A stretch of 64,000 bases of DNA from Candidatus Heimdallarchaeum aukensis (GTDB taxonomy: Archaea > Asgardarchaeota > Heimdallarchaeia > Heimdallarchaeales > Heimdallarchaeaceae), in assembly GCA_021513695.1 (NCBI GenBank), contig CP084166.1, positions 256,001 to 320,000 of the forward strand, read 5' to 3'. Below are positions 1 through 64,000 of the stretch, piece after piece (positions within the stretch are counted from its first letter, which is position 1; every line of letters begins with the position of its first letter). The translations under genes were made by a program, and so were the position numbers. Under the pieces are notes generated by a model. The model was not told the origin of the DNA and did no database searches. It was given only the letters and a program-made list of their open reading frames with translations.

Positions 1-99
1 TAAGTTAGCTCTAAAATATTGAAAAGGTTTATACCATTCTCTATCCCAATGTGTATGAGGAACAATAATTACTTCTTTCTGTTTATCCTTGATGTCCAT
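1..99 (-). CDS. 5' fragment of a glycoside hydrolase family 38 (alpha-mannosidase-like) gene; the start codon is the reverse complement of 97..99 and the gene continues past the window start
   Basis: Reverse-complement translation of 1..99 gives MDIKDKQKEVIIVPHTHWDREWYKPFQYFRANL. The VxxPHTHWDREWY block matches the N-terminal catalytic signature of GH38 alpha-mannosidases. Only 33 codons are visible. Confidence 0.45.
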   Translation of the reverse strand, partial: MDIKDKQKEVIIVPHTHWDREWYKPFQYFRANL

Positions 100-180
100 A
101 CTGATCTTTTCGAAGCTAAATAAATAAAAGTTATTCTCAAGAAAGGAGATATCTGAATATAAAAGAAAAAATATGTTTAT

Positions 181-1065
181 CTATTTTGTAGCAATGACAA
201 AGTAAAATTCTTTAAAATCTTTAATTTTAACGTTTTCTTTTTCAAATACTTTGAAGAACAACTCTTCTAATTCTTCTTTTTTAAACTTCCTTAATTTTCT
301 CTCTTTTATTGTTTTAGCAAAGTAAAAACTAAATCCCTTTGTTTCAGTTTCTATTGCGTCTACTATATAACTTTCGAAAAACTTGAATTCAAAAAATCCT
401 GCTCTTCCTCCCTTTTTTAAGATTCTCTTTGTTTCATGAAGAAATTCTATAGAATCTTCATCATTAAGTAACCCTAAATTTAAAGTTGAAAGAAACCTGT
501 CTAAAAGATTATCTTTTAGAGGTATTTCATCATATTTTGCCCTTATGTTTTGATAACTATCTATTGCTGTTTCATGTGCTTCTGGCATCAGGATATTATA
601 ACGACTGAATTTCTCTTTTGGTCCAGCGTTAACACACTTTGTACATAGAGTTGGAATTAAAAATTGCTGATTACCAGAAGATATAGTACCAAAAGTTAAA
701 TCTTTAGAACATTTCATTTGTTTTTTACAGTCATTATTTAGTTCAATTGCCATTTTCTTGCTTACTCCTTCTATCAAGGCACCTAAAGACCAATTCAGCA
801 TAAATCCAATCTGTTTTTTTCCATACTCTGTTATAGACAAATATGATCGATACCCTTGCCCTTTTATTTGCTCATCCTTAATTAGTTTCTCTTGTTTTAA
901 TCTTTCAAAAATAGCATAAAAAGAACTATCTGGTTTGTTTCCTAAAGAAGGGTATTTAGTTCTGATTATGTGAATAATCTCACTTTTGTATAAGGGCACG
1001 TTTGAATTTTTTAGGATAGTTAATATTTCTAGGCCTAACCAATTAATAGCGAATAAGGCATCCAT
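181..1065 (-). CDS. hypothetical protein with an N-terminal winged-helix-like DNA-binding region
   Basis: 294-aa ORF. The N-terminal segment (LYKSEIIHIIRTKYPSLG...YRSYLSITEYGKKQ) has the look of a PadR/MarR-type winged HTH. A Cys cluster CTKCVNAGPKEK follows. No further recognisable motifs. Confidence 0.3.
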   Translation of the reverse strand: MDALFAINWLGLEILTILKNSNVPLYKSEIIHIIRTKYPSLGNKPDSSFYAIFERLKQEKLIKDEQIKGQGYRSYLSITEYGKKQIGFMLNWSLGALIEGVSKKMAIELNNDCKKQMKCSKDLTFGTISSGNQQFLIPTLCTKCVNAGPKEKFSRYNILMPEAHETAIDSYQNIRAKYDEIPLKDNLLDRFLSTLNLGLLNDEDSIEFLHETKRILKKGGRAGFFEFKFFESYIVDAIETETKGFSFYFAKTIKERKLRKFKKEELEELFFKVFEKENVKIKDFKEFYFVIATK

Positions 1066-1237
1066 ATCTGTTGATTAAAAATGCAATTATTAAAAATTTT
1101 TCTTTTAAAAAAGTGTTTGTTCTCTTAATTTATAGTTTTTGATTATTATATAACTATCTTTAATAAACTTGAATTTATTCAGCGAATAAAAATTGACTCG
1201 GACAAATTGTTTAAATATTAATAAATATAAATGAATC

Positions 1238-1519
1238 TTGATAAGAATGGATTTAGTAGTTAAGGATCCTGAAAAAATAGTAGAAATCGCAAAAGTACTC
1301 TCAAGTACAACAAGATTCAAAATAATTCACTTATTGAAAGACAAAGAAATGACAATTAGTGATCTCGCAGATGAAATTCGTCAAACACAAGCAAATACAT
1401 CAGCTCAAATAAAAATGATAGAAAATGTAGGGTTGATGGAAAATAAGTATGAGCCTGGAGATCATGGAGTGAAAAAACTTTGTAAAACAAAGGTCAAAAG
1501 AATAATAATTGAGATATAG
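1238..1519 (+). CDS. ArsR/SmtB-family winged-helix transcriptional regulator
   Basis: 93 aa. RFKIIHLLKDKEMTISDLADEIRQTQANTSAQIKMIENVGLME fits the ArsR HTH pattern (R..IL..L...E..v.eL.......S.hL..L...Gl). Confidence 0.6.
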   Translation: MIRMDLVVKDPEKIVEIAKVLSSTTRFKIIHLLKDKEMTISDLADEIRQTQANTSAQIKMIENVGLMENKYEPGDHGVKKLCKTKVKRIIIEI

Positions 1520-1779
1520 ATATCATAAGTAGAAATATTGGAAATTTCTTAATTATTTCTTTTCTAAATATATTACTTTTTCAAACATATTTGTAAGTGG
1601 TAATAAAACAAAAAGATTACTCTCTTCAGGTAAATTGTCGATAGAAGTGTAGAGTATAAAAGGCGAGTCTTCAGATTCTCTAATCATAATCTTAAAGAAA
1701 GGATTCAGAGAAACAATTTTTTTAATGTCTTCAATAGATATGGTCATGATTTACTTTTTTACGTAAAGTTTTTCACACT

Positions 1780-1990
1780 CTGTCTTGCAAGAGAGAAAAC
1801 TAAAGGAAGTTTAATCTCTTGAACTCAACCAAGCCATACAATGCCATGAAGGGGTTGAGACAGACATCATACACGAATCGTGGGAATCATAAAGAAGAAA
1901 AGAACTAAAAACTCTTTTCTTCACTCCACGAGAGACAAAAAAGAAAGAATTACTCCTATAATAGAGAAGGAGTTAAGTTCTTTTTTGTCT
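1780..1990 (-). ncRNA. candidate TnpB guide RNA (omegaRNA/reRNA) and right-end region of the IS200/IS605-type element
   Basis: GC-rich, non-coding block immediately 3' of the tnpB stop and continuous with it on the minus strand. In IS200/IS605 elements the omegaRNA overlaps the tnpB 3' end and extends into the right end. No fold was computed. Confidence 0.35.
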
Positions 1991-3443
1991 ACTGGGGCTG
2001 CAACCAATGGCTGAGCCCTCGGCAAACAGTGAAATGGGAAGAACTGAACCTTTGACCAGTGAGGTAATCAGTGATAGTTGTTCCTCGAGGACGAAAAAGA
2101 GCACCAAGGAACTTACGAGCGATATTCATTGCTCCTGTGAGGTCAGAGTGGAAAGTGTAATTGCAAGAGGGGCAATGGACTAAACCTCTAACAGGACGGA
2201 CAACTTTCCTTCCACAACGAGTACAGTGAGAGGATGTCCCTCTTTCCTCTACGGTTAATATTCGATGAGGGTCAAAACCTCTTAATATCAATGCTCGACG
2301 GAGAAGAGTAAGAACTAGAGAAAAGTTCCACTGATGAAGTTTCCTGCGAAACTTACGCGCACTGTTCCCTTTTCCTTTATCTTTTCTCACATTTTTGGGG
2401 TAACCTACGACGACGAAAAGGTCATACCTTCGAGCATAGGTCTCTATCGTCTGCACAACCTCACTTATAAATTGGTGAATATAGGACAGTTTAACGTTTC
2501 TATATCTTCTTCGGAGAAGACTAAGAAAACGATAAACTTGGTGTTTTTTACCCGACTGGTCGTTTAAAGCTGCTTTCCTCTGAAGACGGGAAAGTTTGAG
2601 TTTATATCTATGATTGATTTTATTCCATTGTTTGGTATACCAGAATTTTATTTCTTCACTTGTTAATTTCTTTTTAGGGGTTAGTAACACTCCTGCAGCA
2701 GGAATGTTTATCCCTAGATCTATTCCCAGCACAGCTGGAGGAAGAGAAGAAGAACTTTTTTTTTTAGGAGGATAAAAAGAAGGAGGAGGAAGAACTCTTA
2801 GTTGGAAATACACCCACCACTCATGTGTAGAACGTTTATATCTTAGTTCTAAACTTTTTATTCGTCCTTTCTTTAATTCCTTCTGGTGGAAAGTGCTCAT
2901 CTCTAAAGGCAACCATAACTTCTGATGATATGGGGTATTTCTTTTCCACGTATCTAACGAGTCTCTTATCCCCACCCACCAACGAGCGAGAGTGTTATTC
3001 TTCTCTTTAGGTAAATGGACGAGAACGAACCTCTTTGCATTAATTAGTTGTCTTCTTGCTCTCTTTATTGGAGGACGAGTATTATTAGGTCTATACCCTT
3101 GTTCATATAATTGTACGGCTATATCTCTACACTCTTGAAATTCATTGTGGGAACAATAAGGGAACATTTTCTTCAGATCGTGAGGGACATTCTTTCTTCT
3201 CTCTTCTTCTTTAACTTTTGAAGTAGTTAGCGTCAACTCATCTAGTTTTCCTCTATGCACTCTTATTTTCCCTTTTTTAGTTTTAGTACATATTTTTCTT
3301 CTGTTGTGGTGTATAATTCTCACATACTTTTCTATTATCCTCGTATCTCTTCCCGTTATTCTCCTTAACCTTTCCTTCTTCCTCGTCGTCAATACCTCCT
3401 TCTTTATTCTCACTTTCAAGGTTTTGACGACGTCCTTCACCAT
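1989..3443 (-). CDS. tnpB: TnpB (IS200/IS605 OrfB family, RNA-guided nuclease-like protein)
   Basis: 484 aa. RuvC-I-like LGIDLGINIPAAG. C-terminal zinc finger CTRCGRK...HCPSCNYTFHSDLTGAMNIARK with the RuvC-III-like D. N-terminus KTLKVRIKK...RKKERL resembles the OrfB N-terminal domain. By eye, the expected RuvC-II glutamate position (FVVVGYPKNV) appears to be a glycine. Gene is markedly GC-richer and more Arg-rich than its neighbours. Confidence 0.8.
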   Translation of the reverse strand: MVKDVVKTLKVRIKKEVLTTRKKERLRRITGRDTRIIEKYVRIIHHNRRKICTKTKKGKIRVHRGKLDELTLTTSKVKEEERRKNVPHDLKKMFPYCSHNEFQECRDIAVQLYEQGYRPNNTRPPIKRARRQLINAKRFVLVHLPKEKNNTLARWWVGIRDSLDTWKRNTPYHQKLWLPLEMSTFHQKELKKGRIKSLELRYKRSTHEWWVYFQLRVLPPPSFYPPKKKSSSSLPPAVLGIDLGINIPAAGVLLTPKKKLTSEEIKFWYTKQWNKINHRYKLKLSRLQRKAALNDQSGKKHQVYRFLSLLRRRYRNVKLSYIHQFISEVVQTIETYARRYDLFVVVGYPKNVRKDKGKGNSARKFRRKLHQWNFSLVLTLLRRALILRGFDPHRILTVEERGTSSHCTRCGRKVVRPVRGLVHCPSCNYTFHSDLTGAMNIARKFLGALFRPRGTTITDYLTGQRFSSSHFTVCRGLSHWLQPQ

Positions 3444-3581
3444 CTTTCTCTTTTCTCCTTCTTTCCTCTTTTTTTTGTTTCTTCTTCTCTTTTTTATTCT
3501 ACTTTTTTCCCTATAAAAACCCCTCTCCTTCCTCTCCTCTCCTTTCTTTTTTCTCTCTACATTTTCCTCAATAATTGTAAA

Positions 3582-4082
3582 TTACGTAAAAAATAGACGC
3601 ATGCTAGAAGTTAATTTCTTTAGAGATTCAAGAGGTATAGCTGAAAGATTATTTAGAATTGTAAACTCTAAATTCATTTTTGTTAATATTTGACTAAAAG
3701 CAGTTATCCTCTTCCTAGCATTAGACAGATGATCTCGTATGGTTGAAGGGCTATTTTGAGTAAACTTTGCTATTTCTTCTGATTTGAAATCTAAAATATC
3801 GTGAAGATAAAAACAAAGAAATTGTTTGTCAGATAAAACGGAAGAAACAGGATTAATATCAGAAAAATAACCAAGGTTTACTAATTTAGAAACAGTTTCT
3901 AAAAAATCTAATTCTTGAACTTCTTCTTTAATACTATCTTTCCTTTTAAAAGAAAAAAGAATAACTAAGGAAGCTCTTCTAATTTCCATGTTAATGAAGA
4001 GTTTTAAATGTTTAATACTTTCAGGAATTTTGGGTAAAAATTCTTTATGATCTTCATTTTTTACTAGAATCGAAAATTTCAT
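3582..4082 (-). CDS. hypothetical protein with a C-terminal HTH resembling sigma-70 region 4 / LuxR type
   Basis: 166 aa. FLCFYLHDILDFKSEEIAKFTQNSPSTIRDHLSNARKRI resembles a region-4-type HTH. Weak. Confidence 0.3.
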   Translation of the reverse strand: MKFSILVKNEDHKEFLPKIPESIKHLKLFINMEIRRASLVILFSFKRKDSIKEEVQELDFLETVSKLVNLGYFSDINPVSSVLSDKQFLCFYLHDILDFKSEEIAKFTQNSPSTIRDHLSNARKRITAFSQILTKMNLEFTILNNLSAIPLESLKKLTSSMRLFFT

Positions 4083-4168
4083 TCAATAAATCAATCTCAC
4101 TAATTATTTATAAATGAAGAAAAAAAGATTTCTCATATTTATAAAGAAATTCAATTATAAATCATTGA

Positions 4169-4801
4169 ATGAGAAAATTTCATGATTCAGAGAAAGAACA
4201 TCTATTTGAGCTAATAAGAATTATTCAAACAAGTTTAGATAGTATTCTTCAAAACAAAGATATCTATGAAAGTTCATATGTAGAAGAATTAGAAAAAAGA
4301 AATATTGCATTCATATCGTTATTAATCTATATCCAGAAAACGATTAGTGAAGTAATTTTGTGGGATTCTGAATTTGGAAAGGATTTATTTTTAGTCAATA
4401 AAGAAACTGATATTTCAAGAATTAGTAAATTAGACATTATAAAGGAAACAAATCTTATTGCTCAATCCATTACCCGACTAATTAAGCATTTAATTCAAAT
4501 TTTTTTGGATAGTAGAATGAAATATAAAATGGATATTTCTCAAGCAAATGAAACTCATCTTTTTCCTTTCCCCTTTTATTTTGAAAATGAAATGCAAATA
4601 CAGAGTTTAGCAGAAGCAGTTATAAAGATCGATAATCAATTAAGTAGATTATTTGACGAAGGATTTGTTACAAAATCTAGAAAAAGGAATATTAATTTAG
4701 ATTTGACAAATTCAATTTCTTTTGCAGATAAAGAAAATTTTAAACCTCACGAAAGACCTAATTTAGAAGATGTTCTTGATGAAATACTAATAGAAGGATA
4801 G
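4169..4801 (+). CDS. hypothetical protein
   Basis: 210-aa ORF, AT-rich codon usage like the host genome. No recognisable motifs. Confidence 0.3.
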   Translation: MRKFHDSEKEHLFELIRIIQTSLDSILQNKDIYESSYVEELEKRNIAFISLLIYIQKTISEVILWDSEFGKDLFLVNKETDISRISKLDIIKETNLIAQSITRLIKHLIQIFLDSRMKYKMDISQANETHLFPFPFYFENEMQIQSLAEAVIKIDNQLSRLFDEGFVTKSRKRNINLDLTNSISFADKENFKPHERPNLEDVLDEILIEG

Positions 4802-4857
4802 CTATAGTCATTTTTTCTATTTCTTCTTTCTTTATAAAGTAATATTAAGATAAGATT

Positions 4858-5595
4858 TTGAGTAAAATGATATTAAGTCAAGTTGAAAACATCTTACAAT
4901 ATGAGCAACCAGATGAAATTTCTCCTGCTTTACCAAGAAATCATTATATTTTTATTGAAAAACTTATCAAATTCCTATCAAATTCAATCAACTATCCTTC
5001 ATTGTGTGAAACAAGAAGAGTTTTTTTCTCAAATCTTCTAGTAATTACTGCATTAAATAACGAAAGTAAGTATTTAACAAAGAATTTTCTTACCTCTGCT
5101 TTTTTAGCTTTATTACGTAATGTTTCAGGGCATATAGACGCTAAATCTCTCCAAGATTTGATAAACCAAATTTCAGGTACATTTATAGGAGTATCAAAAG
5201 GAAAGGCTTTTTCGTTATCAAGCGTAAATAAAATAACAAATGAATTAATAAATCTAGGTATAATCAAAAAGTCAACTGTAGATTTTTTTACTTATGTTGA
5301 AAAAGAGGCATTAAAGTTGGCAAAAAAAACTTGTTCTCATTTTGAAGAAATTAGAAATATGTCAAAAAGTGTTTCGATAAAGATCTCAAGTTTAGTAAAG
5401 AAAAGAATTGTTCCAAGGATGAAAGTTAAACAATCATCAACAGTCTTAGTTCTATCTATCTTATTTAATTATTTACCAAGAAAAGGATATTATAGAGATA
5501 ATGTGTTCAAATTTGTTAGTGAAAAACAAAAAGTGGATTTTCAATTATTAAAGAAAAGAGTGTATAGATTTAGATCAAAATTTAATATTTCGTAG
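4858..5595 (+). CDS. hypothetical protein
   Basis: 245-aa ORF. No recognisable motifs. Confidence 0.3.
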   Translation: MSKMILSQVENILQYEQPDEISPALPRNHYIFIEKLIKFLSNSINYPSLCETRRVFFSNLLVITALNNESKYLTKNFLTSAFLALLRNVSGHIDAKSLQDLINQISGTFIGVSKGKAFSLSSVNKITNELINLGIIKKSTVDFFTYVEKEALKLAKKTCSHFEEIRNMSKSVSIKISSLVKKRIVPRMKVKQSSTVLVLSILFNYLPRKGYYRDNVFKFVSEKQKVDFQLLKKRVYRFRSKFNIS

Positions 5596-5678
5596 CTTTT
5601 TAGTAACTCAAGTTTGCTTTCTTTTCTTCTCTAAGATTAAATACTCAAAACTCTATTATTTATTAACTCTGAAAAAGA

Positions 5679-6830
5679 GGAGAGTGTGAGTATAGTGTAA
5701 ATGTATTTTGCAGATATGGGTTTACACTACACTCTCCATACTAGTAGATTTTTTTTCATATTAAAATATTTTTTGTTTATCTCACGACTGTTTACTCTAT
5801 CCACGTTGGTAACAAATAAATAGAAAGTGGGTTACGAGGGTAAATGATGTATTATGAACAAACCCAAACGTAACCTAGAGAGACTAAGAAAGATTGTGGT
5901 TAAAAAAGCTTTGGAAGGAGAGAAGATAAAAGAGGTAGCTCACAGGTTTATGGTGAGTAGGAAGTTTGTTTACAAGTGGTTGAAGAGGTTCAGAGAGAAC
6001 CCTGAAGGAGAATGGTGGAAGAATAGATCATCTAGACCTAAAACTATACACAGGAAAGTGGATGAGGAGTTAAGAGAGAAGATAAGGGAGTTAAGAGTAA
6101 AGCAAGGAATGAACGTGGAGAAGATAGTTTATCTGTTGAAGAAAGAAGGAAGAGCATTATCGCGAAACACAGTAGTTAAAGTAATAGGAGAGTTAGGTCT
6201 TCCTCTGTGGAGTAATAGAAAAAAGAGAAACAGAACTCAATACAAGAGTTTTGAACGCTCTAGCCCTAACGAACTCTGGCAGATAGATGTGAAAGGACCA
6301 TTCTGGATAGAAGAACAAGGACAACACCTTTATCTCATAACCTTGATAGACGACCACTCACGATTCTGTCTGGGAGCTAAACTCCACCCTTTTGCACCGA
6401 AAAAAGAGCAGATAATAAGTTTGTTAGAAGGAGCAATAGAAAAATATGGACACCCCGAGTCTATCCTCACGGACAATGGAGCACTCTTCTACTCCGTTAG
6501 AGGAGGAACAAGTACCTTCTCCCGTTGGTGTCAAACAGAAGGAATAAAACACATCAGATCTAGAGTTTTTCACCCCGAAACATGCGGAAAAGTAGAAAGA
6601 CTACATGGAACCATCATCCGTGAGATGAAAAGACTAGGACTAACCTACTGTAACTCCGACCTCTCCTTCTACCGCTCTTACTACAATTTTAGCCGTCCTC
6701 ACCAGTCTCTTAACCTCCTTACCCCTGGAGAAAAATTTATGAATCACCCCTACGTTTCTCTAGTGCCCAAAAGTGTAACCCAGGTCTATTGAGTGAACAT
6801 GTTTATCTCACGACCTTTAAAATATTTAAA
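5679..6830 (+). mobile_element. IS481-like insertion sequence (approximate extent)
   Basis: Transposase gene flanked by the 14-bp direct repeat GTTTATCTCACGAC at 5775..5788 and 6801..6814. A 17-bp-stem imperfect hairpin at 5679..5737 lies upstream. Clean terminal inverted repeats could not be identified by eye. Confidence 0.45.
5854..6792 (+). CDS. IS481-like DDE transposase/integrase (rve core with N-terminal HTH)
   Basis: 312 aa. N-terminal HTH (KEVAHRFMVSRKFVYKWLKRF). DDE core: WQIDVKGPF (D), LITLIDDHSRF (D), ILTDNGALF, HPETCGKVERLHGT (E). Codon usage GC-richer than the host. Confidence 0.8.
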   Translation: MNKPKRNLERLRKIVVKKALEGEKIKEVAHRFMVSRKFVYKWLKRFRENPEGEWWKNRSSRPKTIHRKVDEELREKIRELRVKQGMNVEKIVYLLKKEGRALSRNTVVKVIGELGLPLWSNRKKRNRTQYKSFERSSPNELWQIDVKGPFWIEEQGQHLYLITLIDDHSRFCLGAKLHPFAPKKEQIISLLEGAIEKYGHPESILTDNGALFYSVRGGTSTFSRWCQTEGIKHIRSRVFHPETCGKVERLHGTIIREMKRLGLTYCNSDLSFYRSYYNFSRPHQSLNLLTPGEKFMNHPYVSLVPKSVTQVY

Positions 6831-6947
6831 AAATATTCTAATTAATCTATTATTATAAATATTTTAGTTTATATACTAGTTGTGAATTATATATCTTTTC
6901 TTTTATGTCGCTAAATCTCAATTTTTTAATGATTCTCTTCTTTATAA

Positions 6948-7349
6948 ATGAATTTCTATAATATTATAGTGATGATAGTGTCTAGTCAAAATCAACTAAT
7001 AAGTACAAGTTTGGAACAAGTACACAATAATAATTTTTTTGAAATATTTGGGGAACTAAGTGGTTTTATTCACAAAGAAATTTCTATTTCAAAGGAAGAT
7101 CTAGATAATCTTTTTTGTAAGGTAATGAGCATCTCTCAAACAACATCCTTGAACTTGATGCCCACTTTCTATTCTGCTTTGTTATTTGTATCTTCAATTT
7201 TGATTCATGAGTTAAAAGAAGAAAAAGCTGAAAAGCTATTAGATTTTATTATAGAAAAGTATAATTTGGACATTGATAAATTTAGCAATGATATATTGTT
7301 TTTGCGTGAATTAACAGGTTTAAAAGCTAAAATACAATTATTTGAGTAA
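6948..7349 (+). CDS. hypothetical protein
   Basis: 133-aa ORF. No motifs. Confidence 0.25.
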   Translation: MNFYNIIVMIVSSQNQLISTSLEQVHNNNFFEIFGELSGFIHKEISISKEDLDNLFCKVMSISQTTSLNLMPTFYSALLFVSSILIHELKEEKAEKLLDFIIEKYNLDIDKFSNDILFLRELTGLKAKIQLFE

Positions 7350-7410
7350 CAAAATCCATTTTCTTTTTTTCTCTGTTTATAAACTGTTTATTTTATTATT
7401 AATTTGATAA

Positions 7411-9219
7411 ATGACAGATAATGGATATATCACTGGTTATGACAGAAAAAATAGAGAAAAATTTCCTATTTTCTTCCAAATTTTACTTTCTGAATGTTTT
7501 AAAGAAAATAATAATTCACTCCTTATTCTACCTGAAAATTTTATGGTAAATAGATTTGTTGAATATCTTTCCTTATTTCTTAGAACAAAAAACATTCAAA
7601 AAACTGCCTTTATTTTATCAGAACAAGGTGAAAAGATAAAATTTAACAATTTATTAACAGAAGAGAAACTCCCTTTTATATCTAGCACTTTAAATGTTGA
7701 AAGAAGAAAGATAAAGTATCAAACTAGTGATATTTTCTTTGTTACAGCTAAAATATTGAGAAACGATCTTTTAAGAGAAGTAATAGAAGCACACGAAATT
7801 GAATTGGCAATTTTTTTGCACGCTGATAAATCCAAAGAAGAAAATGTCTATTCTAACTTAGTACAGATTTTAAGTTCAAATTCAAAAATTAAGTTTGTTG
7901 GAATATCAAAACCTATTTTTAAAGAAAAACAAGAACTAATTTCTGTAATTGAAGCTCTAATGATAACAAATATATTCTACAAGTCATCGTATAGTTCTAT
8001 TATCCAAAGTTGTTTATATGAAAAGTCAAATAAGAAAATAGTTGTTCCTTTTACACAAGAGTTAAATCAAATCAAAGTTAACTTAAGAACTTTGGAAGGA
8101 AAAGTTAATTCAGTTTTAAGGAAGATGGGGATAAAAAATCCTTATTATTTGAGAAGAAATTTTAACAAGGAAATTCAAAATTTAAGAGATAAAAACTTTA
8201 ATGAGTCGACTGTTGAACAAATAATTAATCTTGGTATAGAAAGTATTTTTCTACAATCACTAATTGAAACTTTAGAATCTTCAAGTGTTCCTTTATGTTT
8301 AAAACTAATAGAAAACAACCTAGAAAAAATCTCTCACTACTCTTTCTCATCTTCACTGTTTGAAATATATACAGAACTTAAAGAATTGAAAGATGAAAAA
8401 CACCCGAAGATGGTAATTCTGGTTGAAGAAATATCCAAGGCTTTGAATACTCCTGTAAATAACTCTAATAAAGAAAAACCAACAGTTCTTGTATATTCTA
8501 GTCGCAGAGCAGTACTGCACGAGATAGCAGAAATTTTAATTAAGAAAGAAATAGAAAATTTTGTTATTTTGTCCACGCAGATGAAAAAGCAATTAGAAGA
8601 GTTAGAAAGATTCGATAAGAAGGAGTTTCAAATCGTTTTAGCATCTAAAAATATACCTCTAAATACAGATTTTACATTTTTGTATTCTCTCCCAAAGCAA
8701 AAAACTTTGTTTCGTGAACTAATTCAAAGACCTAATAGTAAGTGTATTATCACTCATAGGTCTATTGAAGAAAAAATATTCTATAAATGGAATGAGAGAA
8801 AAAATGGACAACTAATTAGAGAACTAGTTTCTGATAAGCAAGTAAAAGAAGCTTTGTTGTTCAATCAGCAACAGTTTTTTAATAAAAAGATGATGCAAAT
8901 GATTAATCCAAAAACCAAAGCTCTGATGACATTAAATAGATTTTTTGAGAAAAATAAGAAACAAAAAAAAGATTTAGAAAAAAGAGAATTGAAAGATAAT
9001 ATCTCTGAAAGTAGAGCACTTGATTTTTCCCTTATTCGCTTTCTTTCAGGGTGTTCTGAAGAAGAAGCACTGTTATTAACAGAAATAATTAATTTCTCAC
9101 AAATAAATGATTATGAAAAGTTAACTGTTAATGATTTAATTCCATCCTTTTCTGAAAATAGAGCCAGAGAGATTATTACCAAAATAAAGAATAGATCAAA
9201 GTTAATTTCAAAATTTTAA
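7411..9219 (+). CDS. hypothetical protein with a C-terminal helix-hairpin-helix; possibly a degenerate SF2 helicase-like / Hef-XPF-like scaffold
   Basis: 602 aa. C-terminus LTVNDLIPSFSENRAREIITKI fits an HhH motif (L..Ip.f....A..Ii). Central blocks resemble helicase N/C lobes, but no Walker A and no ERK nuclease motif were found. Confidence 0.35.
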   Translation: MTDNGYITGYDRKNREKFPIFFQILLSECFKENNNSLLILPENFMVNRFVEYLSLFLRTKNIQKTAFILSEQGEKIKFNNLLTEEKLPFISSTLNVERRKIKYQTSDIFFVTAKILRNDLLREVIEAHEIELAIFLHADKSKEENVYSNLVQILSSNSKIKFVGISKPIFKEKQELISVIEALMITNIFYKSSYSSIIQSCLYEKSNKKIVVPFTQELNQIKVNLRTLEGKVNSVLRKMGIKNPYYLRRNFNKEIQNLRDKNFNESTVEQIINLGIESIFLQSLIETLESSSVPLCLKLIENNLEKISHYSFSSSLFEIYTELKELKDEKHPKMVILVEEISKALNTPVNNSNKEKPTVLVYSSRRAVLHEIAEILIKKEIENFVILSTQMKKQLEELERFDKKEFQIVLASKNIPLNTDFTFLYSLPKQKTLFRELIQRPNSKCIITHRSIEEKIFYKWNERKNGQLIRELVSDKQVKEALLFNQQQFFNKKMMQMINPKTKALMTLNRFFEKNKKQKKDLEKRELKDNISESRALDFSLIRFLSGCSEEEALLLTEIINFSQINDYEKLTVNDLIPSFSENRAREIITKIKNRSKLISKF

Positions 9220-9227
9220 CTTTTTAC

Positions 9228-9479
9228 TCACTGGAATTTCTTGTTTAGATACTTCTTTAATTTCGTGAATGTTTTACTTTCTTTATTTTCTCTATTCCAC
9301 TTTTGTATGATGTAGTCTCTAAACTCTTTAGGTAACCAATCAAATCTACTGTAAACTAGGCAATAGCCCTTTAACCTTTCATATTCACTAGTTTTTTCGA
9401 GTAGTTTAAGTGCTCTTAACAGATATCCTTTTGGTTGGTTTTCTAGAATATAAACTACTTTTTTTTCTGCTGTTACCAT
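9228..9479 (-). CDS. small hypothetical protein
   Basis: 83-aa ORF antiparallel between two + genes. Basic, no motifs. Confidence 0.2.
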   Translation of the reverse strand: MVTAEKKVVYILENQPKGYLLRALKLLEKTSEYERLKGYCLVYSRFDWLPKEFRDYIIQKWNRENKESKTFTKLKKYLNKKFQ

Positions 9480-9577
9480 CTGAAAGACTAATTCAGAATT
9501 TTGTTTATAAACTTAGGATTATTTACAAAAATTTCCCCCTTTTTAAATAAATGAGTCAATTACTTTTTTAGATTGAA

Positions 9578-10669
9578 ATGACAACAGTTGAAGAGAAAGC
9601 AAAAATAGAAACGAGTACTAATCAATTGATGGAGTTTTTAGAAGAAGTTTCAGGTCTTTCTGCAGCACAAAAAAAGCGAGTTTACAAGACTCTCGTTGAT
9701 TTTGGGATAACTCACCCTTTAGCTTTTAAAAATCGAACAGTTAAAGAACTTACAAGAATAGATGGAATAAGTGAAAATGTAGCAGAAAAAATAGTTGAAC
9801 ACGCTAATCCTTCAAAAAAAGGTGAACTACTATTCAAGTCATTAGCTGAAGTAAAGAAAGAAGAAGATTCAACTATTATGATAAGTACTGGTTCAAAAAG
9901 ATTAGATGAATTACTAGGTGGAGGAATAAGTTTAGGAACTCTAGTAGAATTTTATGGTTCTCCCCAAAGTGGAAAAACCCAATTGTGTTATACAATTGCA
10001 GCAAATACTTTATTGGAAATTGGAGGAGTATTATGGTTAGATACAGAAGGAAGTTTTAGACCTTCAAGATTAGAACAAATATTATTTTATCTTGAAGAAA
10101 AAAAGAAAGAAAAAATAGATGAAAAGCAAAAAGAGAAAATAAATAGCCAATTTAATGTAGCTACAGTCAGAACTCTTGCACAATTAGAACTAGCTCTACA
10201 ACAAGTAGAAAAAGTAATCACTGCTTATGATGTGAAATTGTTAGTTGTAGATAGTCTAATGGATATTTTTAGAGCAGAGTATGGAGGACTAGGAGAATTG
10301 GCTGAAAGACAAAAACATCTAAATGTGGTTGTACACAAAATGATGAAACTAGCTGACGCATATAACATAGCTGTCGTATATACAAATCAAGTCATGGCTA
10401 ATCCAGATCCTTTTGCTACTGCTTTAGATAAAGTTCAGCCTGTAGGAGGTTTCGTTTTAGGTCATGCTAGTGATATACGCATCTGGTTACGAAGAGCCAC
10501 TTCAGCAACAAAAAAGAAATATGACGCTCCAAATGCAAGAAGGGCAATGATTACAGATTGTGGGTGGTTACCTATGGAAGAAACTATTTTCTCTATCGGA
10601 GCTTTTGGAATATGTGATGTTGAAGAAGAGAGTGAAATGAAAGAAGAAGCAAATATTGAAGAGAAATAA
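9578..10669 (+). CDS. radA: DNA repair and recombination protein RadA (archaeal Rad51/RecA homolog)
   Basis: 363 aa. N-terminal HhH domain (TVKELTRIDGISENVAEKIVEHA). SGSKRLDELLGGGISLGTLVEFYGSPQSGKTQLCYT Walker A. LLVVDSLMDIFRAEY Walker B region. VVYTNQV and the GG loop are also present. Lys-rich insertion EEKKKEKIDEKQKEKINSQ. Confidence 0.85.
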   Translation: MTTVEEKAKIETSTNQLMEFLEEVSGLSAAQKKRVYKTLVDFGITHPLAFKNRTVKELTRIDGISENVAEKIVEHANPSKKGELLFKSLAEVKKEEDSTIMISTGSKRLDELLGGGISLGTLVEFYGSPQSGKTQLCYTIAANTLLEIGGVLWLDTEGSFRPSRLEQILFYLEEKKKEKIDEKQKEKINSQFNVATVRTLAQLELALQQVEKVITAYDVKLLVVDSLMDIFRAEYGGLGELAERQKHLNVVVHKMMKLADAYNIAVVYTNQVMANPDPFATALDKVQPVGGFVLGHASDIRIWLRRATSATKKKYDAPNARRAMITDCGWLPMEETIFSIGAFGICDVEEESEMKEEANIEEK

Positions 10670-10752
10670 ATAATGTGCTGAAATAAAAACCTAATTTAAG
10701 GATTTAGACTTGATAATCTAATAAACTTTAAATATTTCAAACAAAGAATAGA

Positions 10753-11907
10753 TTGAGAATTGTGAATGAAGTAAGTTTAAGTAGTTTGATATTGTCAATA
10801 TTGTTGTTTATATTTAGTCTTACTCTCACTTATCAATCGATATTCAAGAAAAGGAAAACTTGGTTTTTTAATTTAGCTGTCTATCTAAGCTTTCTCTTAA
10901 CGCTTTCTGAAGTAGTTAGAAGTGCAGTTACTGGAAAAGACCTATCTTTAATTTTAATTACTATTGCTCTTATAATTTGGTCTTTAATCTATATCTTATT
11001 ATTCTTGTTCTTTCAACAGTTAGTTTCTAATACAATAAATCCTATTTTAACAATAGTAATCTTTCTTTTTTATTTTATTGAGATTGAATTTGGGATTCTG
11101 CAGTTCTTTGATTACCCTGGAATAATTAATTACCTTTATATCTTATTGTGGGATCTGGGTTATGACTCTCTTGGTTTTATCATTTTTATATATGGAGCGA
11201 TTGTTCATTTTCGTATTTTGAAAAGATCAAAAAATATAGAAGCAGGTATAATCACTTCTGCCTTAATTGTAATTGCTTTTGGTTTTGTTTGGGGATTCAC
11301 AATAGATTTTTTCATTTTTTTGGAGAATATTGGTGTTTTAGTAAGTAGTAATTTTTTATCTATTATTAAAAAGAGTCTGCTATCAGGAGATATCATAAAA
11401 GCACTAGGAATCCTCGTTTTTACAGGTGTATATGTATTTAGACCTAATTACATATTTAAACATCCGTTCAAGATAGATAGTCTAATAATTTATAACAGAA
11501 TAGGATTACCAATTTATGGTGCAAAATATACTAAATCAAATACAGAAGAAGAAAAAGAAATTACAGAGAAAAAATCTTATCATTTCGAACTTATCGGTGG
11601 AGCTATTAATGCTTTAAGTGAATTCATTATCACAACTGCAGGATCAAAGAAAAAACTAAATGAGATAAATACTGAAGATAAAATAATTAAAATAGTTTCA
11701 ACAGATCTTTGTTCCATAGTTGTTATGAGTGATAAAATCTCTTTTTTCCTAATTCAGAGTATGAAAAGGGTTGTTAATTTAATAACTAAAAAATATCCTA
11801 AAGAATTGGAAGAAAAACACTTGGAAGATGATATTTTTCCTGATATAAAGAAGATGATAAAAGACAGTTTTCCTTTTTTACCAAAACCTGTGTATGAATA
11901 CAGTTAG
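10753..11907 (+). CDS. polytopic membrane protein with a C-terminal soluble domain (possibly roadblock/LC7-like)
   Basis: 384 aa. About 7 hydrophobic helices at the N-terminus. The C-terminal 120 aa (YHFELIGGAINALSEF...IVVMSDKISFF) weakly resemble a roadblock/LC7 fold. Confidence 0.4.
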   Translation: MRIVNEVSLSSLILSILLFIFSLTLTYQSIFKKRKTWFFNLAVYLSFLLTLSEVVRSAVTGKDLSLILITIALIIWSLIYILLFLFFQQLVSNTINPILTIVIFLFYFIEIEFGILQFFDYPGIINYLYILLWDLGYDSLGFIIFIYGAIVHFRILKRSKNIEAGIITSALIVIAFGFVWGFTIDFFIFLENIGVLVSSNFLSIIKKSLLSGDIIKALGILVFTGVYVFRPNYIFKHPFKIDSLIIYNRIGLPIYGAKYTKSNTEEEKEITEKKSYHFELIGGAINALSEFIITTAGSKKKLNEINTEDKIIKIVSTDLCSIVVMSDKISFFLIQSMKRVVNLITKKYPKELEEKHLEDDIFPDIKKMIKDSFPFLPKPVYEYS

Positions 11908-12358
11908 TAAGTAAAAAAAAATTTCTACATCAAAACAAAAAAAACAAAATTCATTGTTAATTTTTTCTCTTTTCGCAATGAAAATATTAAGTAAAAATTT
12001 TTTGTTCTTTAGAAGTCTATATTAATAATCTCAACAGAAAAAAACAGACAAAAATTTCTCACTTAAAAAAGTAAAAATGGAAAATATGATATTATTTGGC
12101 TTGGAAAATAGCAAATAGAAAATAACAACTCAAAAATTCTACTTAGACAGGCCCATTCTACTGATTGTTGACCACTATATAAATGCCCGTAAGACCACAA
12201 TATGCTTAATTTTGAGAATATAAGTGTTACAGCACTTAATATTAACTTATTTTGTTATTTCACGTTAAAAGCGATAATTGCAATATTACTGCAATGTGTA
12301 TAGTTATTTTTAATACAAATTACTCTTTAGTTTACTTGCAGATATGGGTGAAATGTAA

Positions 12359-13690
12359 ATGAGTATAAGTGTAAATGTAAGTGAAGCCTTTGGCAAAGTA
12401 ATCCAACCCACGTGGCTCACTGAAGACGAAGAAGATTTTGAAGCGGTGAGCCACAATTTCCAATCACCAGAAACTTATTATTCTTCTGTTTTATTGAGTG
12501 AACCTTTGGGATCATACATTAGTACATATGATGCCCAAAAAATATTATCAAAGGGATTAAGAAAAAATTCTTGGATAAAGGCTTATTATACAAATAAAGA
12601 ATTATTGAGAGAAAAATATATTTTAGATTTTGTAGATTTAATTGTAGCATCAATAGATGAAAATTTCAACTCATCAATTATTGAAGATGCAGTTTATTTG
12701 TTTAAGCTTAACCTTCCAAACTTTCTAGCTTCTTTTCAAGAAAACTATTTCACAAGTAACTTAGTAGCAATGTATTTCCTTGCATTGTTAGATCATAAAT
12801 TACAGCAAGTTGGAGGAAAATTAACAGCAAAAGACATCGAAATAATTTATTCTCTACCTAAAATTACGCCAAATGCTTTTTCTTTTTATAATATCAAAAA
12901 AATTCAAAATGACCTTTATTCGAGAGGAATATTAAAGAGAAAAAGGAGAACAGACTTTTATGAGCCATTGAGGGCGAGAATCAAGGATATATTAGGTTTA
13001 CTAGTAAAAAATTTTCCTGAATTAAATAAAAAGTTAGATGATTTGGAGCAAATTGTCTTTGATTTAATTAATATGCGTAAAGTACCAGGAACTAATTACA
13101 AAGATGCAGCAGTAATAATGATAATGAGTGTTGCAACTAATCTTTTTGAACTAAGGTATAGAAATAATTTCTGGTCACTTCTAAGTAAAGAATATGCATT
13201 TGAAAAAGAAAAAATGTTAAAATCTGTATATAGATTTAGAAGTAGGTTAAAGGAAGTAGAATTAAATAAACTAATTTTGAAATCCTACGCTCCAAAAAAA
13301 GAACAAGAAAAAGAAGAAAAGAAAGAAAAAACAATTTCTACTTTCGAAATAAAAAAAGCTATATACTTGTTTAGCGATAAAATAATGGATAAATTCTCAA
13401 GATTAGAGAAGGATCTACTAATAGTCGAACAGCAAGCCTATAGATTAATTGATAAAAATATTCATGCAAATTTGGATGTAGATAAATACACACTTCCTGT
13501 TCTTCTATTTCAAAGTCTTATCCCGAAATTAAACATCGCTGAATATGAGAAAGAGAGACTACTAGAATTTCTTAGCAAATTTATGAAAAAAAATGAACAG
13601 ATACTAAATCGTCTGAAGAAAAGAATAGAGTTAGAAGAAATTTCAAATAAGAAAAAAGAAAAAATGATTAAGGTGGGGGAGTTTGAGTAA
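12359..13690 (+). CDS. hypothetical protein
   Basis: 443-aa ORF, helical, no motifs. Its start region overlaps a recurring sequence motif (see findings). Confidence 0.35.
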   Translation: MSISVNVSEAFGKVIQPTWLTEDEEDFEAVSHNFQSPETYYSSVLLSEPLGSYISTYDAQKILSKGLRKNSWIKAYYTNKELLREKYILDFVDLIVASIDENFNSSIIEDAVYLFKLNLPNFLASFQENYFTSNLVAMYFLALLDHKLQQVGGKLTAKDIEIIYSLPKITPNAFSFYNIKKIQNDLYSRGILKRKRRTDFYEPLRARIKDILGLLVKNFPELNKKLDDLEQIVFDLINMRKVPGTNYKDAAVIMIMSVATNLFELRYRNNFWSLLSKEYAFEKEKMLKSVYRFRSRLKEVELNKLILKSYAPKKEQEKEEKKEKTISTFEIKKAIYLFSDKIMDKFSRLEKDLLIVEQQAYRLIDKNIHANLDVDKYTLPVLLFQSLIPKLNIAEYEKERLLEFLSKFMKKNEQILNRLKKRIELEEISNKKKEKMIKVGEFE

Positions 13691-14423
13691 TTTTTTCACT
13701 TTTATTTGGGAAACCGTGGTGGCAATTTTTACAGGAACAGCATCACTTAGTTTCTTTGTAATTTTAGTAATCTTGTTCCTACGCTTTCTAGTTGATGCTT
13801 TTATTCCAAGTAAGCTACAGATGTTATTGAATATCCTTTTTTTCCCAGGATCATTTATGCATCAAGTTATACAGACAATTGCAGTAAGAGCTTGTGGATA
13901 TGATGTTAAAGTAAATTTTCATATGGCTTTTGATCGAGATTATGCAAGTCAAAGCATAAAAGGAGATTTAACTCATGTTTCTCATGCAGCTTTTATTGGC
14001 TTAAGTCCTTTTTTGAATATAGGATTGGTTGTAGCAATATTGAAATTTAGTGATGATATATCAGGAATTTTCTTGAAATTTGGTATGCCTTTTATGGGAA
14101 CTTTCTTGAAAATTTATTTGTTATTGTGTTTTGCATTTTTTTCAATTCCTGATGTACAAGATCTAATGTTACCTTTTTACACTTTGACGGTAGCTTATTC
14201 AGAATTTATTGCCCTTTTAATGGTCAGTTTACTTTTCTTTGTCTTTGCTGTTGGAGTTTGGGGATGGCTTATTCCTTCAATTAACTTTCTACTCTTTGTA
14301 GTCTTTGTTTTATATTTGGTTAAAAAAAGACAAGATTCTAACTACAAAGCTGGTAATCTACAACCTATTAAACGAAAACAAAGTCAAAATGAGGGAGATG
14401 AAATATTGCTTTTGGAGGTTTAA
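13683..14423 (+). CDS. integral membrane protein
   Basis: 246 aa with about 6 hydrophobic segments. Overlaps the upstream gene by 8 nt and abuts the giant gene start, so probably one operon. Confidence 0.4.
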   Translation: MSNFFTFIWETVVAIFTGTASLSFFVILVILFLRFLVDAFIPSKLQMLLNILFFPGSFMHQVIQTIAVRACGYDVKVNFHMAFDRDYASQSIKGDLTHVSHAAFIGLSPFLNIGLVVAILKFSDDISGIFLKFGMPFMGTFLKIYLLLCFAFFSIPDVQDLMLPFYTLTVAYSEFIALLMVSLLFFVFAVGVWGWLIPSINFLLFVVFVLYLVKKRQDSNYKAGNLQPIKRKQSQNEGDEILLLEV

Positions 14424-14425
14424 AA

Positions 14426-17400
14426 ATGAAAAAGAAGTTGAAATTCATGTTAATTATGTTTTTAGTTTTGCCATTATCATTAAATCATGTCTTAGCAGAA
14501 AATGTTATTGAACTATTAAATCTTCAATCAAGATATCCTATTAATTATAAAAGTAAAGATTCAGATGTTATTTCTATAAAATCAACAATTGGAAAAGACA
14601 ATGAATTATCTATCAGAAAAAAAGAGAATAGTGTAATAAGTTCGTTAAATAATGAGTTTGTTAGTCCTTATTCTCCTAAATTGAGTTATGGATTGTACAA
14701 AACTTTTACACAGATTTCATCTGTTCCTGAATCAATAAATAAAGGAGAAAATATTAGTGTAACTTCTTCAACAAAATTTGATTTAGGAACTTTATATCCT
14801 GTAGATCAAGGAACAATTTATTGGTATGATTTGAATTGTCTAGAAGAAGATCTGGGAGTAAGTACGAGTTTTGTAGAATCAAGTAAAATAGCTATCAGTT
14901 TTAATTTAACTTCTCCCTCTAACTATATGGGTGTTTATTTTGACATCTCAAATTTAGCAGATTTAACAGGAGATGTGTTAAACGTTTATCTTACTTCAGA
15001 TCTAGAAAACTATTCTACTGATTACCTGGCGAAAAGTGAACTGTCTTTTAAGTATTACAATTCTCAAGCTGGTGTATCTGGATTTTATGCTATTTATGAT
15101 AGTCCAACAACAACTCAAGTTGATAATTCCTTATTAGCAGGTGAAACATATTTTGTGGTTTTGGAAGGAGACAGTTCTTTGAGAATCGAAACATCACTTG
15201 ATTCAGAAGAATATGATGACAATAAAGTATATGTTTTTTCAGGGGGTTCTTGGGGTTTAGAACAAGGAATAGATGCAAAAATAAGAATATTCTCTGGTCA
15301 AAAAATTACTGAAAAAACTATTTCTTCTTCTAGCAATGGAGAAACTACAATAACTTATCAGTCATCTCAATCCTCTTTTAAATATCATACTTTAGTCGCT
15401 TTCTACTATGATACTTCTGGAATGTATGATCTTTCAAGTGATTCTTCAGATTTCAAAGTAATTGACAGCACAATTCCAGAGTATATTTCATTAAATAGTC
15501 CTTCTATAGCTGAATATACAGATTACATTGAGTTGAAAGCTTATGTTGAAAACTACTATCACCAAGAACTAGAAAATCAAACTGTATATTTCTATTACTC
15601 TGAAGATAACTCTTCATGGATAGAAATTGGTTCTTCCATTTCAGATAGTACAGGAGTGGCAAAGATAAATTTCTTAATCTCAAAAGCTTCTGGATACTAC
15701 TACTTTAAAGCAGTAACACAAAATTTAGAAACTTTTAACTATACTGAAACTACCAAAGAACAAGTAATTATTGAAACTCCTCTAGTTCAAACAATTTATG
15801 GAAATCTGAGTGGATCTGATACTTTAGAGACTTTTAGTTTGAAAGTACAAGTACATGATAATGATAATACTCCAATCTCTGGAGTAATGGTTTTCTTTTA
15901 TGTAGAAGGAAAAACTTTTGTTTACGACATTACTGATGAAAACGGTTACGCAAAAACGCATAGCTATTCAGTTAATTGGGCTGTTGGATACTATAACAAC
16001 AAATATTGGGTAAATATCGACTTAGATACTAATTTGTATTCATTTCCTGATACTCAATATGGTGACATTGAAGTACAAAAATCAAATTTACAAATATACA
16101 GTTTAGATAATAATACAATCAATGTCTGGATAAACGACTCCTATTTCTCTTTTGAAGTTAAAGACCCAGAAAATGATTCTGTAGCAAATATAGAATTTGA
16201 ATCAATTTTATATGATCCTTATTTTGATGAATATGTATCTTTAGGTTACGCATTTACAAATGATACAGGATATGGTAAAATTACCCTCCCAGCTTACTTT
16301 AAAGAACCAGGAAAGTATACTTTAATAATTCGCATTTCTGACCCTAACTACAATGTTATTGAAGAAAATCTGCAACTAGAATTATATGCTTCATCAAGTA
16401 TAATAGAGTGTAATTTACCTTCTTCAATCGAATATACATACAATTCTTCTTTACTAATTGAAGGGAATGTGACTGATATAAATGGTAAACCTCTAGCTAA
16501 CGCAAACATAACTGTAAAAATTACTGACCCAAGTATATCTAGTAATTGGGTATTATACATTTATACTACAGAGACAAATTCGCAAGGATACTTTTCTATG
16601 AATTTAACTCTAGATGTTGAAGTTGATCAGGAACTGGTTATAACTATTCATGTAGAAAATTATTATGGCTCTAATGGTGAGATTTCTTATTATGCTACAT
16701 CTTCACAAGAATACAATCTTCTATGTGTTAGGCGAGATGCTGAAATTTTAAATGTTCAAGACTTTATAACCCAGAATCAAGAAACAATAATAATATCTGG
16801 TTTGCTAATTGATTCTGGAGAACCTTTAAGTGGAAAAGAGATAAGAATAATTATTCAAGAAGAGAACTACTATATTATTACAGATACAGAAGGATGTTTT
16901 TACCTTAGTTACCAAGTAAATTTTGGTACAAATGTTAACTTTACAGTTGTTTTTGGGAGTGATAATCATTATAATGTTGTCAATTTAACAAGAACAATAT
17001 TTTCTTCTCCAATAAGTTTAAACATCGAAATTGAAGATGTTATTTGCAATCCAAACACTTTAATCTATTTATCAAGCTATGTCTATTCTGATTTAGGAAC
17101 AACACCTGAAAATGTGCAAGTAGAATTTTATTGGTATGATGAACAATGGATACTTTTAGGAATAGTTTTTACAAATGAATCAGGTATAGCTCAACTGAAT
17201 ATTACAAGTCCTGATAAGGTCGGAGAATTTAGCTGGAAAGCAATAGTTGTTCAAACTGAAGATTGGTTAGAATCATCTTCTAATTTGAAATTATTCCAAA
17301 TAGGTTATCACACCTCAATAAGTATGGAAGCACCAATACAAGGACAATATGGAAATGAAATTAGAATTAATTTCACAGTTACAGATCAATTTGGACAACC

Positions 17401-20400
17401 AATAGGTGTTAACATAAACTTCTATATTGATGGACTGTTGTTAAGTGAAATATCTACAGATTCAAATGGTTTTGGAAGCTATTATTGGACAATTGATTTA
17501 AGTTCTGGTAATTATTCCTTTAAAGCTGTGGTTTTAAATCAATCTATCTATATTTCTTCTTCTTGTATCCAGGAATTTGAAATAATAAAGGCTGACGTAT
17601 ATATTCAAAGTTCAGATTTGATTATGACCTGCAATGAAACAAAAACAATGGAATTTTATGTTTATTCTATTAATGGAGAGATAACAAATCTATCGTTAAA
17701 CATATCATTGTCTAACGGTTATTCAACAGTTTTAACCAGCAATAGCTCAGGTTATGCTGTTTGGAGTATTCCTATTCTCCCATCTGGTGTATACACAGTA
17801 AACGTTACCTTTAATGGAGATGATAAATATAATACGATATCTGTTAGCTATTCACTTGTTGTTAATAAGATTGAGACAAATGTTATTCTTTTTGCAGAAG
17901 ATAGTTTTTATTCTGAAAACTATAAGATCTGTGGATATGTTGAAAATTCAGAAGGACAAGGAATTGAGGGTATTGCTGTAAATCTATTAATTAATGAAAC
18001 ATTTACTCTTTCAACAACTACATTATCTGATGGAAGTTATTTATTCCTCGTTCTTCTACTTCCTGATTATTATAATATCGAGGTACAAATAGAAGGGAAT
18101 GATTATATTAATCCAAGTTCAAGAAGCACAAGTGTTTATATCTATAAACTTTCGTCTTCTTTGAACGGAAAAATTGAGTTTATAAATGACACAATGATAA
18201 TAACGGCTAATCTAACTAGTTCATCAGAACCTGTAGAAGGACAAATAATCTATTTCTATGTGAATAATTCACTAGTAGGGACTAATCTTACTGATGTATA
18301 TGGTCAAGCAAGAGTTGAATTGTTAAATATTACTCCTAGCTTATATTCTGTAAACATTGAGTATAAAGGTAATGAAATATATCAAGAATCTTCAACAAAT
18401 ATTCAAGCAGAGAAAGATAAAGAACAGACAGAAATCAAAGTTAGTGTTGAAGAAGGTGTTTATTCTCAATCTCCAACCAATATTTTTATTTCATTAAGTT
18501 CTAATGGAGAAGCTTTATCTAACCAATATATTAAGCTGAATTTTGATAACGATAGTTATTTAGCTTTAACCAATTCTTCAGGTGTAGCAGTTATTGCTTT
18601 AGATATAAACTACCTGCCTGGAAATTATAACGGAGAGATAGTCTATGAAGGAAGTGAAATATACTCATCAAATGCTGTTTCAGTGAATATAACTATTTAC
18701 AAGTCAAACTGTGTTTTCAGTTCTCTTGAAATTCAATACTTAGAAACTCTGACAATCCTAAATGGAAAAATAGAAGGTAAATATCCATTAGAAAATGAAA
18801 GCATATTCATTGAAATAAATGGGAGTAGTTACAATGTTCTTCAAACTGATGAAAATGGAGTTTTTTCTTCAGTTTTAATTTTAAATCCTGGTGAATATAC
18901 ATTAACTGCTATATTCTTAGGAAATGATTGCTATTTACCTGTAAATCAGTCAATTTACTTTTCTATCTCTAAAATAGCTTCAGGGTTGGAAATATATGAC
19001 TTTTCTAAAACTCTGGAATATGGAAAAGAAGAACTTGTAGAGTTCAAACTTTATTCATACAACAATGAATCAGGAATTGAAGGACAAATCTCTGTTATGA
19101 TTAATGGTTCATTAATAACTATTGTAGAAACAAGTAGCGATGGATTAGGTTCATTTCTACTTCCTAATGATTTATCAGTAGGGACTTATATTCTCCAGAT
19201 TTCTTTTGCTGGAGATGATCTATATTACTCTACTTCAGAATCAATAACAATCAAAGTGAAATATAAACTTGAAATTTCAATTACTGAATCAGACTTGAAG
19301 AACTATGGAATAGAAGCTTCTATCAGCGGTATTCTAAATATTCCTCTAGAAGGAATAAGTCTAACGCTAAATATTACTAACCTAAATTATTCAAATGTCG
19401 TAAAAACCAACAGCGATGGAGAATTCATTTTTGTTATTCCAAGCAATATTCCATCAGGAAATATGACAATTGTATTGTTTATTGAAAAAACTGAAACTAT
19501 TTTAGATACAAACTATTCGTTTGAGACAACAAGGGGTTATGGAGAATATTCTGTTTTATTTACTAACCTTGAATTTGATATAAATAGCACAGAGAGTATC
19601 ACTGGTAAAATATCTTATAATGGTGATTACAGTTCTTCAGGAAAGATATATATCAAAATAAACGATACTATTGTTCTTACACAGGAATTCAACGAACTAG
19701 GTGAATTTAACATAGCTCATTCAATATTTGATCTACTTCCTGGAGATTACAACATTAAATTCTATTTTGAGTTTGATAACGAGAATTTTAGAAGCCAAGA
19801 ATTGACAATTAAAATAGAAATATTAAAACTTGAATTAAATCTGGAAGTCACTACTAGCAGTTCTGAAATTCAAGTCTATGATGTTTTATCATTAAATATA
19901 AGCGCAAATTATCCATTAGATAAGGATAGAATAAAACTATTAGTTAACAATACTGAATATTCGAATAATGAGTTTGAAATTATAGAATATGAGAATTATC
20001 TTACCGCAAACATAGTAATTGAATTAGCAGGTAATATAAACATAACTGTGATATTTGAAGAAAATGACTTCTTTTATAGAAGCGAAAAAAGTTTAATTAT
20101 TCAAGTTCTTAAAAGAGATGTTGGCTTTGAATATAATCGAGATACATTTTATTACAATTCCAGCATTCCATTGATAATAGAACTTATTTCATTTAAGAAT
20201 GAGACAGATATTGAATTTACAGTTCTTCTGGGAGAAAGAGCCGAAACAGGAGTAAAGACAATAAGTTTCATACTCACTAATATTTTCATTGGAGACTATC
20301 AAGTGTATATGTTGTTTGAAGGAAATTCTTATTACAACTCTTTTAACTCTTCATTTGTTATCCATATTATTCCTCAACCAACAAAGATAGTTTTCAAAGA

Positions 20401-20791
20401 AAATAAATCAGATTATCTTCTAACATTACTTTTACTAGATTCAGAGAATAGAAGTATTTCTAATGCAGAAACAACGATATTCTTCTTAGATACTACTCAT
20501 CTGGTTTTAGAAAATCGTACTCTCTTCACTGATGCAAATGGTTATTTGTATTTAGATGTCAGTACATTTCCTGAAAAAACAACAATGATAAGGATTGTTT
20601 TTGATGGAGATGTGGTATATGAGGATACGATGATCGATATAGAAGTTGAAGATATTGTCAAAACTTATACCCAGAATGTAAAAATCCCGAAAATGAATAT
20701 GATACATATGCTAATCTCTATTCCTGTAAGCATTATAGGATTAATAGTATATTCAAAAAAAGACATTTTCAAGAATCTTAAAAAACATTAG
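14426..20791 (+). CDS. giant cell-surface protein (2121 aa): signal peptide, more than 15 tandem Ig-like/CarboxypepD_reg-like beta-sandwich domains, C-terminal TM anchor
   Basis: N-terminal MKKKLKFMLIMFLVLPLSLNHVLA signal. Recurrent domain-core motifs TDENGYAKT, TNDTGYGKITL, TNSQGYFSM, TDTEGCFYLSY, TNESGIAQLNI, TDSNGFGSYYW, TDVYGQARVEL, TNSSGVAVIAL, TDENGVFSSV, TNSDGEFIFVIP, TDANGYLYLDV, spaced about 90..110 aa apart. C-terminal hydrophobic helix MIHMLISIPVSIIGLIVY followed by KK. Confidence 0.7.
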   Translation: MKKKLKFMLIMFLVLPLSLNHVLAENVIELLNLQSRYPINYKSKDSDVISIKSTIGKDNELSIRKKENSVISSLNNEFVSPYSPKLSYGLYKTFTQISSVPESINKGENISVTSSTKFDLGTLYPVDQGTIYWYDLNCLEEDLGVSTSFVESSKIAISFNLTSPSNYMGVYFDISNLADLTGDVLNVYLTSDLENYSTDYLAKSELSFKYYNSQAGVSGFYAIYDSPTTTQVDNSLLAGETYFVVLEGDSSLRIETSLDSEEYDDNKVYVFSGGSWGLEQGIDAKIRIFSGQKITEKTISSSSNGETTITYQSSQSSFKYHTLVAFYYDTSGMYDLSSDSSDFKVIDSTIPEYISLNSPSIAEYTDYIELKAYVENYYHQELENQTVYFYYSEDNSSWIEIGSSISDSTGVAKINFLISKASGYYYFKAVTQNLETFNYTETTKEQVIIETPLVQTIYGNLSGSDTLETFSLKVQVHDNDNTPISGVMVFFYVEGKTFVYDITDENGYAKTHSYSVNWAVGYYNNKYWVNIDLDTNLYSFPDTQYGDIEVQKSNLQIYSLDNNTINVWINDSYFSFEVKDPENDSVANIEFESILYDPYFDEYVSLGYAFTNDTGYGKITLPAYFKEPGKYTLIIRISDPNYNVIEENLQLELYASSSIIECNLPSSIEYTYNSSLLIEGNVTDINGKPLANANITVKITDPSISSNWVLYIYTTETNSQGYFSMNLTLDVEVDQELVITIHVENYYGSNGEISYYATSSQEYNLLCVRRDAEILNVQDFITQNQETIIISGLLIDSGEPLSGKEIRIIIQEENYYIITDTEGCFYLSYQVNFGTNVNFTVVFGSDNHYNVVNLTRTIFSSPISLNIEIEDVICNPNTLIYLSSYVYSDLGTTPENVQVEFYWYDEQWILLGIVFTNESGIAQLNITSPDKVGEFSWKAIVVQTEDWLESSSNLKLFQIGYHTSISMEAPIQGQYGNEIRINFTVTDQFGQPIGVNINFYIDGLLLSEISTDSNGFGSYYWTIDLSSGNYSFKAVVLNQSIYISSSCIQEFEIIKADVYIQSSDLIMTCNETKTMEFYVYSINGEITNLSLNISLSNGYSTVLTSNSSGYAVWSIPILPSGVYTVNVTFNGDDKYNTISVSYSLVVNKIETNVILFAEDSFYSENYKICGYVENSEGQGIEGIAVNLLINETFTLSTTTLSDGSYLFLVLLLPDYYNIEVQIEGNDYINPSSRSTSVYIYKLSSSLNGKIEFINDTMIITANLTSSSEPVEGQIIYFYVNNSLVGTNLTDVYGQARVELLNITPSLYSVNIEYKGNEIYQESSTNIQAEKDKEQTEIKVSVEEGVYSQSPTNIFISLSSNGEALSNQYIKLNFDNDSYLALTNSSGVAVIALDINYLPGNYNGEIVYEGSEIYSSNAVSVNITIYKSNCVFSSLEIQYLETLTILNGKIEGKYPLENESIFIEINGSSYNVLQTDENGVFSSVLILNPGEYTLTAIFLGNDCYLPVNQSIYFSISKIASGLEIYDFSKTLEYGKEELVEFKLYSYNNESGIEGQISVMINGSLITIVETSSDGLGSFLLPNDLSVGTYILQISFAGDDLYYSTSESITIKVKYKLEISITESDLKNYGIEASISGILNIPLEGISLTLNITNLNYSNVVKTNSDGEFIFVIPSNIPSGNMTIVLFIEKTETILDTNYSFETTRGYGEYSVLFTNLEFDINSTESITGKISYNGDYSSSGKIYIKINDTIVLTQEFNELGEFNIAHSIFDLLPGDYNIKFYFEFDNENFRSQELTIKIEILKLELNLEVTTSSSEIQVYDVLSLNISANYPLDKDRIKLLVNNTEYSNNEFEIIEYENYLTANIVIELAGNINITVIFEENDFFYRSEKSLIIQVLKRDVGFEYNRDTFYYNSSIPLIIELISFKNETDIEFTVLLGERAETGVKTISFILTNIFIGDYQVYMLFEGNSYYNSFNSSFVIHIIPQPTKIVFKENKSDYLLTLLLLDSENRSISNAETTIFFLDTTHLVLENRTLFTDANGYLYLDVSTFPEKTTMIRIVFDGDVVYEDTMIDIEVEDIVKTYTQNVKIPKMNMIHMLISIPVSIIGLIVYSKKDIFKNLKKH

Positions 20792-20848
20792 ACCATTTTT
20801 TCTTTCTTTATAAATAAATTACAAAATAATCCTAGTAAGGTTGAATCT

Positions 20849-22264
20849 ATGAACAACAAAGAGAAAAATCAAAAACTATCCTTTTTAAAAAATCAATATA
20901 GTAGACTACTCGATAAATTATCAAAGTCAATTGTAGTAAAAATCAGAGAACAAGGAAAACTCCCTTTCTTTTTAGTAGTTTTAATTTGGATAGTTTTCTG
21001 GGGAAGCTCCTTTTACTTTATTACAGTCTTTATGCCTGTTAATTTGTTGTGGTTAAGAGTATTCTTACCTGTATTTATTTCTCTTATTGTTGTTAATGCT
21101 TCAACAGAATTAGGAAAAAAGGTAGTGGGTTATCATAATGAAAAAGAAGAGAAAGTTGAGAAAGAAAGTTCTTCTTCTCTCTTAAGTGAAGAAAAGGACA
21201 TTTCTACAAAAGAAGGTTATTCTTTGAAATCAACTTTCATTCTTCGTGATAAGAAAGGGAAAAAAATTTTTCTTATTAATAAAGGCAAAATTATTCCTGT
21301 TTTTTTGGTTAGCATATTGAGTACAGGAAACAAAGAAAAAGGATACACATTTTCTTCTTTGTTGAATTATCCTTTAAGAAATGAAATGAAAGAAATAGAA
21401 TTTTCAGTTTTAGACACAGATAAAGGAGAATATTTGCTTTTTCTAGGAAAAGAATACAAAACTAAAAACAAAAATTATACAGAATTATTAAAGGAAAATG
21501 AACAGTTTTTCTCAAAAATAGAGATTATAGTTGCTGAATTAAAGAGAGACAATAATTTAGAATTAGAAGCTGTTGAAGATTCAATACTTAATGAGCTTTT
21601 TCCTCTTTATTCTGAAGTATTATGTTGTAAAAATGAAGACACTAACAAAAAGGAACAAAAAATAGAAGAAAAAAATCATCTACAGTTAAAGAGTGAAAAT
21701 AATAATCTAAATAATGCAAATAATGGAAAAGAATATAATCAAAATGGTGAGAGCAGTAATAGATTCAGACCTTTTTCAGTTAAAACTGAACTTACACCAT
21801 ACCAATTAACGAAGGTTGCAGAAAAAAAAGAACTACTATTATCTGAACTCACTTATTCTTTTGATAATTTCATTGATATGTCTAAAGTATTTTATAAAAA
21901 AGCTCTTGAACATCAATTGAACGCAAAGTTTCCTATCTCCGAGGATAATTTTCTTAAACTTATACAACTCTTTGTAGAAAAGAATAAGTATGAATTCTTT
22001 TATCCAAGTTTCTTTAAACTAGAGAAGTATGAATCTTTCAAAGTCTTTGAAACTCCTAGTTCAGAAGAGATAGAAGAGTTTTCTGAAGAACTAGTAAAAG
22101 AATGTATGTTTACTAATTTAGATACTGAAGTAAAGAAAGAGTTGCATTCCTTCCTTACTCAAAAAATCAAAAATAGGAAGCATAGGCAAGAAGTAAAACC
22201 TGTAGGAATTAAAGTATCTTCTACAATTCCTAGGCCATCAGTAAAATCTTTATCAGAATCTTGA
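20849..22264 (+). CDS. membrane-anchored hypothetical protein
   Basis: 471 aa. Two N-terminal TM helices (LPFFLVVLIWIVFWGSSFYFITVF; LRVFLPVFISLIVV), then a long charged/low-complexity domain. Confidence 0.4.
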   Translation: MNNKEKNQKLSFLKNQYSRLLDKLSKSIVVKIREQGKLPFFLVVLIWIVFWGSSFYFITVFMPVNLLWLRVFLPVFISLIVVNASTELGKKVVGYHNEKEEKVEKESSSSLLSEEKDISTKEGYSLKSTFILRDKKGKKIFLINKGKIIPVFLVSILSTGNKEKGYTFSSLLNYPLRNEMKEIEFSVLDTDKGEYLLFLGKEYKTKNKNYTELLKENEQFFSKIEIIVAELKRDNNLELEAVEDSILNELFPLYSEVLCCKNEDTNKKEQKIEEKNHLQLKSENNNLNNANNGKEYNQNGESSNRFRPFSVKTELTPYQLTKVAEKKELLLSELTYSFDNFIDMSKVFYKKALEHQLNAKFPISEDNFLKLIQLFVEKNKYEFFYPSFFKLEKYESFKVFETPSSEEIEEFSEELVKECMFTNLDTEVKKELHSFLTQKIKNRKHRQEVKPVGIKVSSTIPRPSVKSLSES

Positions 22265-22273
22265 GGAGATTGA

Positions 22274-22909
22274 ATGATTGAAATAGTTTTTTTGAATTTC
22301 TTGAATCTCTTTGTTAAAATATGGCTATCAGCTCTTTTAATTAATATTCTACTTTCCACTCTCTTAAAACCAATTTATAAACATCTGTTGGCAATAGGCT
22401 TGGTTTTCAATTTACCAATTAAGCGACTATTTTATTGGATCTATAGAGTACCCATTGAGAATATAGATTGGGAAAACGGTCTAATTAGAACAAAGAAAGT
22501 GAATAATATGGATTGTCTAGCAACTACAGTTGTGATCATGCCTGTATTTATTTTAAGCTACTTATCTAGTTGGTTATTCTATTTTGCAGGTAAAATCTAT
22601 CCCTATGGTTACAAGTTCTTTGGAATTGTTCTTTATATTGTCGCTTCGTTAAGTCTAGCTTTCAGTATTCCTAACTTTGAGGAATTGAAATTGTTTAATA
22701 ACATTAATCTTCATTCCTCTTTGGTCTATTTACTAAAATGGGTATTTGTAGTTATAGTTGTCTTTTCAATAGTTGAGTTTACTTCTATCTCTCTTGATGT
22801 ATTAACTACAGTGATATTAGTTCTTTTAGCTACTCCATTTTATAGTTATAAAGAAGATGAAGAAAATGTAGAGAATATTAAGAAAATTATTGGTGATCCA
22901 TTTGCATAA
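22274..22909 (+). CDS. integral membrane protein
   Basis: 211 aa, about 5 hydrophobic helices. Overlaps the next gene start by 20 nt. Confidence 0.4.
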   Translation: MIEIVFLNFLNLFVKIWLSALLINILLSTLLKPIYKHLLAIGLVFNLPIKRLFYWIYRVPIENIDWENGLIRTKKVNNMDCLATTVVIMPVFILSYLSSWLFYFAGKIYPYGYKFFGIVLYIVASLSLAFSIPNFEELKLFNNINLHSSLVYLLKWVFVVIVVFSIVEFTSISLDVLTTVILVLLATPFYSYKEDEENVENIKKIIGDPFA

Positions 22910-23525
22910 ATGGACTCTTTCCAAAAATGAGCGAATGATACATCTTTATGGTCCCCCAGCAAGTGGTAAGACTACTTTAGCAATTCAATTATCTAGAAAA
23001 GTCTTTCCTCGCTCAACAATTTATTTCATTACTTCGCATAGAAACGCAATTACAAAAAGAGCAAAACAGATACTAAACAAGAATTATCTTAAAGAATTTT
23101 ATTTAATTAAAGTTTCTAGTTTAGATGATTTATTTGAAAAAATTCAATCTATTAATAGCTTAGGAAAAACAATAGGATTGATTGTAATAGATTATATCTC
23201 TGATTTTGTTAGAGGGAAGCTATACAAGGAAGAAGTAAAAAACAAGGTAAGGAAGATATTAGAAAAACTTTTTATTTTCTCCTCACAAAAAGATTGTTTA
23301 GTTGTGATAGTCAATAGTTTTTCAATAAAAAATGAAGCTCCTTTGAATTCTTTAGTTGAAAGTTTTTGTGACATGTCAGTTTATTTGTCGATTAAAGATG
23401 ACAAATACAATTTGGAATCAAATGGTAAAAATATAAAAAGAACTTTTGTAGTCGATGAAAAAATTATTTCCAGCTTCGTTATTGATGAAAAAGGAATTAA
23501 AGATTTAATTATTGTGTCTGAATAA
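22890..23525 (+). CDS. radB: RadB-like short RecA-superfamily ATPase (archaeal RadA paralog)
   Basis: About 200 aa with no N-terminal HhH domain. HLYGPPASGKTTLAIQL Walker A matches RadB-type (GPyASGKTTLALQ). GLIVIDYISDFVR Walker B region. CLVVIVNSFS strand. ORF-track start is a TTG; an in-frame ATG lies at 22935. Confidence 0.65.
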   Translation: MVIHLHKWTLSKNERMIHLYGPPASGKTTLAIQLSRKVFPRSTIYFITSHRNAITKRAKQILNKNYLKEFYLIKVSSLDDLFEKIQSINSLGKTIGLIVIDYISDFVRGKLYKEEVKNKVRKILEKLFIFSSQKDCLVVIVNSFSIKNEAPLNSLVESFCDMSVYLSIKDDKYNLESNGKNIKRTFVVDEKIISSFVIDEKGIKDLIIVSE

Positions 23526-23585
23526 ATTTTTTTCCTTTAAATAGTATTCTTTAGATTAACTAATAAAAAAGGAAGTCAATGGTTA

Positions 23586-24056
23586 ATGTATTCAGAGCAA
23601 GAAGTGATAAGAAAAATAACAGAAACTTGGAAATTTGAAAATAAAGTATGCGTGAAAGAACTACAAATTCCTTTAGTAGGCAAAAATATCAATTATCCTT
23701 TTTTAGAAAATAGAAAAAGCATTCGTATAGATCTTGCTTGCTATGATATTGTATCTGATAAAATTATTTTTGTTGAAGCAGAAAATGGTCTGTGGCTTCC
23801 TCATCCCCAAATTTATAGACCTTTTTGTGATATGTTATATGTTGCTACTCCCTATGATGATAGTTACTATAGAGAAAAGCAACTTGAGTGGGCAAAAAAT
23901 GAAGGAATAGGAGTAATTGAAGTTCTTTATGATGGTTACATTATAGAAACATTAAAACCTGTAGTTTTTCCTGATTCGATGGATATCTCTTTAAGAGAAG
24001 AAGTTCTAGCACATTTTGTTAAGAAACTCAAAAAAAACGAAAAAATAGCTGATTGA
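23586..24056 (+). CDS. hypothetical protein, possible PD-(D/E)xK (restriction-endonuclease-fold, Hjc-like) nuclease
   Basis: 156 aa. IRIDLACYDIVSDKIIFVEAENG resembles the D...(E/D)xK core strands of Hjc (vDLvA....IEVK), but the lysine position is not conserved. Weak. Confidence 0.3.
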   Translation: MYSEQEVIRKITETWKFENKVCVKELQIPLVGKNINYPFLENRKSIRIDLACYDIVSDKIIFVEAENGLWLPHPQIYRPFCDMLYVATPYDDSYYREKQLEWAKNEGIGVIEVLYDGYIIETLKPVVFPDSMDISLREEVLAHFVKKLKKNEKIAD

Positions 24057-24113
24057 TTTTTTATTACTAATTTTTTCTCTCTTTTAAAAACAATTTTATT
24101 TATAATTTAGCTG

Positions 24114-27100
24114 ATGAAAGGAACTGCTATTGCCACATCAAAATTTCAAGGTAAGAATCAAGCTATTTATTCAATAAAAAAAGATGATAAAATTACTTTA
24201 TACTGTGCGTTCATTATTAGACCAAAAAAGAAAGAAGTTGAGAAAAAAGGAGATTATGAAAAAAAAACTACTATTTTTGTAACAGATACTAAAAGTCTTT
24301 TTTTGCCTTTGAATATTGATTCAAGTCTAAAAATTATGCTTCACCGCTTTATTTTACCAGCTAAACTCAGAAAAATAACAAAAGAAAAAAATAAAGGAAT
24401 AGAAATCTCTAGAAAAAAAGAAGAGAGTGAAGAAATCAATGTATTTTTAACTTATTATATCTTTAAAATCTCAAAAACTTATGATCTTACCGTAAATTTA
24501 CTTTCAATGAATACATTGTTAGAAGATTTTGCAGAAACTGTTAGATCTAATTTAAAAGAGTTGTTCTTATCTTTAGGAGCAGTAGGAAGAATAACAGGAG
24601 AATTATTAGAAAAAATCGTTTGTTTGAATGTTACAGATAAATCGTCTATTATCAATAACAACTCTAAAGAATTTTTAACAGAGCTTGCAAAAGAGTTTGT
24701 TGTAATAGAAAAAAGTACAGAAATCCAATCAATTTTCCTCCCTGGTCCTTCCGTAGATTTAAGAACTTCGAGTGTATTTTTTACTCCTTCAAGAATAGAA
24801 TCTGCTTTTCCTTTAGGGAAGACGGAAGAAGGTTTTCTTGTAGGCTTTCCTCCCTCTTTCTCTTACCCCATACTTTTGTGTGGAGATAAGAAAATAAGAA
24901 AAATTTTACTCTCCAAAATTTTAGAAAATTCATCTGCTAAATTTATTGTTTTAGGAGAGATAAATGGAAAAATAAGAAAAAAGAATGTAAAGTTAAGTTT
25001 AGGAGAGAATTTTACATTTAATATCTTATCTCCTATGTTTATGCGAAAAGTACTGTCAGAGAGAGATTATTGGCGTTATCTGAGTGATTTTCTACTCATA
25101 GTTAAAGAAGTAACCGAAGTTAGAAATGAAAATCTTTTACAAATTCCTGAAATAATTAAATTTTATATCCAAGAATATGAACAAAGTGAAGATAACCTCT
25201 TTACTCCTTTTGATTATAGTTCTGTAACTATTGACGATATTTATACAATGCTTACATCTGAACCTGGAGGATTAATAATTTCAGATTATCAATTAGCTGC
25301 TTTACGTTCTGTTTTTACTGATATTAGCGATAATTCAGTTAGCACGGTAACTAATATTAATGGAAAACATGGAATTGAAGCATTAATTGACCAGAACCAT
25401 ATAATTGACTTCAGTAAACATTCAATAAAAGTTAGAAAAATATTCGTTTATTCGTTATTGCTTCAACTTTATTTATATTTTCAAACAGATTTAATTTCTA
25501 AACCAGTAATAGTAGTAATCGACAATGCAGAATTATTCTTTTCAACTGAAGTTGAAAGAACTTTTATTTCAAAACTACTCACACTATTTGAATCTCTACC
25601 TGTAAATATTATCCTTTCAACAAGTTTTCCTTCTCATCTAGCTCTTACTGCTTTTGATTTAACAAATAATAGAATTATAGCTAATCTTCGCTCTGCTAAG
25701 TGTGCAAAATTAATTGCTGATTCACATAATTTATTAAAAGAACAGAAAGAAATGCTTCTTCGCCTTCCACAAAATTCCTTTCTTATCCTCCGGGAAGATT
25801 TTTTTGAGAAACCCTTTCTTGCTTACTTACAAAGAGAAGATCTAAATTTGTTTTCTAATTCCAGACGATTCAATCTTGAAAAATTGGATTCATTAGTAGA
25901 TATTGGAAACACTAGTGCAATTTTAGAAGATGAAAATAGAGTAATTGAACCTATTTTTGATGAAGAAGATCTTCTTCCTATTATGATTGATATTTTAAGA
26001 AAACTTGATTCTAAAGCTCAAAGGGGAATCAACTCTGAATCATTGGTTAATCTCTTTCCTGACTATCCTGCAATTGAAGTTAAGAATGCTGTAAAATTAT
26101 TAGAGTTAAGAGGATTGATTTTTCGTGAGACAGTTGATAAAGAAGGAAGAAAAGGTGAATTTTGGACAAAAATAAGTCCTTTAGGCAAGAAAATGTTATC
26201 TAGATTCGAGATTCAATCCATAGCAAAGAATGATAAAATTGACAAAGTTGAACGAAAAGAAGAGGAGATAACTATTTTAAAAAATGAACAAAGTCATAAT
26301 GAAAAAATATCTAACAAAAAGCAAAACAATGGAAAAAAAGATTCTTTAGAACAATCAGAAGTTATTAACCATTTAGAGAAGGTACAAAACAATTTAAAAA
26401 ATAGTAGGAATCCTGTTGATGCTTTTTTGGATTCAATAATGAAAGTTGAAAAAAAAGCCATACAAATATTCTCAAGAAAAGGTAAAAAGATAGGTAAAAT
26501 TTCAGATTTTTACATTTTGTTACATGACTTTATCCAAAAGGCAAAAGCTGTAGATTTCAATATTCAATCAGAGCTAAAAGAGTTTGAGCAGTACTTAAAC
26601 TCACTTTATGATGTTTTAGAAGATAGTGAATCCCTTGAACAAATGTCAGATGAAATATTAGAAAGAGTAATGAGAAAAGGATTAAATCTCTTAGATCAGA
26701 TACATGTTAAATGTTCTTTTGATAAGATCGAAAGAAACTCCAGTAATCTTCCAGAACTTCTTGAAAAAGAATTAAATTCTGATAAATGGGAAAACATTGA
26801 AACTAAATTTGATGATGAAGTAGTGAGTGATATTAAGCATAATATAAAGAATGACATACAATCAATGTTCTTAACTGATTCTGAAAAACAAGTTTTTCAG
26901 GTACTTAATCATGCATTAGAAGCTCCTAAAGACAGTTTTATTGATTATGCTAGAAAAGCTATAGCAAGACTAATGAAAATAAAAATGCAGTTTTACCCTA
27001 ATCTCGATGATAAAGAGTTTATTATTATTTTTGTAAGATTCTTTGAAAAAAATCAATTACCAATACCGTTTAATGAATCGATTCTGATGGTTGATGAACT

Positions 27101-27269
27101 AGCTTTTCTTAGCACAATTTCCAAACAAAAGAAAAAGGAAATAATCGCGAAAATAATAGAGGAAAATAACTCATTTGTGTTTGATTTAGATGATAAAAGT
27201 AAAGATAGTCTTGTTATTCAGTTAAAGGAAATTGTCTCAAAAAGTCTAAGAAAGTTAAAAGAGGAATAA
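24114..27269 (+). CDS. large hypothetical protein (1051 aa), possibly a degenerate P-loop NTPase-like domain plus a helical C-terminal half
   Basis: No canonical GxxxxGK[ST] found by eye. Walker-B-like PVIVVIDNAELFF and sensor-like IILSTSF blocks are present. The C-terminal 450 aa are charged and helical. Confidence 0.45.
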   Translation: MKGTAIATSKFQGKNQAIYSIKKDDKITLYCAFIIRPKKKEVEKKGDYEKKTTIFVTDTKSLFLPLNIDSSLKIMLHRFILPAKLRKITKEKNKGIEISRKKEESEEINVFLTYYIFKISKTYDLTVNLLSMNTLLEDFAETVRSNLKELFLSLGAVGRITGELLEKIVCLNVTDKSSIINNNSKEFLTELAKEFVVIEKSTEIQSIFLPGPSVDLRTSSVFFTPSRIESAFPLGKTEEGFLVGFPPSFSYPILLCGDKKIRKILLSKILENSSAKFIVLGEINGKIRKKNVKLSLGENFTFNILSPMFMRKVLSERDYWRYLSDFLLIVKEVTEVRNENLLQIPEIIKFYIQEYEQSEDNLFTPFDYSSVTIDDIYTMLTSEPGGLIISDYQLAALRSVFTDISDNSVSTVTNINGKHGIEALIDQNHIIDFSKHSIKVRKIFVYSLLLQLYLYFQTDLISKPVIVVIDNAELFFSTEVERTFISKLLTLFESLPVNIILSTSFPSHLALTAFDLTNNRIIANLRSAKCAKLIADSHNLLKEQKEMLLRLPQNSFLILREDFFEKPFLAYLQREDLNLFSNSRRFNLEKLDSLVDIGNTSAILEDENRVIEPIFDEEDLLPIMIDILRKLDSKAQRGINSESLVNLFPDYPAIEVKNAVKLLELRGLIFRETVDKEGRKGEFWTKISPLGKKMLSRFEIQSIAKNDKIDKVERKEEEITILKNEQSHNEKISNKKQNNGKKDSLEQSEVINHLEKVQNNLKNSRNPVDAFLDSIMKVEKKAIQIFSRKGKKIGKISDFYILLHDFIQKAKAVDFNIQSELKEFEQYLNSLYDVLEDSESLEQMSDEILERVMRKGLNLLDQIHVKCSFDKIERNSSNLPELLEKELNSDKWENIETKFDDEVVSDIKHNIKNDIQSMFLTDSEKQVFQVLNHALEAPKDSFIDYARKAIARLMKIKMQFYPNLDDKEFIIIFVRFFEKNQLPIPFNESILMVDELAFLSTISKQKKKEIIAKIIEENNSFVFDLDDKSKDSLVIQLKEIVSKSLRKLKEE

Positions 27270-27281
27270 AAAGGGAGAAGG

Positions 27282-29393
27282 ATGAATGAAATAGAGTTAA
27301 GTTCTGAAAAACTAGAGGATTTTCAACAGAGGTGTATGGAAACTTTTTTGAAAAAAGAAAATTGCCTTATTTCTTCTCCTTCTTCTACAGGAAAAACATT
27401 TCTAGTTAAAGAATATATTAAAAATTACATTATAGAAAACTACTCAACTATTCTACGATCTCCTAAAAAAATGAAAATAGTGCTACTGTTTCCTTATAAG
27501 GCGATTGCTATACAAGAATTTAACTCACTAGTCGATTTTGCAGAAAAAAAGATGATCAAGATATTCTTATCTGTTGGAGGAGTAAAGTTAAACAAAGAAA
27601 CAGTAATGGAAGCAAATATTATTGTTGGAACATTTGAAAAGTTTTACTTCATTTTGAATCTATTCCCTGAAATTCAAAAGAACTTGAAAATATTGGTAAT
27701 AGATGAATTTCACTTTTTAGGTTATAATAGGGGAAAAGTGATAGAAAGTATATTATTAAAAGTTAAGGAAAACAAAAATACACAGATTATTCTTTTATCC
27801 TCATCAATCGGGAATCCTGAGGAAATAGCAAGTTGGTTAGGCTTTAAACTTTTGCAATATAATAAACGCTTAGTACCGTTGGAATTGAATATAAAAAAAA
27901 TTGAAAAATCTCTTATACAAGAAATATTTTCAATCAGCAAAGCTAACTTACCTGCTATTATATTTCAAAACTCAAGATCTAAAGTAGAAAAATTAGCTCT
28001 AGAATTAGCAAAAAAAAGAAAAGATGTATTGATAAAGAATTTCGAAGAGTTTTTCGTAAATTCTCCTAACCTTATTTCAATAATGGAAGAAGTTTATTTC
28101 CCTGATAAACTAAAAGAAGCAATTTCAAAGAGAGTGGCTTATCATCATGCAGGTTTAAGTGATATAGTTAGAGTATTTGTAGAACAATTATTTCTTTCTG
28201 GAGAGATTGATTACTTGATTTCTACTTCCACTCTGTCAGCTGGAATAAATCTTCCAGCTAAAATGTCAATTTTTGTTATAGAAAGAAAACAATCTGAAGT
28301 TGATAATAATTTAATTTTTCAAATTCTGGGGAGAGCAGGAAGATTTGAGTTTCAAGATAAAGGAATAGGAATTCTATTAATAAGACCAGCTTATTTGAAA
28401 GAATATAGCGACAAACTTTTTGACCAAAGAGGAAAACCTATTTACAGTAGTTTAAAAAGCCAATTTTTTGACTATGATTTTTTGATCAAATATTTTCTGG
28501 TAGAAATCGCATTTTCTAAGGAACCTGTTTCAGTAAGGATAGAAGATTTATTAAAAAAAATCGAGAATTCACTATGGTTTTATAGTAACAAAGAAATATT
28601 CTTAGTATTTAACTCTAAAGATGTTCATTATGCACTTTTTTCTCAAGCCTACTCAAGTTTGGATTATGAAGAGATAGTTGATTATTATGAGAAATTAGAT
28701 GAAGCTTTTGGTATAAAGCCTTCTAATTTACAACTCGTTTCTAAGCAAGAAAAAGGCAAAGGTAACTTCTCTTTTATAATTTTAGAGAATGAAAAAAAAT
28801 ACAAAGTAATTATGAATTTAGAAAGAAGACAATGTTCTTGTCAGTCAAAGTACAGCAATTATCTTTGTAGACATCAGCGTTTTTTGATTAAGATGTATCC
28901 TTTCATGAAAGAATATTGGTTAAATAAATATGGAATAATCGATTGGCTGATCGATAATGGTTTTTTAGTTAGAAGCAAAGGAATGAAGGTTAATCCTACT
29001 TTATTGGGAAAAATTTCTGCAAAATTTTTTATTCACCCTTATTCTTTTCTTCATTTTCTTCATTTATTAATTATCTATCCTAACATTAACTTTTCCTCTT
29101 TTTTTACTAAAGTTGTTCTATTCGATGAACAAATAAAGAGAGATATTAAGTCAAATGAACTAACAAATATACAAGCTTTGCAAATATTTCAACTATTAGT
29201 AAAACAAGAACCATTAACAATATGCTCAAAATACAATATTTCAGACAGTCTATTAGAAAATTGGCAAGAAATATATACCAAGTACAAGAGTTTATTTTTT
29301 GAATTAAAGAAACTTATGGGAAAAAATCTAGCAAAAGGGAACTTTACAAATAATTTCCTCACGAAAAATGAAGTTGAAGAAACAATTCGTTAA
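27282..29393 (+). CDS. Ski2/Hel308-like SF2 DExH helicase with an embedded SWIM-type zinc finger
   Basis: 703 aa. Motif I SSPSSTGKT, Ia PYKAIAIQ, II VIDEFHFLG, III LLSSSIG, V TSTLSAGINLPA (compare Hel308 TPTLAAGVNLPA), VI ILGRAGRFEF. SWIM signature CSCQSKYSNYLCRH (CxCx8CxH) near residue 520. Confidence 0.7.
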   Translation: MNEIELSSEKLEDFQQRCMETFLKKENCLISSPSSTGKTFLVKEYIKNYIIENYSTILRSPKKMKIVLLFPYKAIAIQEFNSLVDFAEKKMIKIFLSVGGVKLNKETVMEANIIVGTFEKFYFILNLFPEIQKNLKILVIDEFHFLGYNRGKVIESILLKVKENKNTQIILLSSSIGNPEEIASWLGFKLLQYNKRLVPLELNIKKIEKSLIQEIFSISKANLPAIIFQNSRSKVEKLALELAKKRKDVLIKNFEEFFVNSPNLISIMEEVYFPDKLKEAISKRVAYHHAGLSDIVRVFVEQLFLSGEIDYLISTSTLSAGINLPAKMSIFVIERKQSEVDNNLIFQILGRAGRFEFQDKGIGILLIRPAYLKEYSDKLFDQRGKPIYSSLKSQFFDYDFLIKYFLVEIAFSKEPVSVRIEDLLKKIENSLWFYSNKEIFLVFNSKDVHYALFSQAYSSLDYEEIVDYYEKLDEAFGIKPSNLQLVSKQEKGKGNFSFIILENEKKYKVIMNLERRQCSCQSKYSNYLCRHQRFLIKMYPFMKEYWLNKYGIIDWLIDNGFLVRSKGMKVNPTLLGKISAKFFIHPYSFLHFLHLLIIYPNINFSSFFTKVVLFDEQIKRDIKSNELTNIQALQIFQLLVKQEPLTICSKYNISDSLLENWQEIYTKYKSLFFELKKLMGKNLAKGNFTNNFLTKNEVEETIR

Positions 29394-29431
29394 ATATTTC
29401 TCGGTTTATAAATTATTTCTTTTATTATCAT

Positions 29432-31276
29432 TTGAAGCTGATGAAAAGAGATAATTTCCTACTTACATTTTTAATTTTAATTATAGTATGTACAATTTTA
29501 CTTATTCCGCTTTATTTTACTGAAGCTCACTATTTAGAACAAGAGGAAGAAAAAAAGCAAATAAAAAATGAGCTTCAATCTACTATCCTTATTCCTCATG
29601 ATATTGTCTTTAATTTCACAGATAAACTTTCTAAATACACTTACTCTTTTGTTCAGAATCTTACATTAAGTGGATTATATGGTTTAGAAATTCTGTTTAA
29701 AACTGGTGGGAGTTTAGCTTTAAGTGATACCTTAAAAGTAAAGATAGTTATGGAGGATAGAATAAATATCAGCTTCACAATAGATAAATTATTTCAAGAC
29801 TCCAATATTCATTCTTTAACAAAAAGTCTTTATTGTGAAAATATTGGAGAAGAAGCAAAGATAACAATATATTTTGAAGGACAATGTTTCATTGGAAAAG
29901 AGGGTAATCTAACTCTTTTCAAAACTATTAATCTTTATTCTTATGATATTCTATCTTTAAAAACAGAAAAAATTATTAGTCCTGACGTTATCCCTCATTC
30001 TATCTCTTTTTCAGGGAATTCTTTCTCCAAAAAGACTTTTTCTGTAAAATCATTTTTTAATGTAGAAAATACAAACATCACAAAAATTAAGTTAAATTTT
30101 ACATTTAATACAAATGATTTTGTTTCACTAGAAAGAAAAATAACTTTTCAGATAGGTTCAAACCTTACAGAAAAGGATTTTAGTTCAGGATTAAACACAA
30201 TTTTATTGTCATTAGATTGTGGAAGTGATCTAAATATTTTGAATATCTCTTTTACAGTAGGTTATAGCTCTGATATCATACATTTAGAGGATTTTAGTTT
30301 AAGTATTGAAGTAGAGAAAGAAGAAGAAACAAGTAAAGAAAGAGAAATTCTTGAATTTAAAGAATGGGAAGGAGATAAGATAGATTTAACTTTTGACATC
30401 TCAATTCTAAAAAATGAGCAGAGTTCTAAGGAGTTAATAATAAACTTAAATCTTAGTTGTGGTTTTGAAGGTGCAACTGTAACTCCTTACATTGAATTTA
30501 GAATTATTTCTGGAATATATACTATTTATACAGGAAAAGTAATGAGTTATGAACAAAGCGAAGAAGAGTTAATAAAAATAAATACTTATACCTACACTTA
30601 CAATAAACCTCTATTAGTTAACTTTTACGCTAAATTAGAAAATAGTGGGAAAGGACAGATCTTTATTTACAATTCTTCTAATCTTACTGCTTCAAAAATC
30701 CCACAAATGTCTTCTAAAGGTTTATTTAGGGAAGTAGAATCAGAGAAAAACGTCTACACTCCTCAACTAGGTGCAGTCATCCTAAATTACTACGATGTCT
30801 TTTTCAATGATTATTCATTAACAATAGATTATGTTTTTAATTTGACTTTTACCCTTTTCACAGATTATGATGAAGTTTTTGATAGAATAAATGTTGGAAT
30901 AACAATAGGCGTAAATACTTCAATAAATAAGATTTTTAGTAAACCTGGTAAGATCTCAATTACTGAAGACGTTAAAATCTATCAAGGATATAACGAGGTT
31001 AAAATCAAGTTAACAATTTATGGTTCAGGAACCTATGTCTCTCTCAGAAATATAACTTATAGACTTAATCCGATTAAAGATTTTTCTTTTCAAGATGAAA
31101 ATCAAACAATTAGTTCGGTAAATATTCCCTTGATAAAACCCCCTTATACAATAAGTTTAGGAATAAGTTCGATTTTAGGTCAATGGGTAATTGGAGGAGT
31201 ATTCGCTAGAGTGTTTAACAGTAGCAAAAAGAAAAATAAACTCTCTAAAAATATGAAATATAAGTTAGAGTTTTAA
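29432..31276 (+). CDS. bitopic membrane/surface hypothetical protein
   Basis: 614 aa. N-terminal anchor FLLTFLILIIVCTILLIPLYF and C-terminal hydrophobic segment ISLGISSILGQWVIGGVFA followed by a KKKNK tail. Middle region beta-rich and Asn/Ser/Thr-rich. Confidence 0.4.
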   Translation: MKLMKRDNFLLTFLILIIVCTILLIPLYFTEAHYLEQEEEKKQIKNELQSTILIPHDIVFNFTDKLSKYTYSFVQNLTLSGLYGLEILFKTGGSLALSDTLKVKIVMEDRINISFTIDKLFQDSNIHSLTKSLYCENIGEEAKITIYFEGQCFIGKEGNLTLFKTINLYSYDILSLKTEKIISPDVIPHSISFSGNSFSKKTFSVKSFFNVENTNITKIKLNFTFNTNDFVSLERKITFQIGSNLTEKDFSSGLNTILLSLDCGSDLNILNISFTVGYSSDIIHLEDFSLSIEVEKEEETSKEREILEFKEWEGDKIDLTFDISILKNEQSSKELIINLNLSCGFEGATVTPYIEFRIISGIYTIYTGKVMSYEQSEEELIKINTYTYTYNKPLLVNFYAKLENSGKGQIFIYNSSNLTASKIPQMSSKGLFREVESEKNVYTPQLGAVILNYYDVFFNDYSLTIDYVFNLTFTLFTDYDEVFDRINVGITIGVNTSINKIFSKPGKISITEDVKIYQGYNEVKIKLTIYGSGTYVSLRNITYRLNPIKDFSFQDENQTISSVNIPLIKPPYTISLGISSILGQWVIGGVFARVFNSSKKKNKLSKNMKYKLEF

Positions 31277-31473
31277 TTCTAATATTTTCTGTTTCTAAAT
31301 AAAAAGTGCTATTAGAAAGCTAAAAATTCTTAATTTGTTCATTGATATTTATTTAACCAATTAAACATTTTTAAGATACTCCTAATACAGATTTTAGAAC
31401 TCTTTAATAAAAGAACTACAACAAGAAGATTATTCATCATGTTAAAAACTTAAGAAAAGTTTATTAAAGATAA

Positions 31474-34400
31474 ATGACGTCATCTGTCATGTCAACAACT
31501 GTCCTAAAATCATTATTGTTAATTCTAGTTCTTGCTCCAACAATAGTAATGATAAATAATAATGAAAATAATTTATTTAACCTACAAAATGAAGAAAATA
31601 GTAAGAATGAGATTTATTCATTAAACAACAGTAATGAGAATTTTATTGACATATCGAATAAAAAAAATAATGATAATATTCTAGAAAACGACGTAAGAGC
31701 TAGTAATAAGGATAGAATACTTTTATCTTCTCTTCCAGATAGCGCTAATTGGGTAGAAAAAAATGAGTCATTTACTGGTAGATTTTATCAATCATTAAGT
31801 GATTTAGATGAAGATAAAATCCCAGAGCTTATAACTCTTTCTGATACTAATGGGCAAATTCAAGATATTGGAGAACCTGGTTATACAAAATTTTTGGAAT
31901 ATAACGAAACAACAGGAACTTTTTCAAATGAACTATTGTCTATTAGTACAGCGGGCCCTACAATTTATTATCCTGTTGAAGCTTATGCTGATAATGCTGT
32001 ATATTTGCTCGAAAAGACTTTTTCAGCAGATAATTCTGATCATATTTTTGTTTGGAAAAAATGGAATGGAACTGATATTATCAACGTTTCTTCAAATATC
32101 TATATTAAAAATGATGGTTTATATGATTATGACAGTTATGATTTTGATTTAGATGGAAATGTAGATTTAGTTTGTAATTGGGGTTATTATTCAGGTGTAT
32201 GGACAAGATTAGAGTTAGAGAATGGGCTTTTTTCTTCAACTGATTATTCATTTTATAACGGGGGCAGATCTATTTTTGTAGAAGATTTGGATAACGATGG
32301 TAATCCAAATGTAGCTGTACTATATGCTGTTGATAAAATAAATATTTATAATTATAATCCGAGTATAAATGATTTCCAATTTCAACAACAAATTACTGGT
32401 ATTAGTTCATTAAAAGTAATGTATCCTTGGGATTATGACCATAATGGCTATACTGATATTATTGTTGTTTCTCATGAGACTGGAGTTGTTATTTATTCAT
32501 ATGAATGGGATAGTTCTTCTTCTTCTTATGTTCAAAAACTATCATATACCATTCCTGAAGCGACAGATAGTCAATGGACTGGTGTTCCTAGGTATTGTGA
32601 TCTTCTTGGAGATGGAGAAATTACAATGGTTTTTGATATTGTCCGTAATTCACGTTCTGAAATAGGTTTTATCACTTATGAAAATAATAACTTTGCTTTT
32701 AATTCTATTTATAATCATACAGATAGTTCGAAAATTTATTTTACATCTGCTCAAATTGATAATGATCCAGAAAGAGAAATTCTAGTAAATTATGAAAAGA
32801 ATGTAGATGAATTCTATACGAAAATATTAGATTTGGAAGCGTTTAATGAGGGTCGGTATTTTGAAACTTTTGACTCTGATGTTTTTCTTTCTAATCCAAA
32901 TATGAAATATTCTTGGAGCAGGAGTAAAGATAATGTAGTCGTATCTAATGGATCTTTAAAAATTTTAGCTGATGAAACAAATGATGATTATGCAAAACTA
33001 CAACTTTTTTCTGGAACTAAATCAATACAAATCAGAGCTAGAGTAACTTTAAATGGTGACAAATTCAACTATCCTGAAATAATAATTAAAAATGACAATA
33101 ATGAAATAGTAGCCAATTTGACATTTAGTCAAATAGATGGATGGCAAACACCACAGTTAAGCTATTTAAGTGATTACAGAGGACCAACAATAAAAGGCGT
33201 TTGGTATGATTTAATGATCAACTTTGGTTTTAATTCTCTTACATTTTATACAAAGAAGCCTTATCAAGATTATTGGCGCTATATTGCCAGATTTAATATT
33301 AATGGAAATTTAAACGAATTAATTTTTTATCAACGCAATAATGCAGAAATAGAAATGGATTCTATTGACATTTTTTATAGTTATGACAGTGATAATGATG
33401 GGTTAAGTGATGATAGCGAAACTCTAATCTATCAAACTGATCCTCTAGATCCTGATACTGATGACGATGCTTATACAGATGGAGATGAAATAGAAACAGG
33501 AACAGACCCACTTGATCCTTTAAGTTATCCCAAATCTTACTCCTCAATTTTTTCAGAAAATTTTGAAACAGGAATATTAGATGAAAATAATTGGAGTTTG
33601 TATTCTTCCAATAATGTTGGAGAATGGACTATTGTTAAATATCAAGGAAACTATTGGGTACAGCATCTTTATTCAGGTAGTGTGATAGGACATACTGATC
33701 CTAACATACTTGTTTCATCTCCTCTAAATTTTGGTGACAATTTTACTATTTCATATGTAGTTAGACCTCTCACTTATCAATACGATGAGGTTGGAATTTT
33801 CTTTCTCTGTCCTAATGGTACAGGTTTCAGACTAGGAACTTTTAATGTATATCATGATTTTATAAGAATAGGTGCTTCTAGCTATTATGATTTTGCTTTC
33901 ACAGCTGATTTAGATAAGACTTATTATATGAAAGTTACTTATGTAGATGATACAGTTACCGTTTTTTGTAATGACTCTCAAATTGCACAGGTAAATAATA
34001 TAGACCTCCCATCTGAAGGATCATTAGGATTAAGGAGTAGAGGATATTATGGTCAAGCTTCTCATGCTCTTTATGACAATATTACAATACATAGTACAGC
34101 TTTGTTAAATGAGACCTTTGATTTTGATATCTTTGACACTTATTCAAATTGGATAAGAGATACTACTTCTTTTACTGTTGATACAACCAATAGTTGGTTA
34201 CATAAAGGTACAACAGGTAGTTATAATCATATTGCAAAATATAATAAAACAATACAATTTCCATTCACTATAAATGTAAGAGGAAGATTGGTAAGTGGAG
34301 GATATGATTATACATTTCCTGGATTATATCTCTGTTATCCAAATGGTTCGTCAATGTCAATTGTTTTTAATGGAGGAGGTACAGGAGGAGACTATTGGAC

Positions 34401-37400
34401 ATTTTGGGGTCGCAGAGATTCGGACTATGGTCCTCAAGCAGAAAATGTATGGTGGAATATTAAAGTTCTTTTGGATAATGGAACTCAATTTCTCTACTCC
34501 AAAAGTGACACTGATAGTAGTTGGATTTTAATTGCTAAAACAAATCTTTTATTTGAAAGTAATCATATTTATGTAGGTTTTAGTAGTCCTTGGGACGCTG
34601 TTTTTGACATAGATTATATTGAGATAATTTCGAGGAGTACAAATCCAATTGATACTGATTCTGATGGATTACTAGATGAGGATGAGATAAATATTTACGG
34701 TACTAACCCTTCTAATTCTGATACTGATTCTGATGGTATGCCTGACGGTTGGGAGGTTACTAACAGTTTGGACCCCTTAACTGATGATTCTTCTTTAGAC
34801 GCTGATTCTGATGGTTTAACTAATTTAGAAGAATACTCTTCTGGTACTGACCCCAATAATAGTGATTCTGATAATGATGGTTTAACTGATGGTTCAGAGG
34901 TTAATACTTACAATACTGACCCCAATGATTCTGATACTGATTCTGATGGTATGCCTGACGGTTGGGAAGTAAACTACAGTTTGGACCCCTTAACTGATGA
35001 TTCTTCTTTAGACGCTGATTCTGACAGTTTAACTAATTTAGAAGAGTATCAAAATAACACTGACCCCAATAATAGTGATTCTGATAATGATGGTTTAACT
35101 GATGGTTCAGAGGTTAATACTTACAATACTGACCCCAATAATTCTGATACTGATTCTGATGGTATGCCTGATGGTTGGGAAGTAAACTACAGTTTGGACC
35201 CCTTAACTGATGATTCTTCTTTAGACCCCGATTCTGACAGTTTAACTAATTTAGAAGAGTATCAAAATAACACTGACCCCAATAATAGTGATTCTGATAA
35301 TGATGATTTAACTGATGGTTCAGAGGTTAATACTTACAATACTGACCCCAATAATTCTGATACTGATTCTGATGGTATGCCTGATGGTTGGGAAGTAAAC
35401 TACAGTTTGGACCCCTTAACTGATGATTCTTCTTTAGACGCTGATTCTGATGGTTTAACTAATTTAGAAGAATACTCTTCTGGTACTAACCCTTCTAATT
35501 CTGATACTGATTCTGATGGTATGCCTGATGGTTGGGAAGTAAACTACAGTTTGGACCCCTTAACTGATGATTCTTCTTTAGACCCCGATTCTGACAGTTT
35601 AACTAATTTAGAAGAGTATCAAAATAACACTGACCCCAATAATAGTGATTCTGATAATGATGATTTAACTGATGGTTCAGAGGTTAATACTTACAATACT
35701 GACCCCAATAATTCTGATACTGATTCTGATGGTATGCCTGATGGTTGGGAAGTAAACTACAGTTTGGACCCCTTAACTGATGATTCTTCTTTAGACGCTG
35801 ATTCTGACAGTTTAACTAATTTAGAAGAATACTCTTCTGGTACTAACCCTTCTAATTCTGATACTGATTCTGATGGTATGCCTGATGGTTGGGAGGTTAC
35901 TAACAGTTTGGACCCCTTAACTGATGATTCTTCTTTAGACGCTGATTCTGATGGTTTAACTAATTTAGAAGAATACTCTTCTGGTACTGACCCCAATAAT
36001 AGTGATTCTGATTCTGATGGTATGCCTGACGGTTGGGAAGTAAACTACAGTTTGGACCCCTTAACTGATGATTCTTCTTTAGACGCTGATTCTGATGGTT
36101 TAACTAATTTAGAAGAGTATCAAAATAACACTGACCCCAATAATAGTGATTCTGATAATGATGGTTTAACTGATGGTTCAGAGGTTAATACTTACAATAC
36201 TGACCCCAATGATTCTGATACTGATTCTGATGGTATGCCTGACGGTTGGGAAGTAAACTACAGTTTGGACCCCTTAACTGATGATTCTTCTTTAGACGCT
36301 GATTCTGACAGTTTAACTAATTTAGAAGAGTATCAAAATAACACTGACCCCAATAATTCTGATTCTGATAATGATGGTTTAACTGATGGTTCAGAGGTTA
36401 ATACTTACGGTACTGACCCTAATAATTCTGATTCTGATAATGATGGTTTAACTGATGGTCAAGAGGTTAATACTTACGGTACTGACCCTAATAATTCTGA
36501 TACTGATGGAGACAGTATGCCTGATGATTGGGAAGCAAATAATAATTTAGATCCTTTAATTGATGATTCTTCTTTTGATGCTGATTCTGACGGTTTAACA
36601 AATTTAGAAGAATACTCTTCTGGTACTGACCCCAATAATAGTGATTCTGATAATGATGGTTTAACTGATGGTTCAGAGGTTAATACTTACTCTACAGATC
36701 CATTAGATTCTGACACCGACTCTGATGGTATGCTTGATGGTTGGGAGGTTACTAACAGTTTGGACCCCTTAACTGATGATTCTTCTTTAGACGCTGATTC
36801 TGACAGTTTAACTAATTTAGAAGAGTATCAAAATAACACTGACCCCAATAATAGTGATTCTGATAATGATGGTTTAACTGATGGTTCAGAGGTTAATACT
36901 TACAATACTGACCCCAATGATTCTGATTCTGATAATGATGGTATGCCTGACGGTTGGGAGGTTACTAACAGTTTGGACCCCTTAACTGATGATTCTTCTT
37001 TAGACGCTGATTCTGATGGTTTAACTAATTTAGAAGAATATTCTTCTGGTACTGGCCCTACTAATTCTGACACTGATTCTGATGGTATGCCTGACGGTTG
37101 GGAGGTTACTAACAGTTTGGACCCCTTAACTGATGATTCTTCTTTAGACACTGATTCTGATGGTTTAACTAATTTAGAAGAATACTCTTCTGGTACTGAC
37201 CCCAATAATAGTGATTCTGATTCTGATGGTATGCCTGACGGTTGGGAGGTTACTAACAGTTTGGACCCCTTAACTGATGATTCTTCTTTAGACGCTGATT
37301 CTGACAGTTTAACTAATTTAGAAGAATACTCTTCTGGTACTGACCCTAATGATTCTGACACTGATTCCGATGGCATACCTGATGGTTCAGAGGTTAATAA

Positions 37401-39414
37401 TTACTCCACTGATCCTTCTAATAGTGACACTGATTTTGATGGTTTAACTGATGGTTCAGAGGTTCTCTATGGTACTGATCCTTCTAATAATGACACCGAT
37501 TCTGATGGTTTAACTGATGGTTCAGAGGTTAATACTTACTCTACTGACCCTTTGGCTTCTGACACTGATTTTGATGGTATACCTGATGGTTGGGAAGTTA
37601 CTAACGGTTTAGACCCGTTATCTGATGATTCTTCTTTCGACCCCGATAATGACGGTTTAACTAATTTAGAAGAATACTCTTCTGGTACTGACCCCAATGA
37701 TTCTGACACTGATTCCGATGGCATACCTGACGGTTGGGAGGTTACTAACAGTTTAGACCCATTATCTGATGATTCTTCTTTCGACCCCGATAATGACGGT
37801 TTAACTAATTTAGAAGAATACTCTTCTGGTACTGACCCTAATGATAGTGACACTGATTTTGATGGTTTAACTGATGGTTCAGAGGTTAATATTTACTCCA
37901 CTGACCCTAATAATAGTGACACCGATTCTGATGATATGCCTGATGGGTGGGAAGTCAGCAACAATTTGAACCCATTGAAAGACGATTCTGCTTGGGATAT
38001 TGATTCTGATGGTTTAACTAATTTAGAAGAATACACTTCTGGTACTGACCCTAATGATTCTGACACTGACTCTGATGGTATGTCTGACGGTTGGGAAGTA
38101 AACTACAGTTTGAATCCGTTATCCGATGATTCCTCTTTGGATGCTGATTCTGATGGTTTAACTAATTTAGAAGAATACTCTTCTGGTACTGACCCTAATG
38201 ATTCTGACACTGATAATGACGGTTTAACAGATTATGAAGAAATAGCGATTTATGGTACAAAACCAAATAAAAACGACACCGATGGAGATGGTGTTCCTGA
38301 TGGTGATGAAATACAAAATGGTTCAAACCCAAACAAACCTTCTTACTTACAGTTTCTGATATTATATTCAATAAAAAGGTATACTTTTGAACTGATATTT
38401 GGAATAATTGCAATAATTGGTATCATTGTAGCTACAATATTCTTAAAGAAAAAGAGAAAAACCCAAAAAATCTTAGCATCAAAAAATAGATCAAGACAAA
38501 GTACAATAAAAAGAGCAAAGAAAAAGAATTTATTGTTATCTTTCAGTGATAATTTGGAGATTATAGAACAGGAATGGAAACAGATTAATGATGAGAAATA
38601 TTCTGATAAAACATTGTTTAATACTGATTATTCTAATAAAATAAAAGAAACTTTTGCTAAATTAATAGAGACTACAATAGAATTTAACTATTACTTTACC
38701 AAAGGGACAAAATATTTGTCAAATGTTGAATGGTTAAATATAAAGAAAAGAATAAACAATTTACTTGACAAATTTAGAGACTTTTTACTACAAGAATTAG
38801 AGAAAGTTGATTTTACTAAAAAATTCTCGATAATAAAAAATGAAATAGAAAAGGTAGTTGTTGAAAATTTGCGAAACTTTGACGAAAAAGAGTTATTAAA
38901 ACCATTTAATATATTAAATACTCTAGCTACTATAAAAAATGAAATAGACAGGACTAAAGAGTTCATCGACGAATTTACTTTTTCTAAATTGACCTCTTAC
39001 TGGGGTAATTTGTCTAATCAAATTACAAATATTATTGTTGAAATAGAAAGACAAAAAGAGGAAACAGAAAGAATTATACAAGAAACAAAGGAAATAATGG
39101 AAAACGAGAAATTGAATCAAGAACGATTAGAAATTCTAAACAAAGTAGTTTCTATCTATACACAAATTTCATTATCTAAACTTTCTTCGTTGCTTAAGTT
39201 ACCTTCGATATCTGCTCTAACTTATTGGTTATCAACTCAAAATTTAGATATTGATTATATAATTGTCGACGATGAAATAATCTTTGAAAAACAAAAAGGA
39301 GAAAAAAATGAAAATGATGTTGATTATGATAACGAAGTAACTAATGCGATAGACTCTCTATTAAAACAATTTGATGAATGGGCAAAAAAGGATGAAGGAA
39401 AAAAAATAGATTAA
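31474..39414 (+). CDS. giant surface adhesin-like protein (2646 aa): signal/anchor, FG-GAP-like propeller repeats, LamG-like jelly-roll domains, about 50 thrombospondin-type-3-like Ca-binding repeats, TM helix, 330-aa cytoplasmic coiled-coil tail
   Basis: N-terminal hydrophobic LLLILVLAPTIVMI. DxDxDG loops DFDLDGNVDLV, DLDNDGNPNVAV, DYDHNGYTDIIVV, DLLGDGEITMVF (FG-GAP-like). Repeating DTDSDGMPDGWEV / DADSDGLTNLEEY / DSDNDGLTDGSEV units match DxDxDGxxDxxE. TM ELIFGIIAIIGIIVATIF followed by KKKRK and a charged helical tail. Confidence 0.75.
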   Translation: MTSSVMSTTVLKSLLLILVLAPTIVMINNNENNLFNLQNEENSKNEIYSLNNSNENFIDISNKKNNDNILENDVRASNKDRILLSSLPDSANWVEKNESFTGRFYQSLSDLDEDKIPELITLSDTNGQIQDIGEPGYTKFLEYNETTGTFSNELLSISTAGPTIYYPVEAYADNAVYLLEKTFSADNSDHIFVWKKWNGTDIINVSSNIYIKNDGLYDYDSYDFDLDGNVDLVCNWGYYSGVWTRLELENGLFSSTDYSFYNGGRSIFVEDLDNDGNPNVAVLYAVDKINIYNYNPSINDFQFQQQITGISSLKVMYPWDYDHNGYTDIIVVSHETGVVIYSYEWDSSSSSYVQKLSYTIPEATDSQWTGVPRYCDLLGDGEITMVFDIVRNSRSEIGFITYENNNFAFNSIYNHTDSSKIYFTSAQIDNDPEREILVNYEKNVDEFYTKILDLEAFNEGRYFETFDSDVFLSNPNMKYSWSRSKDNVVVSNGSLKILADETNDDYAKLQLFSGTKSIQIRARVTLNGDKFNYPEIIIKNDNNEIVANLTFSQIDGWQTPQLSYLSDYRGPTIKGVWYDLMINFGFNSLTFYTKKPYQDYWRYIARFNINGNLNELIFYQRNNAEIEMDSIDIFYSYDSDNDGLSDDSETLIYQTDPLDPDTDDDAYTDGDEIETGTDPLDPLSYPKSYSSIFSENFETGILDENNWSLYSSNNVGEWTIVKYQGNYWVQHLYSGSVIGHTDPNILVSSPLNFGDNFTISYVVRPLTYQYDEVGIFFLCPNGTGFRLGTFNVYHDFIRIGASSYYDFAFTADLDKTYYMKVTYVDDTVTVFCNDSQIAQVNNIDLPSEGSLGLRSRGYYGQASHALYDNITIHSTALLNETFDFDIFDTYSNWIRDTTSFTVDTTNSWLHKGTTGSYNHIAKYNKTIQFPFTINVRGRLVSGGYDYTFPGLYLCYPNGSSMSIVFNGGGTGGDYWTFWGRRDSDYGPQAENVWWNIKVLLDNGTQFLYSKSDTDSSWILIAKTNLLFESNHIYVGFSSPWDAVFDIDYIEIISRSTNPIDTDSDGLLDEDEINIYGTNPSNSDTDSDGMPDGWEVTNSLDPLTDDSSLDADSDGLTNLEEYSSGTDPNNSDSDNDGLTDGSEVNTYNTDPNDSDTDSDGMPDGWEVNYSLDPLTDDSSLDADSDSLTNLEEYQNNTDPNNSDSDNDGLTDGSEVNTYNTDPNNSDTDSDGMPDGWEVNYSLDPLTDDSSLDPDSDSLTNLEEYQNNTDPNNSDSDNDDLTDGSEVNTYNTDPNNSDTDSDGMPDGWEVNYSLDPLTDDSSLDADSDGLTNLEEYSSGTNPSNSDTDSDGMPDGWEVNYSLDPLTDDSSLDPDSDSLTNLEEYQNNTDPNNSDSDNDDLTDGSEVNTYNTDPNNSDTDSDGMPDGWEVNYSLDPLTDDSSLDADSDSLTNLEEYSSGTNPSNSDTDSDGMPDGWEVTNSLDPLTDDSSLDADSDGLTNLEEYSSGTDPNNSDSDSDGMPDGWEVNYSLDPLTDDSSLDADSDGLTNLEEYQNNTDPNNSDSDNDGLTDGSEVNTYNTDPNDSDTDSDGMPDGWEVNYSLDPLTDDSSLDADSDSLTNLEEYQNNTDPNNSDSDNDGLTDGSEVNTYGTDPNNSDSDNDGLTDGQEVNTYGTDPNNSDTDGDSMPDDWEANNNLDPLIDDSSFDADSDGLTNLEEYSSGTDPNNSDSDNDGLTDGSEVNTYSTDPLDSDTDSDGMLDGWEVTNSLDPLTDDSSLDADSDSLTNLEEYQNNTDPNNSDSDNDGLTDGSEVNTYNTDPNDSDSDNDGMPDGWEVTNSLDPLTDDSSLDADSDGLTNLEEYSSGTGPTNSDTDSDGMPDGWEVTNSLDPLTDDSSLDTDSDGLTNLEEYSSGTDPNNSDSDSDGMPDGWEVTNSLDPLTDDSSLDADSDSLTNLEEYSSGTDPNDSDTDSDGIPDGSEVNNYSTDPSNSDTDFDGLTDGSEVLYGTDPSNNDTDSDGLTDGSEVNTYSTDPLASDTDFDGIPDGWEVTNGLDPLSDDSSFDPDNDGLTNLEEYSSGTDPNDSDTDSDGIPDGWEVTNSLDPLSDDSSFDPDNDGLTNLEEYSSGTDPNDSDTDFDGLTDGSEVNIYSTDPNNSDTDSDDMPDGWEVSNNLNPLKDDSAWDIDSDGLTNLEEYTSGTDPNDSDTDSDGMSDGWEVNYSLNPLSDDSSLDADSDGLTNLEEYSSGTDPNDSDTDNDGLTDYEEIAIYGTKPNKNDTDGDGVPDGDEIQNGSNPNKPSYLQFLILYSIKRYTFELIFGIIAIIGIIVATIFLKKKRKTQKILASKNRSRQSTIKRAKKKNLLLSFSDNLEIIEQEWKQINDEKYSDKTLFNTDYSNKIKETFAKLIETTIEFNYYFTKGTKYLSNVEWLNIKKRINNLLDKFRDFLLQELEKVDFTKKFSIIKNEIEKVVVENLRNFDEKELLKPFNILNTLATIKNEIDRTKEFIDEFTFSKLTSYWGNLSNQITNIIVEIERQKEETERIIQETKEIMENEKLNQERLEILNKVVSIYTQISLSKLSSLLKLPSISALTYWLSTQNLDIDYIIVDDEIIFEKQKGEKNENDVDYDNEVTNAIDSLLKQFDEWAKKDEGKKID
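34640..38330 (+). repeat. intragenic near-identical tandem nucleotide repeat array (213-nt and 144-nt unit variants) encoding the TSP3-like repeats
   Basis: Unit starts at 34933, 35146 and 35359 are exactly 213 nt apart with long perfectly identical stretches. The shorter 144-nt variants lack the DSDNDGLTDGSEV half-unit. The array extends about 3.7 kb. Confidence 0.85.
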
Positions 39415-39444
39415 TTTAGTTTTTAATAAATAAAAACAATAACT

Positions 39445-39462
39445 TTAATTCTTTTTTTTATG
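39445..39462. terminator. T-rich tract in a convergent intergenic region; candidate bidirectional archaeal terminator
   Basis: CTTTTTTTTA at 39451..39460 between convergent gene ends (39414 + and 39670 -). Archaeal termination typically uses oligo-T. Confidence 0.3.
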
Positions 39463-39669
39463 CTTATTCTTATTAAAAAGTTTTAGTTTTAGATTAAAAA
39501 AATCATGCATTATTATCATACTTTTTATTAAAAGACTGTTTATTCTAACGATATAACAACCAATATTATCAAGTTGAAGATACCATAAATAAACTAAATT
39601 AAGTTAAAAACCGTCTGTTATGATTTTTTTTACTTTCCAAGCATTAATTTTTTATTGAAATATTTTGTT

Positions 39670-41481
39670 TTAAAGAAAATTTGTTATAGCTTTTTGTATT
39701 TGTTCAATTGTTTTGTATCTTTCAAAGCGGAATTCTTTGTTAAATCTAGTTCCTCTTGGGTCTAACAGTATGTGAACTGCTTTATCATTTTCGTTTCTAA
39801 TTGCTCTTCCAAAAGATTGAATTATTCTTTGAACAGTAGGAATAATTATTGTAAAATCTATTGCGAATTTTTTTCCATATTTTTTAGTTAATTCTTCTCT
39901 TAGAATTTGATTTTTTGGGTCAGGTGGAGGAAAAGGGAGGGCTGTGATAATTACTCCTTTGATAATACTCTTACCATTTTTTGTGAATTCTATTCCCTCC
40001 GAGATCTTTCCTCCAACGACACAGGCAACAGCTTTTTTTTCTTCAGCATTAGATAATATTGCTTGAACTGTAGAAATGTCCATTTTTGGTGTTTCTGAGA
40101 TGTCGACATCTAGAAAATAATTCTCTGTAAGGTCGTTTAGATATTTATAAGATGGGCAGAAAACAAGAACATGACCAGGAATAGCTTTATGTATCCTGTC
40201 GATTGCTTTAGCAATTTTTAAGAAATATTTTTCATCTCTGTATTGAAATTTACCATTATAATCTTTGTTTGACAAAATCATGTATTTTGAGTTCTTCGAA
40301 TTGGTTGAATAAAGTTGCAATTTTTCTGATTTAGGAAGACTAAAAAGCCTTTGAAATGAGTGAATAGGTTCAAAGCTTCCACTCATCATTACTATTTTTC
40401 TTGCGTCGACTATTTTCCTTAAAATAGTTGATGGTAGAGGATTTATAGTTGATAATCTTTTTGTGTCTGATATTACTCTCTTTCCTTGACTTTCTTTTAT
40501 AAAGTGGTAAGCAATGTAAGCATTGATTGATTTAATCTCTTCTTTCCTATATTGAGCATTGAGTTTCTTTAATATCTCTTTTTCAAAATTCTTTAGTTCT
40601 TCCTCATCCAATTTATAATTAAAAACCTGTGTTTCAGTTATTTTTTCTAATAGTTCTTGAATAAAAGGATGGTTATTTTCTTCTACTGCTTTTTCTAAAA
40701 TGCTTTTAGTAATCTCTAAATTTAGAACTTGGAATAAATTATGTGCTTCATCTACTGCAATTATGGCTTTAGAAAGGTCAATTTTTAACCTGTTAAAGAG
40801 ATAATTAAAAAGAAAGTAATCTTCAAGAAAAGGGTAGCTGGTTATTACTACATCTGCATTTTGAGCAAGAATAAAATTGACATAATATGGACAATAATTA
40901 GTATTTTCATAGACAGATACCAAATCTTCTTTAGAATTCATATCAGGATAAACTGAAAAAAGGTTTTTGGCAATCTTTTTGATTTGTGAATTTGTAAGGA
41001 GTTTTGTTTTCTGTTTTAAGGTACATTTAGTCAAAGAACAGATGTGGGTATACATCTCTCCAGGGTATTTTTTATTTCTCTTAACACACAATTCATTTTT
41101 TCCCAAGATGGTTAGAACTAAAGGTAAATTGAAATTAAAATGCTCCTTTAATTTGTCCCAATTGGCAATTATTTTTCTATAAATAAGTCCAAATTCTTTC
41201 AAGAAGACGTTTATCTGAGCTTTAGTTCTTACAAAAATAATGACTTTTTCTTCTGGTTTCTTAACTGCGAGCAGACTAACAAGTAAAGCAGCAGTTTTTC
41301 CTACTCCTGTTGTAGCAGAGACAAGTAAAGGATTCTTTGTAGTTAAAACCCTTTGAATAAAGCTTAATTGATCCTTTTTGATTTCTGGAAAAGGGAAAAG
41401 ATCTTTTACTCTATTCCATTCTTCATCCTGTATTTGTGTTATTGACCTATTTAGGTGCTGATTTAGAACCATTTCATCCAT
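39670..41481 (-). CDS. xpd: XPD/Rad3-family iron-sulfur DNA helicase
   Basis: 603 aa. Walker A VSATTGVGKTAALL. DEAH box IIAVDEAHNL. Four-Cys cluster between them (CVKRN...HICSLTKCTLKQ...YCPYY), consistent with the XPD FeS domain. Motif VI QSFGRAIRN. Confidence 0.8.
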   Translation of the reverse strand: MDEMVLNQHLNRSITQIQDEEWNRVKDLFPFPEIKKDQLSFIQRVLTTKNPLLVSATTGVGKTAALLVSLLAVKKPEEKVIIFVRTKAQINVFLKEFGLIYRKIIANWDKLKEHFNFNLPLVLTILGKNELCVKRNKKYPGEMYTHICSLTKCTLKQKTKLLTNSQIKKIAKNLFSVYPDMNSKEDLVSVYENTNYCPYYVNFILAQNADVVITSYPFLEDYFLFNYLFNRLKIDLSKAIIAVDEAHNLFQVLNLEITKSILEKAVEENNHPFIQELLEKITETQVFNYKLDEEELKNFEKEILKKLNAQYRKEEIKSINAYIAYHFIKESQGKRVISDTKRLSTINPLPSTILRKIVDARKIVMMSGSFEPIHSFQRLFSLPKSEKLQLYSTNSKNSKYMILSNKDYNGKFQYRDEKYFLKIAKAIDRIHKAIPGHVLVFCPSYKYLNDLTENYFLDVDISETPKMDISTVQAILSNAEEKKAVACVVGGKISEGIEFTKNGKSIIKGVIITALPFPPPDPKNQILREELTKKYGKKFAIDFTIIIPTVQRIIQSFGRAIRNENDKAVHILLDPRGTRFNKEFRFERYKTIEQIQKAITNFL

Positions 41482-41564
41482 TAAATTGATTTAATAAATG
41501 ATATAAAAAGTAGAGAAAAATCGTTAATTAACTTTATAATATCAAAAATTTCTAAGTAATTAGA

Positions 41565-42536
41565 ATGACTAAATCGACTGTAACAAAGAATGGAAACAAA
41601 GATTCAAAGATATTACCAATTACATTAAAGCTATCTGTTATAAGTTTTAATCGTGTTTCTATCCCATCTCATTTAAGCTTCATTGAAACTGGTGATACAA
41701 TAATAGGAACTATTGAACATGAACTATTGCCAAGTCCTCAATATTTAAACAAGCAATTAAGTTCTAATCGAACTATAACTTTAGGTTTCTTAAAAAAACA
41801 ATTTCCTGGAAAAAAGCTACCTGAAAATATAACTATAACTATTAGAGAAGTGATAAAAAAGAAAGAATCTTTGCCCACAGTAAATGTTTTTGGGTATATA
41901 AGAAATCAAGACAAACTAATTTATTTTGATAAGTCTGAATTTTCTTCCTCTTCTCTAAAAAAATTAAAAGATAAAGCGAAGAATAGTGTTGAAATATTAT
42001 ATACAAAAAAAGATAATATGCCGTTTACTATTCTTCAAGGAGATTATTTTAAGGATTTAGATCTTTGGGTAGTTCCTATTATTTTCTATCTTCAAGGAGA
42101 TTTTGGTTTAGTTCCATCTTGCCTGTTACTGCTTTTTGATAAAGTAAACTTTACTAAATTTTCATCAATACAAGATAAGGCTAATCTTTTGATAGAGCGA
42201 TATGTTACTTGGTTAAGTTTTGAAGAAGATTTGAATGAAGAAACAATCAAACTCTTTGCTTTACAGCTGACTCATATAATAGAAACTAATACTTTACCAG
42301 CTTTCTATGGATTACAAGAAATACTAACAATGGAAGATGAACTTAAAAAAAGAATATTGATTATCTGCATTAAAAACAGGAAAAAAAATGGAATTACTTT
42401 AGAAGAGTTATTTGAACATTTAGAAAGTTACAGTGAAGAAGTAGTTAAAAACAAAGTTGAACAATTAGAAAAAGAGAATCTTCTTTTATTATTGGACAAA
42501 AAAACTGAATCATATGATATTTCTTGGTTGTTGTAG
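41565..42536 (+). CDS. hypothetical protein, possible C-terminal winged helix
   Basis: 323 aa. C-terminal ITLEELFEHLESYSEEVVKNKVEQLEKENLL resembles a wH. No other motifs. Confidence 0.3.
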   Translation: MTKSTVTKNGNKDSKILPITLKLSVISFNRVSIPSHLSFIETGDTIIGTIEHELLPSPQYLNKQLSSNRTITLGFLKKQFPGKKLPENITITIREVIKKKESLPTVNVFGYIRNQDKLIYFDKSEFSSSSLKKLKDKAKNSVEILYTKKDNMPFTILQGDYFKDLDLWVVPIIFYLQGDFGLVPSCLLLLFDKVNFTKFSSIQDKANLLIERYVTWLSFEEDLNEETIKLFALQLTHIIETNTLPAFYGLQEILTMEDELKKRILIICIKNRKKNGITLEELFEHLESYSEEVVKNKVEQLEKENLLLLLDKKTESYDISWLL

Positions 42537-42569
42537 TTAAGGCAATTTGAACTTTAATGAACTCTTTTT

Positions 42570-44093
42570 TTGAAAAAGTTAGTAAAAATATATAAAACTA
42601 CAAAACAATCTTTAATTATGGTGCTTTACTTAGCCAAAATAATTAATTTTTACTCAAGGTTTATTGGTTACATATTGTCTTTTATTGTACCCATCTTTTT
42701 GATAGGAATTATCTCATTAGAAGGAGTATCAGTCGAAGCAATAACCTCATCTTCATTCTTGTTTGCTATTACTATTAGTTGGGGTGTGTTATTAGGAAAT
42801 AGTTTACTACTTTCAATAAATGCAATTATCGTTTCTCTTTCTTTTGATAATGAAGTAAGAAAACTAAAAGAAGAAGGAAAACCAATAGAATCTGCTGAAG
42901 GTTTCAGGAATCTAGAAAGACGTTATAAAATGAGCAACTTTTTTATTTTCGTTATACTTTTTCTAGCTATTCTTTCTTGGTTGTTTTTTAACTTCGCTAT
43001 TAAAATAAAAGAAGAGTTAGCAAAGTTCTTTAACTATGTGATTAGTGAAGAAAAACTAGCTTCTCTTAATCTTTATCTAACTTTAAGCTTTCTACTATTT
43101 ACAGTTGCAGCAACTTTAATTTTTCGTATTCCTTCAATTGCAGACCTAAGAATTGGAACTTTGTTGAAATACTATAAACCTTCAAGACACAAATATGTTT
43201 TGAATTCGTACTTTTATGATGTTGTGTTTAGTTTACTTGATCCTATTACTCGCATCTATTTTTTGAAATGGAGTGAGAAGTCAGTTAAACAATTAAACGA
43301 TGATTTTGCTCCTAAAATTGTTTCTTTGATTGAAAGAAAGAATTTAGCTGTTCAAAACATATTAATTCTATATTATTTACATCATCGATTTCCTAGTTTA
43401 ATTGATTTTGATACTTTAAAAAATGAAATCAAAAGAATTATCCCAGAAGAAAGAGTTGATAACCTATTTTACAGATATGAATTCAACTTAGAAACTTGGA
43501 AAAAGATATTTTCAATCTTACTCAAGAAAAATAGGGACTTATTTTTAATTATTGACAGAATAATATTTACTTTGAAAGAAACACCTTATGTTATGAATTC
43601 TAAGAAATACTGGTTTACTAGTGCTGTTCCTCCAACTCAAAAAAAAGAAGAAAGCCAAGACATTATCTTTTTTGTTTGGAATCGAAATAAAAATTCAGGA
43701 TATTCACCATTTATTTCCTTAAGCTTCATTGGAGCTGATGATCTCTCTCCTCACGATTTTGAAATGTCATTTAAAATACGTAAATATGATGATTTCATTT
43801 TAATTCCTGAAGATTATGATTTTGATAAAAACCCTGATTTACGTTTTTTGGTTAAACTTGTTACAGGGATTGTTTATCAAGGAACAGGTATATGGTTTTC
43901 AGTACATAGCGAGAACATTGGTAGCAATATGATTGCCATCGAGTTTAGAGAAAAAGAAGAACCTTTAGAAACACAGATGTTCAACATGAGAGTAGTTATA
44001 GATTTTAGAACAATTTTACAGTCGTGGGGACCAAGATTACTCGCATCCTTTGGTGTGCTTCTACCTTTAGTCAAAGCAATATTAGGGTTATAA
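42570..44093 (+). CDS. membrane protein with a C-terminal soluble domain
   Basis: 507 aa. About 6 N-terminal hydrophobic helices, then a 300-aa soluble region. No motifs. Confidence 0.4.
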   Translation: MKKLVKIYKTTKQSLIMVLYLAKIINFYSRFIGYILSFIVPIFLIGIISLEGVSVEAITSSSFLFAITISWGVLLGNSLLLSINAIIVSLSFDNEVRKLKEEGKPIESAEGFRNLERRYKMSNFFIFVILFLAILSWLFFNFAIKIKEELAKFFNYVISEEKLASLNLYLTLSFLLFTVAATLIFRIPSIADLRIGTLLKYYKPSRHKYVLNSYFYDVVFSLLDPITRIYFLKWSEKSVKQLNDDFAPKIVSLIERKNLAVQNILILYYLHHRFPSLIDFDTLKNEIKRIIPEERVDNLFYRYEFNLETWKKIFSILLKKNRDLFLIIDRIIFTLKETPYVMNSKKYWFTSAVPPTQKKEESQDIIFFVWNRNKNSGYSPFISLSFIGADDLSPHDFEMSFKIRKYDDFILIPEDYDFDKNPDLRFLVKLVTGIVYQGTGIWFSVHSENIGSNMIAIEFREKEEPLETQMFNMRVVIDFRTILQSWGPRLLASFGVLLPLVKAILGL

Positions 44094-44156
44094 GTTCTCT
44101 TTTTTTTCTTTTTTATTGATTTACAATATACTTTGGAAAAAATAAGAAAAAGGTTA

Positions 44157-45587
44157 TTACAAATTTGTTGCTTTCTTCTGATAAAGAAAATCACTCAAGA
44201 ACCCTTCATGTGGTGCTGCTAAGTCCATCAAGAAAGAACTTTCATTTACAAAAACTTTATGTATTGATGGTTCACGTAGATACTCTCTTGCCTTTTCTTT
44301 CTTATCTGTTATTACGCTTAAAGCAAGAGTATTTTGTACTAACTCATGAGGTAAATACTCGTTAACTCTTGTTATTGTACCAAATGGAAATGGATACTCA
44401 TCTGTCCTCATTTTATGGTCCTCTTTTAGTTCTAGCAATATAGGAAGTAGATAACCAAATTCTCCGTTAAGATAGAGAAAATCATCATATCCTCTATATT
44501 CAGATGTTAGATCTTTTGTATTTTTCATTCGTTGTCTGATATAACTAGCCAAATTTTTTGCTCCTTCTTTCGTCATTGCAGGGAGTTGGGCTTCTTCTTC
44601 AAGAGGATGATAAGGTTCAATCTTTGCTAGTTTTTTAGCAAGCTTATGCTTAAATTCATCATATCCTTCATCTGAATTATATACTATGCTTGATGCATTA
44701 ATGCATCCTCTTCCTCCATCATAAATTATACTTCTATAAGCTATATCAAGAGCTTGACGCATTCTGTATGTACTCATCTTTTCAGCGTCTATTAATATTT
44801 TAGATCTACCAGGTCCATAAGTTTTGATTTGATTATTTTTTCCATACATCTGAATTGTCCAATCTGAACCAAATACTATCCCTAAATCGCTCTTTGTTAT
44901 TAAAGTATCTACTTCTGCATGTGTTGTTACAAAGTGGAAAAGAGCTTCTGAAGGTATTCCTGCTTCCCATAGTGCCTTGCATATTCTATAACTAGTAAAA
45001 GGTTCACTGCTTGAAGAGCGTATTATTGCTGGAATTTTGAATAATGGGATTAAAGCTCCAAATAAAGCTACTGCTGGATGATTCCCTGGAAGAGCTACTC
45101 CAACGTTTTTTCCTTTAGGACTAAAACCAAACTTTGTTGTCCCTCTTACCCCTACTAGCTTATCATATATTTCTATTTCACTTGTAGGACTGTTAGCTAT
45201 TAGAAAACGTTCTAACTGTTCTTTCTTGAAAAAAGCAGGTATCATTTCTACAGCATTTCTTACTACAGAAATTGGCATTCCAGTAGATAAAGTTATCAGT
45301 TTAATCCAATTATTGAGAGTAGTGCTTTGTCCTCCTATCTCCATTTCTTTAGAAAAAATCTTTCCTGCTTCAACATAGATATCAATAAGATCATCTATTG
45401 GGATTTTTGATAGTTTTCGGAAACCAATCCCTCTATTTATTGGAATAGCCATTTGTATATGTAATTCTGGGGAAAAGCTTATGTTAGTAAGAAATCTTCC
45501 GTTTATTGCTTTTAATGGTACCTTTGTTGAACTTAAATATTCTGTACCATTTCTTAATGTTGGTAAATCACTTAGTAAAGAACTCAT
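44157..45587 (-). CDS. aldehyde dehydrogenase superfamily protein (ALDH or acyl-CoA reductase-like)
   Basis: 476 aa. GGRGCINASSIV resembles the ALDH catalytic Cys loop (GQxCxAxxR). TYGPGRSKILID resembles the ELGGKSP region. Length typical of the family. Confidence 0.5.
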   Translation of the reverse strand: MSSLLSDLPTLRNGTEYLSSTKVPLKAINGRFLTNISFSPELHIQMAIPINRGIGFRKLSKIPIDDLIDIYVEAGKIFSKEMEIGGQSTTLNNWIKLITLSTGMPISVVRNAVEMIPAFFKKEQLERFLIANSPTSEIEIYDKLVGVRGTTKFGFSPKGKNVGVALPGNHPAVALFGALIPLFKIPAIIRSSSSEPFTSYRICKALWEAGIPSEALFHFVTTHAEVDTLITKSDLGIVFGSDWTIQMYGKNNQIKTYGPGRSKILIDAEKMSTYRMRQALDIAYRSIIYDGGRGCINASSIVYNSDEGYDEFKHKLAKKLAKIEPYHPLEEEAQLPAMTKEGAKNLASYIRQRMKNTKDLTSEYRGYDDFLYLNGEFGYLLPILLELKEDHKMRTDEYPFPFGTITRVNEYLPHELVQNTLALSVITDKKEKAREYLREPSIHKVFVNESSFLMDLAAPHEGFLSDFLYQKKATNL

Positions 45588-45832
45588 TTTATTTTCAATA
45601 ATTTATCACAAAAATCATTTATAAAGAAGGAAATTTTTTTGTCTACTTTTTTCTTTTAGACTTTTAAGACAGGTAGTCATAAAATTAATACACACATTTT
45701 AGCACGAGAAATCTCTTGCTCCCATATCTGCAGGAGAAGAATTTTCTTCTCCTATATTATATACAGATTAATCTCTTACTACACTAAGACTAACAAAGAT
45801 TTTTTAAATGTTCAAAAAAAGCAAAAGTTGAT

Positions 45833-47860
45833 TTGCAAATAGGAGAATTATTTAGATTTAACTATTATTTTGAAAATGATGCTGAAAATAAATTCTTTAA
45901 TAACATTTCTCCTAATATTTTAGAATTTGCAAATTTTATAGCAGAGAATTGGTCCGAAATAATAGAATCAAAACTTTCTCCTATCCATCAGAGTAGAATA
46001 GCATATGTTTTAAAAATATACAACTTCAAGGAAGAATTAGAACAATTATATTCTAAATACAAGAATCTATGGGTTGGGACTTATTATCTATGTTTTCTTA
46101 ACAAAGAAATGCGTTTGAAAGATGCACAAGAATTAATTTATTTTTTAGAATCGACTGTAAGTAATTTAGAGTTTTCTCCTTTTCTTTATTTCGATTATAC
46201 TATTGAAAAGATACAATTATACCTTAATAGCAATGAAATTGCGCTGATTAATTCACTAATACAAGAAGCAGAAACTATAATCAATAATGTAAAAGAGAAA
46301 TATCCTGAAAGGGTTATCGTTTATTATACTTCAATTCTAAACTATATTAAAGGAAAAGTTAACAATAAAGTAGGTAAGATTGTTAAAGCAAAAGATTTTT
46401 TTTCTCAAGCAATTAGTATTTTAGAAGATAAAGGTTTAGAAGATCAGTATTTATTAGGTTGTATTTTTTCAGATTTAGCATCAATTTTGTTTTATTTCGA
46501 TTTAGATGAAGCTGAAATTCTTTATAGAAAAAGTTTCAATATTTTTGAATTATTGGGAATAGAAAAAAACCAAAATATTGAGAGAGCAAATTTAGCTTAT
46601 TTGAGGTTTCATAAAGGATATGTAGATGAAAGTCTGGATATCTTGATTGAATCAATGTATTACTTTGAAAAAAAGTTTGATGCTCAAAATCTATTTAAAA
46701 TATATTTATTCCTTAGTGAGGATTTCTTAATATTGAAACATTATGAGAATTCAAAATCATATTTGATGAAATCTTTACAACTAATGGAACAATTAAATTT
46801 TGAAGAAAGTCAACTTTATATCACTGCTCTAGATTATTATTTAGCAACTAACAATGAAAGAGAAGCTGAGATATACCTTAATTTATTCAAAAATTTTATA
46901 GAAAGAGTTCAAGATTCTGAAGAAGATTCAAAATATGTTTTTGAATACTGTTTAAGAATGGCTCAATTTGAATTATTAAAAGAGAATATTTGGAATGCTG
47001 AACAACTACTAATAACAAAATTTGTTTGTGATACGAACATAAAGAGCAACTATTTTCTTCTTAAAAGAAATTCTATTTTAATTGAAGTATATCTTCTAAA
47101 ATTCAGGATTTCTGATGAAAAAAATACAATTATTAATAACATTGTCCATCTCTTTAAGGATAGTCATAATGTTTTAAAGAGATATTTTAGTCTCTTTCAG
47201 TGGATTTATTATACTACACAAGTTTCTCAATTTTTCATAATTATAGACTTTGAGGAGAAAGCAGATACTTTTTTCTACAAAATCAAGGAATCATTAGCTA
47301 AATTTAATATCTCTGACTCAATTTTACTTCAAATTATTAATAATATTGAAGTTGAACTCTTTACAAAATATGACAAGAAAAGCAATCAAGTTATAAAATT
47401 AGTGAATAGTTATCCTTATGAAGTAGAACATTTAGAACTCACAGAAATTGACTTTTTTGAGATGATACAAACTTTTACTCCTTTAAGAGAAAATTTGCTA
47501 ATTTTACAAATTATCGATTTAACTAAAGAAAAAGTACTTTTTTCTTATAATTTTATTGAAGAAAATGGTTTCCTTTCAAACGAGTTATTAGGAGGAATGG
47601 TTTCTCTAATCCTTAAAATATCAAGAGAGATTCCAATAGAAAAAACTAATACCAATTATAATAACTGCCGATTTGTTTCTAATTCTGGATTCTTTGCTAC
47701 AATTTTTCCAATGGAGAATTATTCTTTTTCTTTAATATCTAATTTTTATACACACGATGGTAAATCACGATTGATAAATTATGCAATGGATGTTCATCCT
47801 ATACTTAAAAAAGAAGGATCAAATGAAACTATTTTTAAGAAGATTCAAGAACATTTTTAA
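45833..47860 (+). CDS. hypothetical protein (helical repeat-like)
   Basis: 675-aa ORF, helical, Tyr/Leu/Phe-rich. No catalytic motifs. Confidence 0.35.
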   Translation: MQIGELFRFNYYFENDAENKFFNNISPNILEFANFIAENWSEIIESKLSPIHQSRIAYVLKIYNFKEELEQLYSKYKNLWVGTYYLCFLNKEMRLKDAQELIYFLESTVSNLEFSPFLYFDYTIEKIQLYLNSNEIALINSLIQEAETIINNVKEKYPERVIVYYTSILNYIKGKVNNKVGKIVKAKDFFSQAISILEDKGLEDQYLLGCIFSDLASILFYFDLDEAEILYRKSFNIFELLGIEKNQNIERANLAYLRFHKGYVDESLDILIESMYYFEKKFDAQNLFKIYLFLSEDFLILKHYENSKSYLMKSLQLMEQLNFEESQLYITALDYYLATNNEREAEIYLNLFKNFIERVQDSEEDSKYVFEYCLRMAQFELLKENIWNAEQLLITKFVCDTNIKSNYFLLKRNSILIEVYLLKFRISDEKNTIINNIVHLFKDSHNVLKRYFSLFQWIYYTTQVSQFFIIIDFEEKADTFFYKIKESLAKFNISDSILLQIINNIEVELFTKYDKKSNQVIKLVNSYPYEVEHLELTEIDFFEMIQTFTPLRENLLILQIIDLTKEKVLFSYNFIEENGFLSNELLGGMVSLILKISREIPIEKTNTNYNNCRFVSNSGFFATIFPMENYSFSLISNFYTHDGKSRLINYAMDVHPILKKEGSNETIFKKIQEHF

Positions 47861-47882
47861 TTTAAATCGTTTTTTAAAGGAT

Positions 47883-49574
47883 ATGAGTTTAGCAATTGAC
47901 ATTTTGTTAATATTACTACCATTTCTAATAGCTTCTATCTTGCTTGTGAAATTTAAGTGGAAGGCAGACACTACAGGAACACTGATATTTGTATTATTTT
48001 TGGTTCTCTCTATTTTTTACTTTAAAACAAATTGGAAAATAGCCTTTCTTACTTCTATTGCTGGATTAGCAAAGAGTTTTCCCATTAGTTTGATGGTTTT
48101 AACGAGCATCTTGATGATGACCTATATGGAAAAAACAGGAGCTCTTGCAAAAGTAGTTGTTTCATTCAAAAAAATAGGTGGAGGAAATAAAGCTTTTCAG
48201 ATTATGATAATTAATCTCTCATTCGGTACATTTCTTGTTTCAATTGGAGCAACACCAGTAACTATGCTTCCTCCAGTTTTAGCAGCAATGGGTTATAGCG
48301 CCTTTGCAGCTGTAGCTCTACCTTCTATAGGTTATGATCCTCTGTGTACATACGCTTTGCTTGCTGTTCCTGCTGTATTCTTTGCTGAATTTATGAATAT
48401 CCCCTTGACAGAATCTGGATTAGCTTTTAGTTATTATATGCCCTTGGTTTCTTTAGGAATAGCTTTAGGTATGCTTTATCTCGCAGGAGGAAAAGACTTA
48501 CTTTTTAGTAAGGATGGGTTCATTTTTGGGATTGTAGGAGGGTTAACTACTGGTGGTTCAGCCATTCTATCGAATTATTTTGGAATTGTTAAACTTACAG
48601 GAGTCGTTTCAGGTTTAATTACTGCAGTAGTTTTAGTAATTTTAGCTTTAATTAAAAAAGTAAAAATAATTGATAATAGCATAATTACAGAAGAAGAAAA
48701 GAAGATAGATCAATCAATGTCTTTAGTAAAAGCGATGTTTCCATGGATTTTACTAATTCTTTTCGTAGCACTTGTCAACTTTATACCTTTTCTTGCAGAC
48801 TTGTTTCATAACCAATTGCCTTTTACATTTAGAATAGGCGAAATTGTTATTTCAACAAGATTTCTTGAGCAAGCTTACTTTTGGGTACTTGTTGCTACAA
48901 TTTTGTCTATACCTATTTTAGGATGGAAAAAAGAACAACTTCTTCAAACTACCAAGAAATGGATAAAAAGAAGTTATCGTCCTGTTTATGCTGCAGCTAT
49001 TTATTTTTCAGTTGCTTTTCTAATGATTTATTCTGGTTATATCTTTCAAAATAATTCTTGGTACAAAATTGCTGAAAATAACATCATATATATCTTAGCA
49101 ACTACATCTGCAAAAGCTTTTGGAAAATTCTATCCATTAATTGTTCCTTTTATAGGCCTGTTAGGTGGCTTTGTAAGTGGATCTGAAACTTCATCAATAG
49201 CTATGTTCACACTCTTACACAAAACAGCCTCAGAGCAAATTGGATTAATTGCAATTGCTGTAGGAACTGCTAATGGTGTAGGAGGAGGGTTAGCTTCTGT
49301 TCTATCTCCTGCAAAAATACAAAATGCTGCAGCTGTAATAGATGAAGTAGGAATTGAAGGAGAAGTGATTAAAAAAAGTGCACCAATTGCGCTCTTAATG
49401 ACTCTTTCTGTAGCGACTTTAAGCTTATGCTGGGCTAACAGTTATATCTGGTGGAAATGGATAATTGCGTTCAGTATCTATTCTTTAATCATAGTATTTT
49501 CATTCTTACTTATTTTTTATAAAGAAAGGTTAAAATCGCTTCTTTTTACTAAAAAAAATCGTCAAAGAAAATAA
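47883..49574 (+). CDS. polytopic membrane transporter (family uncertain; possibly LctP/GntP-like permease)
   Basis: About 12 or more hydrophobic helices. Gly-rich loops GGLTTGGSAILSNYFG and GTANGVGGGLASVLSPAK. The ORF-track start at 47781 overlaps the upstream gene; the ATG at 47883 (MSLAIDILL) is preferred. Confidence 0.45.
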   Translation: MSLAIDILLILLPFLIASILLVKFKWKADTTGTLIFVLFLVLSIFYFKTNWKIAFLTSIAGLAKSFPISLMVLTSILMMTYMEKTGALAKVVVSFKKIGGGNKAFQIMIINLSFGTFLVSIGATPVTMLPPVLAAMGYSAFAAVALPSIGYDPLCTYALLAVPAVFFAEFMNIPLTESGLAFSYYMPLVSLGIALGMLYLAGGKDLLFSKDGFIFGIVGGLTTGGSAILSNYFGIVKLTGVVSGLITAVVLVILALIKKVKIIDNSIITEEEKKIDQSMSLVKAMFPWILLILFVALVNFIPFLADLFHNQLPFTFRIGEIVISTRFLEQAYFWVLVATILSIPILGWKKEQLLQTTKKWIKRSYRPVYAAAIYFSVAFLMIYSGYIFQNNSWYKIAENNIIYILATTSAKAFGKFYPLIVPFIGLLGGFVSGSETSSIAMFTLLHKTASEQIGLIAIAVGTANGVGGGLASVLSPAKIQNAAAVIDEVGIEGEVIKKSAPIALLMTLSVATLSLCWANSYIWWKWIIAFSIYSLIIVFSFLLIFYKERLKSLLFTKKNRQRK

Positions 49575-49680
49575 TTTTACTTTTCTTTTTTCTTTTTTTT
49601 TTCCTTATTTTAATTATTGTGGATATCTAAAAATATATATAAATAAGTAAAAATTTCTAATTATAAAGCGATTTTACTTC

Positions 49681-50283
49681 GTGAATATTATGACCTTAGA
49701 ACAATGCAATGTCGGCGATGTGATAAACTACTTACTTCAACAGCAATTATTTAAAGAACCTTTTTACCTAATTGATAGAACTTCAAAGAAGCAAATGAAA
49801 ATAACTTGTAGTTCAAAAATAATTGAGAAAATGTATGAAAAGATTTTTTCTATTTCAAAGTTGTGGGAAGAAAGAGGAGAAATTGATTTTATTGAATCGC
49901 TAACCAATATTTTAGGAATTGAGTTTGAAGAAGTTTATTCGATTTATAAAATTAAGTCAGAAGCTTTAGACGATCGCGAAGAAGCAGAATGCTTGAGATT
50001 TATGTTTGCATTATCTGAGTCTATACATCTCTTTCAAAAGAAAGCGATTGAAGAAGCTCATTTTCAAATATTAAAAAAATTTGATTTTGATAAAGAAGTT
50101 TTAAATCAAGTTTTGGGGATACTAAGTCAAAATGCAGATCAAGACCTATCAATTTATCAAAATTTCTATATTCTAAAGAAGTATTCAGACATCGTAAACA
50201 TCAAATTGGAACAAGTTATTATTTCGAAGGTTTTTAATAAAATTGTAAAAAAAGTGGAAAAATCTTATAAAAAGATGGAGTGA
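49681..50283 (+). CDS. hypothetical protein
   Basis: 200-aa acidic helical ORF. Confidence 0.3.
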   Translation: MNIMTLEQCNVGDVINYLLQQQLFKEPFYLIDRTSKKQMKITCSSKIIEKMYEKIFSISKLWEERGEIDFIESLTNILGIEFEEVYSIYKIKSEALDDREEAECLRFMFALSESIHLFQKKAIEEAHFQILKKFDFDKEVLNQVLGILSQNADQDLSIYQNFYILKKYSDIVNIKLEQVIISKVFNKIVKKVEKSYKKME

Positions 50284-50446
50284 AAGTAAAAAATTCTTTT
50301 TTTATTATCTCGTTGTTAGTACAAGATTAAAATACTAAGATAATGTTAAGAGAAGAAAAACAAGGAAATTGTATCAAATAAAAGCTACATTACAATGAAT
50401 TTTGGAAAAACTTTTTTAACATGCAAACTATTGAAAAGCGATAGAT

Positions 50447-51790
50447 TTGAACTCATCATTTGATGTTATTATTATTGGAGCTGGTCCTGCAGGATTGATT
50501 CTTGCTTACTCTTTAGGTAAAAATAGATTAAAAGCTCTACTTATAGAACAAAAACCAATGGAATTAATCGGAGAAAAAACATGTGGAGACGCTCTTGGCT
50601 TTGACAGAACAGAGGAACTTAAAGATCTTATTCAAATAGAAGAACCAAACCCAGAAGTTATTTGTGCGATACTTGAAACAGCTCATCTTTCTTCTGAAAA
50701 TAAGTTTGAGATAAGTATACCTTTTCAATGTAGAACAATTAACAGATTAAAGTATGGTCAACAATTGTTAAAAAATATACAACAATTTTCAACTGTTTCT
50801 ATATTGACAGAAACAAAGGTTGTTGAGCCAATTATTACAAATGATAAACTAGAAGGAGTAGTCATCAGAAATAAAGAAGGAAAGAAAAGCAAGTTTTATG
50901 CTAAAATAATAGTAGATTGTTCTGGATATACTGCAATAATAAGAAAACAGCTTCCTAGTAATTTATTTCCTAAAATAAATCAAGTAGGTAGAGAAGAAAC
51001 TATTGTTTCATGTCGAGAAATTATTCAAACAAAAGAAGAACATTCTTTTCAAAAGCAAATGAGAATAGAGTTACATCCTGAGCTTCCTCCTCCTGGTTAT
51101 TTCTGGATTTTTTCAAAAGGTAAAAAGAAGTTGAACATAGGGGTAGGTTGGTTAATTAATGAACAAAATAAGAAAATTAAACCCAGTGTCATACTTGAAA
51201 AAATAAGGAAAAAGATTTTCCCAGAATGTACAGTTATTAAACATGATACTGATTTACTCCCAGGACGGTTACCTCTGTATTCGATGGTTGGAGACAATTT
51301 TATTGTTTGTGGAGATGCAGCTGCTCTAGCTAACCCTATTAACGGAGAAGGACATGGGCCAGCTTTAATATCTGGATATTATGCTGCCAGTACAATTATT
51401 TCAGCATTAGAAAGAGAAGATTTTTCAGAAAGATCTTTATGGAAATATAATGTTGAGATTTGGAAGAAATTTGGTTATTTAGGTAGTATGGGAATAGCTA
51501 TTCATAAATTTTTAAAGAAATACCCAATATCAGATTTTGAATACTTATTTACTAATGGTATCATAACTCAAGAAGATGTTAATAATATTCTTTACGATCT
51601 TGGTTATAAGCCTTCTATTTTTAATAAATTCATAAAAGCAATGAAGAGACCTAAACTTATGCTTAGGTTAGTAAGAATGATTTTAATTGCAAGAAAAATA
51701 GAAAAATTATGCCTTTCTTATCCAACAGAAGAAAAAGATTTCAATAAATGGAAAAGAAAAATGGTTAAACTAGAATTAAGAGAGTTGTAG
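50447..51790 (+). CDS. geranylgeranyl reductase family FAD-dependent oxidoreductase
   Basis: 447 aa. N-terminal FAD dinucleotide-binding motif DVIIIGAGPAGLILAYSLG. Internal GD motif CGDAAALANPINGEG. The TCGDALG segment is typical of archaeal GGR. Confidence 0.65.
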   Translation: MNSSFDVIIIGAGPAGLILAYSLGKNRLKALLIEQKPMELIGEKTCGDALGFDRTEELKDLIQIEEPNPEVICAILETAHLSSENKFEISIPFQCRTINRLKYGQQLLKNIQQFSTVSILTETKVVEPIITNDKLEGVVIRNKEGKKSKFYAKIIVDCSGYTAIIRKQLPSNLFPKINQVGREETIVSCREIIQTKEEHSFQKQMRIELHPELPPPGYFWIFSKGKKKLNIGVGWLINEQNKKIKPSVILEKIRKKIFPECTVIKHDTDLLPGRLPLYSMVGDNFIVCGDAAALANPINGEGHGPALISGYYAASTIISALEREDFSERSLWKYNVEIWKKFGYLGSMGIAIHKFLKKYPISDFEYLFTNGIITQEDVNNILYDLGYKPSIFNKFIKAMKRPKLMLRLVRMILIARKIEKLCLSYPTEEKDFNKWKRKMVKLELREL

Positions 51791-51808
51791 TTCAGCTGTT
51801 CTTGAGTT

Positions 51809-52678
51809 TTATTTATTTCTCTCTACTATTTTTTTTTCTAATATATCAGCGATTTGTTGAATCGATAAGTGAAGTTCGGAACCTTCAGGAGCAAAATAAT
51901 TACCATTTATAGTTCGATTGTTGATTTCGTCAGAATATCGAATTTCCTTTAGAAATTCTATTTTTTTAGGTTTATACACTTCAATTATTTCCTTTTTCCA
52001 TTTTTCTAATATCTTCTCAACCTCTGGTTCTTTATCAAAAGGAGTTTGATTATAAATGAAATAAGTAGAAGGTTTTTTTGTTTTTGCAGATGATAAAACA
52101 TCAATTTCTCTATACATTTTTTTTAACATATATTTTGCCCCTTTAAAGCTAAAAGTACTTGGTCTGAGAATAAATAAATTAATATCACTAACACATAATG
52201 CGTAAAGACTTTCTATTTTCCACCCTGGTGTACAATCAAAAACTATACAATCATAACCATTCTTTTTTACAGTATTAACAAATTCTATTAATCTAAAAAA
52301 AGCATTGTCTTGAATCTCTTTCATCAAATTTAGGAGACCTGAACCGAATTCAACTTCTTCTTTGGAAACAATTACATCTAAGTTTTCTATATTAGTATAA
52401 CTAACATTATTTTTATTAAAATTCTTGTTCCCAAGCAATATATCATTAATAGTTAATTTAATTTCTTCTTTTGAGATATTAAATACATGTTGAGCAGTTC
52501 CTCCTCCTATGTCTAAATCCACAAAAAGAGTTTTTTTGTTTCTTTTTGCAAATTCTAAAGCTAAGTTAACTGAAATAGTTGTTTTTCCGGGGCCACCCTT
52601 TTGACTATGAACAGCAATAACGCTAATACGTGATCTAGGTTGATTTTCAACATCCCACTTGAATTCGCTAAGTTCCAT
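51809..52678 (-). CDS. ParA/MinD-family (SIMIBI) ATPase
   Basis: 289 aa. Deviant Walker A IAVHSQKGGPGKTTISVNLA. Walker B LFVDLDIGGG... and CIVFDCTPG. Confidence 0.7.
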   Translation of the reverse strand: MELSEFKWDVENQPRSRISVIAVHSQKGGPGKTTISVNLALEFAKRNKKTLFVDLDIGGGTAQHVFNISKEEIKLTINDILLGNKNFNKNNVSYTNIENLDVIVSKEEVEFGSGLLNLMKEIQDNAFFRLIEFVNTVKKNGYDCIVFDCTPGWKIESLYALCVSDINLFILRPSTFSFKGAKYMLKKMYREIDVLSSAKTKKPSTYFIYNQTPFDKEPEVEKILEKWKKEIIEVYKPKKIEFLKEIRYSDEINNRTINGNYFAPEGSELHLSIQQIADILEKKIVERNK

Positions 52679-52956
52679 CGTCGCTCAATAAAATATATAG
52701 AATTGACTTTTTAAAGTTATTTAGACATTTTTTGCTTTTTATAACTTGCTTATTATAAAAAAATAAACAATTTTTATAACCAAAATTTCAAAAATTGTGA
52801 AATTATAACAGTAATATTTATCTGTTGAAAAAACTTATTTCATTTAGATGTTTGACCCCTCTAAAGTTGAAAAGATGAAAAAAAAAATTAAGTAATATTA
52901 ACTTTTCTTCGCTTCAAGACCTTAAAAACGAAGAAATCGATGAAATTTATGAAATT

Positions 52957-54552
52957 TTGTTCTTTCTTAACTATAATGAGCGAAGCTCTGAGTTGTTTCA
53001 ATTATACAAAGAATTTCACAAATTTATTAATAATAATAATGTTTACAAAGAGAAGTCTTACATCATAAAGTATTTTCTTCTCTTAAATAACCTATATTCG
53101 CAAGCTATGTTTTTTGATCCTTCTTTACTAAATATCCTGTCAAAAGAAATAGAACAAATATCATCAAAAAGCAAAAATATTCTTGAAATCCAAGCTTTAA
53201 AATGCCGTATTGATGCTGTTGTTCTAAAGATGCAAAAAAAATTAGACCTTTCAGCCGAAAAAATTAAAGAATCATTCCGAATTGCTAAAAAGTTTAAGAA
53301 AAGTAATAGAGATATATTCTATGATATAGCTTTTTCATACCTTTCTTTCTATCCTGAGTTGATACGAAAGAATACAAAAACAGATCACTCATTCTGGAAA
53401 GAAGTTATTAATTATTTTTATAAAACAAATAAGATAAGGTCTTATTTAGTGATCAAATCTTTTTATATTCTATTTTTAATAAGACAAGCTCAAAATGATA
53501 AGGCTAAAAGCCTGATAGAAGAAGTTGAAAGAGAGAATATATTAGAAAAAGTCCATATCGAAATTAGAATAATGATAAGCTTCAGGATTGGTAAAAGTTA
53601 CTATTTATTAAAACAATATTCTCTTGCTGAAAAATACTTTGAACTTTCTTTTAAACTTCAGAAACAATCAAGACTTCTGTTTCATTATTATTTCTTTGCT
53701 CTAGAAAGTTTGAAGTTTCTAGCTCGTTCTGCTGTTTTTAAAGGAAATCTGGAAAAATCTATGAATTATTTGAAAGAATTATATCAAATACTTGCAAAAT
53801 TAAGGGGTAAAATTGAAGAAGAAACGTATGACTATTATTTTTATAAACTCTATTCTACTTTAAGATTTATTTACTATGTTATGGATAAAGACTTTTCAGA
53901 AGAAATATTCCCTAATCTAAAAGAGCAGCTGTCTAAAATAGTTAAAATAGAAGAATTCCTTTTTCTAAAAGACCAGAACTTAATAATCGAGTATTATGCA
54001 GAGAAAAATGATGAGTTGCAAAGTGCATATATTGAATCAGTGGTAGATCTACTTTTTGTTGACGATACCCCTAAAGAAGAAGTTGAAAAAAGATTATTAA
54101 AGCTACACGAAGCACTGAAAAAAAGAACTTTTACTCAAGAATTCTCCATAATAAATAAGCTAGAATCTTGTAAGATCCTTTTATCAAGAGGATTGTTTGA
54201 TTATTTCCATTCTCTGATTGAAGAGCTTGAAAGTGAAATCAAAAATACTGAAGTGATAATTTACAGAATACAATTCAAGATTTATAAACTAATTGACTTA
54301 TATCTGCAAGATAAAGCAAAAAACAAAGAAAGAGCATTACAAGGGTTATCTGAACTTGAAATTGAATGTAAGAAATTAAAGTTTATTAAAATAACTGAAG
54401 AAATAAAGATGTATAAGCTTCTTATTAATTCAGAGTATTTAGCAGAGAAACTTAAAGAAGAATTCATGAAAATTGCCTTACAAGAAGAATATGAAGAGCA
54501 ATCCAAACAATTGATACAAGAGTTCTCAAAAAATAAACAAAAAAAACTTTAG
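52957..54552 (+). CDS. hypothetical protein (helical, TPR-like)
   Basis: 531 aa, Tyr/Leu/Lys-rich helical repeats. No catalytic motifs. Confidence 0.35.
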   Translation: MFFLNYNERSSELFQLYKEFHKFINNNNVYKEKSYIIKYFLLLNNLYSQAMFFDPSLLNILSKEIEQISSKSKNILEIQALKCRIDAVVLKMQKKLDLSAEKIKESFRIAKKFKKSNRDIFYDIAFSYLSFYPELIRKNTKTDHSFWKEVINYFYKTNKIRSYLVIKSFYILFLIRQAQNDKAKSLIEEVERENILEKVHIEIRIMISFRIGKSYYLLKQYSLAEKYFELSFKLQKQSRLLFHYYFFALESLKFLARSAVFKGNLEKSMNYLKELYQILAKLRGKIEEETYDYYFYKLYSTLRFIYYVMDKDFSEEIFPNLKEQLSKIVKIEEFLFLKDQNLIIEYYAEKNDELQSAYIESVVDLLFVDDTPKEEVEKRLLKLHEALKKRTFTQEFSIINKLESCKILLSRGLFDYFHSLIEELESEIKNTEVIIYRIQFKIYKLIDLYLQDKAKNKERALQGLSELEIECKKLKFIKITEEIKMYKLLINSEYLAEKLKEEFMKIALQEEYEEQSKQLIQEFSKNKQKKL

Positions 54553-54566
54553 TCTTTTTTTTACAA
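54553..54566 (+). terminator. oligo-T tract immediately after the stop codon
   Basis: TAG followed by TCTTTTTTTTAC at 54553..54565. Confidence 0.3.
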
Positions 54567-54720
54567 AGAAATGAAACTGATGAATTTAAAAAAAAATCTT
54601 TAATTATTTTGTTATAATGGACATAAAAATAAGTCCTAATTTCAATTACAAATTATTTAAGTCTCCAATTTATGCTGATACTATCAAAAAATATATTTAT
54701 TAAAAATAACTAGTTATCTC

Positions 54721-55779
54721 ATGAAACTTAATAAACTAAATAAAAGAGCAGTTTCACCAGTTATTGCAGTTGTTTTATTAATCGCTTTAGTAACTGCAGC
54801 TGTAGCTATAGTATTTTTTGTAGTTTTGCCAATGGTTCAGGGAGATCCTCAACTAGTAGTCTTAAAAATCACTCCAAGTGATACAGATGGAGACAAAAGA
54901 GTTGATACACTGATTATAGATTACCAAAATCTTGGTTCAGGAGAAGCAGTTATTTCAAGTATAATTTTGTACAAGTATAACAATTCAATGGAATGGACAG
55001 TAGATAAAACACTTCCTTATTCTCTAAAATCTAACAAGAAAGACGTAATAACTTTAACTACTTCCGACCCTACCAAACAATTAAAATATCCTGATATCGC
55101 TTATCTTGAAACTACTTACAGCGATGGAATTCTTTTAAGAACAGATATAACAATAGATTCTAGTTTCTCTCCTGTTACTTTAATCTATTCTGAAGACTTC
55201 AACTCATACTCTGACGGATACTCTCCAACTGAATGGACATATTTCCTTGTAGCACAACATAGTCCTACAGGAACACATACTATTAATGATTGGCAAGTAC
55301 AAAGTGGTTCACTCAAAGTAATGGCAAATGATTGTACCTATATTGTTCTTAATTCAAGTACAGGTTATTATTATACTAACGTGAATATGAGCTTTGACCT
55401 TAAAGCAAATGATAACGACGAACTTGGAATCATCTTTAGGTGGCAAATGGACGGAGGAAAAGAAAAATACTACTTAGTAAGCTATACCAGAGATCATGGT
55501 TTATCTGATCACTTTGGAGGAGATAATCCTACAGATGGTTATGTAACTTTATCTTATGTTGAAGACAACACCATTACTGTAATTGATAGTGCTTCATTTA
55601 GCAGAAATGACAACAGTTGGTACAATTATCGATTAGTTACAGATGGTACATCGATAAAGGTATATATCAATGATGTACTCTATATTGACACTACAAGTTC
55701 TCTTTTATCTGGAGGATATATTGGTCTTGTATCAGCTGCAATGAATGGAGCAGAATTTGATAACATTCTTGTCTGGTAA
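54721..55779 (+). CDS. archaeal type IV pilin-like protein (class III signal peptide) with a C-terminal LamG/concanavalin-like jelly-roll domain
   Basis: N-terminus MKLNKLNKRAVSPVIAVVLLIALVTAAVAIVFFVV matches the archaeal prepilin/preflagellin signal ([KR][GA]-VSPVIA hydrophobic helix). The C-terminal 200 aa (WQVQSGSLKV...ELGIIFRWQ...YYLVSY...YNYRLVTDGTSIKVYINDVLY...GLVSAAMNGAEFDNILVW) resemble the LamG/DUF1080-type domains of the giant protein at 31474. Confidence 0.7.
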   Translation: MKLNKLNKRAVSPVIAVVLLIALVTAAVAIVFFVVLPMVQGDPQLVVLKITPSDTDGDKRVDTLIIDYQNLGSGEAVISSIILYKYNNSMEWTVDKTLPYSLKSNKKDVITLTTSDPTKQLKYPDIAYLETTYSDGILLRTDITIDSSFSPVTLIYSEDFNSYSDGYSPTEWTYFLVAQHSPTGTHTINDWQVQSGSLKVMANDCTYIVLNSSTGYYYTNVNMSFDLKANDNDELGIIFRWQMDGGKEKYYLVSYTRDHGLSDHFGGDNPTDGYVTLSYVEDNTITVIDSASFSRNDNSWYNYRLVTDGTSIKVYINDVLYIDTTSSLLSGGYIGLVSAAMNGAEFDNILVW

Positions 55780-55845
55780 ATTTCTTTTTCTATTTTTCTT
55801 TTTTTTATTTTCACACAAAAAATTAAAGAAAAAAAAGATAAATAA

Positions 55846-56991
55846 TTAATATACTCCCAATTGTTCATCTTTTTTTAGTATTCTTCTAGGGTTCCTAATT
55901 CCGTCTCTATTGCTGTAAATACCTTTTCCTTTTATTAATTCTCCATAGTCCCCATATTGAATTAAAGCTGGTATCACACATTCGGGGCTTACTCTTTGGC
56001 TAACTACTGTTCCTTCTTCACCATAGCTCCCTCGTTGACTAATGTCATTTTCATCTTTAGTTATGAACATATTCATTCTTTCCCAAGGATAATAATCTAA
56101 ATCATAATTATCATTGGGTAATTCTGTTTGCATTGTTGGTCCAAAAAGTGATTGTCCGTAGTATCCTGCAAGAGGTAATTGTAATTCTTCTTTAACTAGT
56201 CTATGTGTCTCCTGAGACATTGGAACACCCCCATGAATAATTGCTTTAAGATTTCCTTGCTCTTTCATTTTTTTGATTATAGGATACATTTTTTCAATAA
56301 TTACACCAGTTGTAATAACAATTCCTATGTTACTGAATTCTTGTTCTATCAAATTCTGTACTTGAAAATTCATATTTTCTAGGTATAGCTTCGCTGCATT
56401 TGGATCTTTCATCATTGCGACTTTTATAAATCGAGGATCAAGGTCTATGTGATAAATCATTGATTCCATATCTCTATCCCAGTACTTTATTACCCACTTT
56501 CCAGCCATATGTGGGCCTGTAGGAAGCATTGATAAAACATTCAACCCTCTTGGGATTTTGTGTGCATCAATCATTTGTAAAGCTGCTTGACTAGCAACAG
56601 GAAAAGTAGGTGTTTCAATATCGTATGGGTCTAATTCTCCTGGGAGAAGTGTCATATCTTCTAGAAAGACAGTTTTTTTTGGCTTGCCTGTTGTTCCTCC
56701 AGTTTCAACTAAAGGAGTAGATCTATATCTATTCTTCTTTGCCCACTGAAAAGCCCATTTAGTAGTTGTATGGTAAATAGACTTTCTAAACTCATCAGGG
56801 TTTACATTGCCAAAAAACTCTGCAAGTTCAACCCAGTTTCTAACATCACCTTTTTTTACATTTTTCTCCTTTGCTAGATTAATCATCATAGGAGAGCCAT
56901 ATTGTTCATCAATAGCGATATTTACGCATTCTTCAATAAAATCACTTATTTGATTTTTACTTGCTGTTTTACTTTTGGTCTCTGTAATCAT
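55846..56991 (-). CDS. adenylate-forming enzyme, phenylacetate-CoA ligase / coenzyme F390 synthetase-like
   Basis: 381 aa. VETGGTTGKPKKTVF matches the AMP-binding P-loop (SGTTGKP) of PaaK-like ligases. Confidence 0.45.
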   Translation of the reverse strand: MITETKSKTASKNQISDFIEECVNIAIDEQYGSPMMINLAKEKNVKKGDVRNWVELAEFFGNVNPDEFRKSIYHTTTKWAFQWAKKNRYRSTPLVETGGTTGKPKKTVFLEDMTLLPGELDPYDIETPTFPVASQAALQMIDAHKIPRGLNVLSMLPTGPHMAGKWVIKYWDRDMESMIYHIDLDPRFIKVAMMKDPNAAKLYLENMNFQVQNLIEQEFSNIGIVITTGVIIEKMYPIIKKMKEQGNLKAIIHGGVPMSQETHRLVKEELQLPLAGYYGQSLFGPTMQTELPNDNYDLDYYPWERMNMFITKDENDISQRGSYGEEGTVVSQRVSPECVIPALIQYGDYGELIKGKGIYSNRDGIRNPRRILKKDEQLGVY

Positions 56992-57232
56992 TTTTTCACC
57001 AATTATTTATACCATATTTCATTTATAAAGAAGGAAATTTTTTAGAAATCACTGCAATTTTTCTGCAATTTTTTCCATAATAAATTAATTAAATAAAAGT
57101 AAACAATACTCACGAAAAGGAGAATAAAACTCTCTATTGGGTCAAACATCTTTGAGTTTTATTCTTTTTTCTTTCTTTTCTTATCAAAATATGTATCAAA
57201 CAGACATATATAAACCCAAAGAAAATAAATTA

Positions 57233-58885
57233 TCATGAAAAATAGTAAGTATTTAGAACAAGTTTATCATAGATTTCTTGATACATTGAAGCAAGAGCAG
57301 AAGTTGCTAATTCTTTTTCAAATTCTCTCGTAGTAATCTCTTCATCAGTTTTCTTTTTTAACCAATTAAGTCTAAAGATTGAAATTAGTGCTCTTCCGAT
57401 ATAGTATAGACTTAATGGTAAGGCTAAAACAATTTGGACTAAAAGTTTTAGAATATTAATTAAAGCAATTATTCCTTTTTTATCATTTTGTATCTGTAAT
57501 TTCTCATTATCTTTAGATTCTTTTTTGGTTAATTTTTTAATAAATTCTCTTTTCATTTCTTTGAATCGAGTTTTAACATAGATTTTCAAAAAATTCTTCT
57601 GTGTTTTACTTAGGAAAAATTGTGTTTCTGATTTAATATGCTTTATGTAGTCGATGAAAATTTCGACTATGGCTAGTACAGGGCCTAACAAAAAGATTAT
57701 TGTGTTTCGGAGAAAAATCAGAATCTTAAAATACCATGGATTCTCAGTAAAAAAGTCTAATATGTATCTTTGACCTCCTAAAGCTAAAGAAAAAGCTATC
57801 TGACTGAACACATTATCTGATAAATCTATATTGTATTTCTTTTCTAACTCATAAATTCCTCTTAAACTACCTGTAAGCAAAATTGAGTTATAAAATTCAT
57901 CAGAGACAAATTTATCTTTTAATTTGTTGGCTATAAAACTTAAAGCTTTTTTAGCTTCTTTGTATGTTAAGTTGTTATTTTTAGCGAATTGTTTAATTGC
58001 AGGATTTTTTTTCCATGGAAAGAAACTTGATTGCCTTTTCCAGATAAGTAAAGCAAAAGCTCGAGCAATTGAATCCTCTATTTTATGCATGTCAAGTCTT
58101 TCTTGATCAATTTTAGATAGATATTGATTAAATAACTCTTGAGTTTCTTTGCTCATATTAGCTCCGTAAATATTTAGAAAATCCATAACTCTTCGTTTGA
58201 TTGCATCTACATCTTGATGTAAATCAATTTTAAAATCTTCATAAGTTTCTTTAGAAATAGGTGGAGCATCAATAAAACGGTAAGAACTTCTAGAAGCAAG
58301 AAAAGGTAAGGCGAAGATATCTTCCAGTTTTTGGTAATAATAAGCTGCTCGATAAGCTTTATATTTAAGCATAATCATACTCATTTTGTGAAATAGCTTG
58401 AAAAACGGTCCAAAAGAGGCTGTTATTGCACTTAACATTCCTTGAACAGTACTAAAAACTAAAATTAATATTAAAGGATGAATATAGCTAAATTTCTCAA
58501 GAAAAGGTTGTTTCCATACAAATAATGGAAGAAGGACAAAGAGAGAAAAAGTAGAAAATTTATCAAAAAGTTCTCCAACACTTCGTTGGATAGGATAAGC
58601 ATCTCTTATTTTTTCTTGTTTCAAAAGAATATCATCTACTGTTTCTTGTACATTAGCTAACTCCTTTTTCTCTTTACTTGCAAGAATGGTGGAGAGATAA
58701 AGAAGATATTTTCTTTGGATATTTAAAGCAGGAACTAATTCAGTAATACTTCTTGGAATAAAGATATAGGATATAATGAGCAAAATCTTTGAAAGAACTA
58801 CAATTGGAAATAGAAGAGAGACAACAATTATTGCTAAAAAGTCTATCCACTTAGAGTGATGTTCTATCTCTTCTACTTCCGTCAT
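57233..58885 (-). CDS. integral membrane hypothetical protein
   Basis: 550 aa with multiple hydrophobic helices at both ends. No motifs. Confidence 0.4.
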   Translation of the reverse strand: MTEVEEIEHHSKWIDFLAIIVVSLLFPIVVLSKILLIISYIFIPRSITELVPALNIQRKYLLYLSTILASKEKKELANVQETVDDILLKQEKIRDAYPIQRSVGELFDKFSTFSLFVLLPLFVWKQPFLEKFSYIHPLILILVFSTVQGMLSAITASFGPFFKLFHKMSMIMLKYKAYRAAYYYQKLEDIFALPFLASRSSYRFIDAPPISKETYEDFKIDLHQDVDAIKRRVMDFLNIYGANMSKETQELFNQYLSKIDQERLDMHKIEDSIARAFALLIWKRQSSFFPWKKNPAIKQFAKNNNLTYKEAKKALSFIANKLKDKFVSDEFYNSILLTGSLRGIYELEKKYNIDLSDNVFSQIAFSLALGGQRYILDFFTENPWYFKILIFLRNTIIFLLGPVLAIVEIFIDYIKHIKSETQFFLSKTQKNFLKIYVKTRFKEMKREFIKKLTKKESKDNEKLQIQNDKKGIIALINILKLLVQIVLALPLSLYYIGRALISIFRLNWLKKKTDEEITTREFEKELATSALASMYQEIYDKLVLNTYYFS

Positions 58886-59199
58886 ATAGAGTATAAATAA
58901 GATAATACTTATTAAATTTGACTATTTAGAAATAAAGGACTTTTTATTTACATTTCAACGATTGAAATAAAGAATTTAGACACAAAATAAAAAATATAAG
59001 AAAGTGTTTTCAATTAAATAACCAGAAAGGTTGAGCAAAACATTAATTTTGTTGTTCTTAATTGTTCAAAACTAATCATTGGGACAATGGTTTTCTGCAC
59101 AATGGCTTTCTAAATTAACTATTACAAAAAGAAAACACAATACCAATAGAAAATGTCATAAATGCTTCAATAATTTGTGAGTTAATAAGTGAGTAGAGA

Positions 59200-60207
59200 A
59201 TGAGTTTAAAAGGATACATTTTACGGAGAATTTTGTACATCGTTCCCGTAATGGTTGCAATTACATTAATGAATTTCACTTTGATCAATGTAGCTCCTGG
59301 AGATCCTGTTATTGTTCGAGTAGGTCTAATTAAGTGTGAGACTCCAGAGTGCTATAATAATGCGTACAACAAAGCAGCCATCGAAATGGGGTTGATGTCT
59401 CCAAACTATTATACTGTTCCTTGGTTTGAAAGATATGTTTCTTTTATGAATGATTTGTTACATTTTGATTTTGGTAAAAGCTGGTCAAACACTCAAGGAG
59501 GAGAAGGAATACCAGTTGCGGATATTATCAAGCGTCATGCTGTATATACAGTAACATTAAACTCTTTGTCTTTTGTTCTTTCATTATTGCTTTCTACTGC
59601 AATAGGCGTTGTTTCAGCTACTAGATCTAGGTCTTTTTGGGATAAATCCTTGACTGTAGCAATGTTGTTAGGATATTCGATGCCGCTATTTTGGTTGGCA
59701 AAGTTATTAATGTATGTGAGTTTTGTTTTATTTGGATTTACAGGAGTATCAAACAAACAAGCCTTTAACAAGCCTTTATTGCTTAATCCACATTTCTACA
59801 AGTTTATGCTGTTGCCGCTACTATCTTTAACTTTAGGTGGACTAGTGTTTATGGCTAGACTAATAAGGTCACAACTATTGGAAATACTAAGGCAGGATTA
59901 CATAAAAACAGCAATGGCTAAAGGTGTAGAACAACGAGCTGTAATATATAAGCATGCTTTTAGGAATGGTTTACTACCGATAGTGACAATTATAGGGAAT
60001 TCATTACCCGGTTTACTATCTGGGTCAGTGATGATAGAAACAGTTTTTGGTTGGCCAGGGTTAGGAACTTACTTCTTAGAAGCTGCATTTATGAGAGATT
60101 TCCCCATGATGATGGCAACTAATACCATATTCCCGTTCTTGTTTCTCATAGCAAGATTACTAACAGATATAACCTATGTCTTTATAGACCCGCGAATTAA
60201 ATACTAG
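59200..60207 (+). CDS. ABC transporter permease, OppB/DppB family
   Basis: 335 aa. The N-terminus LRRILYIVPVMVAITLMNFTLINVAPGDP is typical. The binding-protein-dependent permease signature is MAKGVEQRAVIYKHAFRNGLLPIVTIIGNSLPGLLSGSVMIETVFGWPGLG. Confidence 0.75.
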   Translation: MSLKGYILRRILYIVPVMVAITLMNFTLINVAPGDPVIVRVGLIKCETPECYNNAYNKAAIEMGLMSPNYYTVPWFERYVSFMNDLLHFDFGKSWSNTQGGEGIPVADIIKRHAVYTVTLNSLSFVLSLLLSTAIGVVSATRSRSFWDKSLTVAMLLGYSMPLFWLAKLLMYVSFVLFGFTGVSNKQAFNKPLLLNPHFYKFMLLPLLSLTLGGLVFMARLIRSQLLEILRQDYIKTAMAKGVEQRAVIYKHAFRNGLLPIVTIIGNSLPGLLSGSVMIETVFGWPGLGTYFLEAAFMRDFPMMMATNTIFPFLFLIARLLTDITYVFIDPRIKY

Positions 60208-60240
60208 ATTTTTCTTCTTTTTTCTTTTTATTCTTATTAA
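60208..60240 (+). terminator. T-rich tract after the oppB-like stop
   Basis: ATTTTTCTTCTTTTTTCTTTTTATTCTT immediately downstream of the TAG. Confidence 0.3.
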
Positions 60241-60277
60241 TCCAAATATTTAAAAAAAATTTTTAACGAGTTGATTT

Positions 60278-61660
60278 ATGGATAAAAATAAGCGAACGCT
60301 ATTTGGGTTAATGCTTTCTAGTTTTATAGTCAATTTAGGTTTTGGAGCAATAATGCCTTTTCTCTCAATATATTCTTCATTGTTTTTCTATCCTATAGAT
60401 TTAGGATTCATAATTATTCGTGAAGTTACTCAAATAGGTTTGCTTACTTCGGCAATGATGATATCTAGAGCTTTTCTTGCTCCATTTTATGGGAGAATGA
60501 GTGATAAAGAGGGAAGAAAAGCAATAATAGTTGTAGGACTTGGATTGTATGTTATTCTGACCTTTGGTTTTGGTTTGGCTACAAGTTTTTACGCTCTATT
60601 TGTTGTAAGATTTGTGCAAGGTATTGCTTCTGCTCTCGTTTGGCCTGTAGCTGAATCTGCAGTTGTAGATGTTTCAAAAGAGGAAGAAAGAGGAAGAAAT
60701 TTAGGATGGTTTATGATGAGTATGACTTTAGGTTGGTCTTTAGGACCATTTCTAAGTACTGTGCTTATTTGGTTTGCTAAATTATTTGTATCAAGTCAAA
60801 TTAAAGCTTTTCAATTCACTTTTTTTATGATGGGAGGATTATCTTTTATTGGTTTTATGATTTTTAATATACTAGTAATTGATCCCAAAACAAATAAAGC
60901 ACGAATGTCCGCTAAAGAAATTTGGACAGCAGTAGTTTTAGTAATAAAGACTACTTTTAATATATCTAATTTAGGAATACCTAGTTTTCTAAAACCTTCA
61001 TTCTGGAAAGAAAGAACTGTAAGCTTAAGAGCAGTTTTTATTATGGCTTTTTCTAATGGTTTCGGATTTGCAATGGTTTTTCCTATCTTTTCTTTATTTT
61101 TCTATCAATTTTATAATTTATCAGAAGAATTTATTGGCACAATTTTTGGAATAGTAGGATTGATAGGTGTGGTATTCAATCCTATTGGTGGATGGGTAAG
61201 TGATAGAACAAATAAAAAAGTGGTCGTGCTTTTCACTGGGTTGATTTCTGGAATTCTTATGGGTTTTGCAGGTTTTCAATTTTCAATAATGTTGATTATA
61301 GGATTGTTTACAGCAAGACAAATAGTTCAACAAATGAATATGCCTTCATTCAGAGCTTTGCAAGCAGATCTAGTAGAACCTGAAAAAAGAGGATTAGAAT
61401 TTGGTAATGTTCAAATGTTTTTTAATACTGGTTCAATTCTTGGACCTATTTTAGGCGGGATTCTCTATGATAAATTTAGTGAGCAAGAGTTTACTTTTAT
61501 GGGTCTACAAGCTTTTGGTGTTGAATATCTGTTTTTAATTACTTCTTCATTAGCAATTATTGCTACAATAGTGTTAATTATTTTTGTCAAAAAAAGAGAT
61601 TTTGTAGTAAACAAATTGAAAGAAAATAAGGAAGAATATAGCTTTATTGCTAAAGAATAA
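60278..61660 (+). CDS. major facilitator superfamily transporter
   Basis: 460 aa, about 12 TM helices. The loop 2-3 motif GRMSDKEGRKAIIVVGL matches the MFS G-x-L-a-D-r-x-G-r-k-x-x-l signature. Confidence 0.7.
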   Translation: MDKNKRTLFGLMLSSFIVNLGFGAIMPFLSIYSSLFFYPIDLGFIIIREVTQIGLLTSAMMISRAFLAPFYGRMSDKEGRKAIIVVGLGLYVILTFGFGLATSFYALFVVRFVQGIASALVWPVAESAVVDVSKEEERGRNLGWFMMSMTLGWSLGPFLSTVLIWFAKLFVSSQIKAFQFTFFMMGGLSFIGFMIFNILVIDPKTNKARMSAKEIWTAVVLVIKTTFNISNLGIPSFLKPSFWKERTVSLRAVFIMAFSNGFGFAMVFPIFSLFFYQFYNLSEEFIGTIFGIVGLIGVVFNPIGGWVSDRTNKKVVVLFTGLISGILMGFAGFQFSIMLIIGLFTARQIVQQMNMPSFRALQADLVEPEKRGLEFGNVQMFFNTGSILGPILGGILYDKFSEQEFTFMGLQAFGVEYLFLITSSLAIIATIVLIIFVKKRDFVVNKLKENKEEYSFIAKE

Positions 61661-61668
61661 AATAGTGA

Positions 61669-62406
61669 TTATTTTTGAATTATCTGTTTTTCTTTAACAT
61701 CAATTTCAATTAATGAATTATTTTTTAGTAGTTTTGCTTCACCCAGTGAGGGAAGATAGCAGGAACTAATTATAATTGTTGAATCAGAATTATATAGTTT
61801 CATTGTGTAGTACAAAGGATATTTTTTGAAAAAAACACCTATCCAAACTTTTTCATTGTTAGCTAAAATGAAATTTGCACCACTATAATCCCACTCTTTT
61901 ATTAAATTATAAACTGCTTCACTTGATAAAGAACCATTTTTTTCTATTAGTTCCAGTAATTTAAAGAAATATTTTTCAGAGTCTGTGGTTCCTTTAGGGG
62001 TAAATCTGTTTTTATCAACTTTTATTTCTGTTTTTATTGTTCCATTATGCATGAAAACCCACGTCTTTCCTAAAAATTCTTGATCAAATGGGTGATTATT
62101 TTTGATATCAATTTCAATTCCTGGAGAAGCTTTTCTTGCATGTATTAGAGCTATTTCTCCTCTATTTACTTCTGAGTAAATATCAACTGAAGTGGAAAAA
62201 ATAGGTTCAAGGAAGTGAAAAGTTGAAAAACTACCGTTTTTGAGAAAAGAATAACCAAATCCATCAGGATGAGGAAATGTTTGATCCTCATTTCTCTCGT
62301 GAATATCTAGTTTAGGTCCTTTTAGATAATCTTCACAAGAAAGAATAAACTCCGAAATAGCATTCTTTTCTAAATTTTTTCCTATTTTTACGAATAATCT
62401 ACACAT
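61669..62406 (-). CDS. class II (Ntn) glutamine amidotransferase-like protein, YafJ type
   Basis: 245 aa beginning MCRLF. Cys2 is the N-terminal nucleophile after Met removal, as in YafJ/EgtC-type GATase II (MCRLLG). Confidence 0.45.
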   Translation of the reverse strand: MCRLFVKIGKNLEKNAISEFILSCEDYLKGPKLDIHERNEDQTFPHPDGFGYSFLKNGSFSTFHFLEPIFSTSVDIYSEVNRGEIALIHARKASPGIEIDIKNNHPFDQEFLGKTWVFMHNGTIKTEIKVDKNRFTPKGTTDSEKYFFKLLELIEKNGSLSSEAVYNLIKEWDYSGANFILANNEKVWIGVFFKKYPLYYTMKLYNSDSTIIISSCYLPSLGEAKLLKNNSLIEIDVKEKQIIQK

Positions 62407-62539
62407 AACCTTGAAACAAATTATCTATTAAAAAGTATTATTATTAGCTTTTAACTGGTTTTCTGATGAAATTAAACGACAGAAATTGTAAATCTTTATA
62501 TATTTAGCTTTGGAGAGATTAATTATGAGTTGAAATTTT

Positions 62540-62760
62540 ACGTAATTTTTTCAGGACTCTACCCAACCAGGCAAAACATCGATGAATGTTAGGACTGGTT
62601 TAAGAGAACAAGAGACACAGTCTACTAATGTTCTCTAAGGGGTTCATCTCCTTATCCCGGGCACTCATAACTCCCAAAGGGAAGACCGGGTGTCGTAGGA
62701 ATGTAACCTACGTCTTAAAGCATCTAGCTCAAGACAAAGAATAAATGTGATTTGAGTGAG
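62540..62760. ncRNA. GC-rich intergenic island, candidate structured RNA of unknown class
   Basis: A 437-bp intergenic gap with a locally GC-rich block (e.g. CCCGGGCACTCATAACTCCCAAAGGGAAGACCGGGTGTCG with pairable CCCGGG/CCGGG and TCCC/GGGA segments) inside very AT-rich DNA. No cloverleaf could be drawn. Confidence 0.25.
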
Positions 62761-62844
62761 TATATAAAGACCACAAGAAAACTGTGCCATGCTTTCTGTA
62801 TATCTAAAACACAACCTTCTTAAAATTTACGTAAAAAATTAATT

Positions 62845-63684
62845 ATGGAAAATGAAGAAACTCTAATAAATGAGCTGAAAAGTGGTTTCGGAACTATAGG
62901 GGTTACTTCTCTTGTAGCTTTTATTTTTAATCTTGCTTTTCTAATTTTTCAGCTAAGCTATTTAAGTAATTATTCACATAATAATTTATCATATAGTAAC
63001 TATTATTTAATATATATTGGCGGTAGTAGTATTTCTTCATTGTTGTTTACTCTGATTTACTTTAGTTTTTTGTACTTAAGCAGAAAGATAGATGAAATAG
63101 AAAAAAGCAAAGAAAACACTATATTTAGAATATCAACAACTATTGCAATTTTGATAATATTCTTTAATATTGGATTCTTTTTAGCTCAATTCTTAGTTGT
63201 AAATGCTGATCAATATTCTGATATTTTTAGTATATCTTACATTATTTTGCAGATATGCTTCATTTTCGTTTATATCTTCTTTGCTCTTTCAATAAGTAAA
63301 ATGAATAGTAAAATGGAAGTTGGAGTAATTATTTGGCCAATTGTAATATATGCAACTATTAACTCAATCGGAGCAATATTTAGGCTAATAATTCAAACTC
63401 TTATTATACTACAACTCTCTTCTTCTGCTTTATTCACCAGCATACTATATTCTTTCTTTAAAAGTATTGATCTAGTTGTTGAATTAATATTTATTATAAC
63501 CATGTTCTTTGTAGCAAACAATGCTCAAATTTCTTTATTACATCAAGTACCACGATATACTTCTTATGCATATTCAGGACCTGTATATAAATCCAAACAA
63601 TCAACTAATTTTTGTCCTTTTTGTGGAACAGAAAATTCTCCTGATTCAAAATTTTGTATAAACTGTGGAAAAAGGATAGATTAG
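62845..63684 (+). CDS. polytopic membrane protein with a C-terminal zinc-ribbon
   Basis: 279 aa, about 7 hydrophobic helices. C-terminal CPFCGTENSPDSKFCINCGKRID zinc ribbon (CxxC...CxxC). Confidence 0.45.
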   Translation: MENEETLINELKSGFGTIGVTSLVAFIFNLAFLIFQLSYLSNYSHNNLSYSNYYLIYIGGSSISSLLFTLIYFSFLYLSRKIDEIEKSKENTIFRISTTIAILIIFFNIGFFLAQFLVVNADQYSDIFSISYIILQICFIFVYIFFALSISKMNSKMEVGVIIWPIVIYATINSIGAIFRLIIQTLIILQLSSSALFTSILYSFFKSIDLVVELIFIITMFFVANNAQISLLHQVPRYTSYAYSGPVYKSKQSTNFCPFCGTENSPDSKFCINCGKRID

Positions 63685-63961
63685 ATTCTCTACCATTTAT
63701 CTTTTTATTTTGCTATAGAAATCCAAACATCAAAAAAATTTTACTAGTTGATTTATAGGTTATTTTTTAATCCTCACAAAAAAGAATGATCTCTGAAAAT
63801 TTTTTGCTTAAATTTTCACTCGAACTTAAAAATTATCTACACTGAAGTTGAAATAAATTATTAATTAAAAAGTATCTTTAGTTTAATTTTCTATAGTTTT
63901 ATTAAGAAGCATGAAAAAATATATTGAAAGCTTTATATATTTGGATTTGTAGCCTTATATT

Positions 63962-64000
63962 TATGAAAAATGAAGAACTTCTAATTAATGATTTGAAGCT
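63962..64000 (+). CDS. start of a paralog of the preceding membrane protein (runs off the window end)
   Basis: MKNEELLINDLK closely matches the N-terminus MENEETLINELK of the 62845 gene. The upstream spacing is similar. Confidence 0.3.

Follow-up and report, generated by a model that had tools for sequence, protein, structure and literature searches.

Related TnpB and Fanzor systems

TnpB2 and Fanzor proteins are defined by the replacement of the RuvC-II glutamate with glycine or proline, combined with an alternative glutamate located about 45-50 residues downstream (PMC10530073; PMC11832414). The E467A mutant of ApmFanzor2 is dead, and a TnpB of the same arrangement from Thermoplasma volcanium (TvTnpB) cleaves DNA in a TAM-dependent manner (PMC10530073; PMC11832414); these are the only two proteins of the class for which the literature documents such cleavage. 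The alternative glutamate is positioned on strand β5, as it is in RuvX, and several branches with the rearranged RuvC-II motif (RIIr) are specific to archaea (PMC10691335).

Here we describe a tnpB locus from Candidatus Heimdallarchaeum aukensis, found in a 64-kb stretch of contig CP084166.1 (hereafter, the window). Its closest parallels are with TnpB2 proteins such as TvTnpB (Jiang et al. 2023, PMC10530073), RIIr in the terms of Altae-Tran et al. (2023, PMC10691335): in both cases Gly stands in for the RuvC-II Glu, some 50 residues downstream a different Glu is conserved on β5, and both belong to mobile elements of archaeal hosts with an ωRNA, predicted in our case, at the 3′ end. In contrast, TvTnpB is part of an IS605 element that also carries a Y1 TnpA, and its TAM is NTGAC, while the Heimdallarchaeum element lacks TnpA, ends in inverted repeats and has CATG as its target. 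With Fanzor2 (ApmFz2, PDB 9B0L) the protein shares the whole-protein fold (Foldseek E = 2.7e-10) and the relocated Glu, including the 34 residues that separate it from the RuvC-III Asp (E467/D501 vs. E400/D434, a comparison that rests on published residue numbers), and certain Fanzor elements likewise have terminal inverted repeats (TIRs) at their ends, accompanied by target-site duplications. The present host, however, is archaeal, and Cas12f structures yield better matches than Fanzor2. Moreover, the RuvC-I motif reads IDLG, with L243 nearly invariant, and not the clade-defining DPG of Fanzor and cyanobacterial pro-Fanzor proteins (Yoon et al. 2023, PMC10711439), leaving the alternative Glu alone in common; the IS607 serine recombinase that marks the Fanzor/pro-Fanzor group was found neither in the element nor beside the relatives examined.

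The canonical TnpB of ISDra2 (PDB 8H1J/8EXA, IS200/IS605) has the same domain order (WED/REC, RuvC, zinc finger), and its ωRNA, too, overlaps the gene's 3′ end and stops at the right end, with the guide derived from the flank. Nevertheless, its catalytic Glu is on β4, its ends are asymmetric hairpins, it is associated with a Y1 TnpA, and its sequence similarity to the present protein is very low (profile E = 0.09).

Boundaries of the element and the interrupted host gene

The mobile element occupies positions 1745..3603 on the minus strand (1,859 bp, or about 1.86 kb, including a CATG at both ends) and carries tnpB alone, with no second gene. The initial annotation had already described it as TnpB-only, which the bounded structure bears out, but had placed it at 1780..3600; the element is slightly wider, the predicted RNA scaffold extends to 1745, and the predicted guide, at 1744 and below, lies outside those coordinates. 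The boundaries are apparent from 14 loci in Ca. H. endolithica, 80-92% identical in nucleotide sequence to the H. aukensis element, in which homology begins and ends no more than 1-3 nt from 3603 and 1745, while the flanks are different and unrelated. A protein cluster at 90% identity that includes the exact H. aukensis TnpB contains several H. aukensis paralogues as well, and no second copy of the element was detected within the 64-kb window by blastn and tblastn. The element family comprises two diverged subfamilies, A and B, differing by about 18% in sequence, plus decayed copies that are frameshifted or truncated. Viral contigs scanned with the left-end and right-end sequences yielded no matches, and none of the transposase and IS-family terms looked for occurs in the supplements of the Heimdallarchaeum paper.

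In Ca. H. aukensis, the element split a host gene at CATG. The 5′ part of this gene, which codes for a helix-turn-helix (HTH) protein resembling sigma-70 region 4, is found at 3604..4082 on the minus strand; the called ORF (3582..4082) takes its last seven codons from the element, and the resulting truncated protein is annotated in H. aukensis (P0121). The 3′ part (1553..1747, minus strand) continues the reading frame of the 5′ part after removal of the element and one CATG, and the fused 224-aa protein matches, with 75% identity and 100% coverage, a 223-aa uninterrupted orthologue (P0122) located on a syntenic contig next to an ArsR gene. The empty site in the orthologous locus L015 contains a single xATG, and the filled H. 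aukensis site has CATG at both ends, so that the junction would fit duplication of 4 bp, a 2-bp crossover, or a CATG carried by the element itself; 5 of the 16 copies deviate in their end tetranucleotides. The present insertion is young: the two halves of the host gene retain open reading frames in register with each other, and the orthologue has remained uninterrupted.

Overall, we regard it as probable that the region represents a non-autonomous insertion sequence belonging to a TnpB family of Asgard archaea, with an active site of the RIIr type, an ωRNA taking its guide from the flank, homing, and mobilization in trans. In other respects it is largely an ordinary insertion sequence and a real member of a described class, with the label “transposase” already attached to it in GenBank.

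TnpB and its probable relocated catalytic glutamate

Judging from its sequence and modeled structure, the 484-aa product of the ORF at 1989..3443 on the minus strand (GenBank UJG41058.1, “transposase”) is a TnpB. It contains the TNB domain (Pfam PF07282, 38.2 bits vs. a cut-off of 26.3) and matches the NCBIfam guided_TnpB profile NF040570 with E = 9e-25, but with a score of 87.7 bits that is under the cut-off of 100. The AF2 model (pLDDT 80) displays the TnpB/Cas12f fold, in which WED-REC is followed by RuvC with an inserted zinc finger, and Foldseek aligns it over about 460-490 columns in each case with AsCas12f (1e-14), ISFba1 TnpB (3e-12), ISDra2 TnpB (1e-11) and ApmFanzor2 (2.7e-10). A search for fused transposase domains in longer relatives revealed only MazE/AbrB-like or HTH N-termini.

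In the family alignment A1, which includes 25 sequences, the following residues are invariant, all coordinates being on the minus strand: the RuvC-I Asp D242 in GIDLG (2718..2720), which is also D in all 234 aligned relatives covering the column; G347 in VVVGYPK (2403..2405); E400 in TVEERGTS (2244..2246); the CxxC...CxxC zinc finger of the TNB domain with C407/C410/C424/C427 (2163..2225); and the RuvC-III Asp D434 in HSDLTGAMNIA (2142..2144). Thus, both aspartates and the zinc finger, read by eye as intact in the initial annotation, are indeed preserved, and its observation that the canonical RuvC-II position is devoid of Glu is upheld by the multiple alignment, in which this position is an invariant Gly. 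G347 lies at the end of β4 (AF2 strand 341-348), where a PDB profile search aligned the Cas12f segment “iqmEDLtnir”, with its Glu, onto “fvvvGYpknir”; the Glu of canonical relatives falls in the G347 column as well. E400 is found 53 residues further, at the end of β5 (strand 395-399) just before the zinc finger, and is followed by D434 after 34 residues. A truncated query run against PDB for a residue-level alignment with Fanzor2 returned zinc-ribbon noise alone.

Across 284 relatives, the D-G-E-D combination occurs in 197 and D-E-P-D in six, and Glu is present at both positions in none of them: G347 is always accompanied by E400, and the canonical Glu by Pro or Ala. The protein, accordingly in sequence terms, departs from canonical TnpB1, which has the Glu of RuvC-II hhhhEDLn on β4, and combines Gly at the canonical position with a conserved alternative Glu on β5, by which it is assigned to the published rearranged RuvC-II class (TnpB2/RIIr). 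In place of the β4 Glu, which has given way to G347, E400 would form the catalytic site together with D242 and D434, and TnpB is therefore predicted to be an active nuclease. Of two options raised initially, that of a shifted catalytic residue is the one supported, with E400 as the candidate: this Glu never varies in the family alignment, and its covariation with G347 across the relatives is perfect.

The other option was a catalytically dead protein, in which the substitution at G347 inactivated the nuclease and left a TldR-like protein, domesticated for RNA-guided DNA binding or regulation. TldRs are TnpB homologues whose catalytic residues have been lost without compensation, and which are often truncated at the C-terminus and sit immobile beside the genes that they regulate. 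The present TnpB is similar to them in being a TnpB homologue without the canonical RuvC-II Glu, and inactivated, exapted TnpBs are indeed known (PMC10691335), but it differs in possessing a complete D-E-D set and in being mobile. None of D242, E400 and D434 varies, the states of positions 347 and 400 are linked across relatives, and Fanzor2 and TvTnpB are catalytically active with the same residue arrangement; the protein has its full length, including a zinc finger and RuvC-III, in contrast to truncated TldRs; and a single genome holds 14 or more copies, the flanks of which are unrelated, while exapted TnpBs are fixed beside a regulated gene. We therefore consider inactivation highly improbable and favor the nuclease with the relocated Glu. 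Whenever the RuvC-II Glu of a TnpB appears to be “missing”, the next strand should be inspected for a relocated Glu before inactivation is called.

The predicted 3′ RNA, guide and TAM

The last 280 nt or so of the element are conserved exactly up to the right end, with the first non-conserved base located right after it in all copies. We predict that this region forms an ωRNA scaffold of about 283 nt (1745..2027, minus strand; the 5′ end is approximate), which begins within the 3′-terminal part of tnpB, includes the right TIR and ends at the right end of the element. The scaffold folds with z = -5.08, and the alignment of 15 RNA copies has 72 consensus pairs, with 98.9% of cells paired. Compensatory double changes are seen in seven pairs, as compared with 0-4 in slid controls, although most of them separate the two subfamilies and hence represent few independent events; the covariation score is 0.131 vs. 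0.024-0.057 in slid controls. The hallmark of OMEGA systems, a structured RNA at the 3′ end of tnpB that terminates at the right end, can thus be recognized at the sequence level. The presence of such an RNA in the 3′ flank had been proposed from the start, and the fold and the compensatory changes argue for it. The covariance-model search against Rfam did not contribute a match: at gathering thresholds there were none in the whole window, and in E-value mode the interval 1500..3800 gave chance-level matches alone, with no curated ωRNA family fitting. A tRNA scan detected no tRNA.

Starting within the 3′ end of tnpB, the terminal segment would be transcribed into the structured scaffold, and transcription would continue into the flanking DNA, which would serve as the source of the guide (ACCATATCTATTGAAG...). 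The predicted guide template, ACCATATCTATTGAAGACAT (1725..1744, minus strand), corresponds to the flanking sequence that transcription would enter on leaving the scaffold and is unique within the window; we infer the use of the flank from 1744 downward from the mechanism of TnpB elements. The predicted TAM is CATG, possibly with a fifth base, which would make it purine-CATG in the present subfamily: directly ahead of the left CATG, all 12 group-A-type sites have a purine and all 6 group-B sites have C, and the right end has T there. A four-base TAM could not distinguish an occupied site from an empty one, because the right end also terminates in CATG beside the guide-matching flank. The exact ends, along with a predicted TAM, a guide and an ωRNA model, are now provided for a family of compact, 484-aa Asgard nucleases that are presumably collateral-free, a link between the relocated Glu and an absence of trans-cleavage having been published.

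Terminal inverted repeats and mobilization

The left-end TIR, CATGCGTCTATTTTTTACGTAA (3582..3603, minus strand), has as its first four bases the target or TAM-like tetranucleotide CATG; the right-end TIR is TTACGTAAAAAAGTAAATCATG (1745..1766, minus strand). When the right end is reverse-complemented, 17 of its 22 positions agree with the left TIR, a match equaled by only 2 of 200,000 random 22-mers from the window; the left TIR is kept in other copies. In three sub-branches of the family, TIRs of 22-30 bp are found at the same spacing from the terminal CATG at both ends. The motif reads CATG-N6-TTTTTTACGTAA in group A and CATGNTTTACTTTTTGCG in group B, and the left and right ends co-vary between the two subfamilies. 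The combination of TIRs with CATG recurs in a branch with 43% identity (L016, L020), and a search for such ends in branches with 35-38% identity found none. A third TIR-like site in the window (62827..62847) has the wrong spacing, lies at an ORF start codon and is probably fortuitous, as 12 of 100 shuffles give as many matches.

Between the left TIR and tnpB is a purine-rich leader (3444..3581, minus strand), in which a TTTATA box (about 3511-3516) and GGAGG-like motifs can be read. It is present in other copies, with variable length, and presumably constitutes the archaeal promoter and 5′ UTR of tnpB. A sigma-70 promoter and terminator scan was uninformative, the host being an archaeon.

No second ORF that could represent a partner transposase was found in about 20 bounded copies, nor was any transposase seen beside P0029, P0041 and P0088 or in 13 metagenome loci. 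Movement would therefore need a transposase acting in trans and recognizing the 22-30-bp TIRs. By analogy with described TnpB elements, the RNP would cut the re-joined empty site following excision of the element, and recombination with a sister copy would restore the element, resulting in its retention or homing. TIRs are not a feature of IS200/IS605, and for this reason the homing model based on Y1 TnpA may not transfer directly. TnpBs associated with DDE transposases, together with the solo elements derived from them (Altae-Tran et al. 2023, PMC10691335), offer a parallel in that TIRs flank tnpB, the right end lies no more than 250 bp from the tnpB stop, and solo forms are presumed to be mobilized in trans, but in our case no DDE partner whose ends match those of the element was detected. 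An IS481 element in the window was considered as a mobilizer and rejected, its ends (TGTTYACTC) being unrelated to the TIRs of the tnpB element.

Alternatively, the element may be an IS1341-type derivative of IS200/IS605, moved by a Y1 (HUH) TnpA encoded elsewhere and inserted 3′ of CATG without duplication. Its gene content, consisting of TnpB alone, the right end about 245 nt past the stop codon, and the specific 4-5-nt sequence adjoining the left end would agree with such an origin, as would the base before CATG, which is biased on the left side only, an asymmetry expected of an IS605-type target/TAM. The ends, however, lack the asymmetry and subterminal hairpins of IS200/IS605: they are inverted repeats equally spaced from CATG, in which no convincing hairpins can be read, and among published TnpB elements those associated with Y1 and serine recombinases have asymmetric ends, with inverted repeats known only from DDE-associated ones (PMC10691335). 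In addition, there is no Y1 gene beside any family member examined, and we consider this derivation unlikely.

A bolder proposal, to which we give little credence, is that the Heimdallarchaeum elements form a distinct kind of TnpB transposon, TIR-bounded and CATG-targeting, with a Fanzor-like relocated-Glu nuclease, which is moved by a double-stranded DNA transposase not yet linked to TnpB and in which the fifth TAM base (purine or C, as opposed to T at the right end) spares occupied sites. If true, it would make these elements the archaeal counterpart of eukaryotic Fanzor-carrying cut-and-paste transposons, within the archaea most closely related to eukaryotes. The inverted-repeat ends raise the modest question of what mobilizes the element, and whether TnpB plays the same role outside IS200/IS605 and IS607.

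Base composition and origin

At 39.7% GC, compared with 29.3% in the window as a whole, the tnpB ORF ranks first among all segments of its length (1,455 bp), and its GC3 of 0.351 differs from that of 30 other long ORFs (0.202 ± 0.030) with z = 4.9; Arg makes up 11.5% of TnpB vs. 1-5% in other ORFs. The 3′ flank (1780..1988), with 35.9% GC, is only modestly enriched. Consequently, the GC and Arg richness initially ascribed to tnpB together with its 3′ flank is clearly anomalous for the gene and merely modest for the flank.

This composition was taken as a sign of recent horizontal acquisition, that is, of arrival from a GC-richer donor, with the bias reflecting foreign origin and not function. 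Besides the GC and GC3 excess, relatives in Heimdall hosts of about 30% GC all have 37-40% GC, and those on Thor-type contigs of 41-48% GC match their host, as would be expected of such a transfer. On the other hand, the family has long been established in Heimdallarchaeum in multiple copies: H. endolithica harbors at least 14 copies, the two subfamilies are about 18% apart, several copies are frameshifted or truncated, and GC3 in the older group-B copies is just slightly lower (0.29-0.30). No donor lineage was found, and the high Arg content and structured RNA account for part of the GC excess. Hence, while the compositional anomaly and the young age of the insertion stand, a recent arrival of the element itself is supported only in part and appears rather doubtful to us, although the IS481 copy located 2 kb away, which is likewise GC-rich, would be in line with it.

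Element boundaries and the interrupted host gene

The tnpB-only element occupies positions 3603..1745 on the minus strand (1,859 bp). These limits were derived from pairwise comparison with 14 related loci in the complete genome of Ca. H. endolithica, as nucleotide identity (80-92%) starts at 3603-3607 and stops at 1743-1746, and the flanks of those loci share no relation with the flanks in the window. The element starts with CATGCGTCTATTTTTTACGTAA and ends with TTACGTAAAAAAGTAAATCATG, and its 1,859 bp hold no second gene. The ORFs abutting it, 3582..4082 and 1553..1747 (both on the minus strand), are halves of one host gene: they join in frame after removal of the element and one CATG, and the fused 224-aa protein is 75% identical, at 100% coverage, to the uninterrupted 223-aa orthologue P0122, which lies on a contig with an ArsR neighbour, as in the window. 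As the gene for P0122 has a single TATG at the equivalent junction, the element evidently split a sigma-70-region-4-like HTH gene at (C)ATG. Both halves of the host gene remain open, so the insertion is young on an evolutionary scale.

An unusually purine-rich (AG) leader, of variable length across copies, separates the left end from the tnpB start; in the window it lies at 3444..3581 (minus strand), with a TTTATA box and a GC skew down to -0.65 on the plus strand; a promoter or UTR may be among its roles. In H. endolithica, two 5′-truncated copies (L013:3001-3714 and L014:3002-3663) retain only the final ~150 codons together with the omegaRNA region and right end, and the subfamily B copies L007, L009, L011 and L012 carry frameshifts or stops; solo omegaRNA-bearing remnants therefore coexist with intact copies in that genome.

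Identity of the TnpB protein

The tnpB ORF (1989..3443, minus strand) encodes a 484-aa protein, identical to GenBank entry UJG41058.1 (“transposase”, Candidatus Heimdallarchaeum aukensis). It matches PF07282, the Cas12f1-like TNB domain of Pfam, at 38.2 bits (cut-off 26.3), and NCBIfam guided_TnpB with E = 9e-25, at 87.7 bits falling below the curated cut-off of 100. An AlphaFold2 model built from the 25-sequence family alignment (35-90% identity; mean pLDDT 80) yielded whole-chain Foldseek matches to AsCas12f, OsCas12f, ISFba1 TnpB, ISDra2 TnpB and mimivirus Fanzor2 (E = 1e-14 to 3e-10). This is a genuine, though divergent, TnpB. Its family is small, since a profile search among 1.84 billion proteins recovered only 96 cluster representatives at E <= 1e-30, and all named relatives are from Heimdall- and Thorarchaeota. 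In two relatives from the representative search, P0130 and P0140, the TnpB core is fused to a preceding MazE/AbrB-like or MarR/HTH domain, reminiscent of published archaeal MazE-TnpB systems whose catalytic sites are rearranged.

Probable relocation of the catalytic glutamate

The initial annotation had read by eye an intact RuvC-I Asp, RuvC-III Asp and zinc finger, and no glutamate at RuvC-II, leaving a choice between a TldR-like regulator and a shifted catalytic residue. Indeed, D242 (GIDLG), D434 and the cysteines C407, C410, C424 and C427 are invariant in the 25-sequence alignment, as are G347 (VVVGYPK) and E400 (xxExWTS). In a PDB profile search the Cas12f segment “iqmEDLtnir” was aligned onto “fvvvGYpknir”, which places G347 exactly at the canonical glutamate position. 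In the AlphaFold2 model, G347 lies within strand 341-348, E400 directly after strand 395-399 and shortly ahead of the zinc finger, and D434 at the start of helix 433-450. The shift from G347 to E400 amounts to 53 residues and the distance from E400 to D434 to 34. Among 284 relatives aligned to the family profile, 197 have the states D-G-E-D at these four positions (D242, G347, E400 on beta-5, D434), six have D-E-P-D and one partial sequence has E-A-D, the last two patterns representing the canonical state, in which beta-4 carries the Glu and the beta-5 position is Pro or Ala; none has Glu at both.

Substitution of the RuvC-II Glu by Gly, compensated by a beta-5 Glu as in RuvX, was described by Altae-Tran et al. 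2023 (PMC10691335), with several of their “RIIr” branches being restricted to archaea. The same arrangement was named “TnpB2” by Jiang et al. 2023 (PMC10530073), who placed the alternative Glu ~45 residues away, found the E467A mutant of ApmFanzor2 to be dead, and reported that a Thermoplasma volcanium TnpB with the relocated site cleaves, with TAM NTGAC and without collateral activity. In the Fanzor2 structure (PMC11832414; triad D324/E467/D501), the Glu is shifted by 50 residues, compared with 53 in H. aukensis, and the Glu-to-Asp spacing of 34 residues is identical. The G347/E400 pattern is thus the published relocated-glutamate arrangement, and the shifted residue is the supported alternative. 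The TldR-like reading does not hold, given a complete catalytic set in a full-length protein encoded by a mobile gene. Nor does the family qualify as “pro-Fanzor”: the definition of Yoon et al. 2023 (PMC10711439) also requires a RuvC-I DPG motif and linkage to IS607 TnpA, whereas RuvC-I reads IDLG here and a recombinase is absent. The element is a TnpB2/RIIr OMEGA element in class and, by prediction, in function; it differs from characterised examples in its inverted-repeat ends, CATG target, Asgard host and the lack of any partner found.

Inverted-repeat ends and mobility

When the right end is reverse-complemented, 17 of its 22 positions agree with the left end, following the pattern CATG, 6-nt spacer and TTTTTTACGTAA; only 2 of 200,000 random 22-mers from the window matched equally well. 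Subfamily B has ends that are unlike those of the window element, yet matched to one another (CATGCTTTACTTTTTGCGTAATTTTGCGAAC on the left; CATGATTTACTTTTTGCGAAGTTTGTCGAAC as reverse complement of the right), and a 43%-identical branch has another pair, again with CATG first (CATGGTTGTTTTTCCCCACTTTT and, as reverse complement, CATGAGTTATTTTCCCCACTTTT). Because three branches have different yet self-matching ends, these ends co-evolve as inverted repeats. In the TnpB census (Altae-Tran et al. 2023, PMC10691335), elements associated with Y1 and serine recombinases have asymmetric ends, and inverted repeats occur only in DDE-associated TnpBs and their solo derivatives. No transposase was found in any copy or adjoining any relative examined, and we infer that the mobilising enzyme binds double-strand ends and acts in trans.

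The IS481 copy in the window was rejected as mobiliser, its ends being unrelated to those of the element. A site resembling the terminal repeat, CATAATTAATTTTTTACGTAA at 62827..62847 (minus strand), with a spacer of 5 nt versus 6 and no homology beyond, overlaps the start codon of ORF 62845..63684 and is probably a chance occurrence in an AT-rich genome.

Predicted omegaRNA and target site

The omegaRNA predicted at the outset for the 3′ flank is supported by several features. The copies are conserved from a point inside the tnpB 3′ end up to the final base of the element and no further. The 316-nt segment 2060..1745 folds at -93.6 kcal/mol versus -68.3 +/- 5.0 for shuffles (z = -5.08), and RNAalifold on a 15-copy alignment gave 72 pairs in 9 helices, with 98.9% of cells paired and the stems kept around apical loops of varying length. 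Compensatory double changes occur in 7 pairs versus 0-4 in controls with partners slid by 1-3 columns, most of the double changes dividing the two subfamilies and thus representing few independent events; the covariation score is 0.131 versus 0.024-0.057 in the slid controls. Rfam contains no comparable family. Judged from sequence, these features are those of an omegaRNA scaffold. As is usual in TnpB elements, the predicted guide is the flank past 1745, ACCATATCTATTGAAG..., which is unique within the window.

In a pattern spotted post hoc and in small numbers, the base ahead of the left CATG is a purine at 12/12 subfamily A-type sites and C at 6/6 subfamily B sites, and never T (left junctions of the window copy, L001-L012, L016, L024, L025, L103 and L104); at the right end, T precedes the CATG in every case. 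The first base past the right end has no mirror-image bias. As a lead, such a one-sided bias would fit a predicted five-base TAM sparing the occupied site, in which the fifth base, whether part of the TAM or of the target and specific to each subfamily, may provide the protection.

Composition and age of the family

The compositional anomaly of tnpB, described initially as GC- and Arg-rich, is real: the ORF has 39.7% GC versus 29.3% for the window, the maximum among all windows of equal size, its GC3 is 0.351 versus 0.202 +/- 0.030 in 30 other long ORFs (z = 4.9), and Arg makes up 11.5% versus 1-5% in other ORFs. The neighbouring IS481 transposase has the same bias. The H. endolithica copies also have 37-40% GC, as does the 43%-identical relative from a different host of ~33% GC, and relatives in Thorarchaeota-type contigs (41-48% GC) equal their host in composition. 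The accompanying claim of recent acquisition holds for this insertion, with its open host-gene halves, but is unproven for the family, since at least 14 copies are present in one genome (H. endolithica), two subfamilies differ along their full length, ends included, and several subfamily B copies are frameshifted or 5′-truncated. The TnpB family is not a newcomer to Heimdallarchaeum.

A giant protein paired with Thor-type TnpB

In the Thor-type branch (33-36% identical, TnpB of ~550-700 aa), a gene for a 1,400-1,650-aa protein, divergently transcribed and ~215-275 bp upstream, accompanies tnpB in at least 13 independent contigs with varying surrounding genes (L019, L022, L026, L028, L030, L031, L032, L033, L037, L049, L100, L101 and L102, all outside the window). 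The paired TnpB retains D-G-E-D. As the giant proteins have diverged, with sub-branches sharing as little as 24-35% identity, and their genomic surroundings vary, the two genes form a conserved unit, which could represent either a TnpB system that has been exapted or a large transposon. Sequence searches of Pfam, NCBIfam and PDB gave no match to the giant protein; an AlphaFold2 model of a 992-aa member (pLDDT 73) gave only weak RecA/RAD51/KaiC-like ATPase matches, and a D...ExK-like motif (GKVDxIL...VLEIKTR) was read by eye in the consensus. No description of this module was found in the main text of the 2023 TnpB census (PMC10691335).

Other features of the window

A complete IS481-family element (5789..6799; 41.5% GC, GC3 0.42) contains a transposase ORF at 5854..6792 (NF033577, 224.3 bits), inverted ends TGTTTACTCTA and, as reverse complement, TGTTCACTCAA, and has a 15-bp direct repeat, TGTTTATCTCACGAC, on either side (5774-5788 and 6800-6814). 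One end includes GTTCACTCA, a motif that the 2023 census (PMC10691335) reported for Asgard Cas1-TnpB loci, where it lies downstream of a hypervariable region; given its presence here, the motif of those loci may be an IS481-type end. The window's second stretch of high GC (34.7-38.4 kb) is due to ORF 31474..39414 (plus strand), whose 2,646 aa consist mostly of Asp-rich DxDxDG repeats (thrombospondin type-3-like, calcium-binding-like), with a C-terminal membrane anchor.

Follow-up and report, generated by a model that had tools for sequence, protein, structure and literature searches.

The 12-nt sequence TGCAGATATGGG, which occurs three times in the 64-kb stretch of the Heimdallarchaeum aukensis genome analyzed here (hereinafter, the window), most likely is a lineage-restricted cis-regulatory element that is new in itself but of a familiar general kind. 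When the DNA-level and RNA-level possibilities are taken together, it appears probable that this element is shared by several units and read by one factor; of the two, we favor the DNA level, tentatively assigning the motif as an operator or extended initiator that is located at the predicted transcription start and has one reader. Under this scheme, a few units in one conserved gene neighborhood of Heimdallarchaeaceae would carry the 12-mer where their transcription starts or at most some tens of nucleotides further on, and a single sequence-specific trans-acting factor would read it and co-regulate three units. A protein bound over position +1, where archaeal repressor sites are usually found, would control the recruitment or escape of RNA polymerase. 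Both H. aukensis (complete, 3.08 Mb) and its sister species H. endolithica (CP084167.1) are represented by the circularised genomes of Wu et al. 2022; that study covers transposase families, CRISPR systems and aloposons, and reports no short intergenic motif (PMC8813620). Across the region analyzed, the two species are 82-83 % identical.

The recurrence on which the earlier note was built is confirmed: the window contains three exact matches to TGCAGATATGGG, two on the forward strand (copies 1 and 2) and one on the reverse strand (copy 3; Table 1), and no one-mismatch copies, with 0.07 matches expected at up to one mismatch. The 12-mer includes six G/C, not the five previously counted, in a window of about 28 % GC. 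With up to three mismatches allowed, the number of matches is near chance (39 observed vs 27 expected), and the truncated copy previously proposed at about 63250 is a chance 10/12 match (63248-63258, two mismatches over 12 nt) inside the ORF 62845-63684. The real copies, 3 of 3, are located in non-coding DNA, the 8.3 % of the window outside long ORFs. A search of the flanks for a longer common element revealed none, the similarity between copies being confined to 12-14 nt plus one coding-derived block. This block (hereinafter, block B; TGAGTATA-GTGTAAATGTA) is indeed shared by sites 1 and 2 in a different order relative to the motif, as had been noted, with 19 of 20 positions identical and one gap (5687-5705 vs 12360-12379). 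Because block B at 12359 corresponds to codons 1-7 (MSISVNV) of a gene for a 443-aa protein, the copy at 5688 is a pseudo-copy of the start of a coding sequence. No tRNA genes and no Rfam families at gathering score were detected in the window.

Copy 2 resides in the promoter of an operon that includes the gene for the 443-aa protein (12359-13690; K9W45_01080; 87 % identical to its H. endolithica ortholog) and the gene for a giant surface protein. Archaeal TATA boxes are centred near -26, so that G12338 is the predicted start for copy 2. The GGG of this copy overlaps an SD-like GGGTGA at 12346-12351. Promoters in the window generally show a pyrimidine tract followed by TTTATAAA and then by ATG 23-30 nt further on, which implies that genes here have very short leaders or none. 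Two direct TGCAAT boxes precede the TATA box of the operon; pairs of such boxes occur twice in the window (0 expected), and the boxes are kept in the orthologous promoters of H. endolithica (L122), L160, L124 and L161 and also in L151 (3382, reverse strand). From position 12276 into the coding sequence, the copy-2 block is 100 % identical between the two Heimdallarchaeum species, with the exception of a 6-nt coding indel, and the intergenic DNA upstream of the block has diverged. Were the motif to pair with UAUA..UGU of block B, the SD and the start codon at copy 2 would be enclosed; such pairing is predicted for H. aukensis as well as for L160 but is weak, with a shifted register, and we do not rely on it.

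Copy 3, located between a TPR gene (45833-47860) and an aldehyde dehydrogenase (ALDH) gene, lies about 95 nt upstream of the ALDH gene's own TATA box and appears to be part of a small conserved unit with a predicted start position. The motif in this unit is enclosed by two hairpins, and on the forward strand the 3' arm of hairpin 1 is the pyrimidine tract of the TPR-gene promoter. The adjacent box TATATTATATAC could serve the TPR gene on the forward strand and is situated 20 nt upstream of copy 3 on the reverse strand. The order of hairpin 1, motif and hairpin 2 is kept in the MAG contigs L149, L150 and L157, where ALDH is 90 % identical, and the stems are retained there with altered loops (hairpin 2 of L149, for example, has the same stem and a different loop). 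In the more divergent L151, hairpin 1 reads GGAGGG...CCCTCC, with two A-U to G-C double changes, and hairpin 2 reads AGCAAG...CTTGCT. More distant ALDH orthologs (L153-L156) show a different synteny and lack the element, and a profile scan of metagenomes with the ALDH alignment added nothing beyond a duplicate of L149.

Copy 1 is positioned differently, downstream of the gene for a 245-aa paralog (4858-5595) of the 443-aa protein and in the loop of a hairpin the 5' arm of which contains the pseudo-copy of block B (5688-5705). The region 5' of this copy resembles the TPR-gene promoter next to copy 3 (45742-45799; 69 % over 58 nt), and the pyrimidine tract and TATA-like box within it would start a transcript of about 90 nt near 5667. 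Oligo-T acts in archaeal transcription termination, and a T8 run follows the hairpin. The segment from about 5625 to the insertion point of a neighboring IS element is about 98 % identical to H. endolithica (background 82 %); the conserved block begins at TTTTCTTCTC-TAAGATTAAATAC and takes in both the hairpin and the T8 run. The copy-1 unit (about 5667-5756) is a candidate small RNA with a length of about 90 nt. A TATA box is missing at 20-23 nt 5' of the motif, which would lie about 43 nt into the putative transcript. In H. aukensis, a position past a TATA or TATA-like box that would fit a promoter role is seen for copies 2 and 3 (21 and 20 nt, respectively) and not for copy 1. A conserved peptide starting at the ATG of the motif was considered and rejected, given that the ORFs measure 4, 8, 29, 12, 2 and 35 codons across copies and lineages and are unconserved; likewise, a 39-codon ORF at copy 1 would read through the T8 terminator.

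Table 1. Features of the motif-containing loci in the window (positions are those of the window)
Feature	Position	Strand	Remarks
Promoter-like pyrimidine tract and TATA-like box (TTTTCTTCTC TAAGATTAAATAC)	5622..5644	+	Putative function
Hairpin GGAGAGTG[TGAGTA]TAGTGTAAA - loop - TTTACACTACACTCTCC	5679..5737	+	Fold z-scores -4.2 and -3.5
Motif copy 1 (TGCAGATATGGG)	5709..5720	+	In 19-nt apical loop of conserved hairpin; same letters in H. endolithica (L122 4400-4411)
T8 run, likely archaeal terminator of the copy-1 unit	5749..5756	+	Conserved in H. endolithica
Two direct TGCAAT boxes (TGCAATATTACTGCAAT)	12279..12295	+	5' of the TATA box of the 443-aa operon
TATA box TTATTTTTAATA, promoter of the 443-aa operon	12304..12315	+	Conserved in L122, L124, L151-2; TATA-like in L160, L161
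Motif copy 2	12337..12348	+	Begins 21 nt past the TATA box 12304-12315; 5' end of leader of ~21 nt
Start codon and codons 1-7 of the 443-aa gene (block B, MSISVNV)	12359..12381	+	MSVSVNV in L160
Hairpin 2 (AGCAAGAG ATTT CTCGTGCT)	45701..45720	-	Directly 3' of copy 3
Motif copy 3	45721..45732	-	Same orientation as the ALDH gene
Perfect palindrome, hairpin 1 (GGAGAAGAA AA TTCTTCTCC)	45733..45752	-	Between the TATA-like box and copy 3
AT-rich TATA-like box (TATATTATATAC)	45753..45764	.	Putative
Second TGCAAT-class promoter (57053-57069), then candidate small RNA (hairpin 57114-57171 and U-run)	57053..57178	+	

The argument for one reader comes from a second lineage, represented by the JGI contig Ga0366833_1007333, which encodes orthologs of ALDH (L151; 73 % identity) and of the 443-aa protein (P0034, L160; 44 %). 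On this contig, the ortholog of copy 3 is TGCAGACATGGA, located between altered yet self-complementary versions of hairpins 1 and 2, and the ortholog of copy 2 is TGCAGACATGGAA, located 21 nt past a TATA-like box that is preceded by CTGCAAT-N5-TGCAAT. A third copy, AGCAGACATGGA (L151 3311-3322, reverse strand), lies 23 nt past GTTATTTTTATAT, with TGTAAT-N4-CTGCAAC further upstream, and heads a predicted ~90-nt unit with T7 at its end; the H. aukensis ortholog of this unit (57053-57178) has the TGCAAT boxes and the terminator hairpin without the 12-mer. All three copies on the contig, within 21.6 kb, are GCAGACATGGAA, and TGCAGATATGGG is found in 3 of 3 copies in the H. aukensis window, in copies 1 and 2 of H. 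endolithica and in copy 3 of L149, L150 and L157. The two versions differ at two bases, both by transitions (U/C and G/A). Thus, in a comparison of two lineages, the second of which is known from one contig, we observed the pattern expected of a regulon motif, namely sameness within a genome combined with a shift of the consensus between lineages. Because independent drift would not produce such concerted change of all copies, it points to one trans-acting reader. Together with the position of the motif relative to the TATA box and the conservation of orthologous promoters, this co-variation supports the earlier suggestion of a shared regulatory site.

The same architecture, with two TGCAAY boxes, 41-43 nt that include a TATA box, and then the motif, was identified in H. 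endolithica (L122), in L160 and at L151 3311-3322 (reverse strand). At greater distances it is retained in part: L124 (39 % identity) keeps the boxes and the TATA box and lacks the motif, and L161 (30 % protein identity) partly keeps the promoter architecture and has AACAGACAAAAT in the +1 region. A +1 core CAGAYA is conserved over a long range. Matches to the TGYAAY pair elsewhere in the H. endolithica sample have no adjoining TATA box and look coding. No lineage-specific +1 sequence was found to be repeated elsewhere in L124/L153 or in L161, and a profile scan of metagenomes with the 443-aa protein alignment yielded no matches.

The distance between the TATA box and the motif is 21 nt for copy 2 (in H. 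aukensis, H. endolithica and L160), 20 nt for copy 3 (in H. aukensis and L149) and 23 nt for the third L151 copy. This fixed spacing in six instances is explained more simply by a role at the promoter level, and the geometry, the promoter class, the concerted variation, the conservation and the restricted distribution all support the DNA reading, as do the long-range CAGAYA core and the presence of adjacent TFIIB-like genes. Several observations count against it: copy 1 is off the predicted start and in a hairpin loop, copy 3 of L151 has a TATA-like box 32 nt away rather than 20, and the motif lacks the palindromic symmetry of most archaeal operators. Operators of archaeal repressors are known to lie just 3' of the TATA box, over the start, as in the case of the NrpR, Phr, MDR1 and TrmBL1 sites, and are mostly palindromic or composed of repeated half-sites. 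The motif described here is similar to these sites in being short, conserved, alike in orthologs, restricted to few promoters and placed directly past the TATA box over the predicted +1; it differs from them in being asymmetric and in having one copy off the start.

The genes next to copies 1 and 2 encode the 245-aa and 443-aa paralogs, respectively, which belong to a family with 12 representatives and a cyclin/TFIIB-like fold; neither protein has Pfam or PDB sequence matches. There are no other paralog pairs in the window, and there is no paralog near copy 3. The 443-aa protein lacks a Zn ribbon and a B-reader, has no Cys among its N-terminal 60 residues and shows no Pfam TFIIB match. In contrast to TFIIB/TFB and other cyclin-box proteins, the proteins in question form a tiny family without a Zn ribbon or B-reader. 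They are no more than candidates for the reader of the motif, and the lack of the Zn ribbon and of a Pfam TFIIB match counts against them as DNA-binding readers. HTH proteins are also encoded in the neighborhood (PadR-like, 181-1065; ArsR, 1238-1519; and 3582-4082). A more speculative scenario, which we regard as doubtful, is that the neighborhood possesses its own promoter code that would comprise, besides two TGCAAT boxes and a TATA box, a co-evolving element of 11-12 nt at +1, with the dedicated Zn-ribbon-less TFIIB-like paralogs as readers and the copy-1 and copy-3 units as decoys or sensors marked by the same tag. If true, a single gene island would have its own variant of the basal initiation machinery, and this in the archaeal lineage that is closest to eukaryotes.

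Hardly anything is known of how the transcription of individual genes is controlled in Heimdallarchaeia, the archaea closest to eukaryotes, and concerted change between two lineages is the type of signal by which a genuine cis element can be recognized together with its reader. The locus offers an experimental handle in the form of a 12-nt element that is rare, conserved to the letter and located at predicted transcription starts, accompanied by the TGCAAT boxes, two candidate small RNAs and the adjacent genes of the cyclin/TFIIB-fold family.

The principal alternative to a DNA site, possible although less likely in our assessment, is that the 12 nt act in transcripts, where copies 2 and 3 and the motif of the L151 small RNA would form a common leader at the 5' terminus and copy 1 a hairpin-loop sequence, with a sequence-specific RNA-binding protein or a complementary RNA as the reader; under this scenario, small RNAs from the units of copies 1 and 3 would imitate the 5' end of the operon mRNA or compete with it. 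Given that all instances are on the predicted sense strand and several are next to hairpins, an RNA-level reader fits these observations equally well. Copy 1 is exposed in a hairpin loop of 19 nt (the hairpin itself being stable, conserved and succeeded by T8), copy 3 sits between two hairpins the stems of which are kept, with A-U to G-C double changes in L151, while the loops change, and the motif of the small L151 unit is an unpaired 5' end (probability of being unpaired 0.90) followed by a hairpin and a T7 run. The fact that both differences between the lineages are transitions (U/C and G/A) also favors a function in RNA, and the position relative to the TATA box is not strictly fixed (copy 1; copy 3 of L151). 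However, no complementary sequence was detected in the window or in 582 kb of related DNA other than the opposite strand of the motif itself (potential targets within the window are limited to weak G-U-rich matches), the predicted accessibility of the motif is inconsistent (0.30-0.69 in most contexts), and hairpin 1 of copy 3 would be upstream of the predicted start. There is no Rfam family match either, permissive Rfam scans of both regions giving only scores far below threshold, and the fixed TATA spacing remains easier to reconcile with the promoter.

Long-range duplexes between the units are predicted to be significant solely for copy 1 vs copy 2, a signal that is due to the shared coding-derived block. 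Decoys of the CsrB/RsmZ type present GGA in their loops, and there are bacterial sRNAs with a 5' seed. The motif resembles these systems in its location in a hairpin loop (copy 1) and, for copy 3 and the L151 unit, at a predicted unpaired 5' end that precedes a hairpin and a U-tract, and copy 2, in an mRNA leader and overlapping the SD-like GGGTGA, is comparable to leader-borne recognition sequences; unlike the CsrB/RsmZ decoys, each predicted RNA would carry one motif rather than many, and no Rfam family is matched. Upon inspection, readings as C/D-box or H/ACA RNA, BHB intron, ORB/origin, parS or invertase site were discarded for want of the boxes, spacing or neighboring genes that they would require.

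It is improbable that the copies are relics of duplicated promoters and 5' gene ends of the 443-aa/245-aa family that have no shared function at present. Such an origin is suggested by the paralogous genes flanking copies 1 and 2, by the association of both copies with the first seven codons of the 443-aa gene (one set being a pseudo-copy) and by the 69 % similarity over 58 nt between the copy-1 upstream region and the TPR-gene promoter beside copy 3. Nevertheless, the motif is exact in every copy despite the ~17-18 % nucleotide divergence of the species, and in L151/L160 copies 2 and 3 and a third copy share the same two substitutions, whereas neutral relics would drift independently; moreover, copy 3 has no paralog nearby.

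Chance recurrence of a 12-mer in AT-rich DNA can be practically dismissed: in third-order Markov simulations that allowed for the post-hoc choice of any 12-mer, 9 of 200 windows (4.5 %) contained some 12-mer with at least six G/C at least three times, but the confinement of the copies to non-ORF DNA, their conservation at orthologous sites in blocks that far exceed the 82-83 % background, and the existence of a second lineage in which a distinct variant is present three times within 21.6 kb indicate that the recurrence, as the earlier note maintained, is not due to chance.

We also reject, as extremely unlikely, the possibility that the copies are fragments of a small mobile element (MITE or PATE-like), as had been proposed, or ends of the neighboring IS elements. 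The setting is suggestive insofar as copy 1 is flanked by inverted repeats and located only 54 nt from an IS481-like insertion, with a TnpB-type insertion also near. Indeed, MITEs and palindrome-associated elements (IS200/IS605-derived or derived from other IS) are likewise short, intergenic and found near inverted repeats and IS; the motif, in contrast to MITEs, is not multicopy and shows no common flanks, terminal inverted repeats, target duplications or presence/absence polymorphism around its copies. In a sample of 496,818 bp of H. endolithica (24 loci around IS481-like copies, about 15 % of one related genome), there are no exact copies of TGCAGATATGGG and four one-mismatch matches, all of which, on inspection, fall in sequence that looks coding. 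Each of the stems on either side of copies 1 and 3 is found only once in 582 kb, and the likeness between copies ends at 12-14 nt. Every site is occupied at orthologous positions, with copies 1 and 2 in H. endolithica, copy 3 in L149/L150/L157, and variant copies in L151 (copy 3) and L160 (copy 2).

The boundaries of the adjacent insertions are also incompatible with this possibility. The IS481-like element, which encodes an rve transposase, spans 5789-6799, has the inverted repeats TGTTTACTC / TGTTCACTC (TGTT(T/C)ACTC) and is flanked by a 15-bp target duplication (5774-5788 and 6800-6814). In H. endolithica (L122), the site of this element is empty and the hairpin and motif are intact; taken together with the element boundaries, this indicates that the hairpin 5679-5737 is not part of the IS. 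The TnpB-type insertion (1752-3604) is found in H. aukensis only, in the comparison with H. endolithica, and ends in TTTTTTACGTAA. Neither TGTTYACTC nor TTTTTTACGTAA is related to the motif, so that an origin of the motif as an IS481 or TnpB element end, or a relation to TnpB/omega-RNA, was rejected. For annotation, these comparisons remove a false mobile-element call and fix the boundaries of the two IS insertions.

We identified a second recurrent element besides the 12-base motif, namely, paired direct TGCAAT (TGYART) boxes spaced by 4–5 nt. A TATA box lies 8–9 nt downstream of the pair, which is confined to the promoter of the 443-aa gene operon and to the small divergent unit adjoining the 381-aa gene, and is kept even where the protein encoded downstream retains 30 % identity. 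A candidate small RNA is located beside the 381-aa gene; its long hairpin, GGAGAAUAAAACUC...GAGUUUUAUUCU, has a z-score of −3.8, and the blocks ATAAAACTCTC, TCAAACATC and GAGTTTTTAT are common to this candidate and the other lineage (L151). The promoter block of the aldehyde dehydrogenase (ALDH) gene (TTTCCTTCTTTATAAATGA and its flanks, 45584–45639) has an 82 % identical duplicate at 56988–57043, upstream of the 381-aa gene (55846–56991, minus strand). The ALDH and 381-aa genes are direct neighbors in the L151 lineage.

Mobile and putative regulatory features of the window and of related loci
Feature	Location	Strand	Details
TnpB/Cas12f-like ORF-bearing insertion	1752–3604		1853 bp; ORF 1989–3443, minus strand
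IS481-like insertion	5789–6799		rve transposase, 312 aa
Paired TGCAAT boxes	12279–12295; 57053–57069
Paired TGCAAT boxes, 443-aa gene orthologs	L124 3850; L160 766; L161 9875
Paired TGCAAT boxes, ortholog of the small divergent unit	L151 3382	−
Candidate small RNA	57098–57178	+	short 5' single strand, long hairpin, U-run
Ortholog of candidate small RNA	L151 3225–3322	−
Example genes with consensus promoter	4082; 9479; 45587	−
Example genes with consensus promoter	4169; 6972	+

The regions upstream of most genes in the window conform to a consensus promoter in which TTTATAAA comes after a pyrimidine tract and precedes the ATG by 23–30 nt; therefore, most of the mRNAs in the window would be leaderless or almost leaderless. 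The true start of ORF 6948–7349 is probably ATG 6972. The beginning of the 443-aa gene (12376–12381, compared with position 10016 of L122, the orthologous H. endolithica locus) contains a 6-nt indel, AAATGT, which corresponds to the codons Asn-Val, is present in H. aukensis and the L160 lineage but not in H. endolithica, and lengthens the apparent linked block of motif copies 1 and 2. The window (45808–45835) and L149 (2933), the contig with a 90 % identical ALDH, also disagree on where the TPR gene is annotated to start: in the window, a 1-nt length difference, apparently located in an A-run, takes ATG 45808 out of the reading frame, and TTG 45833 becomes the first start codon in frame.

The insertion bearing the TnpB/Cas12f-like ORF (GC content of the ORF, 36 % against a background of 28 %) has the ends TTTTTTACGTAA and TTACGTAAAAAA, is missing in H. 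endolithica and appears to have shortened the HTH gene 3582–4082 (166 aa in the window vs 223 aa in the sister species). The IS481-like element has TGTTYACTC as its inverted repeats and is flanked by a target duplication of 15 bp, TGTTTATCTCACGAC; H. endolithica contains at least 24 related copies. Just within the right end of this element, a Logan contig from the same strain stops. Finally, the ORF 31474–39414 (2646-aa protein) contains extensive tandem repeats (33377–38356; periods of 69, 144 and 213 nt; GC up to 35–38 %) that encode Asp-rich units such as TDPNNSDSDNDGLTD.

Follow-up and report, generated by a model that had tools for sequence, protein, structure and literature searches.

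The locus analysed here raises the question of whether four closely packed genes in an Asgard archaeon form a joint DNA-processing system and, if so, of what kind. The window is a 64,000-nt stretch of Ca. Heimdallarchaeum aukensis. Heimdallarchaeia are the archaeal lineage currently placed nearest eukaryotes, and their recombination machinery is usually inferred through annotation transfer from euryarchaea and crenarchaea. The first-pass annotation had read the four products as RadB-like, Hjc-like, degenerate NTPase-like and Hel308/Ski2-like, and had proposed either a recombination-intermediate processing module or an antiphage defence system.

Extent and conservation of the operon

The co-directional cluster at 22890-29393 is confirmed as four ORFs on the + strand separated by gaps of 60, 57 and 12 nt:

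22890-23525, + strand: gene 1, RadB-like, 211 aa, TTG start
23586-24056, + strand: gene 2, small PD-(D/E)xK-like protein, 156 aa
24114-27269, + strand: gene 3, HerA/VirB4-fold pseudo-ATPase, 1051 aa
27282-29393, + strand: gene 4, Ski2/Hel308-type SF2 helicase, 703 aa

Gene 1 does overlap the preceding membrane gene, as had been noted, with 20 nt shared between its TTG start and the end of 22274-22909; this overlap, which initiation at an internal ATG (Met16) would abolish, recurs in both H. endolithica and the divergent clade. The 1051- and 703-aa ORFs are real rather than chance open frames, since the genome has 28% GC and orthologs of both occur in the same order in about 23 other genomes (34-100% identity). 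Composition over the cluster shows no anomaly, and tRNA and Rfam scans of the window found nothing. The four genes thus hold as a cluster, but the four-gene frame is too narrow because the conserved unit is larger. It also takes in three genes for membrane proteins, joined in many relatives by RadA and a giant surface protein:

20849-22264, + strand: p471, 471 aa; a transmembrane hairpin at the N-terminus is joined by a variable acidic linker to a conserved C-terminal domain (from hydropathy)
22274-22909, + strand: TM211, a 211-aa multi-pass membrane protein whose stop overlaps the start of the RadB-like gene
29432-31276, + strand: TM614, 614 aa; transmembrane segment at the N-terminus, 16 NxS/T sequons
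9578-10669, + strand: canonical RadA (HhH and Rad51 domains; Pfam Rad51, 175 bits), lying 12 kb upstream
14426-20791, + strand: giant surface protein, 2121 aa; signal peptide, Ig-like repeats (Big_1/Big_3_5/MG-type), C-terminal anchor

Wherever a locus offers enough sequence, an ortholog of p471 lies directly 5′ of the block, and TM211 keeps its position and its overlap in all clades. TM614, which probably has an exposed domain given its sequons, is the last gene of the block in the window and the first in the divergent clade. Searches of Pfam, NCBIfam and PADLOC gave no family match for p471 or TM614 and no significant one for TM211. The linkage of the cluster to these three membrane proteins had been missed in the first-pass annotation.

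About 23 Heimdallarchaeota genomes each carry a single copy of the block, with identities of 34-40%; among the carriers found, all of one lineage, the operon is restricted to Heimdall-group Asgard archaea. The scan that recovered these genomes used an alignment without the very distant P0029. The recurrent linkage on which the idea of a system depended is seen in all relatives found. In most species the order is TM614, p471, TM211, RadB-like, nuclease, HerA-like and helicase, often followed by RadA and the giant adhesin-like protein, and gene order and the overlapping stop and start codons are conserved across the ~23 genomes. A rearrangement separates the Heimdallarchaeum clade from the rest, yet the gene set stays intact. 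L012, which is very distantly related, retains the soluble trio of small protein (38% identity), large protein (24% in the best tblastn segment, 18% across alignment A3) and helicase (27%), and keeps only these. RadA lies 3′ of the helicase in nine divergent loci (L004, L015, L016, L020, L021, L022, L029, L031 and L033), within about 60-250 nt in six of them; several other loci (L003, L009, L019, L024, L025 and L035) do not show the adjacency. In most loci the giant Ig-repeat protein accompanies RadA and the block, and it too follows in the nine loci just named as having RadA there. XPD, encoded nearby, is likewise syntenic in some loci. The four genes are therefore part of a larger and so far undescribed operon; the suggestion that the cluster was new to the literature holds, in that our literature searches yielded no description of it.

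Identities of the four soluble proteins

At the family level the earlier calls (RecA fold, PD-(D/E)xK, degenerate NTPase and Ski2/Hel308 with SWIM finger) stand, but membership in RadB, Hjc and Hel308 does not, since the curated cut-offs and the Hjc profile are not reached. We caution against annotating these genes under any of those three names.

Judged from its sequence, gene 1 is a RadA/Rad51-core paralog and not a RadB ortholog. Its match to the RadB equivalog model TIGR02237 of NCBIfam (E 2.5e-14) scores 53.6 bits, far under the curated cut-off of 172.4, on which ground RadB orthology was rejected; RadB is the first match for all 13 orthologs (best E 4e-16), none of which comes near that cut-off. 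The protein consists of the ATPase core only, without an HhH N-domain, and its alignment spans 15-209 of the 210 model positions. Its Walker A (GPPASGKTT) and Walker B (LIVID) motifs are conserved in the family as GPPxSGKT and hhhIDhhTD. Against the PDB, the family profile matched RadB best (3.9e-11), followed by RadA, Rad57, XRCC3 and RAD51C/D, and hhalign gave a probability of 94% against the core of the window's own RadA. With RadB and the eukaryotic Rad51 paralogs, gene 1 thus shares a lone ATPase core (~210 aa) in which Walker A and B are intact; unlike RadB, a euryarchaeal recombination mediator, it belongs to an Asgard lineage and has membrane proteins in its operon. Orthologs in most species carry an acidic N-terminal extension of ~130 aa. 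A 358-aa ORF in L005 was considered as a membrane-RecA fusion and rejected, its extension being acidic and of low complexity rather than transmembrane.

The 156-aa protein is confidently assigned a nuclease-like fold, with the alpha-beta-beta-beta-alpha-beta core of the PD-(D/E)xK superfamily. Residues E4, K24, E25, D49, E64, E66, N67 and H73 are invariant in the family. The motif is D...ExE and not ExK, so that compared with the E...D...ExK constellation of Hjc the lysine is replaced; because this canonical lysine is absent, catalysis is not certain, and K24 could substitute for it. There was no match to Hjc (PF01870), Pfam, NCBIfam and PDB sequence searches at E<=1 to 10 were empty, and a profile of the family returned nothing useful from PDB sequences. 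Hjc was not the closest structure either. The protein can be compared with DUF1052 (PF06319; PDB 3dnx, SPO1766), a small PD-(D/E)xK family found chiefly in alpha-proteobacteria, to which it is 13% identical with no Pfam match at E<=1; it differs in being archaeal and in having ExE where DUF1052 has ExK, and 3dnx was not recovered by Foldseek.

The 1051-aa protein is a HerA/VirB4-fold pseudo-ATPase with a deleted P-loop and a degenerate Walker B. Its N-domain is rich in beta structure; the degenerate ATPase core spans aa ~230-575, a winged helix follows at aa ~620-695, and the C-terminal region is helical over ~350 aa. Three features are placed as follows:

24861-24899, + strand: degenerate Walker-A position SYPILLCGDKKIR, from alignment to the HerA motif
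25506-25541, + strand: Walker-B-like block VIVVIDNAELFF, IDDAELFF in most relatives (HerA, IDEAH)
25971-26198, + strand: winged-helix domain, H-H-H-E-E topology in the AF2 model, pLDDT ~70-79

Alignment by hhalign to HerA-like proteins gave a probability of 98.1% (E 8.7e-14, 317 columns), and Foldseek returned VirB4/TrwK (E 3e-10), then HerA, TrwB and FtsK. Distant HMM matches were to DUF87/HerA_C proteins; Pfam gave no DUF87 or HerA_C match at E<=1, and a profile search of PDB sequences produced nothing useful. Since HerA GSTGSGKT aligns with GD-----KK, the P-loop has been deleted, and the earlier description of a degenerate NTPase without a clear P-loop is borne out by this alignment. The loss is conserved family-wide, also in the distant P0029 and P0035, and G257, D258, K259 and R262 are invariant. 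The hhhhDE form of Walker B is not kept either, reading IDNAE in the window clade and IDDAE elsewhere. The AF2 model is poor overall (pLDDT 52); the winged-helix region gave a weak RPA_C match and is highly conserved in alignment A1. The derivation from HerA had escaped the first-pass annotation. The HerA-NurA end-resection complex (archaea, Deinococcus) and the defence pairs DUF4297-HerA, Sir2-HerA and TdpAB likewise have a HerA/FtsK-fold protein encoded beside a nuclease, and over aa ~230-575 the likeness to the HerA core is clear in both fold and profile. Unlike these systems, the present protein has a deleted P-loop and DD or DN at Walker B, and its 1051 aa include a winged helix and a long helical tail as additions; its partner is the DUF1052-like PD-(D/E)xK protein rather than NurA, DUF4297 or Sir2; and an SF2 helicase is coupled downstream. 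Neither mre11 nor rad50 was found near the block.

Sequence comparison assigns the 703-aa helicase to a Heimdall-specific subfamily of Ski2/Hel308-type SF2 helicases. It shares the Ski2-like core and every motif with Hel308/Hjm and their eukaryotic relatives HELQ, POLQ-helicase, Brr2 and ASCC3, its closest sequences being ASCC3, Brr2 and Pyrococcus furiosus Hjm. Motifs I, II and VI are intact, with GKT, DEFH and QxxGRAGR invariant. Unlike a true Hel308 it is just 28-29% identical to the canonical enzyme, and it scores 131-161 bits against Hel308 models (NF040935, NF001308 and related) with curated cut-offs of 887-1216, on which Hel308 orthology was rejected. None of the family members matches PF21280 (ratchet, Helicase_dom4_arc) or PF14520 (HhH), whereas the canonical P0068 matches both. 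The C-terminus stops about 85 aa sooner than in canonical Hel308 and has no HhH domain, although a WH/ratchet-like fold could be present despite the lack of a Pfam match. The subfamily is further set apart by an insert of ~110 aa, absent from canonical Hel308, that carries a zinc finger:

28800-28889, + strand: SWIM finger C518-x-C520-x8-C529-x-H531, in the insert between RecA2 and the WH-like region

All four zinc-finger residues are nearly invariant in the family. The match to PF04434 lies below the cut-off of 19.6 bits in the window (16.3 bits, E 0.007), and 7 of 11 orthologs match the Pfam model (best E 1.7e-4). The motif is defined as CxCxnCxH with n=6-16 (PMC5727457), which the n=8 seen here fits.

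Possible functions of the operon

We favour, at roughly even confidence, the reading that the block is a vertically inherited, lineage-specific, membrane-associated module for recombination or DNA processing. The four genes would be the soluble half of a Heimdallarchaeota-specific operon of at least seven genes. The P-loop-less HerA-derived protein may serve as a non-catalytic scaffold or ring that binds DNA through its winged helix and positions the small PD-(D/E)xK nuclease, much as HerA rings organise NurA or DUF4297 nucleases, while the Hel308-type helicase, translationally coupled and catalytically intact, would act as the motor. We speculate that the Rad51-core paralog docks on the SWIM finger. 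A contact of this kind is known from yeast, where Shu2 touches the Rad51 paralog Shu1 through its SWIM domain (PMC5727457). The operon resembles the Shu complex (Shu2/SWS1) in encoding a canonical SWIM motif together with a Rad51-core paralog, with RadA nearby; unlike the stand-alone Shu2/SWS1, the SWIM here is a helicase insert, and we draw the comparison purely as an analogy. The paralog would pass processed DNA on to RadA, and p471, TM211 and TM614 would tether the whole assembly to the membrane. We infer that the proteins form a complex acting on branched or ended DNA in recombination. The recombination context proposed earlier is strengthened by RadA: its gene lies 3′ of the helicase in nine divergent loci, as the immediate neighbour in six of these, and in the window it is found 12 kb upstream. 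The euryarchaeal RadB-Hjc-Hjm interaction network that had been invoked is not simply transferable, RadB and Hel308 orthology and the Hjc profile all having failed. It counts against this reading that a pure recombination module leaves three membrane proteins unexplained, as do the loci without RadA adjacency, the ExE motif of the nuclease and the overall poor AF2 model of the 1051-aa protein.

An apparatus for taking up DNA or exchanging it between cells, comparable in function to Sulfolobus Ced/Ups or bacterial competence, is an alternative that we consider unlikely on balance. The membrane proteins would be its conduit or receptor and the giant Ig-repeat protein its means of contact, while the helicase pulled DNA in, the nuclease trimmed it, and the RadB-like protein and RadA recombined it. 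The helicase would in this respect be comparable to ComFA, a Zn-binding SF2 motor. The three membrane proteins in the same operon, with TM211 overlapping the RadB-like gene in all clades, are in keeping with such a machine, as are the T4SS VirB4/TrwK and coupling protein TrwB among the best structural matches of the large protein and the giant surface protein and RadA adjoining the block in many loci. However, the VirB4/HerA-like protein lacks a P-loop and therefore cannot be a pump, the searches detected no resemblance of the membrane proteins to components of Ced, Com or T4SS, the operon contains no pilin or secretin, and the distant L012 has the soluble trio only. Should the machine exist, it may be a previously unknown Heimdallarchaeial counterpart of Ced/competence, bringing DNA in through the membrane or exchanging it there and delivering it directly to RadA; the three membrane proteins and giant adhesin may form its envelope part, with the SWIM-helicase as motor, the dead HerA ring as adaptor and the Rad51 paralog as loader. 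By analogy, the pairing of SWIM and Rad51 paralog could foreshadow the eukaryotic Shu/SWS1 module.

The operon is a lineage-specific elaboration, tied to membrane proteins, of a RadA-linked Rad51-core paralog, a SWIM helicase, a pseudo-enzyme HerA and a small nuclease. If the proteins form a complex, the processing of DNA ends or junctions would be organised in a new manner; a system for DNA exchange is the other possibility. In both cases the partnership of SWIM and Rad51 paralog, familiar from the eukaryotic Shu complex, would gain a prokaryotic context that is concrete and can be tested.

It is improbable that the genes have no joint function and are neighbours only by inherited synteny in a slowly rearranging region, each acting separately. 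One lineage holds all known carriers, the nearby XPD is syntenic too in some loci, and characterised operons are few in Asgard genomes, all of which would suit that explanation. Yet order, orientation and overlapping stop/start codons persist at only 34-40% identity, the flanks vary between loci, the set survived rearrangement together, and the trio recurs in the very distant L012.

Antivirus defence, whether Hachiman-like (nuclease plus Ski2-like helicase) or HerA-nuclease-like, is very improbable: the helicase matches PADLOC HamB models (up to 116 bits), the large protein matches mad8, HerA and nuclease pairs are known as defence modules (PDB matches) and a restriction-modification (R-M) system adjoins the block in H. 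endolithica, but the block is linked to RadA, single-copy, syntenic and vertically inherited throughout the lineage, so far seen in all Heimdallarchaeaceae with orthologous flanks, whereas defence islands are patchy. Patchiness, variable location and mobile elements were not found in the ~23 Heimdallarchaeota genomes, the viral contigs searched held no copies, and no PADLOC architecture matched. Membership in Hachiman, Shango, BREX, Dpd or MADS was rejected, the matches being to generic helicases or ATPase halves with no partner proteins; mad8 covers just the Walker-B half of the large protein, and no HamA (DUF1837) nuclease lies next to the helicase. The evidence thus favours a role in recombining or processing DNA at the membrane over the antiviral one that had been offered as an alternative. 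Against PDB sequences, HamB scores just 40 bits and Hjm and ASCC3 148-172 bits, and the R-M system of H. endolithica sits at a variable position, where the window has another gene.

Layout and conservation of the operon

The open reading frame (ORF) coordinates confirm the first-pass annotation of four packed, co-directional genes, the first of which overlaps a membrane gene:

Gene layout in the window (GC ~28%)
22890-23525, + strand, gene 1, RadB-like protein, 211 aa, TTG start
23586-24056, + strand, gene 2, small nuclease-like protein, 156 aa
24114-27269, + strand, gene 3, big protein, 1051 aa
27282-29393, + strand, gene 4, helicase, 703 aa

The spacers between genes 1-4 are 60, 57, and 12 nt, and gene 1 shares a 20-nt overlap with the upstream 211-aa multi-pass membrane ORF (TM211). 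Neighborhood look-ups, combined with a scan that took one genome from each GTDB species, gave 24 loci, all 24 from Heimdallarchaeota MAGs and each the only copy in its genome; no relatives of the block were found in viral contigs. Gene order was deduced from a tblastn synteny table and ORF coordinates. The divergent majority (34-40% identity) carries, in order, a 614-aa membrane protein (TM614), a 471-aa membrane protein (p471), TM211, and the RadB-like, small, big, and helicase genes, with stop and start codons overlapping or abutting, as at the locus L033:

Operon at L033
4442-6283, TM614
6340-7767, p471
7764-8420, TM211
8410-9456, RadB-like protein
9514-9990, small nuclease
9971-13090, big protein
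13083-15281, helicase

In nine loci, canonical RadA and a giant surface protein with Ig repeats come after the operon. RadA starts ~60-250 nt past the helicase stop in six of these nine and lies farther away in the others (1.3 kb in L029, 2.0 kb in L015, and 5.4 kb in L020). The Heimdallarchaeum clade, including the window, has the same genes rearranged, with RadA and the giant protein upstream and TM614 downstream. Outside the block, the flanks vary by locus: some have an R-M system, others beta-helix proteins or a giant protein with TSP3 repeats. A very distant relative, contig L012 (GCA_976553735.1), retains the small, big, and helicase trio, at 38% identity to the window for the small protein and 27% for the helicase; the large protein is at 24% in its best segment by tblastn and at 18% when measured over alignment A3. 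Because order, orientation, and translational coupling are kept at low identity and the set survived rearrangement, we argue that the block functions as an operon of seven or more genes. The four-gene cluster first noted is real but too narrow a unit; the operon also includes membrane proteins. Neither p471, TM211, nor TM614 matched a Pfam, NCBIfam, or PADLOC family, and our literature searches returned no description of this cluster.

The four core proteins

The 1051-aa protein has a 100% identical counterpart in a Heimdallarchaeaceae MAG. When its profile was searched exhaustively against 1.84 billion representative proteins, only about eight full-length relatives emerged. The remaining matches were weak, confined to profile positions 430-615, and belonged to DUF87/HerA_C proteins, to which profile-profile comparison aligned gene 3 over 317 columns (probability 98.1%, E 8.7e-14). 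In that alignment the HerA GSTGSGKT motif lies opposite GD-----KK of gene 3, and IDEAH lies opposite ID[DN]AE. Overall, AF2 modeled gene 3 poorly (pLDDT 52), though the core and the winged helix are usable, and Foldseek placed the model closest to VirB4/TrwK (E 3e-10; TM 0.62 to 4ag5), followed by HerA, TrwB, and FtsK. Gene 3 thus encodes a pseudo-ATPase of the HerA/VirB4 fold, to which a winged helix and then a long helical tail are appended. The P-loop is also missing from the very distant relatives P0029 and P0035, encoded by L012 and by contig L013 (JGI 3300009788), respectively. On L013, the gene downstream of the gene 3 relative is not recognizable as a helicase.

Gene 1 encodes a Rad51/RecA ATPase core in which both Walker motifs, A and B, are intact. 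Its top family match is RadB TIGR02237 (E 2.5e-14), but the score of 53.6 bits falls short of the 172.4-bit cut-off, which rules it out as a RadB ortholog; all 13 of 13 orthologs behave in the same way. The ortholog profile ranks RadB first among PDB entries (3.9e-11), then RadA, Rad57, XRCC3, and RAD51C/D, and hhalign relates gene 1 to the core of the window's own RadA with 94% probability. Because of the sub-cut-off scores, this ranking, and the link to the RadA core, gene 1 is a RadB-like Rad51-core paralog. In the divergent clade, the RadB-like ORFs span 308-368 aa (L005, 82-1158; L015, L016, L019, L020, L024, L029, L031, and L033), with a possible acidic, low-complexity N-terminal extension of ~100-150 aa that overlaps the TM211 stop, their start codons being putative. 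The ORFs of the Heimdallarchaeum clade do not have the acidic extension.

No family match for gene 2 was found in Pfam, NCBIfam, PADLOC, or PDB sequence searches. An AlphaFold2 model built with nine homologs (pLDDT 89.4, pTM 0.86) has an alpha-beta-beta-beta-alpha-beta core, and its Foldseek matches, all weak, are every one a nuclease. They do not include 3dnx, the representative of the PD-(D/E)xK family DUF1052/PF06319 (PMC3424549). The residues invariant in the family (E4, K24, E25, D49, E64-x-E66, N67, and H73) fit a putative D...ExE variant of the active site.

Gene 4 is a Ski2-like SF2 helicase with Pfam DEAD and Helicase_C domains and intact GKT, DEFH, and QxxGRAGR motifs. It scores 131-161 bits against Hel308 models with cut-offs of 887-1216, and a search of PDB sequences ranks ASCC3 (172 bits), Brr2 (157), and P. 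furiosus Hjm (148) highest, with HamB at only 40. Its orthologs, which range from 38% to 100% identity, are confined to Heimdall MAGs; the 100% match is a protein of Ca. Heimdallarchaeum aukensis. Beyond the orthologs, the nearest sequences are canonical Hel308 proteins, 28-29% identical. In the family alignment the C-terminal HhH domain is missing, and a ~110-aa insert past RecA2 bears a nearly invariant C-x-C-x8-C-x-H; Pfam detects SWIM in 7 of 11 orthologs. A survey of archaeal Ski2-like helicases, which distinguishes Hel308, ASH-Ski2, and Brr2-like groups, mentions no SWIM-bearing group (PMC10946056). At locus L009 (13675-15811), the helicase gene is split into 136-aa and 562-aa ORFs while the other operon genes are intact, which may reflect a frameshift, pseudogenization, or misassembly.

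Possible role of the block

The repeated adjacency to RadA leads us to favor a role in recombination or DNA processing, as do the Rad51-core paralog, the Hel308-type helicase, and the small protein's junction-nuclease-like fold. Of the two options raised by the first-pass annotation, recombination is the better, although the Hjc-RadB-Hjm module it envisaged is not borne out and its labels need correcting: the block is a lineage-specific variant combining a HerA-like protein, nuclease, helicase, Rad51 paralog, and membrane proteins. The dead P-loop suggests that the HerA-like protein is a scaffold rather than a motor, and the active downstream helicase would likely be the motor. By analogy with the SWIM protein Shu2, which recruits Shu1 (PMC5727457), the helicase may use its SWIM finger to recruit the Rad51 paralog. 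Two RadA clades have been reported in Heimdall-related Asgards (preprint 10.1101/2025.05.23.655837). The recombination reading does not account for the obligatory membrane partners, which leave a DNA-uptake or DNA-exchange system as a less likely alternative. The other option, a defense system, is disfavored: the block is inherited vertically as a single copy, no defense architecture matches it, and neither mobile nor viral copies were found.

Surrounding genes

An XPD/Rad3-type helicase (DEAD_2 + Helicase_C_2) lies near the block in the window (39670-41481, - strand) and also in two relatives, H. endolithica (93% identical) and L009 (65%). Together with RadA, it makes the region rich in DNA-repair genes. 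Directly upstream of RadA, a 602-aa ORF (7411-9219) with no Pfam match has a counterpart of 28% identity at the equivalent position in L010 and L011, and may be another uncharacterized DNA-metabolism gene. Upstream of the giant Ig-repeat protein are two overlapping genes (12359-14423), one for a soluble protein of 443 aa and the other for a multi-pass membrane protein of 246 aa; neither product matches a known family, and both are kept only in the Heimdallarchaeum-near clade (L008, L010, L011). Two mobile-element genes lie ~15-20 kb upstream of the cluster, encoding a TnpB/Cas12f-like protein with a TNB domain (1989-3443, - strand) and an rve-family integrase/transposase with HTH domains (5854-6792, + strand).

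Between TM614 and the XPD helicase is a variable slot (31474-39414), occupied in the window by a surface protein of 2646 aa that carries at least 13 TSP3 calcium-binding repeats; GC rises locally there, to 0.35-0.38 at 34-38 kb. The same slot in H. endolithica (compare L008, 17874-19985, and L014) holds a BsaWI-like restriction enzyme and an N6/N4 methyltransferase. Farther downstream, a ParA/MinD-type ATPase (51809-52678, - strand) lies near a protein in which an archaeal type IV pilin N-terminal signal is fused to a 3-keto-disaccharide-hydrolase-like domain (54721-55779).

Follow-up and report, generated by a model that had tools for sequence, protein, structure and literature searches.

A HerA/VirB4-like protein with degenerate catalytic motifs in a conserved Asgard gene cassette, a candidate DNA-repair scaffold

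Rings of the HerA/FtsK type are known to drive DNA pumping, secretion and the resection of DNA ends, and several anti-phage systems also use them as motors. The window analyzed here, a stretch of 64,000 nucleotides from Candidatus Heimdallarchaeum aukensis (contig CP084166.1, positions 256,001 to 320,000), encodes a protein of 1051 residues in which an earlier note, made from the sequence alone, had noticed NTPase-like strand blocks but no Walker A motif. The note suggested that a long helical domain might be fused here to a HerA/VirB4/AAA-like NTPase scaffold, either inactivated or highly divergent. The locus raises the question whether this protein (the target) indeed belongs to the HerA-like ATPases and what function it might serve with such motifs. 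Its domains and its neighbors are listed in Table 1.

Table 1. Features of the target and its genomic neighborhood (positions in the window)
Feature	Residues or length	Position	Strand	Basis
Target, HerA/VirB4-fold putative pseudo-ATPase with winged helix and helical tail	1051 aa	24114..27269	+
N-terminal region, beta-rich domain and helical linker	aa 1–230	24114..24803	+	AF2 secondary structure
HerA/FtsK/VirB4-like ASCE core	aa 232–572	24807..25829	+	hhalign, profile search, Foldseek
Degenerate P-loop SYPILLCGDKKIR, glycine-rich loop deleted	aa 250–262	24861..24899	+	hhalign, family motif
Degenerate Walker B strand VIVVIDNAELFF	aa 465–476	25506..25541	+	alignment to HerA ILVIVDEAHNYF
Sensor-1-equivalent strand VNIILSTSFPS	aa 497–507	25602..25634	+	aligns to HerA LCIVTQSPS
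Winged-helix domain, RPA32C-like	aa 620–695	25971..26198	+	AF2, Pfam RPA_C in relatives
Charged linker and C-terminal all-helical domain	aa 700–1051	26211..27266	+	AF2
RecA-superfamily (RadB/KaiC-like) ATPase, intact Walker A GPPASGKT	211 aa	22890..23525	+	Pfam AAA_25, KaiC, others
PD-(D/E)xK-fold (DUF1052/NucS-like) nuclease-like protein	156 aa	23586..24056	+
Ski2/Hel308/ASCC3-type SF2 helicase	703 aa	27282..29393	+	Pfam DEAD, Helicase_C
SWIM zinc finger CxCx8CxH within the helicase	C518, C520, C529, H531	28833..28874	+	Pfam SWIM E 0.007
Two conserved membrane-protein genes	471 aa (N-terminal TM helices), 211 aa (~5 TM helices)	20849..22909	+	hydropathy
Conserved beta-rich protein with TM anchor(s)	614 aa	29432..31276	+
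RadA recombinase		9578..10669	+	Pfam Rad51 1.9e-51
XPD-like helicase, loosely linked repair gene		39670..41481	-	Pfam DEAD_2, Helicase_C_2

The HerA-like core and its motifs

The reading frame is uninterrupted from its ATG codon to the stop and contains all three peptides quoted in the earlier note, YPILLCGDKKIRK (residues 251–263), PVIVVIDNAELFF (residues 464–476) and NIILSTSF (residues 498–505). The full length of ~1040–1050 residues is kept in more than 20 genomes, and the protein is therefore not an artefact of gene fusion or frameshift. The family comprises ~30 members, each described as “hypothetical” in every source, and homologue searches recovered it from Asgard archaea only, mostly Heimdall; this Asgard-wide conservation had been overlooked. 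No relatives were found on viral contigs. When the family HMM was run against 1.84e9 proteins, only ~20 members or fragments were recovered, and the next matches were DUF87/HerA_C proteins with a canonical Walker A. Pfam contains no family that matches the whole protein at E≤0.01 or the core fragment at E≤1, and the family has no NCBIfam or PDB sequence match.

Residues ~232–572 belong to the HerA/FtsK/VirB4 ATPase superfamily, since three lines of evidence agree: the exhaustive profile search, in which canonical HerA/DUF87 proteins are the sole outgroup of the family, the comparison of profiles by hhalign, and Foldseek searches with an AF2 model. The hhalign match to a HerA-like profile has a probability of 98.1% and an E value of 1.1e-13 over 315 columns, and spans residues 232–572 of the target (profile positions 246–590), while in the search of 1.84e9 proteins DUF87/HerA_C proteins were matched over positions 430–615 of the target profile. 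Foldseek matched the model to VirB4, HerA, TrwB and FtsK, with 51 matches at E≤1e-3. VirB4 (4ag5_A) is matched with a TM of 0.62 and E 1.6e-8, TrwB with a TM of ~0.5, and the best single matches are VirB4 and TrwK. The AF2 model of the whole protein is weak (mean pLDDT 52, pTM 0.38). The PADLOC model mad8, which represents the HerA core, matches residues 458–558 at E 9.4e-9, and the Pfam DUF87 and HerA_C models give no match to the target above the gathering score. Sequence profiles, mad8 and the predicted fold thus agree with the NTPase core proposed earlier, and, judged from sequence, the resemblance of the motifs to those of NTPases is well beyond chance. The family falls in the HerA/FtsK clade and is not one of the classical AAA+ proteins. 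The earlier note had named two results that would speak against its proposal, the lack of an ASCE core and the assignment to a named family such as BrxC or PglY; the core is present and no such family was matched.

The three quoted peptides are aligned by hhalign to the Walker A, Walker B and sensor-1 strands of HerA, as the earlier note had supposed from their appearance. The P-loop segment, YPILLCG-----DKKIRK, is aligned to HILVLGSTGSGKSNTA of HerA with a deletion of five residues. Across the family this segment reads hhh[AGSC]GDKKTRE, the position after KK being T, I or N, and G257, D258 and R262 are invariant. The pattern [AG]xxxxGK[ST] has no match in the target or in any full-length family member, which agrees with the earlier search by eye for GxxxxGK[ST], and it is carried by all of the canonical HerA-like outgroup proteins.

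The family likewise lacks a Walker B motif of the form hhhhDE with its catalytic Glu. In the alignment with HerA, D470 stands in for the Walker B Asp, and N471 occupies the position of the catalytic Glu, which is an Asp in most relatives; the strand reads VVIDNAE in the target, VVINNAE in its closest relative and IDDAE in most family members. The sensor-1 Gln (TQ) is also absent from the family: the HerA-invariant T458/Q459 correspond to ST[SP], where the Gln is replaced by Ser or Pro. Upstream of this strand the segment LFES replaces the arginine-finger segment ExRKYG of HerA, the invariant R448/K449 of HerA are aligned to a hydrophobic residue and a Glu, and the trans-acting Arg of the ExRKxG segment is found in no member of the family. 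These losses are common to 26 family loci and to three distant Asgard relatives, in which the P-loop reads GGLQKQR, GEEKTN and GEEETR and the Walker B strand ENAE, PQME and ENLD. Motif loss shared by all ~30 family members and the three distant relatives must be ancient, and the description of the protein as inactivated or highly divergent fits the P-loop deletion together with the changes at the catalytic Glu, sensor-1 and arginine-finger positions.

The former active site is nevertheless among the best-conserved parts of the protein. Besides G257, D258 and R262, E473 is invariant, and K259, K260 and D470, the last being the putative Walker B aspartate whose conservation the earlier note had considered informative, are conserved in at least 90% of the members, compared with a mean column identity of 55% for the family. 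Such high conservation suggests that a ligand, possibly a nucleotide, is still bound in the pocket.

Flanking domains and the gene cassette

The N-terminal region sits where HerA has its N-terminal barrel. In the AF2 model of the monomer it contains strands within residues 19–124 and a helix at residues 132–154, with pLDDT mostly 35–74; it has no hhalign match to the HerA-like profile and no Pfam match. The core is followed by the winged-helix domain, which the earlier note had missed. It is predicted to have the order helix-helix-helix-strand-strand (pLDDT ~70–79), and Pfam RPA_C matches three divergent family members at E 0.006, 0.0036 and 1e-4, of which only the last is above the gathering score. 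This region is strongly conserved (RGINxES...GRKGEYWTKITPxGKK) and is retained in the distant relatives. The C-terminal third, the long helical domain of the earlier proposal, is predicted to be made of helices only, at low confidence (pLDDT mostly <55), and residues 700–1051 have no Pfam match. The linker (residues 700–760) is variable and the distal part of the tail is conserved. Hydropathy indicates no TM segment in the target.

The gene is part of a cassette with the order RecA/RadB-like ATPase, 156-aa gene, target and helicase. The target had been placed between the RadB-like and helicase genes, which is correct on the helicase side; on the RadB side, the conserved gene for the 156-aa nuclease-like protein, overlooked at the time, intervenes. 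The RadB-like gene is kept upstream in 27 loci. Its product matches TIGR02237 radB at 2.5e-14, far below the cut-off of that model, and the PDB entry 2cvf of RadB at E 0.0017. The gene for the 156-aa protein is always immediately upstream of the target. In this protein the (D/E)xK motif reads ExE and lacks its canonical Lys, so that nuclease activity is not assured.

The helicase gene is always immediately downstream of the target, and in most genomes its start overlaps the target stop. The protein matches NCBIfam Hel308-type models at 1e-47, and among PDB entries ASCC3 (1.7e-49), Brr2 (4e-45) and Hjm (2.6e-42). In 19 orthologues motifs I, II and VI are all preserved intact, by which the protein is taken to be an active Ski2/Hel308-type helicase, and the four ligands of the SWIM zinc finger are invariant in the same number of orthologues.

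Even where identity has fallen to ~33%, the 156-aa gene, the target and the helicase keep their order, and stop and start codons overlap. Pairwise identity values for the target correlate with those for the helicase (r 0.99), the 156-aa gene (r 0.96) and RadA (r 0.98), and the cassette is inherited as a unit, with no more than one copy seen per genome record. In at least 10 other Heimdall genomes the helicase gene is directly followed by radA, which in the window is located 13 kb upstream. In distant Asgard lineages, genes for Hef, XPD and Rad51-like proteins are adjacent to the relatives of the cassette, and on a Kariarchaeaceae contig the 156-aa homologue has an XPD-like gene as its immediate neighbor. 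This linkage to RadA, Hef and XPD had also gone unnoticed. A Pfam scan of about half of the ORFs of the window, with all cluster genes among them, and of the genes called in related loci found no match to NurA, Mre11 or Rad50. On one related contig a restriction-modification pair comes right after the cluster.

The two membrane-protein genes are syntenic with the cassette in ~20 loci, and neither has a Pfam or PDB match. The same is true of the 614-aa protein, whose gene is downstream of the cluster in the window and upstream in other Heimdall genomes. In many genomes the gene for a giant Ig-like surface protein follows that of RadA. These three membrane/surface genes and the giant Ig-like protein, conserved nearby, would not be explained by a purely cytosolic repair function. 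Beside the distant Asgard relatives the membrane genes are absent, and only repair genes are linked.

Possible functions of the target

The target is most likely a catalytically dead HerA-like protein which would serve as a scaffold, rather than a motor, in a helicase-nuclease module for recombination and repair (a probability of about one half), because the P-loop is lost, a winged helix and tail are added, the nuclease-like and helicase neighbors are constant and RadA is usually near. The protein has retained the RecA-like core, probably together with the ability to oligomerize, has lost the phosphate-binding loop, catalytic glutamate, sensor 1 and arginine finger, and has gained the RPA32C-like winged helix and the helical tail. 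It might then form a ring or clamp platform, in which the module made of winged helix and tail binds DNA and/or partner proteins. Such a platform would organize the PD-(D/E)xK-fold protein and the Hel308/ASCC3-type helicase, the latter acting as the motor, and together with the RadB-like ATPase and RadA might take part in homologous recombination by processing stalled forks, DNA ends or branched DNA.

Alternatively, the target could be a cryptic nucleotide-dependent switch or a slow ATPase of the same repair module, in which the shortened GDKK[T]R loop and D470/E473 would bind a phosphorylated ligand, such as ATP or ADP, in a non-canonical manner. The conservation of the former active site, far above the family mean, would be accounted for, and most family members retain the Lys-Thr and Asp-Asp pairs (GDKKTRE, IDDAELFF). 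However, the loop that wraps the phosphates is short by five residues, the arginine finger and the sensor Gln are missing, the clade of the target itself has Ile in place of Thr and DN or NN in place of DD, and the distant relatives diverge at both the P-loop and Walker B, which makes this alternative unlikely.

It is quite unlikely that the target belongs to a membrane-anchored DNA translocation machine of the Ced or competence type, in which the ring would dock on the membrane proteins, the helicase pull DNA, the nuclease trim it and the RadB-like ATPase and RadA recombine it. VirB4 and TrwK as top single fold matches are in line with such a machine, as are the three membrane/surface genes of the cluster, whose translation appears coupled to that of the RadB-like gene and which stay linked despite the rearrangement in the window, and the giant Ig-like protein encoded after RadA. 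On the other hand, the ring would have no motor, the membrane proteins show no recognizable similarity to secretion or uptake components and are missing beside the distant relatives, and the gene overlaps partly depend on mechanically assigned ORF starts.

The least credible proposal is an anti-virus defence system resembling HerA-DUF4297, Sir2-HerA or Hachiman, in which foreign DNA would be detected by the helicase, and a dead ring would bring the PD-(D/E)xK nuclease together and switch it on: the fold matches include HerA rings with PD-(D/E)xK or Sir2 effectors (8zir, 8j4u, 8sub, 8wfd), the helicase matches PADLOC HamB models at 1e-34, the target matches the MADS model mad8 and a restriction-modification pair follows one related cluster, but the position beside RadA is conserved lineage-wide with divergence that tracks RadA in single-copy cassettes, the similarity of the helicase to ASCC3, Brr2 and Hjm (1e-49 to 1e-42) greatly exceeds that to HamB (1.6e-9), no HerA defence model matches the target and no PADLOC model the 156-aa protein or other family members, the neighbors in distant lineages are repair and not defence genes, and relatives on viral contigs were not found.

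If the non-catalytic scaffold is the correct reading, the cassette would be a DNA-repair module that has so far escaped annotation in Heimdall and other Asgard archaea, and a lineage-wide branch of the HerA/FtsK fold would have given up ATP hydrolysis, yet would have remained for long under strong constraint in the archaea closest to eukaryotes. Such modules are candidates for a pre-eukaryotic organization of helicase, nuclease and Rad51-paralogue assemblies. A bolder hypothesis, which is a long shot, sees in the cassette an ancient, vertically inherited and Asgard-specific recombination machine that prefigures the eukaryotic partnerships of HELQ with RAD51 paralogues and of SWIM proteins (Shu2/SWS1) with RAD51 paralogues. 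Its parts would be the RadB-like Rad51 paralogue, the DUF1052/NucS-like nuclease, the dead HerA-like ring with its RPA32C-like winged helix and the SWIM-bearing Hel308/ASCC3-type helicase, with RadA adjoining; the ring would organize the Hel308-family helicase and the Rad51 paralogues, and the co-conserved membrane proteins may in addition anchor the machine to the membrane. As a minimum, ~30 orphan proteins of ~1050 residues can be annotated as HerA-like pseudo-ATPases with a winged-helix domain, along with their 156-aa partners.

Comparison with known systems

The target shares the strand order of the RecA-like core with HerA, as found in archaeal HerA-NurA and in bacterial Sir2-HerA, DUF4297-HerA and TdpA, and the alignment extends over the Walker B and sensor strands and the helices that follow (hhalign E 1e-13). 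Like HerA, it is encoded beside a nuclease-type partner, and in the HerA-DUF4297 and HerA-NurA structures matched by its model in Foldseek the HerA rings act as nuclease platforms. It differs by the P-loop deletion, the replaced catalytic Glu, sensor Gln and arginine finger, the additional winged helix and ~350-residue helical tail, and the restriction to Asgard archaea. Its partners are a DUF1052/NucS-like PD-(D/E)xK protein and an SF2 helicase instead of NurA, Sir2 or DUF4297. A HerA-NurA end-resection pair was rejected, with no NurA, Mre11 or Rad50 found among the ORFs covered by the Pfam scan in the window and in related loci.

Among structures, the predicted core is best matched by VirB4/TrwK and TrwB of type IV secretion, but there is no match at the level of sequence, no T4SS genes were recognized in the vicinity, and the target has no Walker motifs and no TM segment. 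The fold is similar to that of VirB4, but an assignment as a VirB4 or T4SS ATPase was rejected on the absent Walker motifs and on neighboring membrane genes that match no T4SS family.

Of the models in the PADLOC library only mad8, which was built from HHpred/PDB alignments, matches the target, and the other family members are not matched by it. The match covers 100 of the 314 model positions, and the neighborhood contains none of the kinase, methylase or specificity genes of MADS. The model is a generic one for the HerA core, as canonical HerA-like proteins match it at 1e-25 to 1e-29. BREX proteins BrxC and PglY were rejected, mad8 being the sole PADLOC match of the target and no BREX components being found among the neighbors. 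The defence proteins Sir2-HerA and DUF4297-HerA were rejected as well, as no HerA model matches the target or an orthologue and the 156-aa partner has no PADLOC match. For the adjacent helicase, an assignment to Hachiman, the pair of HamB helicase and HamA (DUF1837) nuclease, was rejected.

Loss of catalysis within the FtsK/HerA fold has a precedent in domains 2 and 3 of EccC/EssC from type VII secretion, which are degenerate modules that serve as binding or regulatory platforms. In EccC/EssC these degenerate domains are additional to one active motor in the same protein, whereas the sole HerA-like domain of the target appears to be dead and its context is DNA repair.

The three-part logic of the cassette, a ring-forming protein of P-loop fold, a Hel308-family helicase and a small PD-(D/E)xK nuclease, is the same as in the PINA-Hjm-Hjc system of Sulfolobus, where the hexameric ATPase PINA works with Hjm (Hel308) and the PD-(D/E)xK resolvase Hjc on forks and Holliday junctions (PMC6061704). 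The likeness is proposed as a functional analogy, not as homology. PINA itself is catalytically active, an ATPase and helicase that bears a PIN domain (PMC6061704), while the target has no catalytic motifs, so that the helicase would be the sole motor of the cassette. PINA contacts its partners via a C-terminal KH domain (PMC6061704), to which the winged helix of the target would be the counterpart as a nucleic-acid- or protein-binding domain.

Fold and domains of the pseudo-HerA protein

The core of the 1051-residue pseudo-HerA protein has the HerA/FtsK-superfamily fold. Sequence searches of Pfam, NCBIfam and the PDB returned no match, and when a profile of 21 aligned family sequences (A2) is compared by hhalign with one of seven canonical HerA-like proteins (A3), residues 232–572 align with 98.1% probability and E 1.1e-13. 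Overall, the AF2 model is of mediocre quality (mean pLDDT 52, pTM 0.38), its usable parts being the core (residues 230–560, pLDDT ~55–84) and a winged helix (residues 620–690, ~70–79). Its top 50 Foldseek matches in the PDB belong exclusively to the HerA/FtsK superfamily; the best is VirB4 (4ag5_A, TM 0.62, E 1.6e-8), with further matches to TrwK, DUF4297-HerA, Sir2-HerA, TdpA, Deinococcus HerA, TrwB and FtsK. The sole library match, PADLOC mad8 (E 9.4e-9, residues 458–558), is consistent with a HerA-type core, since canonical HerA-like proteins score on mad8 as strongly as on HerA models and the MADS models in PADLOC are built from HHpred/PDB alignments. The guess of the earlier note, an inactivated or divergent HerA/VirB4-like NTPase, was right in both fold and motif loss; hhalign, Foldseek and mad8 all point to an ASCE core of HerA/FtsK type, and identity with BrxC or PglY was not found.

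The domain order is as follows. Residues 1–230, β-rich and then forming a long helix in the AF2 model, have no profile match in hhalign or Pfam; by position they may correspond to the HerA N-terminal barrel. The core is followed by the winged helix, which is retained in distant Asgard relatives; Pfam RPA_C (RPA32 C-terminal winged helix) matches all three divergent members tested, weakly (E 0.006, 0.0036 and 1e-4, only the last exceeding the gathering score). A charged, variable linker (residues 700–760) leads to residues 760–1051, where the previously proposed long helical domain is retained as an all-helical AF2 prediction of low confidence. No transmembrane segment is seen by hydropathy. 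The winged helix resembles the protein-interaction domain at the RPA32 C-terminus.

Loss of the catalytic motifs

The peptides singled out in the earlier note are all present: YPILLCGDKKIRK (residues 251–263), PVIVVIDNAELFF (464–476) and NIILSTSF (498–505). The Walker A motif is indeed missing, as the pattern [AG]xxxxGK[ST] matches neither this protein nor any full-length relative, while it is present in all canonical HerA-like outgroup proteins. In the hhalign alignment YPILLCG-----DKKIRK lies opposite HerA HILVLGSTGSGKSNTA, the glycine-rich loop being five residues shorter. At Walker B, VIVVIDNAELFF is aligned with HerA ILVIVDEAHNYF, with D470 retained and Asn at the position of the catalytic Glu. 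The sensor 1 Gln is gone (IILSTSFPS versus LCIVTQSPS in HerA), as is the Arg finger, where LFES/LENS stands opposite the HerA-invariant ExRKYG segment.

Over 26 loci the family motifs are hhh[AGSC]GDKKTRE and IDDAELFF, with further drift in the window's own clade (Thr to Ile, DD to DN or NN). Three distant Asgard relatives have GGLQKQR, GEEKTN and GEEETR at the P-loop, and ENAE, PQME and ENLD at Walker B. The loss is common to all these lineages and is therefore older than their split. Judged by its motifs, the protein probably does not hydrolyse ATP.

G257, D258, R262 and E473 are invariant in A2, and K259, K260 and the putative Walker B aspartate D470 are conserved at 90% or more, against a mean column identity of 55%. 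The former active-site residues are thus among the most conserved of the protein, and the pocket is therefore still used for something. This conservation favours the main biochemical alternative, a residual nucleotide- or ligand-binding switch at the site, which we consider rather unlikely.

Distribution, operon and partners

A word-indexed search of 5.8e9 proteins gave seven relatives, the source-named ones all labelled Heimdallarchaeaceae, and an exhaustive search with the family HMM through 1.84e9 cluster representatives just 34 matches at E<=1e-3. About 20 of these are family members or fragments; the others cover profile positions ~430–615 and, where Pfam recognises anything, are DUF87/HerA_C proteins. 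Scanning a single genome for each GTDB species gave 26 loci, all of them in Heimdallarchaeota or Asgard MAGs and at most one per genome record; one lies in the complete Ca. Heimdallarchaeum endolithica PR6 genome (82% identity). No relatives were found on viral contigs. Other Asgard MAGs, among them a Kariarchaeaceae genome, encode three far more distant proteins of the same architecture (1072–1207 residues). Searches of the literature turned up no account of the family. The fold is already known, so the protein is not categorically new; what is new is an unannotated, Asgard-restricted family, pseudo-enzymatic throughout, encoded alongside recombination genes in a conserved operon not described before.

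Synteny was assessed by tblastn and blastp of the window proteins against all fetched loci. The cluster is kept across Heimdall genomes at 25–45% identity, usually in the order 614-aa surface/TM protein, 471-aa membrane protein, 211-aa polytopic membrane protein, RadB/KaiC-like ATPase, 156-aa protein, pseudo-HerA, helicase, RadA and a ~2100-aa Ig-like surface protein. In the window and close relatives the order is permuted: RadA and the gene for the giant protein lie upstream of the others, the 614-aa gene lies downstream, and the same genes remain together. The 156-aa gene, the pseudo-HerA gene and a helicase form a core found in every contig, distant lineages included, with overlapping stop and start codons in independently called genes. 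The pseudo-HerA gene had been placed directly between the RadB-like and helicase genes; on the RadB-like side the 156-aa gene (23586–24056) intervenes. Pairwise identities of the pseudo-HerA protein track the corresponding values for the helicase (r 0.99), the 156-aa protein (0.96) and RadA (0.98). The linked genes are therefore passed on as one unit, keeping pace with a core gene.

Among the distant Asgard lineages, L034 has Hef (DEAD+ERCC4+HHH, HHH_5) and a second DEAD helicase next to the 156-aa/pseudo-HerA pair, L035 has an XPD-like helicase there, and L036 has Hef and a Rad51-like gene. These neighbours independently connect the pair with DNA repair. The 471-, 211- and 614-aa genes stay linked to the cassette across Heimdall genomes despite rearrangement, and their products have no match in Pfam or the PDB. 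A membrane-anchored DNA translocation apparatus would account for these genes and for the VirB4 resemblance, but no transport component is recognisable and the distant lineages lend no support, making it quite improbable. A restriction-modification pair that the window lacks (RE_BsaWI and N6_N4_Mtase; L003 10896–13007) is inserted directly after the 614-aa gene of one close relative.

The 156-aa protein has a PD-(D/E)xK fold, and the helicase is of the Hel308/ASCC3 type, with motifs I (PSSxGKT), II (DEFH) and VI (QxxGRAGR) intact in 19 orthologues. Its closest PDB sequences are ASCC3 (1.7e-49), Brr2 (4e-45) and Pyrococcus Hjm/Hel308 (2.6e-42), with HamB far behind (1.6e-9). A defence system is very unlikely, given this affinity, the vertical inheritance, the repair genes nearby and the lack of PADLOC support. 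In one MAG (L031 13080–15252) the helicase is split into ORFs of 342 and 380 aa, by frameshift or pseudogenization or by assembly error. Eukaryotic SWIM proteins (Shu2/SWS1) work in partnership with Rad51 paralogues; the SWIM helicase here shares its cluster with a RadB-like Rad51 paralogue and RadA. The RadB-like ATPase has an intact Walker A and scores far under the RadB equivalog cut-off. In most lineages, though not the window clade, it carries a charged N-terminal extension of ~150 residues, which does not resemble the membrane protein encoded next to it.

Features of the cluster and its surroundings (window coordinates unless a contig with a related locus, L, is named)
Feature	Position	Strand	Remarks
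Pseudo-HerA ORF	24114–27269	+	1051 codons
Winged helix	25971–26198 (residues 620–695)	+	AF2; Pfam RPA_C
SWIM zinc finger CxCx8CxH	28833–28874 (helicase residues 518–531)	+	invariant in 19 orthologues
RadB-like ATPase	22890–23525; L007 82–1158		211 aa in window clade; ~330–370 aa in most other lineages
Repair-type neighbours of 156-aa/pseudo-HerA pair	L034 11316–13715; L036 13847–16207; L035 5214–6962		Hef, XPD-like or Rad51-like
XPD-like helicase (DEAD_2 + Helicase_C_2)	39670–41481	-	~10 kb downstream of cassette, just past TSP3-repeat gene
Membrane/surface proteins, 471, 211, 614 aa	20849–22909 and 29432–31276; e.g. L028 4442–8420		conserved cassette neighbours
Giant surface protein, 2121 aa	14426–20791		Big_1, Big_3_5, CarboxypepD_reg, A2M-like domains
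Giant surface protein, 2646 aa	31474–39414		many TSP3 repeats; Binary_toxB-like domain
TnpB/Cas12f-like ORF (Cas12f1-like_TNB)	1989–3443	-	mobile-element gene, left edge
IS-type rve integrase with HTH domains	5854–6792	+	mobile-element gene, left edge

Proposed role and surroundings

We infer that the pseudo-HerA protein is a platform without catalysis, probably oligomeric, whose winged helix and tail would hold DNA and/or partners in a repair role. It may couple the helicase, as the sole motor, to the PD-(D/E)xK-fold protein, with the RadB-like ATPase and RadA acting downstream at stalled forks, junctions or ends. This would be similar to HerA-NurA and HerA-DUF4297, structures matched by Foldseek, in which the HerA ring provides a platform for a nuclease. 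In function, the closest precedent is the PINA-Hjm-Hjc trio of Sulfolobus (PMC6061704).

The 2121- and 2646-aa surface proteins bracket the cluster on both sides, and in many Heimdall genomes an orthologue of the former comes after RadA. The 34–38 kb part of the 2646-aa gene has 35–38% G+C, against ~28% for the background and for the window as a whole.
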